DNA from: Eledone cirrhosa
Taxonomy: Eukaryota
DNA: 64,000 nucleotides
NCBI GenBank assembly: GCA_964016885.1
Contig: OZ024740.1
Coordinates: forward strand, 372,186,001-372,250,000
Direction: 5' to 3'
Shown: positions 1 through 64,000 of the stretch, piece by piece
How the letters are laid out: every line of letters begins with the position of its first letter
Numbering within the stretch: the first letter of the stretch is position 1
The notes under the pieces: model-generated
Seen by the model: the letters and a program-made list of their open reading frames with translations, nothing else
What the model was told of the DNA's origin: nothing
Databases searched by the model: none
Program-made: the position numbers and the translations under genes

Positions 1-104
1 TTCATGCGTCTGAGGAGCAATTAATTCACGAGTCAGGCCCAATAATGAACGATCGTACCATGAGTAGATTGATTGTGAAATCTGCCTAACATGAGAATAA
101 AACA

Positions 105-178
105 TGTATAAGATGTCGAATTGATAATTCGTTTCTGCCTGCTTATTATATATAAAATCCATCATCAGCCTTTATACA
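105..178 (-). ncRNA. Degenerate type I hammerhead ribozyme motif
   Basis: The minus strand reads tgtataa-agg CTGATGA tg..ca GAAA cgaatt-atc-aattcg AC atc-ttataca. The core boxes, a 6-bp stem III and a 7-bp distal stem I are present. The cleavage triplet is GAC instead of GUH and stem II is weak. Confidence 0.4.
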
Positions 179-3100
179 CAGTGTTTATACATAGTATATA
201 TATGTCTTATATTGTCTACACATATTCTAAACTACACTCACGCACTTAAAGACCAGCTGTAATAGAAATATGTGTAATCATATGCCCCACGCACACATAG
301 ACTGACATATGTGTAACGAAGTGTCAATATTTGTTTGTATAGGAACTTTATCAATCTTTTGGGATATATATGTGTATGCAACGCATATATCTTCCAATAT
401 GTATATTTTTAAACACTGAAGAATTTGTTAATGAATTTTCAGCATTAATTGTCAGAGGATATTAAAGTCATTTCAAAATTAAGATGATTTAAGTATTACT
501 CAAATTGGCATTTTGACAATTTATCACTCAGCAGTCATTTGAAAACAAAACGTCGTCTCTGCCACCACCTTGTATCTAACAAAGAACTCCATTCAATATT
601 TACGAGAAAATCTATCGGAGTAATCTTTTCTTTGTACAACAATATTGCGAAATTAAATATATAAATGACCGTTTAGTAAATCATTTATTAACGAAGAAAG
701 ACATAAATGACGAATGCAGTGAAGTGTATTGAACATTAAAAAGAAACGCTGTTTTTTTTTATCATGTCCTTTCATAGTTATATTCATCGTCGTACAAAAC
801 TCCACACGTTTTTATACCACTTTGTTTGTTTCCGTTTTTTTAGGAAACTTCGAATATGTCAGTTAGACAGCGAAACATTAAAGGAATTAACAGAAATAAA
901 TATAAATACCCTTTGAAAATATAGCTAATCATTTAAGAATAAATGAATAATTCATACAGCTAACGCACTTAAGTTTGTGTTCAAGAGAATTGTGTTCCGT
1001 AGGATTTTCTTCTGATTTTAGACAGTATTTAATGAGACTAATGTGAAACAATAGAATATGGTGTGGCAGCTACACCTTATCTTATGAGAAATAGATTAAA
1101 ACCAGATTATAGCAATGTTGTAAAGGGACCATGTTGAAGTAATTGTAGAAATATTTTAAGTACTCACCGTGGATAGCAAAATAGAGGTCAAAATAATGAT
1201 GTTACATGTTCATGACGACGGAAGTATGATATATTCCAATCAACTTATTTTCATAACATTGTGGTATCAGACATGAACATTTCTAAATAAGTGTGGATGA
1301 TAGTCGGAATTATAAACGAAGAGCATACCATACCAGAAATGCGCACGTCATAAAATTTTAATTTCAATAATAGAAAGAACTTTTAATTTAGGCATATAAT
1401 AAGCAATTTAGAGGGGAATGGAAAGTCGATTTACTTGATACCCAGTAATTGACTGGTACGGTATTTTATTTTCTCCGACAGGCTGTTGTTAACTTATATA
1501 CTCTTTCTTTTAGTTGAAGCGACGCAAGCCCTTTTGTTCAAGTCTCTAATAATTCTGCTGTTTATGTTATTACTAATAACAACTATAAAAAAGAAAATTA
1601 CATTCCAAGTAAATGACTTTTATTTTATTTTTCACTTTTAAAATCCAATTTCACGCCATTTGAAATCATATTTATTTGAGTCAGAGAAAGAAGAAAAAAT
1701 TAGATTTACAATGACAGATCTATTAATTGAGACTTTTGTGATCTCTGCAAAATGAATTGGGAATTGATGACGAGATGATATTAACTGAGGTGTATTCGTC
1801 ATTGAATATCAAAGTTTTCAGATATAAAGTTAATAGATACAGGCTAAAGGGAAATAATTATTTTTCATTAATTTGAAGAATACATAAGATGCATAGCACA
1901 ATGACAATGATAATTAATAATGATAATAATATCAATGATAACAATGATATATTTTGATGAATATCAATAAAAGAATTTTCCTTTTTTACTGATAGTAAAT
2001 CCTGTTATTATTGACCACCGAGAATACACGCATCTATGAAAGCATTTTACACTTGATAATTACAAACCGGTTTGGGTGTACATATTCAATAGCATGAAGG
2101 AAGTGCAACTACATATACGTCGTAAAAAAAAATGTAGGTTCCCCTCTCCCCTCTCTCTCACTCTGACCACTATCATCCGCTTCATGTGGACCAGAATGGG
2201 GGAGAGAGTAAGAGGTTAGACGGAGCGATACACGATACAATTCTGTATATATATATATATACAAGTGTATATATATATGTATGTGTGTGTGTAGTACGTA
2301 GTAGATCTAATGTTTGGGTTGTCTGTAAAAGAATGAGCACTGTAATTTTGTCTAGATTTTAGAAGCTGGTTATTTACAGTTCACCAATTATTATCAGTAC
2401 AATTCTCCCTCCTTCCTGTTTGCATTTCCATTCTGAGGATTATCTTCTTTGATAGAGTTAATCTCGGACGGACGATGTTTTGGTTTAAAGGAATCATATT
2501 TGTCAGGTTGCCGTTGATGTCCTCATCCTCATTGATTATATGAGCAGTTTTCTTTGATCTTCTTGGAAGTCTACATAGGCATGTCTCAGACTACCGTATT
2601 TTTTAATTACTTTGAAGTCAGTTTGCAGTCTTTTTGTTGAAGTGTTGGATCATTATCCAATGGATATACTATACATGAAATAATCGGTTAGATTTGTAGA
2701 TAATTTAGGTATTTGCGTGAACAGGCCATTTTATATGGCTACCGGTTGATATTGTTTAGCCTGTACTTTATAGCGTGCATTCGTACTTTTTTCATCACTC
2801 CCTCTCCACTCTCTTAGGATATTGACCATTTCTGACTCCACTTCCATTTCCCTTAATGATGTTTAGAGATTTGCTATGATATATCTTTTCTTTTCTTTCG
2901 TTTTAATTTCATATAAGTACTTTTTCTCAGTATAATTAATTCTTAGCTTGTTTTTTTGTTGTTGCTTTTCAACACGTAAAATAAGCACGCCCACACAAAC
3001 GCGCGAGCGCACGTACACACACATTTACAGTCCTACATATACAGAAAGCAACAACGAAATTGCGCCTGTTACTACTAAACATTTTAATAGAACGCGTTGC

Positions 3101-3624
3101 TTTCCACACGAGACAGAAATATCTCATGTATATTTCCTTAGAGATAGGGGCTTTACGATGCAGAAAACATATTTTTAATTAAACTACATAGGCTCCTCAG
3201 TTCACTTAACAGTAGGTTAAACAGGAGTGTTATGACTAATATATTTATTTCTATAATCTTTGTTATCAGAAACATTTTTTCTATTTCATTTGTCTTCAAT
3301 AACACCCTTACCAGCTAAAATATTCTTCAAATAGCAATCTAGAAAAGTAAGGGTGTCAACAATCGATTATATATTATTGGTAAACAAATTATCGATCTGT
3401 ATATTTGTGGGTCCCCGGTGTTCTGATTTTGAAAATAAATATTGTTTCACCAGACATACCCAATTGAAAGGTGTTTCTATTCTCCCTTAGTTCATTGAAT
3501 AATGTCCTTACTCTTTGATGCGCAAGGGTTAAGTACTTCAATAAGAAGTGTAGGTAAATTCCAACAGCTTTACCACATGGCCTTTCTATTGGGTGATCTT
3601 TATTATCTTGTATGTTCTGATCAG

Positions 3625-4050
3625 GGTGGTGGATTGACAGAGTCGTAAGAACGTTAGAGCAAATACGTAGCAGTATTTGCTGTTTCAGTACATTCTGATT
3701 TCAAATCGCACTGAGGTTAATTTAGCCTTTCATCTTTACGGGCTTCGATAAAAATCAGTGCCAGTTAAGTACCGAAGTGGATATAATCGACTTTTCTCAT
3801 CCCATAAAGTACTGGCTTTGTGATAATGTTTGAAGATGGATGGTGGATTTGCAGAATTGGTAGAATGTTTGATAAAATGTCATCACAATATTTGTTTCAG
3901 CACTTTAGATTCTGAGTTAAAATCCCGTAAATCTACGTTGCATTTCACTCATGCAAGATCGCCGAAATAAAGTGACAGCCAAGCACTGGGTATCGATATA
4001 ATTAAGCACCCCTCCAAATTATTTGCATTGTACCTCAATTAGAAATAATT
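3625..4050 (+). mobile_element. Two old, diverged tandem copies of the tRNA-headed SINE family
   Basis: Both units start ggtggtggatt(g/t)(a/g)cag and contain ttctga(g/t)tt(c/a)aaatc and gcctttcatc..gataaaa-like blocks homologous to the young copy at 17972-18160. Confidence 0.6.
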
Positions 4051-5005
4051 ATTTTCATTGTCATTTGAATAATATATCATGGTATATGATACAATCTATT
4101 ATATTGTGAGTACTAACGTGTTGTGTATAATGTCGTACGTGGTAATGTTTGTATTGGTTTGTGATATTTTACATTGACGGTCCACAATCAGTCATTTGTA
4201 TATTTCCAGTGTATTTGAAAAATACTACCTTCGTCGATGGTCGATAAAATAAGTATCAGCCAAGTACACGTATATTTTAATATATTATACTCCTCTCCTA
4301 TTAAGTGTCGCCTTGCACCAGTGTTTAATATCAATCACAGTAATATGAATTCAACTTAGCTTTCAATCATTCAGAGATCGATAAAGTAAATTTCCAGTTA
4401 TATGGAAGTTGTTATAATGGTCTGTACTTTTACTTCATATTTGGAAGCATCGTATTTATTTTTATTACAAAGACAACAAAATTGATGAATATTTACATAG
4501 TGATACATTGTAGTTATAGTGCAAGATAAATAGAAGTTTGCACTTAATAAATGATGATGGTGATTATGATGATGATGATAATGTTATTGATAATGTTGAT
4601 GGTGTCCACAAAACCAATGAAACAACAATAATTAATATTTACTTCACCGCTACTTACTCTGTCATCTCCCTAGGTTGTAAAGCTCAGGTGACATCAATGC
4701 AGATTCAACTCCGAATTTAAAGGATAATAATATAACACTAGACATGTTTCTCGCCATTTAAAATTTTGTTGTTACGCTTAGATTATATGTTGCTAATGAT
4801 GTAAAGCACGATAAAACACGTGTCAGGTACCACTAAAGATCAGTCAAACTTCATACTGCTTCCCTTTAATTAAAATTCACCTGCGTTTCTGACTGGAATA
4901 TATTTATTAAAATGTGTCATTATCACTAAAGGTAACTTACTACACCACGTATTGAAGCGTTTAATTTTATAATACATTTTCGTCTGCATTCCATCAACTT
5001 CGTTT

Positions 5006-5185
5006 AATAACTGTTTCTACTTTTGGCACAAGGCCAGCAATTACTCTAGTGCATTACTGGTACTTTATTTTATCGACCCCGTAAGGATGAACGGCAAAGT
5101 TAATCTCTGTGGGATTTGAACTCAGAACATAAAAGGCCATAACTCTATGCTGCAAAGCCTGCTGTCCGACGCTCTATTGGCACAA
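5006..5185 (-). mobile_element. tRNA-headed SINE copy
   Basis: Reverse complement of the family consensus: tgtttctacttttggcacaaggccagcaatt...tttatcgaccccgtaaggatgaa...gggatttgaactcaga. Confidence 0.8.
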
Positions 5186-6089
5186 CCATTTTGGTCTATT
5201 TTATAGGCATTGGAACAGTAAAAGGTGAAGTCAACACTCAGGAAATTTGAATTCCACGACCTAAATAGGTATTTTGTTTGCTGTTCTAATGAGTTTAACA
5301 TATGCAATCAATACAAAAACCTATAATATAAATAGCTGTTCCCCCAGCATGATCAAAACTCAGACCAATAAAGGTGTTTTATGACTTTTGGCTGCGTGAC
5401 CAAATGTCTCTTTTGTAAGAATAGAGAGTTACTTAAAATGAAAAATAAAACCTATTAAAAACTCTTTACTATATTACCTACGAAATCATATAAGTGATAT
5501 ACTGCCTTCTGTTATTAGAATGTTTCGAGAAACCTGTAAGCTAATGTTGTATTTATGACTTTAAACAAAACATATCAGTGTTCTAAGAGACGTAATTAGG
5601 TTACAAATAATAAAGTCTTCCTTTTAGCGGTCTTCAATTTATAACACTGAAAGATGAAAGTAAATACTGGGAAATTATTTACTCCAGGGCCCCATGTTTT
5701 ATGCTACGCCACCGACCTGAGACTTGATTACATTGACGATTGATTATATTTATTTTGATGCTAACAATGATGATGACGATACTGATAATGTTCATGGTGA
5801 TGATGATAGTTATGATGGTGAGCTTAACAAATCTGATAATAAATACGCCTATTGACAACAAACCACTAAGTTGAATACTAATTTTGTTAATTCTGGAGTA
5901 ATGAAAATCAGCCGAGTATAACCTCTTTCATATTCAACACACAGAAAGAAATAACAATAATATTACTATATAAATAATATTAAATTCAGTTTTATTGTTC
6001 TGTATATGGAAAATTTTATAAACACGATTAATGACCGCAACTAAAACGAATGGGTATATAATCACAAAACAAAGTAATGTTAAATCTCC

Positions 6090-7560
6090 TTCAGGTTAAC
6101 AGAGGCGGAAAAGAGAGCTATTCAAATTACAGGAAAATGAGTTTATTTTGATGAAAATGCACACATTCCTCTGCAAAACAATGTCAACCAAATAGTATGC
6201 AGCATGGTTTCAAAATACAGCATACATGAATGCTTTTCACTATACTATTCACCGACATTGTCATAAAGCATATAACCAACAAAGAAATACTTCTTCCTGT
6301 AAATAAATATCAGCCTTATTCCTATGCAAGGAATATATACTGGACTCCACATACAAAATGTAAATAGCATTAAGAGAAAATAATGTAAATGCGGTAGAAA
6401 AATTATGAGTTGACCACATTATGGAAAACACCTTACATATAGTTGCACAGTGCTATGAACTAAAATCCGCATTGCACATAAAAAGGTGGTGAGAGATGTG
6501 CAGAAGTATATAGAATACGATTAATCTGGGACTAGAAAAGATTTTAAAGTGTATCAATGCTGACTGAAATAGAGTTATCGTCTTTACAAACAATACATCT
6601 CCAATAATATCCTAAGAGTATCATAAGATAGACAGATAGGAAAATAAATAGCAGATTGAAATGCACAAAAAGGAAAGTGATGAGCAGTGTCACAGATATC
6701 ACTAAACAAAAATATAAAAGATATATCGTTGTTTATATGACAAAAGAAACAGTTTTACTTGTAACGCTGTTAAATGAAAACTACTGAATAACAAAAACGG
6801 TTGTTGAAGACTGGTAAAGGAAATTTTCCCAAAATCAGAGAAAATCAACATGAGAATGAAAGTACATAAGTTGCAAAATATTGGAAGAAATATAAACTAA
6901 AGCTTGGAGAAATTTCAACAATAAAGAACTTGGTGTAAGAAATACAGACAAAACTAAAAGAGATCAAAAGATAGAGAGAAATATTAACACTTGAAACAAA
7001 ATCAGCTATTTGATACCCAACAGAAAATATTCCACCGAGAGCTAAATCAAAAGAACAGAATAGGACTAAGCTTGCTGAACAAATTAGATCGCGTGACACA
7101 TAGACAAACCTCAGATTCCCCATTGAGTAGTTGCATAATAGAAAAGCGTGTGTAGTAAAAGGAAACGGAAAGTGCTGCCAATGCAACCTGAAAAGCTTAA
7201 CGAGAAAGAAAACGAAGCTCTTATGGGGATTTTAATATACGTAATCAAATAACACAATGCATTTATAACCATAAAGAAAGAAAAGTAATATATGATTGGC
7301 ATTAGCTATTCTGGAAAACAGCAGAGGGAAAAAAGAAGATGAAACTTAAGAAATGCAATCAGTTTAATGGTAAAATGAAAATAATACATGGTGTGAAAAA
7401 TATTGAAATAATTTGAATGATAATTTGGATATTTCGTGAAGCTAGCAAAAGTTTGAAGCAATGCAACATTTTAAATACGTTTGGAATTCGTCCAAAGTTT
7501 CTTCGTGCAGCCAGAAAGATGAAAATATTGCAATGTTTAAACTGTGATTTGGTTTTAGAT
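6090..7560 (+). pseudogene. Highly decayed R4/Dong-like RT-REL retrotransposon remnant
   Basis: Broken-frame motifs occur in the same order as in the Dong copies at 32-50 kb: AW..KAY-like (about 6200), GLEK (6529), ET....Q (about 6990-7020), then LWDFNI, MI.IA and EK..E.L.K-like REL segments (7200-7450). There are many stops and indels. Confidence 0.45.
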
Positions 7561-8789
7561 TTAAAATAAAGGATAATCACTAGAACAAATAACGCCCGAG
7601 TCTATGTAAAAAATATTCAAAATAGTTACCAGGAATATATTACTGGACCATGAGACAGACAAACAAGTTAGGTGAGCATAAAAATTGTAAATTCTTGAGA
7701 TAAAATCATGAACAGTCAGGAAAAACGAAGAATAAGGTGACAGTGCTTCAAAGAGTGAAGCTGCCTTACAAATACACACGCACGCACACACACACGCACA
7801 CACACGCATATACAGACACATACAGACAGACACACATACACACATATACACACACACACTCATACACAAAGGCATCTCCACCTATATATATGTGTGCGCG
7901 CGCGTGTGTGTGTGTAAGGTAGCTTGACACTTTGAATCACTGCCACCGTCTTCTTTGTTCAACCCTCTCCATTATTTTCTCGAATGTATATACAAGTCTT
8001 ATGCTCGTGTTTCTCTGTCACACGGCCCATTTCGATATTTTTCGCATTGACTCAAACGATACTATTTCTACTGAGTATCCTAGTGAACTTGACTGAGTTA
8101 AAACCATGCGACCTGATATGATAGATTAACATCTGGATACAGTGCGGTGACTTGGCCTGTACCCAATAAGTGAAAACTTGAAAATGGATATATAAGCATA
8201 CACGTTTTCTGTTAGACTTATAACGATCAATAAATACCGTTAGCTCCTTCAACATTCAGCAGATGAAAATCTGTCATTTTAAATTCAGAAAATATGCCAA
8301 AATTATTGGTTAAATGTAAGCATTAAGTTAGGGAATATAACAACGTTAGTTTATCTTGAAATAAAACGTTATATCATCAGAAATCTTAAAGGGTAATGTT
8401 ACTGAAATAATTACAGCGGAAGAGATACATAAATGTGACACTGCTACATGAGAAGTCAACGTTTTCGGAAATTGCCAGGTAACTATAACCATAACATCTT
8501 TTGACATCTACCTCGCAGAAACGTAGATAAGATCTGAATACATATATTCTGACAAATATATCTAGCCAAAGATCTACATTCATAGAGGAAGATTATGTAA
8601 TATTCCTGACATTCTCAAAGACAATGACAGTGTAATCTTAATGAAATTGCTTCAACCAGGAATCGAGACTTTACTGAGAATATACTTTTTAAATTTGATA
8701 TACGTGCAATGGGTTCCTTCATAAGTTGACGATTCAAATCTGTTGCGTTTGTATTTTATTTGCTTATATTCATTTTTAATAACTACAAA

Positions 8790-8968
<179 letters not shown>

Positions 8969-9491
8969 GAAACTTACAGATGGCCACTCGTGCAGAATTG
9001 CCACTGACCCATATATTTTTGCTGAGGCTGGGTGTGTGACGATGATCACAACCTTAAACATTCATAGTGAAAGGCCTTCAAATGTTTCTAATAAACATCC
9101 CGTATATTATTCAATATACAATACTTACATTCACATGTATTCATCAGTATGTCGGAGCACCAATACAAATATGTATCTATATATATAAAACTGATGTTGT
9201 CTGTGTGTGTCCTCATTTTTGCAAAGTCTATACAAATCCACATTTCTACTCTGATTGACTTCAAACTTGCATTTATATAATCCTTGCGGTCTCAAGATAT
9301 TAACTGCAGCTTTATTTTTCAATTTTCTGTTGTTAAAGGGGTGTTAGGCGCCGGTTATCCGTCTCCGTCGAGCTCTTATAATATCTGCCTGTATGTCTGG
9401 CTGTCTGCATAATGACATTCTGACGAACACGTCATTGCTGACGTATTATCTTCGCTACATTCTCACACACACATATATATATATACTTATA

Positions 9492-9586
<95 letters not shown>

Positions 9587-9590
<4 letters not shown>

Positions 9591-10084
9591 GATAGGGATA
9601 AACACTGATACAAGTATACATGTGTTCGCATTGCAAATGACCAAGTTAGCTGCTATTTTTAGCAGCACGAGTATGGGACGAGCTAAGCGCTGTGACACAT
9701 GTGCGTTCAAAAACACATTTCTCTCAGTCTTCTTAAGTATTTTGAAGTGAAACACCAATTTCTGGATACCCGTAGAAGAGCACAGGAATAAACTTTCACT
9801 TAATTGTTGCGAAAAAATTTAAAATTTGGCCGGGTATCACGGCTATTGCCAATATAGGTTTGTTATTTTTATTGATTTATTATTTTAAATCGAGACAGGC
9901 AAACCGTATTATTTTAATTAATATTTTTCAATCTAGCTAACTTGGTCATTTGTAATGCGAACACATGTATACTTGTTTCAGTGTTCATCCCTATCATATA
10001 TTCATTTATATTACATGGCTTGGAAATATTCCCTTCTTTGAGCTATTTAATTGTAAAAGACTATTTTGAGTTTATAACTCTCTA

Positions 10085-10085
<1 letters not shown>
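9587..10085 (+). mobile_element. (TA)n-embedded inverted-repeat module with a decayed hammerhead (probable Penelope-like pLTR remnant)
   Basis: A 65-bp inverted repeat (9587-9651 / 9935-9999) encloses gatacccg TAGAAGA gca..tgc GAAA aaattt..aattt ggc cgggtatc (9765-9838). (TA)n flanks both sides. Confidence 0.5.
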
Positions 10086-10864
<779 letters not shown>

Positions 10865-11209
10865 ATCAGAACAGATTAAAGTTTAAGCAAAGAATCGCTG
10901 CTTTCAATATTAACGGGATCTTCTGAAACTAAAAAATTCAATCTGTGAACGTAGAAGTAAATATTTCGAAGGAAAACAGGAAGACGATATTTTGGTTCAT
11001 GAAGACGTTCCCTGGCATTTTACGGAAAAAAGCGAGGATAATACGTCGTTATGTGGATCGAGAAGAACAATTTCATGCAAAGACAAGACCAAGTTTATGG
11101 TATAAATGAAGTCGTTAGACTAATGTTCTATTTAAAATAACCGAATGATTTCCAGCCCCTGAGTTTAAAAATGATGTAAATAAAATTGTAAACGAAAATA
11201 AAGAGGTTA

Positions 11210-11767
11210 TTAAAATAGTAAAAGTAAATAGTGAAGATTTAGGCCAGTACATACGTATGCGCCGACGGACATACACATACATATACATACGCACACACAA
11301 ATACATACACACACACACACGCGCGTATGTGTAAACCTTATGCATTTCTACAGTATTTTCACCAAACTTCAGACATAGGTTACTTACGTACTCCGGATGG
11401 TCATGGGCACTTTCATTTTTCCAGATATTGATTATAGGGCCTCCCGGCAGATAACCACCTTTAACCGCTTCCTTGGAGTCGACTGAAGCACTGCAGTTCA
11501 ATGCAACAAAACGTCATAACTTCTGGAGTTCGCAACCGATTTTCACAGAACTTGACACATGGGCTACGTTTGTTCTACAGATGAATGTGAACTCACTCTC
11601 AGAATTGGCACATATTGAGTAGGGGACCCCTGGGGACAGGAACCCCCTTTTGGAAAAAGCCGATGATTTTGTAAAAGTATAGTTTTCGAAGCAGCACTGA
11701 AGTATTGACATAAATGGTATACGTAACTGCTATTTAATACCCGAGCAACGCCGAGTACCTCTGCTAG
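11210..11767 (+). mobile_element. Non-autonomous Helitron-like element (5' end uncertain)
   Basis: The 3' end has an imperfect GC hairpin, cccgagcaacgccgag (11740-11755), about 8 nt before CTAG|T (11764-11767). This is the canonical Helitron terminus. An internal repeated unit gatttt/tattttcac(a/c)(g/a)aactt is present. Confidence 0.55.
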
Positions 11768-12189
11768 TATATATATATATATATAGAGAGAGAGCAATCC
11801 AATTTGACTTGGGGATACATTTTCCGAATTATTGTAGTTAGAAAATGAAGTTACTCCATCAACGTAGCTTCGCTCTTGCATGGAACTGTAGATCTAAATC
11901 ACTGATACAACCGTACCCACTGAAATTATATAATATATTTAGTACTGCCAATGTAATAAATAATACTCTGAATCTATGTCTCGTCTGTTCTTGTACTTGT
12001 CATTAATGTGAATGTGCAACTTTTACATAATTTTTACAAAATTGTAAATAATATCTAAATGAAATCGCTAATTAATATTTAATAAATAATATAATATATA
12101 CTATGTATAAATAAATGTTATATATTTTTTTTATGTTACAATATATATATGTAATATGTATCATTTGATACTATTATATCATCTCTACT

Positions 12190-12278
12190 ACCCCCACTGT
12201 CTCCTTAGGCTCCAGCGCCCCATGGATCTTCTCAATGCCCCACCGGGGTTGGTAGCGACGACTTTGAGAACATGTGGA
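12190..12278 (-). mobile_element. Possible hAT-type MITE terminus
   Basis: The minus strand begins cacatgttctcaaagtcgtcgctaccaaccccggtggggc, resembling CAGTGGTTCTCAAA hAT/Charlie TIRs with GC-rich subterminal sequence. The partner end was not found. Confidence 0.3.
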
Positions 12279-12710
12279 CGAAAGAATGTATAAATATAAG
12301 CAGACAGAAGAGTAGTACTTGGTTCACGTTGCATTCTGTTGACAGTTTTATGCCATGTTGTTTCCACAGGGGGGTGATTGAGATTTCCGAAAGCGACCAC
12401 AGCAGACTGGATTCGGCGATCTATCTCCGCATCTACGCTGCTGTCAAATGGAATTGCATTGCTAAAGTAGGCAAATTATTCATTACATTCAAATGTTATT
12501 TTCTGATCAGGCTGATCAGACGTTTATGTTCTGGCATTCCTAGGCCGGGCAGACACAATAACTTACTCTCACATTCACTGTTGCAGGAATGAGTTCTCAG
12601 TAACATAGTAGGAGTTTATATTAACTTGTTTCACTGGATTCTCACCTGGATGACCCTATGAGTAGAGAGGAAAGACTTCAGAGAAATACGACTCAAACAA
12701 ATTTGTAGTT

Positions 12711-12784
<74 letters not shown>

Positions 12785-13584
12785 TCACATACCAACAAAA
12801 GAAAGCACCTTCTCGCCCCTACTGCCTACATCCTCCACACAACTACCACACGGACTCCCAAGCAACAAATATAGTAATAGAGAAACATCAGCTACAAGAT
12901 AGACACTACAACCTCTCTCCTACAATGAGAAACCATAACACCCCCAACACTTACAACCCTCTAACATCCCCACACAACAAACCCACAACCATCATTACTT
13001 CCAACATAGAACCCAAAATAAACAACTACCTCACATGTCACACAAGGCCTCACAACAACACACCAGCTATAAGGAAACCCTAATCTACCCTCCCCCACTA
13101 ACCACACCCTACAACAACACCAGCAGGGGAAAATACAACCACACGAGACACCCTAACCACTACAACCACGATAGCTACACACCATATAACAGCAACAACA
13201 GGACTTAATATGAACACACAAGACAACCCTACTACAACTACCACCAAGTCTACACACCCTACAACAACAGCAGTGCTCAACACAACCACACGATACCACC
13301 CAACTTCAACAACCACCACAACTTAACACCCTATAACCACGTCCATCAAATCTACACACCCTACAACAACATCAGCAGGGCTCAATACAACCACACGATA
13401 CAACCTAAACTCAACAAACACCACAGCTACACACCATCTTACAACAACAGCAGGAGCCAATACAACTATAAGAGACATCCAAACTTCAACAGCCATTACA
13501 ACTTCCGTAATCATTTTTTAGACACAGCACACAGACACAGGATTGCAAGATAACACAAAACACACAGGAGACACAAAATGCAAT

Positions 13585-14613
13585 AAGAATTGTCAATTTA
13601 ACCTCTAAAGAATTAACAACAGACCAAATCAACATACTCTCCAAAGGTCTAAAATTTACACCAACTCCCCAACAACCAAACTACGTCGAAATGAAGGAAG
13701 ATATTGCAGAATTCTGTAGAAAACTAAGACTCAGCGAACAACTATACGACAAATACAATGAGGATGACTCAATATCCAGAAATAGAAGCAACTACACCCC
13801 ACCAAAAGGAAAGAATAAATTCCTCGATCAATTCTGCGAACACATTACTAATTACCCATACCACCACCTACACAGACATAAACAAAAACCAAACCTAAGC
13901 AAAAAAGAATGAAATGGTCTTAACAGTCTAAAAAACGACAAAACCCTAACAATCAAAGAGGCAGATAAAGGGAGTGCAGTAGTCCTTATGGAGACAGATT
14001 ATTACATAACTCTAGTACTCTCAACTCTAGAAAACCAAACATATTATGAAAAGGCCCAACACTACACACAACAGAAAACAATGAGAAACCTAAAATCCCT
14101 AACAACCCTTTACAAAGAAGGCCTTACAGACAAGGAATACAACTACATCACCAATTTCGAAAGCAGAACCAGCCTCTTCTACGGTATCCCCAAGACACAC
14201 AAAAGCGAAGTAATAGGCAGGGCCTGCAAGCAATCCACAGACGTTTACATCAATATATCCCCTCCTGATTACCTTAAATTAAGACCTGTAATAGCAGGCC
14301 CCACATGTTAAACCCACCGCCTAAGCAACTTCCTAGATATTCTGCTTAAACCTTTCCTAAAACATATAAAAAGCTTCATAAGGGACGACCTTGACATGCT
14401 CAACCACCTCCCTACAACACTCAATAACGAACATACCCTACTAGTAACCTTTGATGTCATCAATTTACATTCCAATATCCCACACAACCTAGGTATAGAG
14501 GCAATACAATTCTGGCTTGAAAATTTCCCTAGTGAACTTCCACAGCGCATCCCTAAAGAATTTGTGTTGGAGGGACTCCAATTCATCTTGGAAAACAATT
14601 TCTTCGAATTCAA
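13585..14613 (+). pseudogene. Penelope-like reverse transcriptase fragment
   Basis: Motifs VNLTS..LSKGLKFTPTP, TIKEADKGSAVV, FYGIPKTHK, LRPVIAG, LVTFDVINLHSNIPH and ILENNFFEFN. In-frame stops at 13910 and 14309. Truncated before the YxDD motif. Confidence 0.9.
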
Positions 14614-14705
14614 TGTCTTTTCACTTCTTAAACCTTGTTTGTAAATAACATTATTCTTTCTGCACCTTCTGTTTAACATGTGCGACACCTCACTAATACA
14701 TTTCA

Positions 14706-14747
14706 CTATCATTTGATGATGCATATAAATGCTGAAACCGGTAATAG
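14706..14747 (+). ncRNA. Decayed minimal hammerhead motif in the PLE 3' end
   Basis: ctat-cat TTGATGA t gcat-ataa-atgc t GAAA ccgg TA atag. It has a palindromic stem III, a C3U change and a short stem I. Confidence 0.5.
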
Positions 14748-15434
14748 ACAATAATTAAATATCTAAATAGATAAATAAATGCCATTGTTAAATCATAAAT
14801 AAATCAACTAATACCTTAACACTTCACACAAAGTAAAACATTTCGTTTTAATCATTTTCTAACCCAGAAAAAAGAGAGAGAGAAACAAAAAGGGGAAACA
14901 AATTTTTTTTTCTTCCTCATAATCGTCTCTTTCTCCCTGTTTTCATATATATATATGCATTGGCAGACTGGCCAGGTTGCCCAATGGCAAATGGGCCCCA
15001 GGGGGCCCACGGTAGTATTGAAAGGCACACAGTAGCATTGCAGGGCCCACTGAAGTATTTTAAGGGCCAATGCTTTGATTAACAAAAAAATAGCCGAAGT
15101 CTAAGAGAAAGAATAACTCTTTTAAAAAAATAAATAAAACAATTAAGGAAAGTATTTTGTCAACCAATTCCCCGGGGAATCAATAGAAACCAAAATATAT
15201 GATAGTGCAAATAGCTGGAATCAGTGGTTGTACATTCTAGTAAATCTAAAGCTTAGTTTATTCATTCATGCATGCAAACATACGTATATATATATATATA
15301 CACACACACGCAACCATATATACTTACATATACACATGAACTACTGACCAAATAATGTTTGGTATGAATGGGTTAAAAACGTCTGTCAAATCAATTAGTG
15401 GTGAAGGTGATGTATATAGATATATATATTGAAA

Positions 15435-15849
15435 ATTTTGAAAGGTTTATAATTATGAATTTTCAATAGATTTTCGTAGCTGTCTCAGTGGACTAGCAGT
15501 AGGTACTAGAGACGGTGGACATCTTGGTCTTTTGTTCAATCCTGGTCGAGAGGTACATGTAAGCTTTTTCAGTTTTTATTTTACACCCTATAGGAAAAAC
15601 CTGAAAATGTTTATCGGGAACCCTATTCCCGACAAAATCAAACTTCAGACCACGATCACCACCGTCTATGATTCCTCCAACTAGGACGCCGAGACAGCTA
15701 CAAAGGTGTAATGAAAATTAATAATTATAAACCTACTTTCAAAATCAAAGATAAAAGGTTGTGGTGTCGTTCGTGGCTTTCCTAGAGCTTTTAGTCATAT
15801 TTAGGTTCGACTTGTCAATCTTCTGGCTCTTTGGTAACAACCTCATTAT
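15435..15849. mobile_element. Foldback unit 1 with two convergent tRNA-like heads
   Basis: Outer inverted repeat attttgaaa(gta)ggtttataa / ttataaacctactttcaaaat and inner inverted repeat gtagctgtctc (15477) / gagacagctac (15691). A-box/B-box-like sequences occur on both strands. Confidence 0.6.
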
Positions 15850-16134
15850 ACATATGAATAAAACATATATACATATGAATAAACTAAGCCGAAATCATAG
15901 AAGATTCAATAGAAATACCACAAAGAGATAGAGAGAGACAGAGGGTGATGAATTGGAGACATGAGGTGCAACAGAAATGAAACATGGATTACAACTTAAA
16001 ATATAGTCTAGATAGATGAGAAACAAAACAAGTATGTAGTTTATGGAACAACTAAATGATTTAGAAGTCGACCTTAAGTAGGAGCAATAACATTAAAAAA
16101 TATATGAAAGACACTACATCATTTTGATTTGAAC

Positions 16135-16529
16135 ATTTTGAAAGTAGGTTTATAAGTATCAATTTTCAGAAGGTTTACGTAGCTGTCTCAGTGGACCAGC
16201 GGTGGGCACTAGAGACGGTGGCGATCCTGGTCTTGGGTTCAATTCTGGTCAAGCGGTGCATTTTCAATTTTTATTTTACATCCCATAGAAAAAAATTGAA
16301 AAGGTTTACCGAGACCCCTACTCTCGACCAGGATCGAACTTCAGCCAGGATCATCACTGTCTATGAGTCCTCCAACTAGGCCGCCGACACAGCTACAAAG
16401 CTAATTATAAACCTACTTTCAAAATCAAAGTTAAAGAGTTGTGGTGTCATTCATGGCTTTCCTAGAGCTATTAGTCATATTTAGGGTCGACTTGTCAATC
16501 TTCTGGCTCTTTGGTAACAACCTCATTAT
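16135..16529. mobile_element. Foldback unit 2 (diverged direct repeat of 15435-15849)
   Basis: Perfect 21-bp inverted repeat at 16135-16155 / 16405-16425. B-box-like ggttcaattc on + and agttcgatcc on -. Shares a downstream tail of about 105 bp with unit 1. Confidence 0.65.
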
Positions 16530-16582
16530 TCCTATGTGTGTTTAACTGTGGAATTAATCTAATTTGATTATTTTAAGAAACA

Positions 16583-16626
<44 letters not shown>

Positions 16627-16751
16627 GGAAAATATGAAACGAAATTTCATTTCTGACTCTTAGTACGGCTGTTACTTAAATTTGCTCAGCCGTTAATGTG
16701 CATAAGGAGAGTATATACTTTCAGACGTTCAATCATCTGGCAGGAAGGTAT

Positions 16752-16794
16752 ACGGTGCTGACGATAGCTCATAAGCTTGAAACTAGTACATCGT
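16752..16794 (+). ncRNA. Minimal type I hammerhead ribozyme
   Basis: acggtg CTGACGA t agct-cata-agct t GAAA ctag TA catcgt. It has a 6-bp stem I, a complete core, a palindromic stem III (actagt) and a GUA cleavage triplet. Confidence 0.8.
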
Positions 16795-16911
16795 TCCTTT
16801 GTCAGTGTTGAACAAAAGGGCAACGATGGTTGCTAAACACTGTACGGCTTAATTCGGGATGTTTGTTTACAAACAAACCGAGCATTATAATTGTGTATGT
16901 ATGTATAGATA

Positions 16912-17015
<104 letters not shown>

Positions 17016-17251
17016 TATGTATACGTACATACATATATGTATACAGACGTACAGTAGTATGTATATATATACATACATGCACACATATATATATATGTAC
17101 GTATGGATTTACCGAACATTAATTCGGGATGTTTGTTTACAAAGAAACCGAGCATTATAATAAATGTTCGGTGTCATTTGTAAACATCTATTATAATGCC
17201 GGGGTTTCTTTGTAAACAAACATCTCGAATTAAGCCGTACAGTGTTTGTCA

Positions 17252-17289
<38 letters not shown>

Positions 17290-17425
17290 AATGTTCGGTA
17301 AATCCATACGTACATATATATATATATGTGTGCATGTATGTATATATATGCATACTACTGTACGTCTGTATACATATATGTATGTACGTATACATACTTA
17401 TATAATATGTATGTACGTATACATA

Positions 17426-17513
<88 letters not shown>

Positions 17514-17630
17514 TATATATACATATATGCACAATTATACTGCTCGGTTTGTTTGTAAACAAACATCCCGAATTAAGCCGTACGGTGTTTAGCATCCATC
17601 GTTGCCCTTTTGTTCAACACTGACAAAGGA

Positions 17631-17673
17631 ACGATGAACTAGTTTCAAGCTTATGAGGTATCGTCAGCACCGT
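17631..17673 (-). ncRNA. Inverted copy of the hammerhead at 16752
   Basis: The minus strand reads acggtg CTGACGA t acct-cata-agct t GAAA ctag TT catcgt. There is one stem II mismatch and the triplet is GUU. Confidence 0.7.
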
Positions 17674-17931
17674 ATACCTTCCTGCCAGATGATTGAACGT
17701 CTGAAAGTATATACTCTCCTTATGCATATTAACGGCTGAGCAAATTTAAGTATATATATATATACCGGTGGGGGTGAATTGGTACTCACATGGGAACGGA
17801 TGAAAAACCCAAAAGCACGCACTTAATCCGTTCCCATGTCGATTCAATTTGGATTGCCTCGGAAACATAACCTTATTATGTAACAAGCTGTCTGACACTC
17901 GCACACAGAACAGTGTGGCCAGTGTCGTCAT

Positions 17932-18562
17932 TGAAATATATATATATCACAGCATTATTATTAAAGGACTTAGGGCGGTGGATTGGCAGTATCGGTAGAG
18001 GGTCGGACGCCATGCTTTCCAGCATAGTTACGTCCCTTTACGATCTGAGTTCAAATCCCGCCGAGGTTGACTTTGCCTTTCATCCTTACGGGGTCGATAA
18101 AATAAAGTACCAGTAATACACTGGATAATTGCTGGCCTTGTGCCAAAAAGTAGAAACAATTATTATTAAAGGACTTGAACATCTGAAAATACTTCGCTTT
18201 TCCTTATTCTATATATATATATATATATATATAGTAGAATAAATATGGTTTTATAAATATAGTTTCCACCTATTTAATATCATTGAATATTATACCCCAG
18301 AAAAGTTGTCGAGTGCTCTGAATCAGTTATAAACATTTATATTTGTTGGATTACCAACAAATTGAATATCCCTTTTGCTTATATTTATATTATTTGTTTC
18401 TTAAAATAAAATAATATATATAGAATAAGTAAAAGCGAAGTAGTTTCAGATGTTCAAGTCCTTTAATAATAATGCTGTGATATATATTTATGTTGAAATA
18501 TATATCACAGCATTATTATTAAAGGACTTGAACATCTGAAACTACTTCACTTTTACTTATTC
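17932..18562. repeat. Triplicated approximately 70-bp unit in +/-/+ orientation, including a hairpin at 18423-18562
   Basis: The unit tatcacagcattattattaaaggacttgaacatctgaaa..tacttc.cttt..cttattc occurs at 17945-18210 (split by the SINE), inverted at 18420-18485 and direct at 18500-18562. Confidence 0.85.
17972..18160 (+). mobile_element. Full-length tRNA-headed SINE with target-site duplication
   Basis: A box tggcagtatcgg and B box gagttcaaatcc. The central block gactttgcctttcatccttacggggtcgataaaataaagtaccag resembles the Meta/MESC SINE domain as I recall it. It has an (ATT)n tail and the TSD attattattaaaggactt (17954-17971 / 18159-18176). Confidence 0.9.
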
Positions 18563-18638
18563 GATATTTACTCCGTCACTCCTATGTGGAAAAAGTACGT
18601 TGAGTGCTTGACTTGAATTGCATCAATATTTACCCTAA

Positions 18639-18673
<35 letters not shown>

Positions 18674-18849
18674 GAGTGAGTGTGAAAGACCAAAGGTCAT
18701 TATTAAGAGTCTCTGGACTTCGCAAAATATATAATATTTTTATTATTGCAGAAGATTTTTCGCAAAAATTTGATTGCACCGTTTTGTTTCCACATGTATT
18801 TATTTTTGAAAATGTTATTTATTCATGATAAAAATTAAATGATATCATT

Positions 18850-19132
<283 letters not shown>

Positions 19133-19897
19133 AGAAAGAAGAGTGACATGGTTTGCTATACAATATGAGCTTTATTCACACTGCTGCCAATTGTTTCTCT
19201 GAACTGGTAGGTCTAGAGATCGCTACCCGCCTGTTTTTGCGTCAATCGATCACCAATACTTTGTTATAACCAGTCTATTCATCAGAGCATGCGAGAAATA
19301 AGGAAATACAGAGGCATGGCTTCTATATATAGTAGTGGCATTAATTCAGAACAATAATAACGATACTCAAATAAATTAGCTAGATAGTTTAGAAATCTAA
19401 GTAAGAAATAGAGTATACTGATGACTTTAGCATGTAAAACGAGCTGATACGAAATAGATGAATGAAATTGACATGTAAAAGCTGTCATGGGGTATATTAT
19501 ATATAGTGTAGAGATAACCTAGGGCTTGAAATAATGGACCATTTACTTTACTGTAGGTTTGCTGACCGTAAGATTTATTTATTATCAGACAGATAAAATA
19601 TTTTCATTGTAGTGAGGATGGTAATTTTATGTGGTGTAAAGCGGATTCATTATTTAAGTGGTCTATATTAGATGAAGGGATTATTAGATCGAATTATGGG
19701 TTGTTTAGCTTTCAACAGCTCCAATAACAAATCATGCATGAATAAGACAACAACAGAATAGGCAATAAGGTAATACAGAGATTAAGAAAGCAAGGTATAT
19801 ATAGATAGAACCTGATGAATACTATTACGGATACATTGGGGTGTTCATTATAACAACAGGAGGAAGGTGATATTTCAAGGACTGTGGTAGTAGTCAA

Positions 19898-20080
19898 ATA
19901 ATTGTTTCTACGTTAGGCACAAGGCCAGCAATTACCCAGTGCATTACTGGTACTTTATTTTGTCGACCCCGTAAGGATGAAAGGCAAAGTTAACCTCGGC
20001 GGGATTTGAACTCAGATCGTAAAGGGACGTAACTCTATACGTCAAAGCATGGCGTCCAACCCTCTCCCAATACTGCCAAT
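19898..20080 (-). mobile_element. tRNA-headed SINE with 13-bp TSD
   Basis: Family sequence on the minus strand. TSD gtagtcaaataat at 19890-19902 and 20081-20093. Confidence 0.9.
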
Positions 20081-20314
20081 GTAGTCAAATAATGTACTTA
20101 GAATTAAGTTCATTTGTTGAAAATCAAGAGTGAGGAGGTGGTGTTGACAGCAGCCGAGAAGAGATATATTTATGGGTTGATAAGATATTTGCAGACATTA
20201 CTGTGGTATAGAATTAATGAGGCTAGAAGCTGTTTAGCGAATATTATAGTTCTGTGGTGGTCTGTGTGAGAGTGCTGATTTCATATGTTGAATGCTACGT
20301 TATGTTGGTTTGAA

Positions 20315-20770
20315 TCATGGTGGCTTAAATCTTGTGAATTTAGTAGCGATCCTGTGTCTGCAGAAAATTGACTTTTCTATTTTGTTGTTGAGTAGCCTTT
20401 TTTCGTTCCCAAGGATATACAGTAATTCAAGGTCGCAGAGCCTACAATAGGACATACCGGTACTATATGCCCTTGCAGCCGACAACCTCGGCCAGTTGAT
20501 ATTGTAGTCTATGTTTTTGTCCTTAAGTTCCCAGATTTTTTTGGCGAGGGTTGTAGAACCTATTAGTGCACGGTTCTTCATCGAATGTCGGTGAACATAC
20601 CATCTTTTTTTAAAAGTACCCGCGGTGGATCCAATGTAATGCCGAGTGGAGTTGCCCGAGTTCACCGTACACATGTACACTAGGCTCGTATCAAGGCACC
20701 TGTTCGCGAATGGGCACCTATCTGATAGGTGACAATTGCAGTTTGAGGTGTTATTCCGTGCAGCTTCCAC
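20315..20770 (-). pseudogene. GIY-YIG endonuclease C-terminal fragment of a Naiad-type Penelope-like element
   Basis: CNC..CP..CL linker, LVY..YIGST..FKKRW..H, IWELK, CRLC and terminal CRH..K motifs. No RT lies upstream. Confidence 0.85.
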
Positions 20771-20810
20771 ACCTCTGTTTTGTACACCTCTGTTTTCTTT
20801 AATATAGAAA

Positions 20811-20861
20811 AGCTTCTACAGGATTAGAACTATTTCATTCGTGAGAAATCATCAGGAAGCT
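20811..20861 (-). ncRNA. Type I hammerhead ribozyme
   Basis: The minus strand reads agcttc CTGATGA t ttc-tcac-gaa t GAAA tag-ttctaatc-ctg TA gaagct, with a perfect 6-bp stem I. Confidence 0.78.
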
Positions 20862-21025
20862 GACTGTCCTAGTAAATATGGTGGCATTTATATCTTTTCT
20901 GGTGGTAGGAGAGGGTGGGGATTGGGAAGGGTGGAGGTCATTGGTTGATGGGTTTAACGAAAAGGGAAATCTTTAAAGGCTAATTCTTTAAAGCTATATT
21001 TAGAGTGAATAAGTGATTATTTAGA

Positions 21026-21097
<72 letters not shown>

Positions 21098-21423
21098 ATA
21101 ACTATATGGGTATAAGAGTGTGATTTTTTGCGAGTGTGTGGGAGTAAAGGTTTATATATATATATGTGTGTGTGTGAATGTGCTTGTAGACACCTGAAAC
21201 ATAGCTTAAGAGAAACTTAACAATTAGGAGAGGCACCCCAATTTGAACTTGTTTATATAATTCTTTTTGCCTTTTGTCACTCTAAATACAGCTTTAAAGA
21301 ATTAGCTTTTAAAGAATTCCCTTTTCTTTAAACCTATCAACCAATGACCTCCACCCATCCCAATCCCCACCCTCTCCTACCACCAGAAAATATATAAATA
21401 CCACCATATTTACTTGGACACTC

Positions 21424-21474
21424 AGCTTTCTGATGATTTCTCACGAATGAAACAGTTTTAGTCCTGTAGAAGCT
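21424..21474 (+). ncRNA. Type I hammerhead ribozyme (inverted partner)
   Basis: agcttt CTGATGA t ttc-tcac-gaa t GAAA cag-ttttagtc-ctg TA gaagct. Differences from the partner copy are wobble-compatible or fall in loops. Confidence 0.78.
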
Positions 21475-21581
21475 GTTCTATATTACACATTTATACTCTG
21501 CTTTGTATTGAGTACCTTACTTACTGTATTACCGCCGATTGAACCCGGGATAAACTTATATATATATATATATATATATAT

Positions 21582-22403
21582 ACAAATGGAAGTACAGCCT
21601 AATCGACGGTCTGGCTGCAGTTAAGCTAACGAATGCAATCGGAATGTACAGCTACGCCCTCAATAGGTATTTTACCTTAGAGTTATAACATTACGTTTAG
21701 ACAGCTTTGCAAATTGAAGACAGCGACCAGTAAGCCAGCCGGAGTGACCAAAGCAACGAAAAAAACTGACTCAGGAAAATATGACAAACCTAAACTATCG
21801 CGTCGATATTATACAATATCTCCGCTAGGTTTCTGTAAATCCGAAATCAGCAAAGTCCACTTGCGGGGCATACAAGTTATTGGTTTTGGAAGATCGAACA
21901 GGGGATTTACTTTCTCAACAAGTTTTCGTTCTCAGCCGCTCCGGTTGTGAATTTTAGCAGTAAACACTGACAGTCACGTGGTTTTCCCGAAGGGAGGTAA
22001 ACTCTCGGTTTTGGCGGTCAAAATTCAAATTTTGAATAAAAGGAATAAATTCCTTTCCAAAAATCGAATAAAGCTCTCAACAGATCGTTATTAAACAAAC
22101 ATAAACAATTAACCAATCAATAGAATTGTCTAATTAAATTAATCAATTAATCATTAAGTCTAGGAGATAATAATACAAATGGAAGTGCAGTATAATCGAA
22201 GCTCTGGCTGCAGCTAAGCTAACTAATGCAATCGGAATGTGCAGCTAGGCCCTCAATAATGTATTTTACCTTACGTTTAGACAGCTTTGCAAATTGAAGA
22301 CAGCGACCGGTAAGCCAGCCGCAGTGATCAAAGCAACGAGAAAACTGACTCAGCGAAATATGACAAACCTGGACCATCGCGTCGATATTACAGAATGCTA
22401 GGT

Positions 22404-22410
<7 letters not shown>
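21582..22410. mobile_element. About 830-bp non-coding element with long terminal direct repeats, embedded in (TA)n
   Basis: acaaatggaagt...gctaggtttctgta occurs at about 21582-21837 and again at about 22175-22410, with indels. (TA)n flanks both sides. Confidence 0.7.
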
Positions 22411-22450
<40 letters not shown>

Positions 22451-22455
<5 letters not shown>

Positions 22456-23060
22456 TAAAACATGTCTATAGAATCACCAGTCTATAGAATCACCAGTGCT
22501 GTGCTTTCTAGCAAAAAGCCACCAGCCGTAAGCAACTACCACACCCCTTCCAACCTGACCGCTGCTACGTCACGATTCTTAGCCATTTTTGAATGTATTC
22601 TTGGCGCGATCACTTTGGGAAATTTATTGTCTAGATTAGAGCAAACTCCTGAAGAGTCTGGTGCTCGAGTTTCCGAAGTTATTGGAAATATCAAAATGCG
22701 GACGAAACCAAGGTCGAGGTAAATAAATGTATTCTCTTTTCTCCTAGTTTATTTTACACCTAATTCTGTTTAATTAACTGTATATCTGGGCGATTAAGCT
22801 GTCGAAATATTCGATAAATATTCCGTTGCAGCCGACGCGAAGGGCTAGTTTCGGTTATTTGTTGGAGATTTCTTCATAGAAGCCTTATTCTTATAGCCTG
22901 GTCTATTCGATTTTTTTTATATGGTTGATTATGCTAATTGGGAGAAGAAATGGTATATATTTTATCTGGTGATTCTATAGACATGTTTTATGATATATAG
23001 CTCTGATTATTTAATTTATTAACTTTTCATTGAGCCACAAAGTGACCCGTTGCAAAACAA
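22451..23060 (+). mobile_element. (TA)n-embedded inverted-repeat module with hammerhead (probable PLE pLTR remnant)
   Basis: A 30-bp inverted repeat, tatcataaaacatgtctatagaatcaccag (22451-22480) / 22966-22995, encloses a hammerhead motif. Confidence 0.6.
22646..22718 (+). ncRNA. Minimal type I hammerhead ribozyme motif
   Basis: ctc CTGAAGA gtctg..cggac GAAA cc-aa-gg TC gag. The core is canonical, with G10.1-C11.1 and a GUC triplet. Stem I is only 3 bp. Confidence 0.6.
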
Positions 23061-23069
23061 GTATATGTA

Positions 23070-23158
<89 letters not shown>

Positions 23159-23243
23159 ATAATAATAAATTTGAAGACTAAAATCCAAAGAGGGCCCGAT
23201 AAGGATAAATATATATATCAGATATATAAGAACCGTAGAGCAA

Positions 23244-23387
23244 ATATTTATTAAAATAACAGATTAAAGCTTAAGCAAAGAATCGGTGCTGTCACTCTTA
23301 ACGGGATCTTCTGAAGATCTGAGTTTCAGAAGATCCCGTTAAGGGTGAAAGTAGCGATTCTTTGCTTAAACTTTAATCTGTTATTTT

Positions 23388-23396
<9 letters not shown>
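23244..23396. repeat. About 150-bp DNA palindrome of a dispersed repeat
   Basis: Arms aacagattaaag.ttaagcaaagaatcg..gct.tcac.cttaacgggatcttctgaa surround a 9-nt loop. Single arms also occur at 10869-10930 and 10202-10226. Confidence 0.9.
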
Positions 23397-23426
<30 letters not shown>

Positions 23427-25350
23427 CCCAGATAGCGGCTGGAAGATATCTGGAAGATATGGGGTTCAATTCCTCATAGCGGTCGTTGGTAAATTATTTT
23501 TCCGTCTTTTAAGGGTCTTCACCCTATTTTATAAGCAAACTTTATAGTAAATTTACGGCTTGGACATTTTATACTCATATAATTAAATAAATCCATTATT
23601 TTGTTATTTGTAGGGGAAAATACGAAAATAACTAATATTAAAGGTAGTGTCTGACAAATGGTAGAATAAACGAAGCCGGTATATCATACAGATATTTAAT
23701 GAAATCCATAAAGCAGGAAAGACTATAAATGTTTCAAAGATAAATGTTTAGAATATACGTTTAAAAAAATACAAAACTGGTTATTTATTTTTTCAACCCC
23801 GGAAGGATGCTAGGGAGACCCTGCAAAATTTGAACTGGGGGATCTTTCAAGTGCCGTTATGCAAAGTGATGCTGAGAGGATATGACGGGGGTGATAAATC
23901 TTTCAGTAAGACTATGCTTATTTACGTTAGCCCTTGTATTTCGATTATCTATTAAAATCATATTCGCTATATTATGTGTACTGGTGGTAGAGATAGGTAT
24001 ATATTTTGATTTTCCTCTAGTTACTAAAAGTGATATAGTCAAATTTTGGGAACTTTTCAAGAAAACTAGCTTCCAGTTGCAAAGTAAGGCTAAAATGCAA
24101 GGGAGGAGATGACGTATTCAGCTATATCTGTACAACACTCACGAGCGTGTCAATGAATATCTGTGCAGGCATAACAGTCCATCTCCTCTCCTCTCTCTCT
24201 TTATATATATATATATATATATATAATAAATGTAATCTGAGTTTTTCAAATATTAACAATAACATTCGATTCGTTTGCAATTATGCAAACAAGCCTCATT
24301 TTTAAAGCCATGTCAGTAGAATGAGCCCTTCATTCTTGCTCTTGTGTTGGCATGTAAACTGTTTACATGCTATAGCTTCATTCGGCTTCGTTGTCTGTGC
24401 TGTATATATATATATAAATATATATATCTTAGTTAACTGTGTAATAACAATTACATTCGGCGCACCGTTCGAAGCACTCGATGCTGTTACGACGTTCATT
24501 TCGTTGGGTTGCATTGCAGTGTAACGGCTGTAGTGTGCAGAGTGTAAACATATTTAAAAGAGTCGAATTCAGTGTTACAGCATATGTACAAACTTTCTTT
24601 GGATATTACAATTGTTTCGATATCGATTAAATTAGAGTAGAATCAAGGTGAATGGGCCCGACTCTTTTTTGACATCTCACCAGATATGCTAGCTTGTATG
24701 TGCAAAGATATATCTAAAGACACATGTAATGCAGTGTTCAGACACTGGATACTACATGAACAATGGATGATTTACATAATGTTAAATGCTTTAATCAATT
24801 TGTTGCATCATAGTTTACCAACCCGAAACACCAGTTCTACCCATTGGTAAACAGTTTAACATAAATGAAGTACTGCTGCTATTAAAGTCGAGCGCTTTGT
24901 GATGTGATGAAGAACATTGGCCACGATCATGTTATAAGAGGATCTACCACCGAAGAACTCCCAAAACTGAGTCCTTCTCATAGCATGGACTCGACCGGAC
25001 ATGGTTACCTACTACTACACGGAGCAGAATTTGATTTGACGGACTTTCTAGATTGCTGGTTGTGTGATTCCATTTTACTATTTCATTTTAAATGTTAGTA
25101 GTGAACTTTTAGTCAGTGACATATCTACACAAACGTCTTATTTTTTATTTTTTCCTTTATTTATTTTATATTTATATCGTATTTTTTTATATTTATAATT
25201 ATATTATATTTTTATCTATATATAATTTATTATTATATGTTTCATTATCTTATTATATTATTATACTACTTTGTTATTATTACTTTCTATATCTCAGTCA
25301 ATTGGCTGACAGAAACACAGAGTAAATATGTGAACAAGCATTCATTATCT

Positions 25351-25537
25351 GTGGATTGGCAGTATCGGTAGAGGGTCGGACGCCATGCTTTGCAGCAAAG
25401 AGTTACGGCCCTTTATGGTCTGAGTTCAAATTCCATCGAGGTTAACTTTGCCTTTCATCCTTACGGGGTCGATAAAATAAAGCACCAGTAATACACTGGG
25501 ATAATTGCTGGCCTTGTGCCAAAAGTAGAAACAATTA
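25351..25537 (+). mobile_element. tRNA-headed SINE
   Basis: Near-identical to 17972-18160, with a short TSD attatct. Confidence 0.9.
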
Positions 25538-25552
25538 TCTAAAATATATATT

Positions 25553-25737
25553 AATAATTGTTTCTACTTTTGGCACAAGGCCAGCAATTATCCCAGTGCA
25601 TTACTGGTACTTTATTTTATCGACCCCGTAAGGATGAAAGGTAAAGTTAACCTCGGCGGGATTTGAACTCAGAATGGCAAGGGTCATAACTCAATGCGTC
25701 AAAGCATGGCGTCAGACTTACCGATACTGCCAATCCA
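25553..25737 (-). mobile_element. tRNA-headed SINE, tail-to-tail with the previous copy
   Basis: Family sequence on the minus strand. TSD aaaa(c/t)atatattaataat on both sides. Confidence 0.9.
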
Positions 25738-25834
25738 AAACATATATTAATAATAGTGGTATTGTATCCCTTTGCTAACCATGTCTGTATACAGAATCCT
25801 CTCATATAAAGATATCAAAGGGTTTTGAACCTAC

Positions 25835-26060
25835 TCAAGGCGTTACATATTTAACGTTGTGGGCTGAATTCCTGGACTGGATATTGTGTGTTGTGTTCTT
25901 GAGAAAACACTTCATTTCATATTGCTCCAGTATACTCAACTGAAAATGAGAACCAGCAATTGCTTGGAGTTTAACCCTCCAGGAGTGAGTATTGTACTCT
26001 TGGTCACTTAACGCCAAGGAAACTGGGATAAGAACCGGCCCGATGAGCATCCGGCTTGAG
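25835..26060 (+). mobile_element. CORE-type SINE of a different family
   Basis: ttgtgttcttgagaaaacacttcatttcatattgctccagtatactcaactgaaaatgagaaccagc resembles the CORE domain. It is preceded by a decayed B box (gctgaattcc). Confidence 0.55.
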
Positions 26061-26468
26061 ACTTAGACTAGTTATATATATAGTTTATTTGTGTGTTTAT
26101 TTGTAGTTTATTTGTGTGTGCATATATTAAATATGCATATATTAAATATGCATGTATTAAAGTATATGGGAGATTAAATTATTATAAGATAGTGTTCTTT
26201 AAATAAAACGTTTGTAGCAATATTTAACATAAAATCCGATCGTTGTACTTGATTTAAATATATTGTGATTGATGCTAATACTAACTGATTTATTGTGTGC
26301 CAATAAATGTTATTCCATCTAATTTCAAAATAAAATGTACACTTTTGGATGATTTTCTTTTGTTCCTTACATAGCATAACGCTCTAGAATATGAGTCTGT
26401 ATATATTTATAGATATTTTCATAACTGCATTTTTCTGCTATCATTCTTGTCATTGCCATCATACTAGA

Positions 26469-26651
26469 AATAATTGTTTCTATTTTAGGTACAAGGCCAG
26501 CAATTACCCAGTACATTACTGGAACTTTATTTTATCGACCCCGTAAGGATGAAAGGCAAAGTTAACCTCGGCGGGATTTGAACTCAGATCATAAAGGGAC
26601 GTAACTCTATGCTTCAAAGCATGGTGTCCGACTCTTTACCGATACTGCCAA
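26469..26651 (-). mobile_element. tRNA-headed SINE
   Basis: Family sequence on the minus strand, followed by (AGT)n/(AGC)n. Confidence 0.9.
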
Positions 26652-27879
26652 TAATGATAGGCAGCAGTAGTAGTAGTAGTAGTAGTAGTAGTAGCAGCAG
26701 CAGCAGCAGTAGCAGAAGTAGTAGAAGTAGTAGTAGTAGTAGTAGTACTAGTAGTAGTAGCTTTTGTTCTCGTTTACTTTATCTTTCCCGATATCTTACG
26801 CGATAACCATCCTCCTCCACCTCATCATCATCATCATCATAATCATCATCATCTTCTTCTTCTTTTGTCTTTTTCTTCTTCATTAGTAGAAGACGAAAAG
26901 AATGTCAAAGTAAATACTAAAACATTGATATCTATTGTTTCCGCAACATTAATTAGAGAATTATGCAGTGAGACATACGGCAATTAAGTCCTTGAGAAAA
27001 TATGTGTCTGTTTCCCACACATCTGAAATAAACAATTCGTATTTATCAAGGAATGATTTTATCAGCTGACTCGGAAATAAAATCCATATGGTATCTTTGA
27101 CTGGGAGAGCAAATGTCTCATAGTGCAATTTTGTATTATATGCGTGCATTCTACTATATACGTAAAATAGATACATATCAATAGCTTCAGTTTTACGGAT
27201 AAAATACTGAATATTAGTTGAAAACTTACTTTAATCTGGTATTCGGCGTCGTCTGGCTGTTTTCTCAAAGGGTTGAAAATGTTTTGATAAGTCAAAACCA
27301 CACAAAAGATTGTTTGAAGAACAAGGAATGGAATTTTTTAATATACCATTTACTGAAAAAAATGATTGATTGAAATATGCCCAGAAATATGAATGTAATA
27401 TGTACTAAACCATTTATAGCATTTACAATGAAATATGTATTAATAAAAGCACTGGAAATACAATTTTAGATGATTGAATGAACTTGGTAATTGAAAGAAC
27501 TTCTAAAAGTGATGAATAGAATTTGCACAGAGTCTCCAGTAGAGATTATTATATGCAAAGAAGTATGAAATTACGTTGAAATAAATGTAAAACATGAAAT
27601 TAATAATACAAGTTCATTATATTATTGTATTTCTGAAATATAAACGAGAAACAAACTTCCAGAAACACAAATGATATCTTCAAATAACCATATTATCTAT
27701 AAAACCCACATACACACTATAATAGAAAAAAGTGTAATTGCAGTTTCTGGAGGCTTGATTAAATAGAGATATGATCATAACCTTCAATCGTGCGCAATTT
27801 TGTGGTTATTTTAGCATGTCATGTGACCAGTTTAGAAACTCCCTTATTGGAACATGTAGTCTGTAGATTATTTGAGACA

Positions 27880-28720
27880 TATGGGACAGTGGATCACATT
27901 GATACAGTGTCGAGGGACCGCTCAAGCCATTCTGGACGACACATGAAGCAGAAACAGAACTTTATTGATATGGTTTGTTGAACAGAGCCCAAAACGATCA
28001 ATGCATAGAAGCCAAATGCTGGATCTCTCGACAGAAACTTGCAGAAGGGTTGTCAAAGAGGATCTTTAGAAGTGACCCTATAGAATATACACTAAACAAA
28101 TGTTTACTGTGACTGAAATGACCACGACAAAGGCTGCGACCGAGAAAATGCTGTAGAAGATGAAAAACAGCCCCAATTTTCTAAATCTGCAGTGGGCATC
28201 TGATGAAATCCCCTTTCACTTAGAGGGGAAGATCAACACTAAGAACAATATGTTCTGAGAATCAGCGAAACCCACTGAAGTGGCTGTGAAATTTACCGTC
28301 TGGGCTGCTATTTCTGACTGTTGATTGACCCCTTCTTTTTCAGAGAAAGTACAAGGGTACTCTATATGGAGCTCCTGAAACATTTTATAAATAAAGGAGT
28401 TACAGACCACGTACTCATCTCTAATAGATAACGAGTCTCTAGAATTGCTGAAAAGCAACTTTGGAAATCATGTTATCATTTGAAGGTGGATTTTGAGTGG
28501 ATCCCACACATCCCTGATTTAAGCCCTCCAATGATTTTTTGCTTTGGGGCCATCTGGATATAATATATGTCAACAAAGTCAGGGCCATTCCTGAAGTAAA
28601 GGAAAATATTAGGGAGGAGATGAAAGCTATCGGTAGGTGTGTTTATAAATACGTTATGCTAAACGTCACCATGCACCTAACAAAACGCAAGAATTCGTAG
28701 GGATCACCTGGTACATGTAA
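27880..28720 (+). pseudogene. Decayed Tc1/mariner-superfamily transposase remnant
   Basis: Broken-frame motifs WASDEIPFHLEGKINTKN (28193), FTVWAAIS (28292) and W.PHIPDLSP..FF.LWG (28498). TIRs were not resolved. Confidence 0.7.
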
Positions 28721-28878
28721 TTCTGGACAGAAACAAAAATAATGAAGTTTTTGATGTTGTTGTTAACAGTTTGAGCTATATATATTTGGAGTTTCATCCG
28801 TTTTTGTCTAAAGGTGATTAAGGTAGACAAAAATATAAATTCGATCAGGTTTTTTTAGTCAATCTGTATAGAAATAAC

Positions 28879-29037
<159 letters not shown>

Positions 29038-29173
29038 ATTATGAATGTAGAAAGGAAGTCCTTGAAAGGATTAAAATGCCATGTTCGTGCCACCCATGTA
29101 TGAGAAAAAGGTCAAAGGATAGCAGTTCTCAAAAACAAGATGGAGCCATTATATATGTATGTATGTATGTATG

Positions 29174-29207
<34 letters not shown>

Positions 29208-29234
29208 TGTATGTATGTATGTATGTATGTATGT

Positions 29235-31551
29235 ATGAGGAACTCAGGGATGTAAAATCACGTGTTAGGCGGAGTCTTTCTCAGATGAAGGATCAGTGGT
29301 GGAGTGAGAAGGCTGGTGAGATACAAACTGCGTCTGATTCCAATAACACAAAGCTGTTGTACAGTCTCTTGCGTGAGGTTTATGGACCGTCTTCTTCTCT
29401 GGTGACACCGCTTCGCAGCAAGGATAGCAAAGAACTTCTTTGTGACTCACAAGGAATTCTACGAAGGTGGCGAGAGCACTTTGATGATCTTTTGAATCAG
29501 CCGTCTGTCGTCAGTGAAGATTTCCTCAATCTCATTCCAGGAAGTCCTGTGAAAGTAGCTCTCGCAGAACCTCCGACGCTTGTGGAGGTTGCAATGGCTA
29601 TTTCGAAGCTGAACAGTGGAAGATCTCCAGGTATGGATGGCATACATGCTGAGCTCCTACAATATGGTGGTGAGAGACTTCTGCAACATCTTCACTCTTT
29701 GTTTGGCAGGATATGGGCTAAGGAATCCGTACCTGAGGACTGGAGAGATGCAGTAATGGTGGTCTTGTACAAGGGAAAGGGTAACAGGAACGTTTGTGGG
29801 AACTACAGAGGTATATCATTGCTTTCTGTCGTAGGGAAAGTTTTATGTAGGGTGCTTCTGGGCCGTCTGCTGACACACATTGCAGATTGTGTTCTTCCTG
29901 AAAGTCAATCTGGTTTTCGTGCTGGACACGGCACTACTGATATGATCTTCTCAGCTAGACAGCTCCAGGAGAAGTGCATGCAACAAGGCTTGGATCTGAA
30001 TCAGGTTTTTGTCGATCTGACAAAAGCTTTCGATACTGTTAACAGAGATGCATTATGGAAGGTTCTCCAGAAAATTGGTTGCCCTGATAAGTTCCTTGCT
30101 TTAGTTAGGTCTTTCCATGACGACATGAAGGCTTGGGTTAATGTCGGGGGTAACATGTCGGAGCCTATCTCAGTAAAAAATGGAGTGAAACAGGGGGATA
30201 TTCCAGCACCGACCCTGTTTGCCATATACTTTGTAATGGTTTTGTGTATTGCATTCAGGAATTGCGAGCATGGTGTTTACATCCGATATCGAACCTCAGG
30301 CAGCATATTTAACATCAGGCGCTTTGCTGCGAAGACAAAAGTATTTACATCAATCATAAGAGACCTCTTGTATGCAGATGATTGCGATCTTGTAGCGCAC
30401 ACAGAGAGTGATATGCAGCACATTTTGAATACATTTTCTGACGCTTGCACTGCCCTAGGTCTGACTGTCAGTCTCAAGAAAACCGTCGTCATGTACCAAC
30501 CTGCCCCTGGTAAGCAGTACACTGAACCAAACATCTATGTGTATGGCAAACGACTTGGAGTGGTTGATCAGTATGTCTACCTGGGAAGCACTGTCAATCG
30601 ATACAGCAACCTTGACAGTGAAATCTCACTTAGGATTAGGAAAGCAAGTGATGCTTTCGGAAAGCTAGAAAGGCGACTCTGGGGTCGGCGAGACATGTGC
30701 AGGAGGACAAAGGTAAAGGTGTACAGGGAATGTGTGCTCTCTTGTCTTCTTTATGCCTGCGAGACCTGGGTCACATATCGACACCACCTTAAGCAATTGG
30801 AGCGTTTCCATCAGATGTGTCTCAGACGGATCCATGGCGTTCACTAGAGGGACCACATCAGTGATGTCGAGATTTTGGAAAGCTCTATGTGTGACAGTAT
30901 AGAAGCTCTTGTGCTTAAGCAACGACTCCGTTGGAGTGGTCACCTTGCCGGGATGGAGGATTCTAGAATACCAAAACAACTCTTTTATGAAGAGTTGGTT
31001 AAAGGAAAACGACGCCACATAAACCAAAAAAGAGGTATAAGGATTCCTTGAAAGCCTCTCTGAAAGACGCTAACATCTCTGCTGATACATGGGAGAATAT
31101 TGCTGCTGATCGTAATAATTGGAGAAAGATTGTATATGAGGGAAAAGTTGCCTTTGAGGCTTCTCGAATCGCATACGAGAAAGTAAAGTGGGATGTGAGA
31201 AAGGGCATTACTGTTGCACTTCCAGACGGCGAGGGTCCTCCTATGGTGCTGACATGCAGTGTATGTGCGAGACTCTGCCTAAGCAAAGCTGGACTCGAAA
31301 GTCATCTTCGCAGTCATAAAGTAAGACCAGTGGTTGACTACCAGGCTGATGTTGGAGATGCTACTCATCATGCTTGCCAAACATGTGGTAGAGAATGTAA
31401 ATCAGCAGGAGGGCTCAAGCGACATGCAAAAGTACACGAACTCCAACCACAGCCGGCTATTCCCAGTGAATGTTTTGGTTGCCGACTCTGTGCAAGACAT
31501 TTTAGATCATTGGCTGGGCTAAAAAGCCACATTCGATCGCAGCGCTGTTAA
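29235..31551 (+). pseudogene. RTE RT ORF with three C-terminal C2H2-type zinc fingers
   Basis: TAG at 30845 where Trp is expected, and a frameshift near 31015. Fingers CSVC..HLRSH, CQTC..HAKVH and CRLC..HIRSQRC. The MYVC N-terminus in the ORF track is microsatellite. Confidence 0.92.
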
Positions 31552-31560
31552 TTGCTATCG
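29235..31560 (+). mobile_element. 5'-truncated RTE-clade LINE joined to a (TATG)n tract
   Basis: RT motifs SPGMDGI, NYRGISLLS, QSGFR, FVDLTKAFDTV, GVKQGD and YADD, followed by RLRWSGH..R.PKQ. The APE domain is missing. Confidence 0.95.
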
Positions 31561-31844
31561 TGTGTGTGTGTGTGTGTGTGTAGATATGCTTATGTGTGTG
31601 CGTGTGTGTGTATATATATATGTATATGTATATTATTATTGTTGTTGTCGTTATTATTATTGTTGTTATGATTATTATTATTATTATTGTTATTAATGTA
31701 TGTGTGTGTGTATATGTGTGTGTGAGTGTGTGTGTGTGTGTGTATATGTGTATGTATATGTGTATGTATATGTATATATATATATATTTCTTTTTTTGTA
31801 TTTTTATTTTCTTTTTATTTATTTATTTATTATTATTATTATTA

Positions 31845-34800
31845 CAGTTGCATTTATCTTGCTTTATGTTCATAGGAGTTATCACCAAGTCACAACCAGT
31901 GACCTCAAGAGACAACAAGGTCCGCCATGTTCAAGAAAGAACATACATACTCACACATGCATCTTTAGTGTTTAGACTTGTGATGTACTTATATTGACAG
32001 AATCTTCCTTAGTATATGGGCAGTTCCCATTAGTACTATCTTTTGTATTTCTCCTATACGCGGGTTTCCTGGGATTTGCGATAAAGTAATCATTAGACCC
32101 CTTAGGTATCATTCCCAGAGCGCCTACAACCACTGGTATTGTTTTAGTTCTCAATTTCCACATTATTCCAATTTCTATCTGCAGGTCCTTATGCTTGCTC
32201 AATTTTTCAAATGTTTTTATAGATACATTCTTGTCTATTGGAACAGACATATCAATTAGCAGGCATACCCTCTTTTGAAAGTCCTTCAATATTATATCAG
32301 GTCTATTTGCATCTATTTTTCGGTCTGTTTGGATGCTAAAGTTCCACAAGATTGAGATGTGATCTTTTTCAAGTATGGGAGGTGGTTGATGCTCCCACCA
32401 ATTCTTTTGATGGGGCAGATCAAAATGCTTACACATTATCCAATGTATGTATTGTGCAGCTCTGTCATGCCTGTTTACGTATTCGGTTGGAGCTATTGAA
32501 ATTATTATAACTGCACATTGAAATTATATGGTCAATGGTCTCTGGTTGTTTTTTGCATACACGGCATAATGGGCTGCATCCATTTTTTATTATGTTGGCT
32601 CGGTAATTTTTTGTTGGCAGACACTGATCTTGTGCTGATATAATCAGTCCTTCAGTCTCCGATTTCAGTCCAGAGGATGCCAACCACTGATGTGTTAAAG
32701 TTTTGTCAACATCAGGATTGTTAGCTCGCTCTGGGTATTTTCCATACAGAGGCTTTTCTTGCCATTTCTTAGCCAGTTTCTGTAGCAGTTCTTTCTTTGC
32801 AGTTACTTTTACCTGCTTTGCTTTTTCTGTGTTTTCCATTTCAGCAGTAAATGGGACTTCTGAAATTTGGAGTCCATTACTGTATCTTTGTGCATCTTTT
32901 GTAATGGAATATGATCTTTTGATGCTTTCGTGTTTCAAAACGAGTTTGATCATCCAATCATGTGATTCCCTTAGATATGTAGATAATCCAATTGTTGCAG
33001 TTTTCAACGCAATGTCTAACTGGATTAACCCACGTCCTCCTTCTTTCCTAGGGAGATATATTCTATCTATATCTGCCTTAGGGTAATGCATTCTGTGCAT
33101 GGTTAAGGATATTTTCGAATTTTTGTATCGAGCCTACGGATCTCTGTGCTTGACCAGTTGATGACATTGTAACTAGGTTACTACTGGTATGGCAAGCGTG
33201 TTTATGGCATCGATCCTATTCCTTGCATTCAATTCCGTTCTTAAGATTGCTCCTACTCTGCGGTAACATTCCTTCCTTATCCTTTCCCCCATTGTCGAGT
33301 GCTTGATTCCGTCTCCTTCACAAACACCTAGATATTGTAAGTTTTTTCTTGATCAAGTTCTCTTATCACGTTCCCCCGATCAAGATTAATGTCTGAACTC
33401 TTCAGCAGCTTTCCTCTGGTGAACGTTGCTTTGGCGCATTTATCTAGTCCAAACTCTATTTTAATGTCATCACTGAACTGCTCCACAGTGGATAATAGCC
33501 CTTGCAATTGTTCATCATTTTTTGCAAATAGTTTCAGGTCATCCGTGTAGAACAGGTGATTAATGGTTTTGTCATAGACTCTATATCCATGTTTTGTTTC
33601 ATTGAGCATTTTACTTAATGGTATAAGTGCGATGCAGAATAAAAGCGGTGATAAAGAGTCACCCTGAAAAATTCCACAATTAATATTAACTTCTCCAGCT
33701 TCCAGTGATTTTGTTTCACTATTCAAAAGGAGTGTCGTTTTCCATGTCTTCATACTGAATGACAAAAACCTCCTGACAACGGGGGATATTTTGAAAATCT
33801 CTAAACATTTTTCAATCCAACTGTGTGGCAAACTATCGAATGCTTTTTTATAATCTATCCAAGCAATCGATAGATTTTTGTGTCTATTATGACAATCTTC
33901 CAGTATCATTTTGTTAACTAGATGCTGATCCTTACAGCCATATGAGCCTCGTTTACACCCTTTCTGCTCAATGGGAAATAGGTCATTTGTTATCAGGTGG
34001 TCATATGTGTATTCAGTTAGGACTGATGTTAAAATTTTATACATTGTGGTCAAGCAAGTTATCGGTCTGTAATTTTTGGGATTGTTTGTCTCATCATTCT
34101 TCGGAAGCAGGAATGTAATGCCGTTAACTAGCCATGATGGTGTCTTTTCTGGCTCCTTAACTATTTCATTGTAAAGTTGGGCTAACAGCTCATGAGACTC
34201 TGTGAAGGCATTTATCCAAAAGTTTTGTATTTTGTCTTTTCCTGGGGATTTCCATTTGCTGGTTTTTCTTAGAGCGAAGGCGCAACTGTTCAACTGTTAT
34301 ATTTTCCCATATTTATTCCTCAAGGTGAGCTGTATCTTTCATTTGTCTGTCTATCCATGGGGCATGTATGTTATGAACTTTTTCTTCGGCCCAGATCTTT
34401 TCCCAGAATTCTTGCACTTCCTCCTTGGGTGGTATTGATTTAGCAGTTATTGTTGACTTACCAATTTTTCTGTAGAAGTTTCTTTGGTTGTTTTTGAACA
34501 TATTATTGTCCTTATAGAATCTAGATCGTTTTTCAAAGCGCCTTATACGAGCAGCTTTGGCCGACACTTTTTGCTTGATTATTTCTATCAGCATGTCTAT
34601 GTCACATTTTGATTTTATACTGTACTTTTTTTTCAATTTTCTAAGTTTAGTTTGTTTAACATGTTCACCTACTTTATAGTTTGTTAAAATTTCTATGTCA
34701 GATCGGAGAAGGTTTATTTGGCGATTGATGTTCTCTTGCCAAGTAGATTTCTTGTGGGAATTCCTTTGTTTTTTCATCTTCACTCCACATAAGTGAGTGG

Positions 34801-36726
34801 TGACTTTAGCCGATGCATAATAGAGATGATTTAAATCAGTAATGTTTAGTTTGTTTGTGATGATAATGTTTTTGAGAATTATGTTAGTCTTGTGTATTAT
34901 CTTTTGGCTCTGTTTGGAGTTCTGGATCTTAGGGAGGGTGTCTCGTTGCCCCATGTCAGATTCTTTCTTTTTCATCCATTCGATCATAATTTCATCCTTC
35001 AAGTTGGCAAGTTCATTCTCATTCATTTCTTTATTATTTACGATCTCATTATTTTCATTTGGAGTTTCATCCTGAGCATGCACTCCCTCCACTTTTTCGA
35101 TCCTTTCTTTAATTTGTTCTGTTGCCAGTGATTCCGCCCCAACCCTGGGATTCGAAGTGTTACAGTTTACCTCGTTTTCACTGACACATATTTCATTTTC
35201 CCTTCGCTGACTTTGTGCTAATAGCTTGATCTGATCAATTTCTATATCAGTTAGTAACTTTTTTCTTACAATATTTCTTCGTATATTGGCTAGTTTGTTA
35301 CTGTCAATATAGCCTCTGTTTTCGGGATGTTTCTTTTTCCAGTTGATATATGTCTGTTCTGTATTCGATGTATTTGATGGGTAGTACATGGCAGTGTAGA
35401 AAGCCTCAAGGAGTTCTTTATTATCTTCCCTTGACCATTTTTCTCTCTTTTTCTGTGGATTTCTTGGTGGTGAGCATGGAGGGCCAACAGTAGGAGTATT
35501 CCGGTTATGGGAGGTCTCCAGCTCCGAAGTGATGGTAAGGTTTGAACCATTAGCTGATTTTTCGACCCCATTCTGGTTCCTCTCTGAGGGACGCGGCCCT
35601 TTTTTACCCGGGTGACGGCCGATCCGGTATGAGATTTTATCATTAGACATTTACTTTATTTTGTCGCGTTTTATCCTTATACGCCAAGGGGTAATCATTT
35701 CGTGTTACCACTTCTAGAACGAGTGTCAACCAAGACTAGAGGGGTCGTTCTCCCCTAGAGACACGGCTATTCCCCGCCGGCCACCATCCCGGTATTTCTT
35801 GGTCACGGGGTTTTCTCTTTGTTGTTTTTTTTAAATTGTTATTATCATGAGTGGTTCCTTAATGTGAGCATTGCGTGGCTTAAGAATGAAATTATTAATA
35901 ATTGTCTCCACTCCAGGCACAAGGCCAGCAATCACCCAGTGCATTACAATAATATAATATACTTTTTGCTGAAGTTACCTGTTATTGTTGTTGGCTATGT
36001 CGGTGGTGGTGCCGGGGCTTTTTATATTGTTGGTGAGGAAGGGGTGAGCCAGCAGTCGCATAGTTGTTGATGTTGACGTTTGGCCGGTGGCCAGGTCACT
36101 AAGTCAATCTATTTATATCTTTTGCTAGCTTCTCCCTTGTCTAGTGATACCGCCACCTTCCCCTTTCTCTCTCAAGTTAACAGGGGAATAGTGGTGGTAG
36201 CAATGATGGGGTGATGGCGGCGGTGGCATTGTCATTACTGAGTTTTGTGATGTAGTATCTATGAGTTTGTGTTCGTATGTTTAATATATATTGTGTTGAC
36301 ATATTCCCGTAAAGTTGGGATTAAACATTTTGTTAAAACTTGAGACAATAATAATAGTAATTATTATTATGATGCTGGGATTGATGGTGGTGGTGGTGAA
36401 ATTGCCGTTATCTGGCTGTTATATTTAGTGTGATGGGATAGGTGGTGTATCAAGTTTCTGGTGTTGGTGAAATTGCTGTTATTTGGCTTTTCTATATAGT
36501 GTAGACAGAGGGTGTTTTCTTTCATTTATAACCATTTTCTTTTTTTGAATACAAAATATATAATACAAAATTGAATATTTGAGCGATATAACAATATAAT
36601 ATGGATCCGAAATTTTATGGGACTTCATTCGGTGGTTTATGCAACATTTGTACTAAGAATTGTTAAATATTTTAAAAATCAAAAACTTACGGGAGCGATT
36701 TCATGACCTTCTACCACCTCGTGCGT
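31845..36726 (-). mobile_element. R4/Dong-clade non-LTR retrotransposon, copy 1
   Basis: Single RT+REL ORF with a 3' end abutting (TAA)n on the element strand. Colinear with 45814-50713 over its whole length. Confidence 0.93.
31989..35650 (-). pseudogene. R4/Dong ORF (RT, CCHC finger, restriction-like endonuclease), frameshifted
   Basis: KWKSPGKD, NYRPITCL, WIDYKKAFDS, GIFQGDSLSP, FYTDD (FYMDD in copy 2), CRVC..ETIDHIISMC and RPDI..ID..K..K. At least four frame breaks. Confidence 0.93.
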
Positions 36727-36786
36727 CTTCTTCTTCTTCTTCTTCTTCTTCTTCTTCTTCTTCTTCTTCTTCTTCTTCTTCTTCTT

Positions 36787-36885
<99 letters not shown>
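36727..36885. repeat. (TTC)n(TTA)n compound microsatellite between Dong and Tx1 elements
   Basis: Directly visible. Confidence 0.98.
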
Positions 36886-39857
36886 GAATGCCATGGTTGA
36901 CGGAGGCTCGGCTCTGTAAGGTATAGTAATTTTTAACCGTTAAAACAATTGTAAATTGTTTAAAACTTGAACCAAATTGTTGATAAAGACACCCTCCTCC
37001 TCCTGAGAGGGGTCTTTCTGTCCGTTATTTGGCCCTTCGGGGTTAAATAACCAGTTATTGGGGTTTTGTACCCAAAATTTCATTTTAAACAAAAAAACAT
37101 GGCTACGAAAAAGAAATTTCATACGTCACTCCCACTCATTCCGTCTTCTTCTTCCTCAATCATCACTACAGCAGAGAGAAGATTGTCTCTCTCCCTCCCT
37201 TCTTTAAATGTGTCTCTCTCCCTCCCTTCTCTTTCGCAAGCGACGAAAGAAAAGAAAAGTCTCGTGCAAAGCGTGCAAGGTTTCTCCACGACGACGACGA
37301 CAGCGACGAAACAGGTGTGCGGGAAATACGAAAACCCAGTTCATTCGTCTGACGTCAGGAATAATAGCAGTAGCAGCCGTAATAACAACAGCAACAGTGA
37401 CAATGAAAACAACAGTAGCAGCCGCAACAGCATCACCAGCAGCATAAACAACAACAGCATTAGCAGCAGCAACACCAACAACAACCACAGCAACAGCGGC
37501 GGAGGCAGTAGTCGTAGTACCTGCAGCAACAACAAAAGTACCAGCAGCTCTGACGACAACAACAACAGCAGAGAAAAACCAATCTCATTTGCAGGTATTG
37601 CGAAAAACTTGGAAACAATCCTCATAACAAATGAGGAATTAGAGGAAGCGAAGAAGATGGTGACAAAGAACGGACACCGAGCAATCTGCAAGGCAGCGGA
37701 AAAATTTTTCGAAACCCAAGAGCACTGTACGGTCACGTACCGTACAGTAAGTACAAAATCCCGTAGGGTGGAAAGAGCCACAGAGGCCCAAATACAAAAA
37801 GCCTTGGGGTCTGTGTGGCAGCGGAAAACGCACATCACCCGAGGCAAAAAATATGCCACCGTAGACGTACTTTTTGCCACACCCCAGGAGGCAAAGGCCC
37901 AATCAGTAATGACTCTAAGGAGCGAGGAAATGGTGTTGGTGCCCTCCTACTGTGGGCAAAAAATTGTGAGGGTCAAACTGACCCACGTCCCCCCCGGAAT
38001 GACCCCTTCTTGGCTGGCCGCGTCTGTCCTCGTCGGAATCGAGGACAAAACAACTGTACTGCAAGTACAGAAAAAAGTAAGAGAAGATTGGGTCGGCTCC
38101 TCCATTGAGATGCTAATCCAAATCAACCAGGAGTGCATCGAAGCTATCCCGGATGTGATAGACTTCGATAACGGCACTCAACTGCCCATAAGTGTTGAGG
38201 GCAAACGCCCGAAATGCTTTCGCTGTGGATCGAAGACTCACCTCAGGGCCTTCTGCAACGAGAAGACCCTGAGAAAGGAGAAAACCCCCCTCCTTCCGAA
38301 TCCGGCTCCACGGCTACCAGCAACAGGACAAGCGGCAACCAGGAACGATAGGCCCGTGGCACCCATACCCACTCCACGGAAATCAAAAACAGCAGCAGCA
38401 GTGGAAATACTAACAACAACAACAGCAATACCAAATGCAGCTGCAACAGAGACTCCAGTGCAAACATCACCAACAACAACAAGTGAAAGAGTGGAGCTGG
38501 TACCCCTCCCCGACCTCACAGAATCAGACATGGAGTGTGAGGTGGGAGAGAGATGGCAAAAGGTCGTAAGAAGGCACAAACGCAGAAGCAGCGCATCGTC
38601 GCCTTTGAAAAGGGAGGAAAGAAATGAGAAAAGGGTAAAGTCTACTGCAAAGAGACCCACAGCAGCAACAACACCAACACCATCACCACCCACACTAGCG
38701 CCACCATCACCACCGGCGACAACCCCACCGCCAACAACACCTTCAACACCACCACCACAAGCACCAACATCGCAAACACAACAACAAAACACACACACCC
38801 AGCAACAACGACAAGAAAATAGCAGAACCACACCCCACCCCCAGAAAAACAAATGCACGGCAATAAATACACACAACAAGAAACTGATGACTTACATAAT
38901 TGAACACACAGACATTTCACAACAGGACTACATAATACCAGCACCAATCAAAACGCCAACTAACATAAGACTGCTAAAAATAGCACAGAAACAATACACA
39001 AATATTAAAACGAAATTCCCCAACGCAGTTGGTGATTTCAGGGACCTAGAAGGAACCATCAATCGAAGAGTATACTCAGACATTCTCTTAGAAGAGCCGT
39101 CGACCAGCCGAAGGGACGATTCAACGGTCCCTTCACCAGACGATCAAGTGAAAAGGGATGTAAAAACCATCCCTCCTCTACCAAAAGTACGGTAAGTGGT
39201 CTTTCCCATCTTTTCCACTCTATTTTAAACATGACCTCACTCAGAATAGGCAGCATAAATGCGCGTGGCTTGGGGTCGTCATGGAAGCAGGGTCACCTGC
39301 TCAACGACCTCCTTCGTGAGGATTGCCCCGCCCTCCTCCTTTAGCCGGGAAGGGCAGGCAGTTTTTATCTGCCTGGTGGCCATGGTGAAAGAGATAGTAT
39401 GGTGGACACGTTTGAAAGGGCTGAAGACGAGCACTTACCTCTTCGGTGATGCTCTGATTGACTTTTTCAAATTTCATTTGAAAAGGAAAATCAGAGTAGA
39501 GAGGGAAGTGCTCTCTTCCCAGCATTTTGTTGAAAGATGGGTGAGAGAAGCAAGAATGGCCCGAGTGAATGGGCGTTCTCTGAGTATATATCTGTAAATT
39601 AAAGGTGGAAAACTGGGAGAGGGCACTTGCCTTGGTGGTCAGGGTCATTGTGGCTTTTTACTGGGATTTCTCCACAAATGTCCCTCCGAAGTCTACCCCC
39701 TATTGGGGAATTTTTCATTGTTATTTTCATTGTTATTTTTGTTACATCCTCTGTTTTTGTTTTTTTACACGCAGAAATGCCCATTTGTACCGTCCTGCAT
39801 TGTCCTGCACTGTCCTTAATGTCTACTTTATGTAAACCCTTGTGGTTAATAAAGAAA

Positions 39858-39859
<2 letters not shown>
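36886..39859 (+). mobile_element. Tx1/L1-clade element A: ORF1-only (HAL1-like) derivative with about 3.05 kb of ORF2 deleted
   Basis: Flanked by (TTA)n. The ORF2 start (39231-39311) is fused to the ORF2 end (39312-39597). The 3' UTR ends aataaagaaatc, as in element B. Confidence 0.9.
37099..39195 (+). CDS. Intact Tx1-type ORF1p (698 aa; low-complexity arms, conserved core, CCHC zinc knuckle)
   Basis: ATG in aaaaaaacATGGCT context and an uninterrupted frame. It contains CFRCGSKTHLRAFC (CX2CX4HX4C) and is homologous to element B ORF1. Confidence 0.88.
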   Translation: MATKKKFHTSLPLIPSSSSSIITTAERRLSLSLPSLNVSLSLPSLSQATKEKKSLVQSVQGFSTTTTTATKQVCGKYENPVHSSDVRNNSSSSRNNNSNSDNENNSSSRNSITSSINNNSISSSNTNNNHSNSGGGSSRSTCSNNKSTSSSDDNNNSREKPISFAGIAKNLETILITNEELEEAKKMVTKNGHRAICKAAEKFFETQEHCTVTYRTVSTKSRRVERATEAQIQKALGSVWQRKTHITRGKKYATVDVLFATPQEAKAQSVMTLRSEEMVLVPSYCGQKIVRVKLTHVPPGMTPSWLAASVLVGIEDKTTVLQVQKKVREDWVGSSIEMLIQINQECIEAIPDVIDFDNGTQLPISVEGKRPKCFRCGSKTHLRAFCNEKTLRKEKTPLLPNPAPRLPATGQAATRNDRPVAPIPTPRKSKTAAAVEILTTTTAIPNAAATETPVQTSPTTTSERVELVPLPDLTESDMECEVGERWQKVVRRHKRRSSASSPLKREERNEKRVKSTAKRPTAATTPTPSPPTLAPPSPPATTPPPTTPSTPPPQAPTSQTQQQNTHTQQQRQENSRTTPHPQKNKCTAINTHNKKLMTYIIEHTDISQQDYIIPAPIKTPTNIRLLKIAQKQYTNIKTKFPNAVGDFRDLEGTINRRVYSDILLEEPSTSRRDDSTVPSPDDQVKRDVKTIPPLPKVR

Positions 39860-39892
<33 letters not shown>

Positions 39893-40102
39893 GGCGACCT
39901 ACGTAGGAAATCGTATTATCGTGAGCTCCGCAAAGGTTTGTTATTTCCGTTTGTTTAAAAATTGCCATTTATGGAAAATTTTATTGTAAACTGTTTATAA
40001 GCACACATACATTGTTTTCCGAAAAGGACACCCAAAAAGATTGGGGCCTTGTGCCCAAAATTTTAACTTTTATTATTATCCAAAAATTTCTTTGAAAAAA
40101 AA

Positions 40103-42087
40103 ATGGCTAATTCCCCTCTGCACGAAGCAGCTAAAAGCCTTCCTCACAAAATAACACCTCACACCGACACCTCCATTGCAAATGTTACTACGTTTGCCAA
40201 CACAAAAAAAAAATATAAGCAGTAGCAATATTTTAAATTTGTCTCAGGCAGACATTCATTTCCCGCCATTACCAATGACTGCAGGTGTTAAACCCTCCAC
40301 CACCACCACCACCGCAACAACCACCACCACCACCACCACCGCGACAACAGAAACAAAAGAAGAAAAAAATAAATTAACTCGTGACGTCGAAATGAAATCA
40401 AGCAAAATGGACTCTTCCCCACCAAAGACGACTGACGTCACAACCACCACAACTGAAAATAAAATTAATATTAACGATAGCAACAACAACAACAATGACA
40501 TTATAAAACCGACCCTCAGTTTCGCCATCGTAGCAAAACAATTCGAAGCGTTCACGGTAACCCAAGAAGATTTAGAAAATGCCAAACAAATGGTAAAGAA
40601 AGATGGGTACAGGGTCAGCCTCACCCCCCCACCTAATAAAATGGAGCATCGGCGCCTGTGCACCGTGTCGTATAGAACAATAAATGTAAAATCGCGCCGA
40701 GTGGAACGGGCATCCGAGTCCCAAATCCAAAAAGCTTTGGGACATGTGTGGGCAAGAAAAACCCACATCAGACGTGGGCAAAAGTATGGAACCGTGGATG
40801 TGTTCTTTGAAACACCAGAGGAGGCTAGAGAACACTCCATGGCCCCATTAAAAAGTGACGACCTCACACTCGTCCCAAGCTATTGTGGCCAGAGACTCGT
40901 AAAGATCAGGGTGACCCACGTTCCACCGGCCATCGAAATTCCCTGGCTAATAGCGGCTGTCCTCACCGGCATCGAAGCCAACACGAAAATAATAGCAGTA
41001 GCAAAAGAAAAGCAGGAAGACTGGTCCGGATCTGGGATGGAGCTCCTGATCCAAGCGGACCAAAAAAGCATTGAGGAGATCCCAGAGGTAATAGACCTCA
41101 CTGACGGCAGCCACCTCACGGTAATTGTCGAGGGCAGAAGACCTAGGTGTGTCGTTTGTGGTGAAGGAACCCACCTAAGGGCTTTCTGCCCTCAGGCTAA
41201 AAGGTTGAGGCCACCTCTCCTACCCACCCCAGTGACAAAACCATCAACACCACCAGTAGCAGAGATGGCAGCAACAACTGTAGCAGCAACAACAGAAGCA
41301 ACTATAACAGCAACAACCCCAGCAACAGTAGCAAAACCAACACCACTACCACCACCAGCAAAACCAACACCACCACCACCCAACGCTTCAGAACTAGCAC
41401 CAGCGCCTACACCATCCACCACACCACAACCAAAACTAACGGCTGTGGAGGATTTTCCACTCCCCGGCCTATCACAACTGGAGACAGATTGTGACGACGA
41501 GGAGTGGGAAACGATATCCGGAAAAAAAAAAGAAACCAAAAAAGAAAAAATTCTCTTCCTTCCCCCTCCAAAAACAAAATACAGAGGGAAACAAATAAAC
41601 TAAGAAACAAAAAAGTTAGGACAGATATGCCACCATCCACACCAGCATCACCAACCCCATCAACCCAAACACCAACACCATCACCATCATTATCCCCAGC
41701 ACCACCATCACCTACACCACAAAATCACCAAAATTCGAAACAGAAACAAACCCACAACAAACGCAAACAAAACAAAACAACCAAAACGATACACACTACA
41801 CAGCATTAAATTTGAACAACAAGCAATTATTACACTACATCCAACACAACACCAGCATCACAGAAAAAGACTACACAACAACCCCAAAATTCACACCACC
41901 TCCACACATACAAATCACTCGCATCACACAGAAAACGTACATGACACTAAAACAAAAATTCCCCAAAGACATCGGAGACTTCCGACAAGCACTCTCCAGG
42001 AGGATTTATAAGGACATCCTTCCTGAGGAGGCCACAAACAGTGAAAAGGATGGAAAAGCCGTCCTTCCCCTACGAGAAGTAAGGTAA
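40103..42087 (+). pseudogene. Tx1-type ORF1 with frameshifts
   Basis: ATGGCT at 40103 and CVVCGEGTHLRAFC. Frame breaks near the A-runs at about 40205 and 41525, and near 41800. Confidence 0.85.
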
Positions 42088-42121
42088 GTGGTCTTTCCCA
42101 TCTTTTCCACTCCTTTTGAAC

Positions 42122-45100
42122 ATGACCTCACTCAGAATAGGCAGCATAAATGCGCGTGGCTTGGGGTCGTCATGGAAGCAGGGCCACCTGCTCAACGACC
42201 TCAGGTCACTAAACATAGATGTAGTGGCCATCAGCGAGACCAGAATCTCCGAAGCACAGGGTTTCGCACCGATCTTCGGCGGCTACGATGTGTACGCATC
42301 TCCCAGCCGTCCGGGATCGGGGGGAGGAGTTGCTGTGCTTTTTCGGAGAGGTTTGGATCTTGCCATACGGGCCATCTTCCTGGACCCAGAAGGTAAGTTG
42401 GTGGTGCTGGACGTGACCAACGGAGACGGGCAAGCTTTCAGGTTAGTGGCCGTCTATGCCCCGACAGGAGCAGGGCGGCCTGATTTCTTCCGGCGTCTGG
42501 AGACCTTTCTTGGAACGTCCCGCTCTTTAGTGTTAGTGGGCGACTGGAACGGGATCTTAGATGCACGCTGGGATTGTGTGGGATTAGTGGATAGGGAAGG
42601 AGGGTGAAAGAGTCTCACCAACCTGCTCAGACGTTTTGAACTGTCTGACAGGTACCGAATGGATTTCCCGAATGTACCAATGTGGACTTGGACAAATCGC
42701 AAAGGGTCATCCAGATCATATCTAGATAGAGTATTTTGTAGGGAAATAGATAGGTCTAGCATAGGCTGTCCACAATTCAAGATAGTCAGCTACACGGACC
42801 ACAAATTCGTGATCTGTGTGCTTGACTTAGATAGGCTTCATAGACGAGGACCCGGCTACTGGAAGCTAAACGCGTCCTTACCAGCGCGCAAGGCCTACAG
42901 AGACCGGATTAGCGAACTAGTTAAGCGGGCGTTGACGGGGGCCATCGTCAACAACAAGTGGTGGTTTGCTCTGAAAAGAGCAATTAGAATAGAGTCCATT
43001 AGGTTTAGTAAGACTTTAGCAATAGAGAAAAATAGAGCAGAGGGAGAATTAGTTAGAAAATTAGATGAGGCGCTTAGCAAAGGCATCGCGACCGACGTAC
43101 TTGCGGCGAAATTGGCCCTTGACCAATTCTTCAATGCAAAGCACGAAGGCTGCGTTGTCAGAGCTAGGGTGCGTGCTCTCAGACACGAGGGGACGAAAGC
43201 CGTTCAATGGGCCCGAGTGGCGGAGGCGCGTCGTGGCAACAAAGCCACGATCCGGTCTTTGGTGGACCACGACGGGCGTATGCTACTCGATCCCGGGCAA
43301 ATGTGTGAAGCTTTTCAGCGACACTTCGCTCAACTGTTCGGGGGCAGTGGCGGGCCGGATCGAGGGATGGACTTTAGTGTCTACCTCGACGGACTGCCGC
43401 GGCTTTCGGCCACTGAGGCGGAGTGTTGCGAAAAGCCGATAACAACCGCTGAAGTACGGGATGCAATGACTAGTTGCACAAGGGGCAAATCGCCTGGTTT
43501 GGATGGTCTGCCCTATGAACTTTACGTACAAATGCCAAACTTGTTCGGAGGCCTCTTGGCGGACGTCTACTGCAACTGGCAACAGAACGGGAGAATTCCC
43601 AGCTCTGTGAGCCGAGGAGCGGTGGCGCTGCTGAGAAAGGATCCGAACAAGGGGGATAACATAGATAATTTTAGGCCCATAACTCTGCTAAACACAGAGT
43701 TCAAGATTTTGGCCAAGGTGCTAGCAAAGAGGTTGGCGCTTGTCGTTGGTGGTCTGGTGGGAGAGGCACAGACATGCGCCATTCCCGACAGATCCATCCA
43801 CGACAACCTCCACCTCATGCGATACATCGTAGAGAGGGTAGCTAGGGAACCTGGCACGGGTGGGTCTTTGATCAATTTAGATTAGTCGAAAGCCTTCGAT
43901 AGGGTCGACCATCGTTACCTAGCGGCAGTCCTGAGGGCGGTTGGCTTTGGGCCCGTCTTCAGAGGCTGGATCGCTGCCATGCACAGCGACATCTGCTCTG
44001 TAGTGAGAGTCAACGGTCACCTTTCGGAACCGTTCAACATCATGCGCTCAGTCCGCCAAGGATGTCCCCTCTCGTCCCTATTGTACGTATTGACTCTCGA
44101 GCCATTACTGCACAAACTGGAGACGTTGAGGGGGGTCCCGCGCGAACTAGGATGCGGAAGATCCGTGTCAGCATATGCCGACGATGTCACCGTAGTGGTG
44201 TCGAGCGCCAAACACATCGAGGCGATCGGCACTACACTAAGAGAATACGAAGCGGTGACAGGAGCAATGATCAACCAGGAAAAGTCAGTGGGCCTGCAGC
44301 TCGGCACCTGGAGAGGCAGGTCCATGCCGTCCAACAGCGTCGTCGGGCGCTGGACGGACGGACCGGTTAAATTGCTAGGGGTCTGGTTCGGTCCAGACCT
44401 CCAGACGGACAAAAACTGGGACGAGGTGACGAGCAGGGTGGCTTCTCTCACCCAGAAATGGGCCGAGAGGAAGCTATCCCTGAAAGGTCGAGCGGAGGTG
44501 GCGAATGCGTACATCGCATCCGTCATCTACTACCGCCTGACCGTCGTACCTTGTCCTAAGCCCGGCCTGACTGCGCTGGAGCGTTTGCTCTTTCGCTTCT
44601 TGTGGAAGGGACGCGCTCCGATGGTCAGGCGGTCCATCTGCTGTCAACACCCGCTACGTGGAGGGCTGGGCATGCCGTGGCTGATGATGCGCAGACACGC
44701 GCTCAGGCTACGACATCTCCACCTTTTCCTCGACGGTGATCAGGTGTGGTCGCCGTTTGCAAGACACGTTTTTCCCCAGCTCGTCTCCTTGACGGAGCTG
44801 CAGTCCTGGGTCAAGCGAAGACCGAGAGGGAGCGCTTGGAGACTGGAATGTCTTCAGGCGCTCACAGCCCTCGACCAATCGGGCAATGTGATCGGTGGAA
44901 ACTCCACCTTGGCGTTCTATAGGGGATTAGTGGAGGGAAAGAGCGACGACGTACTTGGAGAAACTCTAGGCGTCGACGAAAATCAACTAGCCAATCTCTT
45001 CGGAAGGACTTTCGGGCCGGGGCCTATGGACAACTTCCAGAAATCCCTGGCCTGGCAGTGCTACCGAGGAGCTTTGCCAGTTCGGGATAAACTCTACAGG

Positions 45101-45540
45101 CATGGAGGTACCGTCAGACGGGCATGTCCGAGATGCGCGCAGGGCGACGAAACCGTCCTGCACGCACTCGTCCAGTGTCCGAGCATTGCTGACTTGTGGG
45201 TTTATGTCGACACCTGCTGTCACGTGTAGGACGGATCCAGCTATCAGCTGAGTCCATCGTGAGGATTGCCCCGCCCCCTTCCTTTAGCCTGGAAGGGCAG
45301 GCAGTTTTTATCTGTCTGGTGGCCATGGCGAAAGAGATAGTATGGTGGACACGTTTGAAAGGGCTGAAGACGAGCACTTACCTCTTCGGTGATGCCCTGA
45401 TTAACTTTTTCAAATTTCATTTGAAAAGGAAAATCAGGGTAGAGAGGGAAGTGCTCTCTTCCCAGCATTTTGTTGAAAGATGGGTGAGAGAAGCAAGTAT
45501 GGCCCGAATGAATGGGCCTTCTCTGAGTATGTGTCTGTAA
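42122..45540 (+). pseudogene. Tx1-type ORF2 (APE endonuclease + reverse transcriptase)
   Basis: SINARG, ISET, VYAP, GDWN, SYLDRV, TDH, WKLN, KSPGLDG, FRPITLLN, D*SKAFDRV, VRQGCPLS, YADD and CPRC..ETVLHALVQC. In-frame stops at 42605 (TGA) and 43883 (TAG), and a frameshift near 45210. Confidence 0.95.
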
Positions 45541-45782
45541 ATTAAAGGTGGAAAACTGGGAGAGGGCACTTGCCCTGGTGGCCAGGGCCACTGTGGTCTT
45601 TTAATGGGCTTTCTCCACAAATGTCCCTTGGAAGTCTCCCCCCTATTGGGGAATTTTTCTTTGTTATTTTATTTCAACCTCTGTTTTTTTTACACGCAGA
45701 AATGCCCATTTGTACCGTCCTGTATTGGCCTGTACTGTCCTTAATGTCTACTTTATGTAAACCCTTGTGGTTAATAAAGAAA

Positions 45783-45813
<31 letters not shown>

Positions 45814-45814
<1 letters not shown>

Positions 45815-48800
45815 TGCATTTATCTTGCTTTATGTTTATACGAGTTATCACCAAGTCACAACCAGTGACCTCAAGAGACAACAAGGTCCGCCATGTTCAA
45901 GAAAGAACACACATATTCACACATGCATCCTTAGTGTTTAGACTTGTGATGTACTTATATTGACAGGATCTTCCTTAGTATATGGGCAGTTCCCATTAGT
46001 ACTATCTTTTGTATTTCTCCTATACGCGGGTTTCCTGGGATTTGCGATAAGTAGTCGTTAGACCCCTTAGGTATCATTCCCAGAGCGCCTACAACCACTG
46101 GTATTGTTTTAGTTCTCAATTTCCACATTTTTCCAATTTCTATCTCCAGGTCCTTATACTTGCTCAATTTTTCAAATGTTTTTATAGATACATTCTTGTC
46201 TATTGGAACAGACATATCAATTAGCAGGCATACCCTCCTTTGAAAGTCCTTCAATATTATATCAGGTCTATTTGCATCTATTTTTCGGTCTGTTTGGATG
46301 CTAAAGTTCCACAAGATTGAGATGTGATCTTTTTCAAGTATGGGAGGTGGTTGATGCTCCCACCAATTCTTTTGATGGGGCAGGTCAAAATGCTTGCACA
46401 TTATCCAATGTATGTATTGTGCAGCTCTGTCATGCCTGTTTAGGTATTCGGTTGGAGCTATAGGACTGCACATTGAAATTATATGGTCAATGGTCTCTGG
46501 TTGTTTTTTGCACACACGGCATAATGGGCTGCACCCATTTTTTATTATGTTGGCTTGGTAATTTTTTGTTGGCAGACACTGATCTTGTGCGGATATAATC
46601 AGTCCTTCAGTCTCCGATTTCAGTCCAGAGGATGCCAACCACTGATGGGTTAAAGTTTTGTCAACATCAGGATTGTTAGCTCGCTCTGGGTATTTTCCAT
46701 ACAGAGGCTTTTCTTGCCATTTCTTAGCCAGTTTCTGTAGCAGTTCTTTCTTTGCAGTTACTTTTACCTGCTTTGCTTTTTCTGTGTTTTCCATTTCAGC
46801 AGTAAATGGGACTTCTGAAATTTGGAGTCCATTACTGTATCTTTGTGCATCTTTTGTAATGGAATATGATCATTTGGTGCTTTCGTGTTTCAAAACGAGT
46901 TTGATCATCCAATCATGTGATTCCCTTAGATATGTGGATAATCCAATTGTTGCAGTTTTCAACGCAATGTATAACTGGATTAACCCACGTCCTCCTTCTT
47001 TCCTAGGGAGATATATTCTATCTATGTCTGCCTTAGGGTGATGCATTCTGTGCATGGTTAAGAATTTTCGGATTTTTGTATCGAGCCTACGGATCTCTGT
47101 GCTTGACCAGTTGATGACATTGTAACTGTAGGTTACTACTGGTATGGCAAGCGTGTTTATGGCATCGATCCTATTCCTTGCATTCAATTCCGTTCTTAAG
47201 ATTGCTCTGACTCTGCGGTAACATTCCTTCCTTATCCTTTCCCTCATTGTCGAGTGCTTGATTCCGTCTCCTTCACAAACACCTAGATATTTGTATGTTT
47301 GTTCTTGATCAAGCTCTCTTATCACGTTCCCCCGATCAAGATTAATGTCTGAACTCTTCAGCAGCTTTCCTCTGGTGAACGTTGCTTTGGCGCATTTATC
47401 CAGTCCAAACTCCATTTTAATGTCATCACTGAACTGCTTCACAGTGGATAATAGCCCTTGCAATTGTTCATCATTTTTTGCAAATAGTTTCAGGTCATCC
47501 ATGTAGAACAGGTGATTAATGGTTTTGTCATAGACTCTATATCCATGTTTTGTTTCATTGAGCATTTTACTTAATGGTATAAGTGCGATGCAGAATAAAA
47601 GCGGTGATAAAGAGTCACCCTGAAAAATTCCACAATTAATGTTAACTTCTCCAGCTTCCAGTGATTTTGTTTCACTATTCAAAAGGAGTGTCGTTCTCCA
47701 TGTCCTCATACTGAATGACAAAAACCTCCTGACAACGGGGGATATTTTGAAAATCTCTAAACATTTTTCAATCCAACTGTGTGGCAAACTATCAAATGCT
47801 TTTTTATAATCTATCCAAGCAATCGATAGATTTTTGTGTCTATTATGACAATCTTCCAGTATCATTTTGTTAACCAGAAGCTGATCCTTACAGCCATATG
47901 AGCCTCGTTTACACCCTTTCTGCTCAATGGGAAATAGGTCATTTGTTATCAGGTGGTCATATGTGTATTCAGTTAGGACTGATGTTAAAATTTTATACAT
48001 TGTGGTCAAGCAGGTTATCGGTCTGTAATTTTTGGGATTGTTTGTCTCATCATTCTTCGGTAGCAGGAATGTAATGCCGTTAACTAGCCATGATGGTATC
48101 TTTTCTGGCTCCTTAACTATTTCATTGTAAAGTTGGGCTAACAGCTCATGAGACTCTGTGAAGGCATTTATCCAAAAGTTTTGTATTTTGTCTTTTCCTG
48201 GGGATTTCCATTTGCTGGTTTTTCTTAGAGCCAAGCGCAGCTGTTCAACTGTTATATTTTCCCATGTTTGTTCTTCAAGGTGAGCTGTTTCTTTCATTTG
48301 TCTGTCTATCCATGGGGCATGTATGTTATGAACTTTTTCTTCGGCCCAGATCTTTTCCCAGAATTCTTGCACTTCCTCCTTGGGTGGTATTGATTTAGCA
48401 GTTATTGTTGACTTACCAATTTTTCTGTAGAAGTTTCTTTGGTTGTTTTTGAACATATTATTGTCCTTATAGAATCTAGATCGTTTTTCAAAGCGCCTTA
48501 TACGAGCAGCTTTGGCCGACACTTTTTGCTTGATTGTTTCTATCAGCATGTCTATGTCACATGTTGATCTTATACTGTACTTTTTTTTCCAATTTTCTAA
48601 GTTTAGTTTGTTTAACATGTTCACCTACTTTATAGTTTGTTAACATTTCTATGTCAGATCGGAGAAGGTTTATTTGGCGATTGATGTTATCTTGCCAAGT
48701 AGATTTCTTGTGGGAATTCCTTTGTTTTTTCATCTTCACTCCACATAAGTGAGTTGTGACTTTAGCCGATGTATAATAGAGATGATTTAAGTCAGTAATG

Positions 48801-50713
48801 CTCAGTTTGTTTGTGATGATAATGTTTTTGAGAATTATGTTAGTCTTGTGTATTATCTTTTGGTTCTGTTTGGAGTTCTGGATCTTAGGGAGGGTGTCTC
48901 GTTCCCCCATGTCAGATTCTTTCATTTTCATCCATTCGATCATAATTTCATCCTTCAAGTTGGCAAGTTCATTCTCATTCATTTCTTTATCTTTTACGAT
49001 CTCATTATTTTCATTTGGAGTTTCATCCTGAGCATGCACTCCCTCCACTTTTTCGCTCCTTTCTTTAATTTGTTCTGTTGCCAATGATTCCGCCCCAACT
49101 CTGGGATTCGAAGTGTTACAGTTTACCTCGTTTTCACTGACACATGCTTCATTTTCCCTTCGCTGACTTTGTGCTACTAGCTTGATCTGATCAATTTCTA
49201 TATCAGTTAGTAACTTTTTTCTTACAATATTTCTTCGTATATTGGCTAGTTTGTTACTGTCAATATAGCCTCTGTTTTCGGGATGTTTCTTTTTCCAGTT
49301 GATATATGTTTGCTCTGTATTCGATGTATTTGATGGGTAGTACATGGCAGTGTAGAAAGCCTCAAGGACTTCTTTATTATCTTCCCTTGACCATTTTTCT
49401 CTCTTTTTCTTTGGATTTCTTGGTGGTGAGCATGGAGGGCCAACAGTAGGAGTATTCCGGTTATGGGAGGTCTCCAGCTCCGAAGTGATGGGAAGGTTTG
49501 AACCATTAGCTGATTTTTCGACCCCAGTCTGGTTCCTCTCTGAGGGACGCGGCCCTTTTTTACCCGGGTGACGGCCGATCCGGTATGAGATTTCATCATT
49601 AGACATCTACTTTATTTTGTCGCGTTTTATCCTTATCCGCCAAGGGGTAATCTTTTCGTGTTACCACTTCTAGAACGAGTGTCAACCAAGACTAGAGGGG
49701 TCGTTCTCCCCTAGAGACATGGCTATTCCCCGCCGGCCGCCATCCCGGTATTTCTTGGTCACGGGGTTTTCTTTTTGTTGTTTTTTTTAAATTGTTATTA
49801 TCATGAGTGGTTCCTTAATGTGAGCATTGCGTGGCTTAAGAATGAAATTATTAATAATTGTCTCCACTCCAGGCCAGCAATCACCCAGTGCATTACAATA
49901 ATATAATATACTTTTTGTTGTAGTTGGCTGTTATTGCTGCTGGCTATGTCGGTGGTGGTGCCGGGGCTTTTTATATTGTTGGTGAGGAAGGGGTGAGCCA
50001 GCAGTCCCATAATTGTTGATGTAGACGTTTGTCCGTGGCAAGGTCACCAAGTCAATCTATTTATATCTTTTGCTAGCCTCTCTCTTGTCTAGTGCTACCA
50101 CCACCTTCCCTTTTCTCTCTCAAGTTAACAGGGGAATAGTGTCAGTAGCATTGAATGAGTGGTGGCGGCGATGATGGATGTGGTGAGGTGGTGGCAGCGG
50201 TGGTGTTGTGGTTACTGATATAGTATCTATGAGTTTGTGTTCGTATGTTTAATATATATTTTCATTATATTTTGTGTTGACATATTCCCGTAAAATTTGA
50301 ATTAAACATTTTTTTAAATTTGAGACATTTTTTTAAATTTGAGACAATAATAATAGTAATTATTATTATGATGCCGGTGAAGTTGCCGTTATATTTAGTG
50401 TGATGGGATAGGTAGTGTATCAAGTTTCTGGTGTTGGTGAAATTGAAATTGCCGCTGTTCTATATAGTGTAGACAGAGGGTGTTTTGTTCCATTTATAAC
50501 CATTTTCTTTTTTTGAATACAAAATATATAATACAAAATTGAATATTTGAGCGATACAACAATATAATATGGATCCGAAACTTTATGGGACCTCATTCGG
50601 TGCCTTTATGCAACATTTGTGCTAAGAATTGTTCTTTCACAATTGATTTAAATATGTTAAAAATCAAAAAACTTACGGGAGCAATTTCGTGACGTTCTAC
50701 CACCTCGTGCGTC
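45814..50713 (-). mobile_element. R4/Dong-clade non-LTR retrotransposon, copy 2
   Basis: Near-identical to copy 1, with (TTA)n at both flanks. Confidence 0.93.
45955..49606 (-). pseudogene. R4/Dong ORF (RT + REL), nearly intact
   Basis: One frameshift at the T-run near 48585 and one stop at 46870. FYMDD, CCHC, RHD and PD..D..K..KY motifs are intact. Confidence 0.95.
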
Positions 50714-50764
50714 TTCTTCCCTTCTTCCCTTATTATTATTATTATTATTATTGTTATTGTTATT

Positions 50765-51102
50765 CCTTGAATCTCAGTCATTGATGTTGGTTAACTGGAA
50801 AGTCCGTTGGATTGAATATCAAGCCACTACCTGCAGCCTCAGATATTCAGGACGTATCGGAGGGTTCTTGCCGTTCCAAGCAAGCATGCCTTTTGAAGCG
50901 TTCCAAAAAGCGTGAAGGGGCCGATTTTCTTTAACCATCCCTGGAAACCTTTGGAGATAGTCCCCAGTGCGCCTATGACAATCGGGATCACTTTGACTTC
51001 ATGGCAGTTCCAAATCCTTTTCACCTCCCACTTTAGGTCCTGGTATCGGTTAATTTTCTCCCTCTCCTTCTCTTGCACTCTCGTGTCGAACGGGCAGGCC
51101 AC
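50765..51102 (-). mobile_element. 5'-truncated fragment of a second R4/Dong family (REL C-terminus + 3' UTR)
   Basis: VACPFDTRVQEKEREKINRYQDLKWE..VIPIVIGALG..LQKACLLGTARTLRYVL, with (TTA)n on both sides. Confidence 0.88.
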
Positions 51103-51139
<37 letters not shown>

Positions 51140-51151
51140 TCTTTCTCCTCG

Positions 51152-51212
51152 TGCAATGGCCATACTCGATAACGAGGGGGCAGCCATCATCATGTATATA
51201 TGTATGTATGTA
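51152..51212 (+). mobile_element. Isolated RTE-type 3' terminus with (TATG)n tail
   Basis: tgcaatggccatactcgataacgagggggcagccatcat, containing the ctcg-ataa-cgag hairpin. Nearly identical to 52866-52905. Confidence 0.65.
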
Positions 51213-51616
51213 TGTTCTTCTGGTTTTATAATTTTATAATTTGTTGTCAATAGAGAGAGAGTGGGTTTCTAACATAGACACAAGACTCTCTCATTGAAAT
51301 GTACACAACATCAACTAGCTAGATATGTATCCATGTCTGCATGCATGCATGTGTGTGCAGGTATGGATGTTATTGTAGGTGTGGGTGTGTATGTTTGGGG
51401 TTGTATGTGTGCATGTGCATATGCTTTGTATATGTACATGTGTATATGCAGTTATTAGATGCAGAATCTTTGGAATGTTTTACATATTTCCACTGTTCCA
51501 TTTATTCATTGTACTTGTAATTTCCTAACTAGTCGTTAATGTATGTATGTATGTATGTATGTATGTATGTATGTATGTATGTATGTATGTATGTATGTAT
51601 GTATGTATGTATGTAT

Positions 51617-52170
51617 GTCGGGTCGTTGGCGACTAAACTGGCAACCCCACGAAGGTTTCTTGGTGAGGAGGGTGCCTTTGGACATCCTGCAGGACTAAAA
51701 ACAAAACCTGTCAAAGGGCAAATGAGCTCTTAAGAGTCAATGGCCATCCAAAATCACCGGGAGAGATGACCCCTTAGCCTTTGTCAAGGCAGAATTCTAG
51801 GAGAAGGAAAACTCTGATATAACATCTGCAACTCTGATGGTATCCAATGATGTTGACTTGTTCTTCTTTTTGGTAAATATCATCTTGGTTAAAAGAGAGG
51901 GACTGGCTTTGTACAGTGCCTTTGCTCACTATAAAAGCTTCACGGCACAGGCATTGCTTTATATCTGGATATCTCTCTGCACTTGTCGCCACATGGTATC
52001 ATGGGCCCAGCACTATGTGTCAATATTTGTCACACGTGTAGTGTCTGTATCAGAGTTTTCAAGTCGCTGGCTGGACTAAAATGTCACACTCGCTCAGCGC
52101 ATCGGTAGGGGTTCTCCTACATGGATATAAAGTAGTGGCCGTCCTCGAAAATGAGTTGGCAGCCACCTTG
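51617..52170 (+). mobile_element. Short non-coding RTE-derived (5'UTR+3'UTR bipartite) element in (TATG)n
   Basis: RTE 5'-UTR-like block ggcagaattctaggagaaggaaaactctg. The 3' end ggccgtcctcgaaaatgagttggcagccacc(tatg)n is homologous to the RTE-type tail. Confidence 0.6.
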
Positions 52171-52174
52171 TATG

Positions 52175-52208
<34 letters not shown>

Positions 52209-52254
52209 TGTATGTATGTATGTATGTATGTATGTATGTATTTATGTATGATTT

Positions 52255-52905
52255 GTCGGGTACCTCCTGAGTGCCACTGGTAGCATGTAACCCAGTACAA
52301 CCTGTCGCATGGTCAGATCGTTTCCTTGGTGTGGAGGGGGATTTTGGATACCCTGCAGGATAAGAAAAACAAAATCTATCAAATGGTGGAAGAACTCATA
52401 AGAATCAACAACCATCCAAAAATCTATAAGTATGTATGTATGTATGTATGTATGTATGTATGTATGTATGTATGTATGTATGTATGTATGTATGTATGTA
52501 TGTATGTATGTATGTATGTATGTATATGTATATACATCTATACGTGTGTGTATATATGCGCGGGGATATAGAAATAATCAGGCTGGATATCCGGTCGTGC
52601 GGTTAAACCATTGGGAGTGAAGGAACCCTAGCCTTTGTCAGGGCATTCTTCTAAGAGAAAGCAACTCAGGAAACTGGGATAACTCCGACATAAAACTTCC
52701 GGCTCAGTAGTTACCGGTGATTTTGATCTTTTCTTCTTTTCGGGTTATAGCTACTGTCGGTCAGAGAGTGGGATTGGCTAGTGTACAGTCTTTCTTCACT
52801 TAAAAAAAATGTTCACGCACAGGCATTGCGCGATGGCATAAATTGATAATTATTAATAATGTTAATGCAATAGCCATACTCGATAACGAGGGGGCAGCCA
52901 TCATG
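52255..52905 (+). mobile_element. Second, diverged RTE-derived bipartite element split by a (TATG)n tract
   Basis: Colinear homology with 51617-51960 (gtcggg..ccttggtg.ggaggg..ctgcagga..aaaacaaaa..ccatccaaaa; tagcctttgtca.ggca..gcacaggcattgc) and the same 3' tail. Confidence 0.55.
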
Positions 52906-53510
52906 TATGTATGTATGTATGTATGTATGTATGTATGTATGTATGTATGTATGTATGTATGTATGTATGTATGTATGTATGTATGTTTGCATACATGTAT
53001 GTATATGATTCTATCTCTATTCTATGGGATTGCGGCCAAATATTACGTTCCCGTCAACTAGCCATTAGAAATAAACATAAATTGACCAAAGAATGATGTC
53101 TATCCACTGTCTATATTCGCACGGATGCTCGTACATATACACATGCATATAGCTCTATACACATCCCTACATACACAGACGTAGAATGCTTATGTTTGAT
53201 TTCACCGTAGTTGGTTGATTGAAACAAGTACATGGCACTTAACATTCTTGAGCGCTTCGTGCTATAACATTCTGAAGACGTGCGAAATATAATTAAGTAT
53301 TGCATATAATTGAACAATATATATTATAGTCAGCATATGTAGACTATAATAGGTACAGAAACATATGTTGAGGCCAATAAATTCTTATCCTCCCTTCTCG
53401 CCGAAGTCAATACTTTTCTTGGTGCTATACTTGCTTATATTATATACTCCATTATCTCTTCTATATTAAATACTATATTAAATACTATATTTCCCGCTTG
53501 GATACTTATG

Positions 53511-53585
<75 letters not shown>

Positions 53586-53629
53586 GTGTGTGAGTCTCAG
53601 TTTCCTTGACTTCATGTAGATGTACTGAT

Positions 53630-54045
53630 AATTGCGGCAGTAAACTGGTGCAAAGTTGATTAAATGACTCTCAGTATTTCACTGGTGCTATATTTCATTC
53701 TGATCGGAAATATGAAAGGCAAATTTGATCTGAGTGGTGTTTGAACTTAGAATGTAAAATGACAGAACGAATAACGCTATAGCATTTTATCCGACGCTTT
53801 ACAAATTCCGCCAATCTACCACCTTTAAGAAAGGCACAACACGAACATATCTGGGTTCTGGTTAGAGTTGATTATATGTACCCAAGTACTACACTCGTAC
53901 TTTATTTTATTGGCCTCGGAAGGATTAAAGGCATAGGTGCAGATTCGGGCAGATTTTGCAGATTCGGGCAGATTTTGAACTCAATACGTAGAAAGTCTAA
54001 CTAAATAGCGCAAAGTATCTGACGCTCAACTAATTGAGCCAACCT
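53630..54045 (-). mobile_element. Two old tandem SINE copies
   Basis: Diverged tgaaaggcaaa..tttgaact.aga..ccgacgct..gccaatc blocks. Confidence 0.6.
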
Positions 54046-54487
54046 TTGCGGAAATATTACAAGAAGTTAAATAATTCCTCTATTCTTTTTTTCTTACAAG
54101 AATATCTCAAAGAATATGGCTGCAATATATTAGGGCTAAAATCTAATATGAGTAAACTCATGAATCTTCATAAACTATAATTGTGTACTGCTAGTGCTAA
54201 ATTTCTACATTATTTGATACGCTAATTAGTTTGAAAAGGAAGTGTAATAAAAAAAATTAATGTAAATTGCGCAATTGATTGAATTTGGCAAAATCCATTA
54301 TACGTAAATAACATTTGTACTACCAATGCTATTACATTTATTTTTAACGATTTTTCTGTTATGTAGTTGTGTAATATCTTATTTTATTGCTTTCTTGTAA
54401 ATGAAATTTGCACGAAAATTATCTTATCCATAAGTCTCTAATACACATACGCAAATGCATTAAAAATATAAAAACATGCAGACACAT

Positions 54488-54918
<431 letters not shown>

Positions 54919-55339
54919 GATATACGTTGTGCATCGAAAAACTCATAGTACATTTATGAACCAATAAGACATTTCATCTTCACTGAATTACTTATGTTGT
55001 ATATTTTATATAAATCTCATATTTGTTAAGTTTTTGTTAACGTACCTTCTAATATTTATTTTGTTCTTTTCATAATAATCACAGAAAGCAGCATTTTATT
55101 TGTGTAATATTAAACCGATAGGTTTTAAAAAGCGGATAAAATGCAGTAGAAATATATAAACGGCAAAGGATAACAAATAAAACAATACAAAGTAATGTTT
55201 TACCTAATATATTTCAAAATAATATTTGAGGGCTTATACCCTCTTTTCAAATGTGAAACAGAAACAGTTCAAAACAAAATAGAACGGTGGATATGATCCT
55301 CCTTAACTGACCTACCTGCATGAAAAACGCATGTCTGTA

Positions 55340-57100
55340 AATGTTACAGTAGCCAATCAGCTTTGTCCACTCCCAATCTATTATTTATCTGTTTTCTTTT
55401 TTTTGGTCGATGATAATGGCCTCTTCGATTCTTAAATTAACCGCATTTCGTTTCCATGGTGACGTCAATGTCCTGACTGCGGCATCTGTCCAGATGATTT
55501 TGAACAGGAAAATCTCTCGTCGTCATGTGTAACTTGGTCCGTATGTGCATTATTAAGATGTACGAGGAGCTACATGTAAAAGTGTGCTTTGTTTTTTATT
55601 TGTCCTTTGTTTATTTTTACTGCAATGACCCGGCTTTTTGAAAGTTATCCGTTTCTATTACATATCCCCAAATGCATCGTATTAACTATGCTATTTCTTT
55701 TGTTTTATACAGAAATACATTGACGCGCACAACCGATGTGGGTTTATATTCAGCATGAATAAGTATCTTATATTTAAAGGAATTGTCGAGAAAAATGTTT
55801 AATTGTAGTTCGGGAGGATATAATGTGTCTGTTTAATCAGAGATTGTACTGAACTTGTTCGTAAGAGCTGGATCCATCTAGTATTTTCGGTGTTCGTACA
55901 TACCCTTAGCTATGTTGACGAATCTTCGGTTATGACAGAAAGAATAGGATTGTAAATACAAACATCCGAAATGGGTTTTCTTGAAGGGTCTTTGGAGTAA
56001 CGTTACATGATAGGGTGCGTAACTCAGAGATCAAGATGACGCTCCGGGCAGAGGTGCTACTTCTTCGAATCGAAAGATAACATCTCAGCTACTAAGCAGG
56101 GGCCAAGATAGGAGCGTTCCCGACGCGGCTCTGGGAGTATTGATAAGATACTTTTAAGCCTATCACCACCACAAGCAACAGTTTTAAGTGTGGAAACCAT
56201 AAGAGGAAGAATAAGATATTAAGGGCATGGGGTTAGAATGTCTTTTAAGGGCAAAGTCAACCAATAAAATTCCCAGTCGACCATGAGAAAGATGGTTAGA
56301 TAAAATCAATAAATCTGGTCCAGATCCAGATGAGCAGAAGACGGTTACTTCTGGTCAAGATCAACAACAGACGGTTACTTCTGAGTGGATCCCCAGGAAG
56401 GTGTCTCTGAGGACTATGCTTCTAGGACCATTCAAGGAGTAAGTGGGTGTAGAAAAAGAAGACGACGATGAAGAAGACAAATAAAGAAGTAGAAGAAGAA
56501 GAAGAAGAAGAAGAAGAAGAAGAAGAAGAAGAAGAAGAAGAAGAAGAAGAAGAAGAAGAAGAAGAAGAAGAAGAATATGATGATGATGATGATGATGACG
56601 ATCGCATTTAGAAGCTGTGAACATTAGTTGAAGCAAGTGGTATCTGCTAGAATTATTTGGCAAATTTATTAATTGTTATAATTGCAAAATATTAGAAAGT
56701 CGTGCTTAAGTAGTGAAACAAGGAATGTTCCAGCTCGTGCAAGGTGTGAATGAATTCATCTCTCATAATCGTTTTACTAATATAAGCATATCTTCGTTGC
56801 TGATATTTGAAGCTGGTGACTTGAGACAGCTTAGTTATAAATGTTTTTCAGAGTGTTGATCTGAAATTTATTTCAAGAATGTAGAGAGATAAAGAGCCGT
56901 AGTTGAAAAAGTGTTAGTAGATGGTGGTGTTTTGAGAGTGGCAGAAAAATGGTACATTTAGTGAGAATTAACAAAAAGATATTTTTCAGTGAATGTGATC
57001 TTTGATTTATAACATACTAAATCAAATATTGATTTAATAGATCCTCTTGAAATCCGCAGATCGCTTAATAGTACTCCTAATGTAGTCAACCAGTTGCTCG
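55340..57100 (-). pseudogene. Possible very old Penelope-like remnant, interrupted by (GAA)n(GAT)n
   Basis: Only faint minus-strand motifs: FTC..Y, NHL..C, LRIEEAIII..IN near 55380-55590. No sustained frame. Confidence 0.25.
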
Positions 57101-57519
57101 TGCGCACGGTTTTGCATGATGTATATCGACATTTATAATGTTGTCTTTATGACATTTATAATAAGATTGTATTTCTGTTGTGAATATTTTTTGTAAAAAT
57201 AAATTTACACTAGCAAATAGTTATCCAGTGGTATGAACATTCTTGAAAATATGTTAAGTATACTAATATCTCCATAATATTACTGCTATATCTCGTCAGC
57301 TTGAACTTAAACACATAAAATGTTTTGAATAAGGTTTTATTTATATTCCAGATTCTTCTGTGAGCTCTGATTGATTGTCCGTACCAACCTAAATATTAAA
57401 CGTTGTTTGTATGAAACAGAATGCCTAAACATTGACCTTGGATAATGTGGACAGCGTTGATAGATAAAGAAGTCAGGACCAAGTATGCAGATACTAGTGC
57501 ATCCAAATTCAGATAAATC

Positions 57520-58264
57520 CCTGAGCAAATAGCTGACGTTGAAACAAAGTAGAGATTGTTCAGCTCTGCAGTCTCTGCTTCAGCTGATAAATGCTGCGAG
57601 TGAAAGATGCTTCGTGTGGCACCGGAAGGCAGGAGAATCCCTTGGTTCAATCAAGAGGTCAAAAATGTCATCCGAGCAAAGAAGGAGGCCTACAAAGCCC
57701 GGCTTAGAAATAAGTCCTTCTTCTTCCATATGCGGTACAGGTAGGCACGATGAATCGCAGCAGATACATTGAAGGCGTCAAAAGGTAAGACATGGGAGGA
57801 CTTTGAGGTTAAGCTTGAATGAGACTGCAGATTAGCAAATAAAATGTTCTGGCAGACCATCGGTCGACTTCGTAAAAAGAAACCCTCCTCCATACCGGCT
57901 ATTAGAAACGCGTCTGGAGTTCTCCTCATGTGGTGAAGAGAATATTTTGCTGATCTGAACCCAATGATAGTAGGATCTTCACCTGTAAACGAGGTGCACC
58001 TGGGAGCGGTGACAAATCTCTTGGAGGAAGATGAAATCCAGCCTTAGATGTTAAAATCCTTAAATAAAAAATGTAATCTCTGGCTGACTCGTGTGTGCCG
58101 AGTGGTCTGGTTCTCTTGAAAGGCACTTAAGCAATGGCAATCGGGAGTGATAATCCCTATTTTCAAAAACAGGGGGCAAGAGAGACTGTTCCAATTACAG
58201 AGGGTTCTCCTTGTTAAGTCTCCCTCCTAAAGTCTATGCTAAATGTCTGGCAAAGAGATGCAGG
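57520..58264 (+). pseudogene. Decayed RTE-clade (Rex3/Expander-like) LINE fragment
   Basis: IPWFNQEVKNVIRAKKEAYK, TWEDF..LANKMFWQTI.RLR, DEIQP.MLK, WLTRVC, WQSGVIIPIFK and CSNYRG.SLLSLP.KVYAKCL, with stops and deletions. Confidence 0.82.
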
Positions 58265-58884
58265 CCCTCTCAAGAATAAGTGGGCCAAAAGAAAAAGAAG
58301 GGATATTTTGATGCTAACCTGTTAAGAACATTTCGTAGAGAACACTAAATATTAACTGAGCATTCAGGCGTTTATACTTTTATTACGGCCATTCTTTTTT
58401 AATTTCAATTATTCAGTGAGTTAAAAAATGTATGTGTACATACATCGCTCCATATATAAAAACACATTTGTAACAGTGAATTCAGTTGTATACAGGAATA
58501 AGTAAAGACAAAAGAATAAACCAAAATCATCATACAAGTACTTTTATTTCAGGTCAACATATGTTTGCAAATGGCATACAAAATTTTGCCCATGGCACCG
58601 ATCTTTTAAGAAAATTATGTCTACCTGTGTTCAAAACGTGGCTCGGAGATAAAATGTATACAAACATAAATACGTACATGCACCATTTTGAGCATATGAA
58701 ATCATAAACATACACACAAACATATATAAATATGGTATATTAAAACATGTAAGGTAAGTTTTGTGAATTTATTTGACTCTGATGAGTTATCCTTCCAGGA
58801 ATGAAATTATTCAATGCCTGGTTAGTCTATTAAAAGTTTTAATAATAATAATACCTGTCTTAATATACGTTTATACGTTTATAC

Positions 58885-61445
<2,561 letters not shown>

Positions 61446-62499
61446 TTGTATACTTTGTTTTAAAAATGTCACGTATGTTTAATTTTATTAAAACTCATTT
61501 TTTAGCAAAACAATTTCATCGTGCAAAAAATCTGAACGTTCGTCAAGTTTCATCAAATAAGTTTTGAAGCATTTTGGTTTAATTCGTCTCTCAATTGTTT
61601 TATTATCCGTTATATATGAACCAGGATGAAAAAAACATAGTAAAAAATAATAACACACGTATCCAATATAATAAACAGAAACGGAGAAGCATTAATAATC
61701 ATTGTTTTGTGTTTTACAAAAACACTTAACCACATATATGAAATTTAAATCCCATTACTTATGAACATCTATAAGATTTCATCCAGCATACATTAAAACA
61801 TGTCTTGCTTCACTTGATATTTTGTAATATTTAAATTCAAGTCTTATTTGCGTAATTGTTTTGGCTTTATTGTAATTATAAATGTTCATCATTATTTTAT
61901 TAAATAATAATGATAATGATACTAATAATGATAATAATGATAATAATAATATTAATAATATCCTTATTATTTGAATTATTATTATTATTATTATTATTAT
62001 TAATATTGTTATTAAAGTGCGTTTGAATATTTGGTAATTAACATTAGTATATGTAAGATTTACACATAAGATACATGAGAACTAAGCAAAATATTTTCAT
62101 ATATCTTCATTGACTTTTACGCGAAACAAAAAGGTACAATACTGATTGATTCCACCTCCCTCATTCAACTTCGGTTTTTCTCCCTTTTTATTGTCATAAG
62201 TTTTCATCATTTTAATTCTCCCTTGTATATGTAAAGGTTTTAATTTCACTTTTTTGTGATTTTTACAAAAATCACATTCATATGTCACAGAGATGGCGTC
62301 TCCTCATTTTTCAATGGCGTTTTCCTTTTACTCACATCATCTAAATAACAATATCAGTTTTACCATACGCGTTTGTTGCACCCTCTTTCGTTTTGGTTCA
62401 CACAGCTTTCCAAAAGATGATATTAATATTGCGAGGTCATAATTATATTCGAATCGGATTGAATCCCTGGTCGTTTTATTATAATAAAATTCAATTATG

Positions 62500-62537
<38 letters not shown>

Positions 62538-62988
62538 GTACTGTCAATCATTCTGCTCCACAATATTTCAATTAAAACAATTTCGTGATTTTGCTTCTAA
62601 ATGCGAAGTTTGTTTAGATAACTAAACAGAAATAATAGGTAAAACAGCATCCATACAAGAAGGTGAAGAAAAACACGACACACCTCATTATCATCATCGT
62701 TTAAATTACAGAAATGATAAAAATATCTAAATATAAATGAAGCCTTGATATACGTACATAGTAACGCAAACATTTGGAAGGGCCCCCACCTCACACACAC
62801 ACTCACACTCACACACGCACATATGTACTATGTGTAAAGGTGTTTTATGGTATACACTATTTAAGTGCATGTCTTTTATAAGTAAACGTATATTCTTCAA
62901 AATTGATGTTATAGGATAATATATCCACCTGTGAGTATATGAATATGTACCTATAAATATGCACCTACATATATATATATATGTATTG

Positions 62989-63069
<81 letters not shown>

Positions 63070-63224
63070 GTATATATTTACATATATCTTTGTATGAAAT
63101 TATGTGTCCACATGTTGATGGAATCATACATATATATGAGAGCACATGGATATTCTGATAGTCCTGGTCAACATACCAACACACACACACACAGACACCC
63201 ACCCACCACACCACACACACACAC

Positions 63225-63257
<33 letters not shown>

Positions 63258-63529
63258 TGTGTGTGTGCTAATAAGAAGGGCATGAACACTTATATTCTAT
63301 TACTGTGTACGTATCGACCGCGATTTAAACACGGTCAAGCAAGGGCACCTAATCAACATTATGGATATGATAATAACATTTCTAAACCAACAACAACAGT
63401 AGTAAAAAACAATACTTTTAACAGTAATATAATAATAATAGTTATTAATATCAGTATTTGTAGTATTTGTAGTAGTTATAGTAGAAGTATTAGTTGTTAT
63501 TATATTATTGCATTACATATAGGACATGG

Positions 63530-63790
63530 TTTTGAGGTATTTAGCTACATCAATTCTGTTCTGAGTACAAATCCTACCATGATTGTGACTTTCAATCATA
63601 CTATCGGGGTTCGATAAGATGAGTAATGGCAAAATGAATTAGCCCTATAACATATGTGGCTCGATAAAATAAAGTACCAGTCACGTACTGGTGACGATTT
63701 AATCAACTTTTCCTTACCCCAAAATTACTAGCATTGTGCCTATAATAGAAATAGAAATAATTATTGTTGTTGTTATTATTATTATTATTA
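63530..63790 (+). mobile_element. Old SINE copy (or copies) with (TTG/TTA)n tail
   Basis: ctgagtacaaatcc..gactttcaatcatactatcggggttcgataa; tcgataaaataaagtaccagtca; ttgtgcctataatagaaat..attatt. Confidence 0.7.
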
Positions 63791-63840
63791 CAGTTGCATT
63801 TATCTTGCTTTATGTTCATACGAGTTATCACCAAGTCACA
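63791..63840 (-). mobile_element. 50-bp extreme 3' fragment of the Dong family
   Basis: cagttgcatttatcttgctttatgttcatacgagttatcaccaagtcaca matches 31845-31894 with one mismatch and abuts (TTA)n. Confidence 0.9.
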
Positions 63841-64000
63841 TAATTATCATCATCATCATCATCATCATGATCATCATCATTATTATTATTATTATTAGCA
63901 TTTTCATTGTGTTCTGTCAGTACATTAACAAGCACAGCTCTGTGTCTCTCTATGTTTAAATAAAAAAGCAAACAGAAAACAACTTTTTTTCATAATAATT

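Follow-up and report, generated by a model that had tools for sequence, protein, structure and literature searches.

In the available portions of the literature, several LINEs of the Tx1 group are described as inserting into microsatellites, namely Kibi at (TC)n and Koshi at (TTC)n in fishes, and crocodilian Tx1 elements at (TTCC)n/(TTTC)n (PMC4494074, PMC3812793). Dong (R4 clade) of Bombyx mori, DongAg and DongBg are described there as inserted in (TAA)n (PMC3812793). Crocodilian Tx1-Mar and SINEU have a common target within another mobile element, and their tandem insertions flank a duplication (PMC4494074). An Octopus RTE element with a microsatellite-rich 3' UTR has also been reported (PMC9115989), and cephalopod repeat papers present Dong-R4 and L1-Tx1 elements as abundant and recently active.

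Here, we analyzed a stretch of 64,000 nucleotides of the Eledone cirrhosa genome (the window), together with further loci holding copies of its elements. As far as the available descriptions go, its Tx1-like elements resemble Kibi, Koshi and the crocodilian Tx1 elements in being two-ORF LINEs with an APE endonuclease and microsatellite-specific insertion. They differ from Kibi and Koshi, which were compared by description and not by sequence, in having (ATT)n as the target, a probable nick on the A-rich strand, an octopod host and a target shared with an unrelated clade; contact with (TTC)n is seen in only 2/26 truncated Tx1 copies. The Dong-like elements, likewise set beside Dong by description, share with it a single ORF, an RT, a C-terminal CCHC, a PD-(D/E)xK-type motif and (TAA)n flanking full and truncated copies. 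Unlike known Dong, two families (Dong and R4b, 39% identical in amino acids) coexist here, and their tracts are shared with a Tx1-like lineage facing the opposite way. The presence of a Tx1 group and a SINE with a common target located in a mobile element recalls Tx1-Mar and SINEU. Their described target is a Mariner sequence; in the present genome the target is a microsatellite found in several hosts, RTE UTRs among them. As described for the Octopus RTE, the host 3' UTR is largely made of microsatellites, and here these repeats are seen to have received other LINEs. Microsatellite-targeting Tx1 and TAA-targeting Dong elements are already known; an ATT-targeting Tx1 with a shared target may be new. 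No ATT-targeting Tx1 family was found in the available parts of the literature searched; Repbase or target listings may contain one.

Architecture of the stack

An earlier note, made from the sequence of the window alone, had reported five stacked elements in the order Dong(-), Tx1(+), Tx1(+), Dong(-) and a second R4 family(-). All five were re-identified in this order and on these strands (Table 1), and the junctions of Tx1-A and Tx1-B are as noted, starting ATT|G and finishing AAATC|ATTATT. The spacers had been described as (TTA)n-containing and all on the same strand; each of them reads (TTA)n on the plus strand, with the addition that one also contains (TCT)30. This (TCT)30 represents a tract expanded at the 5' end of Dong; GAA-type runs are also present at other Dong heads. 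The nesting of the stack is a further addition to the first account: its ~19 kb lie inside an ATT tract in the tail of an older element, the 3' UTR of a LINE whose clade we take to be RTE. In the empty RTE paralogues L375 and L359, the left and right flanks of the stack are contiguous and the ATT tract is already present. The host copy matches the intact full-length copies L427 and L428 at 96%; L427 has a single 1,212-aa frame with APE and RT domains, no separate ORF1 and a microsatellite 3' end. ATT tracts are carried in both UTRs of this RTE-type LINE.

Within the stack, Dong-2 is 94% identical to Dong-1, the ORF2 of Tx1-A has an internal deletion of about 3.05 kb near 39311, and that of Tx1-B shows 98% amino acid identity to intact copies. 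The R4b family was reconstructed from natural copies in the fetched loci, and an intact frame of 1,141 aa is found in L414. R4b as a fixed 340-bp element was ruled out, as other copies extend to the full ORF.

Table 1. Features of the window (positions count from its first nucleotide)
Positions	Strand	Feature	Remark
17954-17971 and 18159-18176	+	18-bp target duplication of the SINE, starting ATT	
17972-18158	+	Partner SINE	
18512-18529		Empty paralogous SINE site	
29150-29237	+	(TATG)22 tract at 5' truncation point of host LINE	
29238-31826	+	Host RTE-type LINE, 5'-truncated: RT, C-terminal C2H2-like fingers, microsatellite-rich 3' UTR	Pfam RVT_1
31827-31844	+	Left half of original ATT landing tract in RTE 3' UTR	Flanks contiguous in empty paralogues L375, L359
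31845-36725	-	Dong-1, full-length R4/Dong-like LINE, broken ORF (RT, CCHC, PD-(D/E)xK-type endonuclease)	
36726-36885	+	Spacer, (TCT)30 then (TTA)23	
36886-39860	+	Tx1-A, head ATT|GAATGC	
37099-39195	+	Intact ORF1 of Tx1-A, 698 aa, CCHC knuckle	
39861-39892	+	(ATT)n spacer between Tx1-A and Tx1-B	
39893-45784	+	Tx1-B, head ATT|GGCGAC, ORF1 frameshifted	
42122-45540	+	ORF2 of Tx1-B (APE endonuclease, RT, CCHC), two in-frame stops and one frameshift	
45785-45814	+	(ATT)10 spacer, common to 3' ends of Tx1-B and Dong-2	
45815-50729	-	Dong-2, full-length R4/Dong-like LINE, broken ORF	
50730-50764	+	(TTA)n spacer including TTG-interrupted 3' end of R4b	
50765-51104	-	R4b, 5'-truncated 340-bp 3' end, second R4-like family	
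51105-51139	+	Right half of original ATT landing tract	
51140-51192	+	Rest of host RTE 3' UTR, then TATG-type repeats	

Flanks, phase and orientation

Genome-wide, 2,155 of the 2,315 Tx1-B heads (93%) are preceded by an exact (ATT)3 in a single phase (ATT|G), which is far beyond chance since only about 1.8% of random positions meet a looser, two-unit ATT criterion. Three unrelated Tx1 5' head types share the junction (ATT| in 152/154 heads), and the length of the tract 5' of the heads is cut off sharply below 5-6 units, with 3/154 shorter. In a position-ordered sample, all 48 full-length copies (48/48) carry a 5' (ATT)n in the fixed phase. Copies with both ends preserved have ATT| at the head in 65/65 cases and a tail starting ATT in 63/65, and none of 66 such copies lies in the interior of another LINE. 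Among 143 Tx1 3' ends, 134 have ATT, none has AAT alone, one has both and eight have neither. Random 5' flanks or random orientation, which the earlier note had named as grounds for rejecting its proposal, are thus not what the genome-wide heads and the sample display, and orientation is fixed.

Truncated copies are more varied. By a strict rule, 5' ATT is present in only 11 of the 26 5'-truncated Tx1 copies; other 5' flanks include the two (TTC)n cases, one (AAT)n and about eight of unrelated DNA. Compared with CR1-type elements, a tail-only control with 3' ATT in 11/11 and 5' ATT in 1/11, the Fisher p is 0.06 under the strict rule and 0.03 if two duplication-bearing truncated Tx1 copies are counted. 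The phase is compatible in 12/13 truncated junctions against 10.3 expected and is blurred by microhomology at 11 of the 13; proof of a fixed phase is confined to the full-length copies. An imperfect tract is duplicated on both sides of Tx1 in L146 (18 bp), L260 (16 bp), L238 and L125, and an early imperfection without duplication occurs in the 3' tract of L122, L142, L221, L273 and L278.

The R4-like families had been said to end in (TAA)n on their own strand, and AAT is indeed faced by 30/32 Dong and 74/76 R4b 3' ends. In addition, (TAA)n is found at 30/30 Dong heads, and 16 truncated junctions lie in tracts. Beside 90 sampled long ATT tracts, 63/63 element ends keep the orientation rule. The single ORF of Dong contains an RT (Pfam), and a CCHC and an RPD...D..P..K motif were read from translations; the latter is presumably a PD-(D/E)xK-type restriction-like endonuclease. 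Dong and R4b group together with support 100 in a quick tree built without reference Dong/R4 rows.

Among 22 full copies of the partner SINE, 11 have an informative 13-20-bp duplication (10 of them starting ATT), compared with 6.6% for shuffled pairs. The SINE probably owes its mobility to the Tx1 protein. Its landing sites comprise as little as one or two ATT units, even inside Tx1 (L129, L283), and insertion on a single ATT implies that the nuclease may have a less strict requirement than (ATT)n. A search of Rfam returned no family for this SINE.

Insertion mechanism and array growth

The Tx1-like and the two R4/Dong-like families occupy (ATT)n in opposite orientations, and we consider it probable that this reflects nicking of opposite strands, with repeat left on both sides by each insertion. 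The flanks, phase, orientation, empty paralogous sites, target duplications and independence of neighbours form the observed part of this explanation, and the duplicated imperfect tracts and ATT-starting SINE duplications would place the Tx1 nick on the AAT strand. The Tx1 APE endonuclease would cut this A-rich strand between T and A (T^A), and the exposed 3' end (...AAT), base-paired to the 3'-terminal AUU of the RNA, would prime reverse transcription. The second strand would be cut about 13-20 nt further on, with that much target duplicated, so that one tract would become two and occupied loci would keep gaining insertions. The R4 restriction-like endonuclease would nick the TTA strand. Fresh tracts are also supplied by the RTE-type LINE (both UTRs), CR1-type ATT tails and SINE tails. 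The earlier proposal of a (TTA)n-specific Tx1 that uses the Dong target and primes from the opposite strand is supported by the flanks and orientation; if target-primed reverse transcription is assumed, the fixed orientation would entail such priming.

The specificity might instead reside mainly in RNA-DNA pairing, with a loose nuclease and a read-through (AUU)n that picks or adds the repeat and sets the phase, AUU at the RNA 5' end possibly contributing too. This would fit the SINE copies on 1-2 ATT units, the contrast between full-length and truncated 5' junctions, and the microhomology at the latter. However, the 3' flank of L221, L236, L253 and L278 is just ATT or ATTA before other sequence, so a long tail is not obligatory; the duplicated imperfect tracts are target-derived, none of the 66 both-ended copies lies in a LINE interior, and the endonuclease loop is conserved, and we regard this reading as unlikely. 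That (ATT)n is merely a 3' tail, with random insertion and stacks surviving in safe regions, is scarcely credible: CR1-type elements of this kind do exist in the same genome and strict 5' ATT is absent in 15/26 truncated Tx1 copies, but the single-phase ATT before the Tx1-B heads refutes it for full-length copies, orientation is strict, and the tract already exists in empty paralogues.

Alternatively, tandem duplication or unequal crossing-over between ATT tracts could be the main source of the arrays, in place of fresh insertions. Successive Tx1 3' ends lie within 15 kb in 38/99 cases (34 on the same strand) against 3.4% expected, 3/16 tandem neighbour pairs are at least 99% alike, and L285 and L287 have the same upstream Dong junction. 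Yet the median identity of neighbours is 94.5% (16 tandem pairs) compared with 94.2% for 1,583 distant pairs; neighbours in tandem resemble each other no more than random copies do, so insertion accounts for most array growth. The arrays also contain mixed families, heads and truncation points, and an origin mainly by duplication is very improbable. As for growth by insertion, the genome contains roughly 62,000 long ATT tracts, about half of the sampled ones adjoining these elements. The earlier claim that each insertion regenerates the target and yields self-growing arrays is supported by this and by the independence of neighbours, with the qualification that self-regeneration is not the sole source: new landing tracts also come with the UTRs of RTE elements and the tails of CR1-type elements and SINEs.

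The Tx1-like lineage

The evidence is evenly poised on a broader picture, in which an octopod-wide Tx1 lineage with an AAT-strand-specific APE would have reached the Dong target convergently by means of an unrelated enzyme and, with the SINE and RTE, would form a self-feeding guild at about half of the long ATT tracts, a two-clade system undescribed before. Apart from this broader picture, the findings probably extend the targets known for the LINE group in which targets are most labile, and they offer two unrelated nucleases, one APE and one restriction-like, that naturally form a pair and probably act on opposite strands of a single three-base repeat. As young copies of both occur naturally in intact form, it is directly testable whether microsatellite specificity originates in a protein loop or in RNA pairing. 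The insertions also account for a visible part of the structure of this genome, namely about 10,000 Tx1 ends, stacks that extend over tens of kb, and the frequent location of ATT microsatellite markers at element junctions.

The intact ORF2 in L130 contains the Pfam domains Exo_endo_phos, RVT_1 and zf-RVT (N-terminal APE endonuclease, RT and C-terminal CCHC), and the first of the two ORFs carries CX2CX4HX4C, as read from the sequence. The RT matches 'transposon TX1 uncharacterized 149 kDa protein', a name given by automatic annotation, with 246 bits and 41% identity, compared with 116 bits for human L1 and about 80 for R2; these similarity scores suggest membership in the Tx1 clade. In a quick RT tree without L1, Kibi or Koshi rows, the Tx1-like families and one Argonauta protein form a clade (support 100), which connects with the vertebrate TX1-named group through an open fork. 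Families A/B, C and D, whose RT identity goes down to about 75%, each have their end on ATT and form one clade (support 100). The loop NRIGSS, which we take to have a role in the endonuclease, is the same in all of them, with about 70% identity across the domain. When the loop region alone was searched against the PDB, a chance match was the only result, and an ESM Atlas search gave generic APE-RT clusters only. Folding of the RNA ends of Tx1 and the SINE (z-scores -1.0 to +0.8) lent no support to a conserved structure. There was no RNA run among the sequencing runs listed as containing the Tx1-like sequence. In four runs from other organisms, contigs cover the Tx1 head and tail and stop at the repeat.

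The stack within a host LINE

The five elements occur in the arrangement claimed by the earlier note: Dong-1(-), Tx1-A(+), Tx1-B(+), Dong-2(-) and R4b(-), the last from a second R4-like family distinct from Dong. Nothing but spacers that read (TTA)n on the forward strand separates them, one of these with (TCT)30 ahead of it. ORF2 of both Tx1-like elements encodes APE and RT; in the Dong-like and R4b elements, RT is accompanied by a C-terminal CCHC and a PD-(D/E)xK-type motif. All element copies in the window are damaged. Outside it, intact Tx1 ORF2 (1,139 aa) is present in at least six fetched copies from this 3.0-Gb genome, together with an intact R4b frame (locus L414) and intact RTE frames (L427 and L428).

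At two other loci the stack's flanks are contiguous around a single ATT tract, directly behind an RTE-type ORF. Therefore, the stack, 19.3 kb long, is inserted in the 3' UTR of an RTE-type LINE that is truncated at its 5' end, at an ATT tract older than the stack itself. The element order had been read correctly, and this nesting is an addition to it. ATT tracts lie in both UTRs of full-length RTE copies. The RTE 3'-end motif occurs 6,887 times in the genome; among the first 30 copies, read by eye, 17 have the ATT-containing UTR and 13 belong to another type, which lacks a pure tract; R4b is inserted in one or two of the 17. The RTE-type LINE has (TATG)n at its 5' truncation point in three clear cases and TATG/TA repeats beyond its 3' end, which suggests a microsatellite preference of its own. 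The C-terminus of its ORF contains three to four C2H2-like zinc fingers, with Pfam scores near or below the cut-off.

Positions in the window and loci of features of the stack and its surroundings
Feature	Window position	Loci elsewhere
Five-element stack	31845-51104	
Left and right flanks of the stack	31600-31844, 51140-51192	L375, L359
Tx1-A and Tx1-B 5' modules	36886-39195, 39893-42087	L111, L142, L146
RTE TATG sites	29150-29237, 51192-51215	L129, L410
RTE C2H2-like zinc fingers	31003-31551	
Dong 5' runs, GAA/GGGAAGAA type	36726-36816, 50706-50729	L083, L086, L095, L097
SINE-tail-like piece, Tx1-B 5' UTR	40045-40078	L164
SINE-tail-like piece, Dong 5' UTR	about 35900-35950	
Dong 3' end behind (TTA)6	63773-63840	
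Inverted SINE pairs and TA-rich inverted stretches	25352-25737, 16673-17752	

Phase and orientation of ATT at Tx1 ends

A 21-base Tx1-B head (5' end) pattern has 2,315 matches genome-wide, and 2,155 of them (93%) lie directly behind ATTATTATT. An ATT tract precedes the 30 best-matching Tx1-B heads (the window's own among them), all 30 further heads of a position-ordered sample and 20/20 Tx1-A heads, 19 of which begin exactly after ATT; a third, unrelated Tx1 head also stands behind ATT tracts. Taking every locus together, ATT in this phase precedes 152 of 154 heads, which bears out, for copies with a head, the fixed-phase (TTA)n 5' flank that the earlier note set as a test.

If ATT were a tail rather than a target, it would be confined to the 3' end. 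We fetched 80 of the 96 regions covering the first 100 matches on one contig to the shared Tx1 3'-end 20-mer (9,775 genome matches), yielding 82 distinct ends: 48 with a full head, 32 without and two of another subfamily (no alignment). All 48 full-length copies have 5' ATT, contrary to the tail reading. Six of the 32 were left out (two recombinant or deleted copies from other subfamilies, one at a region edge, one with a deletion inside its head, one duplicate and one SINE-interrupted copy). Of the other 26, only 11 have at least two ATT units no more than 6 bases from the junction, compared to 1.8% of random positions. Two further truncated copies have ATT-starting duplications of imperfect tracts; other 5' flanks are (TTC)n (two), (AAT)n (one) or unrelated DNA, part of which probably reflects later deletions. 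In truncated copies of a tail-only control LINE, presumably CR1-type, ATT tails occur in 11/11 and 5' ATT in 1/11 (Fisher p 0.06 against truncated Tx1 by the strict count, 0.03 counting the two duplications). None of 66 both-ended Tx1 copies lies in the interior of another LINE from the library of this analysis. Two exceptional loci are L241, a truncated Tx1 with (AAT)n on its 5' side, and L142, an older Tx1 with its 5' part inverted.

The orientation opposite to the R4 families is also upheld: distinct Tx1 3' ends over all loci comprise 134 with ATT, none with AAT, one with both and eight with neither, whereas AAT occurs at 30/32 Dong and 74/76 R4b 3' ends. (TAA)n precedes 30/30 Dong heads. 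At 90 tracts picked regardless of elements, the adjoining Tx1 ends are all forward (20/20) and the R4 ends all reverse (43/43). A 50-bp, 5'-truncated Dong 3' end elsewhere in the window obeys the same rule. Between the TAA tract and Dong 5' ends lie (GAA)n or (GGGAAGAA)n runs that vary from copy to copy, as might arise if the 5' junction slipped or was primed more than once.

Cut geometry and array growth

Of 65 both-ended Tx1 copies, all have ATT at the head junction and 63 have a tail junction that starts with ATT. Tract imperfections are duplicated on both sides at four loci (L146, 18 bp; L238; L125; L260, 16 bp) and not in several other copies, so either duplication length varies or tracts were altered later. 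Upstream tracts are rarely shorter than 5-6 units, the lower edge that a 15-18-bp duplication predicts. A 187-bp partner SINE has a 3' end resembling that of Tx1 and ATT directly behind 20/22 full copies. Informative 13-20-bp duplications occur in 11 of the 22, ten ATT-starting (shuffled pairs, 6.6%); one copy with a duplication lies in the window, with an empty paralogue at 18512. In the established target-primed model, the strand that serves as primer is complementary to the element's sense strand; this would be the AAT strand for Tx1 and the SINE and the TTA strand in the R4 families. SINE insertion uses as little as one or two ATT units, so that specificity could be made sharper by RNA pairing; we infer both the nicked strand and the source of specificity. 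SINE-tail-like pieces occur within the Tx1-B and Dong 5' UTRs, the former with a SINE inserted at L164. Outside the array, the window has inverted SINE pairs and long TA-rich inverted stretches.

Successive Tx1 3' ends are less than 15 kb apart in 38/99 cases (3.4% expected). In 16 pairs of same-strand neighbours, of which three reach at least 99%, median identity is 94.5%, close to that of distant pairs (94.2%, 1,583 pairs), indicating mostly independent insertions. The genome has 62,065 (ATT)7-or-longer tracts (31,790 + 13,708 + 16,567). In a class-weighted census of the first 30 of each of these three classes, clustered on one contig rather than random, 51% abut a Tx1, Dong or R4b end, including 29% that do so on each side; RTE UTRs account for about 14% and CR1-type tails for 13%, and 8-9% lie beside SINEs. 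Such neighbours adjoin 43/66 Tx1 copies upstream and 35/66 downstream (census, 0.41 and 0.39). With so modest an enrichment, plain targeting of tracts, many of them left by earlier insertions, accounts for most stacking; the self-growing arrays of the earlier note are supported, with fresh tracts coming from RTE UTRs, CR1-type tails and SINE tails as well. Copies of the CR1-type LINE with (ATT)n tails occur at L325, L259, L291 and L314, some of them with 3' ends repeated in tandem, and at L259 a Tx1 lies between two such repeats.

Tx1 lineage and known targets

Passages of PMC4494074 and PMC3812793 list (TC)n, (TTC)n, (TTCC)n, (TTTC)n, U2 and transposons as Tx1 targets and TAA as that of Dong. 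The portions of PMC4640811, PMC3747384, PMC13282606, PMC9115989 and PMC8967140 covered name neither an ATT-targeting Tx1 nor a shared target, and our literature search found no such Tx1 among the papers it listed. Relative to these papers, ATT is a real and new target for an element of known kind, with good support; two unrelated clades sharing one repeat on opposite strands, together with a carrier element, are unusual.

Tx1-A and Tx1-B are 95-99% identical in ORF2 and 37% in ORF1, with unrelated 5' UTRs, and it looks like 5' modules were swapped repeatedly near the ORF1/ORF2 border. Families C (about 76% RT identity) and D (73-75%) also end on ATT. Among named proteins, one from Argonauta is closest to the Tx1 RT (73% identity), which makes an octopod host likely. 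This protein forms one clade with A/B, C and D (support 100) in a quick 39-row tree, where the fork towards vertebrate TX1-named proteins stays open. RT scores favour Tx1 (246 bits) over L1 (116 bits). The hairpin loop sets specificity in L1-type endonucleases; here the hairpin region reads NRIGSS throughout domains that share 70% identity, and relatives outside this lineage have a different one. Tx1 head and tail sequences also occur in contigs under three other organism labels.

What the first reader, a model, noticed from the sequence alone, without database searches (positions are those of the whole stretch)
36886..45784. ORF1-only (HAL1-like) Tx1 element carrying a swapped, intact ORF1 next to a full-length partner
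Seen: elements A and B have nearly identical ORF2 termini and 3' UTRs; the 94-aa ORF2 tail differs at about 10 residues. Their ORF1 cores are only roughly half identical by eye, and their 5' UTRs barely align. A keeps a fully open 698-aa ORF1 but lacks the segment equal to 42203-45254 (3052 bp, 2-nt tc microhomology, out of frame). B has a complete but disrupted ORF2 and a frameshifted ORF1. Established: HAL1 elements are L1 derivatives encoding only ORF1p, and L1-like elements can replace their 5' modules. Inference: this is either a non-autonomous ORF1-only Tx1 family mobilised in trans, or a Tx1 family in which one ORF2 is used with interchangeable 5'UTR-ORF1 cassettes. The crossover lies at the ORF1 stop.
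Basis: partly seen in the sequence, partly recalled or inferred. Interest (0 to 1): 0.75.

Follow-up and report, generated by a model that had tools for sequence, protein, structure and literature searches.

The report
LINE families trade whole ORF1 cassettes
The short element is only a broken, one-off copy, but it belongs to a large family of jumping genes that aim at ATT repeats and that share one reverse-transcriptase gene with two very different front halves, and the donor of one front half is still in the genome, so these elements likely swap their promoter-plus-ORF1 module repeatedly, probably while being copied from RNA.

Summary
Element A is not an ORF1-only (HAL1-like) family: its junction occurs once in the genome, 29 of 29 other close ORF1 relatives run on into ORF2, and one-off internal deletions are common (21 of 100 copies). 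The swap is real. A- and B-type copies (45 and 55 of 100) share one ORF2 lineage (dS about 0.09) while their ORF1 cores are 54% identical with saturated dS. The donor family A0 exists (51 exact junction matches): A-type 5' half on an ORF2 18% distant. The crossover lies 15 codons before the ORF1 stop, out of register, exactly at a splice-donor-like motif of the donor. Four ORF1 types and three ORF2 lineages occur in six combinations, implying at least three swaps. All insert into (ATT)n and stack in tandem. Exchange of 5' modules is known for L1; here whole, deeply diverged ORF1s move recently with both parents visible. Splicing as the joining step is unproven: no spliced copies, no RNA data.

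The parts
36817..36885 (+). (ATT)n target array in front of element A, preceded by a (TTC)n run
   Evidence: sequence; 89 of 100 sampled copies have a full 5' end on (ATT)n
36886..37098 (+). A-type 5' UTR (same start as full-length A and A0 copies)
37099..39195 (+). A-type ORF1, 698 aa, open; low-complexity ends around a conserved core
   Evidence: 8-17 nt from 11 other intact copies
37582..38256 (+). ORF1 core: predicted tandem RRM plus one CX2CX4HX4C knuckle
   Evidence: alignment; model pLDDT 64; best fold match tandem RRM, E 8e-4, TM 0.28
39142..39157 (+). Swap junction of the A family (39148/39149): donor A0 sequence ends, B-lineage sequence begins, plus one extra G
   Evidence: shared by 44 of 45 A copies
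39189..39197 (+). Splice-donor-like motif overlapping the ORF1 stop of A
   Evidence: sequence; present in 44 of 45 A, 51 of 55 B, 28 of 30 A0 copies; function untested
39231..39311 (+). First 27 codons of ORF2 in A
39310..39313 (+). One-off 3052-bp deletion junction of A (out of frame)
   Evidence: unique in genome; length from intact copies
39312..39859 (+). ORF2 tail (last 94 codons) and 3' UTR of A, of A-family type
   Evidence: 98.9% to the nearest A copy, 92% to B
39860..39892 (+). (ATT)11 between A and B: tail of A and landing array of B (order of insertion not determined)
   Evidence: sequence
39893..40102 (+). B-type 5' UTR
40103..42087 (+). B-type ORF1, decayed in this copy (three one-base frameshifts); intact 661-aa copies exist elsewhere
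42038..42089 (+). Point in B (42041/42042) at which the A0 cassette was joined, and B's splice-donor-like motif over its ORF1 stop
42122..45540 (+). ORF2 of B: APE endonuclease, reverse transcriptase, zf-RVT; two stops and one frameshift; 1139 aa in intact copies
   Evidence: Pfam
45541..45814 (+). 3' UTR of B with AATAAA and (ATT)n tail
   Evidence: sequence; 82 of 87 sampled 3' ends run into (ATT)n

Best explanation
A is a single internally deleted copy, and B a decayed full-length copy, of two young families of (ATT)n-targeting, likely Tx1-type LINEs that share one ORF2 lineage but carry different 5'UTR-ORF1 cassettes, and the A cassette was likely captured from a third family (A0) still present in the genome, most likely by an RNA-level join during reverse transcription. 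Shown: the two cassettes, the shared ORF2, the donor family, the single out-of-register junction 15 codons before the ORF1 stop, insertion into (ATT)n and tandem stacking. Inferred: ORF2 nicks (ATT)n and copies the RNA from its 3' end; while copying a B RNA it reached the end of ORF1 and jumped (2-nt AG microhomology) onto an A0 RNA, giving a chimera with a working promoter, a complete foreign ORF1 and a complete ORF2, which then amplified to roughly two thousand copies beside B. Two further swaps (A cassette onto the C ORF2 lineage, D cassette onto the C' ORF2 lineage) are inferred from the same discordance. A's 3-kb deletion most likely arose after insertion by microhomology-type repair.
For: Junction of A unique. 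29 of 29 other close A loci continue into ORF2. 4132 exact ORF2-start matches; first 100 on contig C1 are 45 A and 55 B. ORF2 A-B dS 0.088-0.097 in 16 pairs of intact copies; ORF1 core pS 0.79, saturated. Median p-distances ORF1 core / ORF2: A-B 0.414/0.045; A-A0 0.076/0.177; A0-C 0.307/0.079; C'-D 0.297/0.087; C-C' 0.121/0.114 (43 of 47 rows kept). Old A and old B copies share one ORF2 haplotype at 113 diagnostic sites; the oldest B copies branch below all A; B alone as a clade in ORF2 is rejected, p-AU 0.0035. Donor junction with native continuation: 143 matches with up to 2 mismatches, 51 exact; 30 of 30 read carry A-type DNA upstream, 28 a C-like ORF2. Deletions in 7 of 63 young against 14 of 37 older copies, p 0.002. 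The A junction is spanned by a contig of a second sample (record 9).
Against: The joining step itself is not observed; template switching, splicing and DNA recombination leave similar scars. The unrooted ORF1 topology test was uninformative (A+B already one side, 73/44), so the case rests on distances and on the donor, and the AU groups were named after earlier trees had been seen. ORF2 carries many short conversion-like tracts and some A0 rows are mosaics (L304, L307, L292), so ORF2 trees are approximate. The sample of 100 is the first 64 Mb of one contig and needs an exact ORF2-start motif. Tx1 membership was not tested against named Tx1 references.
Confidence: 0.88

Rival explanations
1. 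Same families and same swap, but the joining step was splicing: a read-through RNA from an A0 copy into a tandem B copy (or two RNAs in trans) was spliced from the donor motif at the A0 ORF1 end to a cryptic AG in B's ORF1 end, then retrotransposed.
For: The join falls exactly at AAG|GTAAGT of A0 and just after CAG in B; the motif occurs once in a 6-kb A element and is kept in all families although the stop codon is read in two different frames through it; 29 of 89 full-length copies sit directly behind another element's 3' end; no intermediate that keeps the native stop was found. L1 chimeras joined at splice sites are reported (10.1101/2025.02.02.635956, passages).
Against: One event, noticed after the fact. 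An AG microhomology gives the same scar. B has no clear pyrimidine tract before the AG. No genomic copy spliced at this donor: 5 B-type hits were all small indels, 0 A-type, 0 C-type (each pattern sees about half of possible acceptors). The other two crossovers are in register and elsewhere (about +250 to +350 in ORF2 for A0/C; about -100 to +100 for C'/D).
Confidence: 0.2
2. The chimera arose between genomic DNA copies (recombination, gene conversion, or a deletion across an A0-B tandem pair), or by a 5'-truncated B copy landing at the end of an A0 ORF1.
For: Tandem arrays of mixed families are common; microhomology deletions are frequent in these elements; conversion-like tracts are visible. 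Insertion of a truncated element behind a foreign ORF1 is a published proposal (PMC4120745, section 13).
Against: Both partners must be intact; this argument against DNA-level origin is made for L1 (PMC3600994, passages). Strict (ATT)n targeting makes landing inside ORF1 unlikely.
Confidence: 0.3
3. A is the type copy of a non-autonomous ORF1-only (HAL1-like) family moved in trans.
For: A keeps its 5' UTR, an open ORF1, 3' UTR and tail, so it could in principle be moved.
Against: Junction found once; none of 100 plus 35 sampled copies has it or another shared ORF1-only structure; an open ORF1 is usual in A copies (24 of 49); private changes 4 non-synonymous to 1 synonymous.
Confidence: 0.03
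4. No swap: ORF1 simply evolves much faster than ORF2.
For: ORF1 core distances are 1.5 to 2.5 times ORF2 distances in several comparisons.
Against: The A-B ratio is 8-9, synonymous sites are saturated, and A0 shows the mirror pattern (ORF1 0.076, ORF2 0.177).
Confidence: 0.02

Closest known systems
Tx1-clade microsatellite-targeting LINEs (Kibi, Koshi, crocodilian Tx1 families)
   Same: Two ORFs, APE endonuclease-RT-zinc finger ORF2, RRM/CCHC ORF1, strict insertion into a microsatellite (PMC4494074 and PMC3812793, passages; PMC5203782, passages).
   Different: Target is (ATT)n/(TAA)n; the passages read list (TC)n, (TTC)n, (TTCC)n, (TTTC)n for Tx1 and give TAA only for Dong. Host appears to be an octopod (closest named ORF2 relative Argonauta hians, 73%). 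L1-Tx1 families are counted in an octopus repeat survey without description of ORF1 or target in the passages seen (PMC13282606; supplement not read).
Recombinant mouse L1 families (Tf, Gf) and 5' UTR recruitment in mammalian L1
   Same: New families made by joining one family's 5' part (5' UTR, ORF1) to another's ORF2; families with different 5' ends coexist; template switching is a proposed cause (PMC3600994, abstract and passages; PMC5872511, passages).
   Different: There the exchanged ORF1s come from one rodent L1 lineage and the described breakpoints lie inside ORF2 or the coiled coil; here complete ORF1s only 54% identical in the core are exchanged, the join is out of register at the ORF1 end, and one cassette has moved twice.
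Reticulate ORF1 evolution in CR1/L2 elements
   Same: Whole ORF1s transferred between lineages while ORF2 evolves tree-like (PMC4120745, abstract and section 13).
   Different: Those are old events inferred from domain types; here donor, recipient, product and breakpoint are all present in one genome.
HAL1 (half-L1)
   Same: A keeps only ORF1 between 5' and 3' ends (definition from PMC5753468, passage; the primary HAL1 paper was not held).
   Different: HAL1 is a multi-copy family; A's structure occurs once.

Membership tests
HAL1-like ORF1-only family | Encodes only ORF1p | tested here: met
HAL1-like ORF1-only family | Amplified as a family: same junction at many loci | tested here: not met
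   1 match, also with 2 mismatches
HAL1-like ORF1-only family | ORF1 kept under selection after loss of ORF2 | tested here: not met
   5 private changes, 4 non-synonymous; few sites, weak test
L1/Tx1 group | ORF2 with N-terminal APE endonuclease, RT and C-terminal zinc finger | tested here: met
   PF03372, PF00078, PF13966; best solved match human L1 ORF2p E 1.5e-52 against R2 1.8e-21
Tx1 clade | Type I ORF1 (RRM plus CCHC knuckle) rather than Transposase_22 | tested here: met
   knuckle in sequence; no Transposase_22 hit; tandem-RRM fold matches at modest confidence
Tx1 clade | Target-sequence preference | tested here: met
   (ATT)n at 89 of 100 5' ends and 82 of 87 3' ends
Tx1 clade | RT groups with named Tx1 references (Tx1, Keno, Kibi, Koshi) in a tree | not testable with these tools
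   no named Tx1 reference among the hits or cluster members
Recombinant LINE family (5' module capture) | Discordant ancestry on either side of one shared breakpoint, both parents identified | tested here: met
Spliced retrotransposed chimera | Donor and acceptor used in RNA | tested here: inconclusive
   motifs fit; no spliced genomic copies; no RNA run listed

The most novel reading that the evidence does not exclude
A splice donor conserved over the ORF1 stop of these LINEs turns 5'UTR-ORF1 into an exon-like cassette: in tandem (ATT)n arrays it can be spliced onto the ORF2 of a different family, so that splicing itself founds new autonomous retrotransposon families.
Probability: 0.2. Interest if true: 0.72.

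Novelty: new variant of a known kind. Interest (0 to 1): 0.47.

Why it matters
Exchange of 5' modules is thought to let LINE lineages escape host silencing and coexist, but the events are usually inferred long after the fact. Here donor, recipient, product and base-exact breakpoint are all in one genome, with thousands of young copies and intact members of both A and B. It shows that one ORF2p works with ORF1ps only about half identical, and gives natural chimeras for testing ORF1-ORF2 compatibility and whether a new 5' module drives a burst. It also adds (ATT)n to the microsatellite targets of APE-type elements in the papers read, a ready case for how an APE endonuclease reads a repeat.

Tried and rejected
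HAL1-like family: rejected. A as a recombinant with its neighbour B: rejected, its tail is A-family. B family as ORF1-defective and dependent on A: rejected, breaks differ from copy to copy and three intact 661-aa ORF1s were found (4 open of 52 scored, one with an internal deletion). Spliced retrocopies at the ORF1-end donor: none. Intermediate keeping the donor's stop: none. RNA: no RNA holder listed; contigs of four runs of unknown kind showed no joint at the donor among the joints listed (most joints not shown) and no listed contig bridged A's deletion, so the deletion is not checked against reads. The A-type ORF1 end had no cover in runs X5 and X6; this is not used as evidence. Word-based homolog search with the ORF1 core found nothing; the profile search found 541 unnamed relatives at E up to 0.001, not followed. 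Pfam names nothing in ORF1. B_L096 and D_L230 have long ORF1 branches because of truncation or deletion and were left out of later trees. Earlier findings of this scan: none returned. Literature searches listed no paper on ORF1 exchange among Tx1 families or on an (ATT)n-targeting Tx1; Repbase and subscription journals are not searched, so a catalogue entry may exist.
Full report
Observation. The window holds two head-to-tail non-LTR elements separated by (ATT)11. A (36886-39859) has an open 698-aa ORF1, 27 codons of ORF2, then the last 94 codons of ORF2 and a 3' UTR. B (39893-45784) is full length, with three one-base frameshifts in ORF1 and two stops and a frameshift in ORF2. Shared parts are 92% identical; ORF1 cores are 54% identical in protein; 5' UTRs do not align. 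The missing piece is 3052 bp; the proposed TC microhomology needs one extra mismatch.

What the elements are. ORF2 has APE endonuclease, RT and zf-RVT domains, is 1139 aa in intact copies, and its best solved relative is human L1 ORF2p. The ORF1 core ends in a CX2CX4HX4C knuckle; a model of modest quality (mean pLDDT 64) matches tandem RRMs (best E 8e-4). RRM plus CCHC is the type I ORF1 described as consistent with Tx1 (PMC5203782, passages). The closest named ORF2 relative is from Argonauta hians (73%). Copies land in (ATT)n: 89 of 100 sampled copies have a full 5' end on such an array, 82 of 87 3' ends run into one, and 29 of the 89 sit directly behind another element's 3' end. I file them as L1/Tx1-group, Tx1-like; a tree with named Tx1 references could not be made.

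A is not a family. Its junction matches once in 3.0 Gb, exactly and with two mismatches. Of 30 loci fetched from the 40 best ORF1 matches, the 29 outside the window all continue into ORF2. The ORF2 start motif has 4132 exact matches; I read the first 100 on contig C1: 45 A-type, 55 B-type, none with A's deletion. Because an ORF1-only family could lack that motif, I also took a degenerate ORF1 motif (5455 matches) and read the 35 of its first 100 hits that were not paired with the ORF2 motif: their deletions all differ. Internal deletions of 50 bp or more occur in 21 of 100 copies, 23 events, no two with identical ends (one pair within 6 and 4 bases), most with 1-8 bases of overlap; L150 is another A copy lacking most of ORF2. 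They are commoner in older copies (14 of 37 against 7 of 63, p 0.002), so they likely arise after insertion. An open ORF1 is usual for A (24 of 49 scored), and A's five private changes are four non-synonymous and one synonymous. A's tail is 98.9% identical to the nearest A copy.

The swap is real. Between intact A and B copies ORF2 has dS 0.088-0.097 and 96-97% protein identity, while the ORF1 core is saturated (pS 0.79); against a third family C, ORF2 dS is 0.43-0.57 but A's ORF1 is closer to C (66%) than to B (54%). At 113 sites fixed between young A and young B, the oldest A and oldest B copies show the same mixed haplotype, and several copies carry tracts of the other type. In ORF2 trees A nests among B, with the oldest B copies basal; in ORF1 trees A, B, C and D are each one side of a 99-100% branch. 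Holding B together in ORF2 is rejected (p-AU 0.0035, groups named after earlier trees); the unrooted ORF1 test was uninformative.

Breakpoint and donor. C- and D-type ORF1s end ...GATCAAG|GTAAGTGA; B reads ...CAAGCAG|TGAAAAGG forty bases before its stop; A reads GATCAAG then TGAAAAGG with one extra G, in 44 of 45 copies. The join is out of register and duplicates the C-terminal motif of ORF1. This predicted a donor with an A-type ORF1 and the native continuation. It exists: 143 matches with up to two mismatches, 51 exact (some two-mismatch rows may be mutated A copies). All 30 read carry A-type DNA upstream; 28 have a C-like ORF2, L283 switches to B-like ORF2 (a separate recombinant), L266 is short. 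Twenty were read in full and begin with the A-type 5' end on (ATT)n where complete. Median p-distances (ORF1 core / ORF2; 43 of 47 rows, L290, L300, L305, L308 left out): A-B 0.414/0.045, A-A0 0.076/0.177, A0-C 0.307/0.079, C-C' 0.121/0.114, C'-D 0.297/0.087. D has 48 motif matches, 20 read. Six combinations of four ORF1 types and three ORF2 lineages form a chain (B, A | A0, C | C', D) that needs at least three swaps; the other two crossovers lie about 250-350 bases into ORF2 (A0/C) and within about 100 bases of the ORF2 start (C'/D). Directions other than A0 to B are inferred from distances only.

How it likely works. Established (own knowledge of target-primed reverse transcription): ORF2p nicks the target and copies the RNA from its 3' end. 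Inferred: a jump from a B RNA to an A0 RNA at a 2-base AG overlap made a chimera with a working promoter, complete ORF1 and complete ORF2, which amplified; about 45% of 4132 motif-bearing copies are A-type if the sample is typical. I put template switching at about 0.5, DNA-level joining at about 0.3, splicing at about 0.2. The splice idea rests on the join falling exactly at a donor-like motif that is kept in all families through two reading frames and occurs once in a 6-kb A element; against it, no spliced genomic copy and no RNA data.

Comparison. 5' UTR recruitment and inter-family recombination in ORF1, ORF2 and 3' UTR are described for mouse L1, with the same three mechanisms discussed (PMC3600994, abstract and passages) and once for horse L1 (PMC5872511, passages); transfer of whole ORF1s is inferred for CR1/L2 (PMC4120745, abstract and section 13); splice-joined L1 chimeras with host exons are reported (10.1101/2025.02.02.635956, passages); HAL1 is defined in PMC5753468 (passages); microsatellite targets of Tx1 families are listed in PMC4494074 and PMC3812793 (passages). 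Searches listed nothing on ORF1 exchange among Tx1 families or an (ATT)n-targeting Tx1; Repbase, subscription journals and the supplement of PMC13282606 (passages only) were not seen.

Verdict. The ORF1-only family is refuted; the cassette swap is established with donor and breakpoint. New variant of a known kind; interest 0.47.

Noticed in passing
window 31832-35900 and 45800-49856, minus strand: Two 97% identical RT elements with a C-terminal zinc-finger and a PD-(D/E)xK-like stretch flank the A-B pair; each ends at an (ATT)n array in the opposite orientation. They look like Dong/R4 (label from recall; Dong targets TAA repeats), so two unrelated LINE groups share the same arrays.
   Followed up: partly
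window 29123-31551, plus strand: RT element with C-terminal C2H2 zinc fingers, RTE-like by recall.
   Followed up: partly
window 39189-39197 and 42081-42089; all families read: A splice-donor-like motif lies 40 bases before the ORF2 start in every family, with the ORF1 stop read as TAA in A/B and as TGA in another frame in C/D/A0; it may bind U1 or make an ORF1-only mRNA.
   Followed up: partly
L283/L305 (G000:C3:75808912-75815412): A0-type 5' half and ORF2 start followed by B-like ORF2: an independent A0/B recombinant with a different crossover.
   Followed up: no
L120, L190, L150, L101, L183, L106: Copies with tracts of the other lineage's ORF2 or 3' UTR, pointing to continuing conversion or recombination between A and B.
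   Followed up: no
L176, L177, L178, L191: A copies with an older 5' half (87-96% to the window's A) on a young ORF2, suggesting exchange within the A family too.
   Followed up: no
L063-L192 B-type copies: B-type ORF1 is open far less often (4 of 52) than A-type (24 of 49), with many breaks in A-runs; age, slippage or assembly errors could each contribute.
   Followed up: partly
L193, L194, L196, L107: 5'-truncated relatives with ORF2 63-75% identical in protein to A/B: further families whose ORF1 was not recovered.
   Followed up: no
G000:C1:55423161-55456278 and 56163045-56182315: Runs of three to five tandem young A copies with about 6-7 kb spacing, several with both ORFs open.
   Followed up: no
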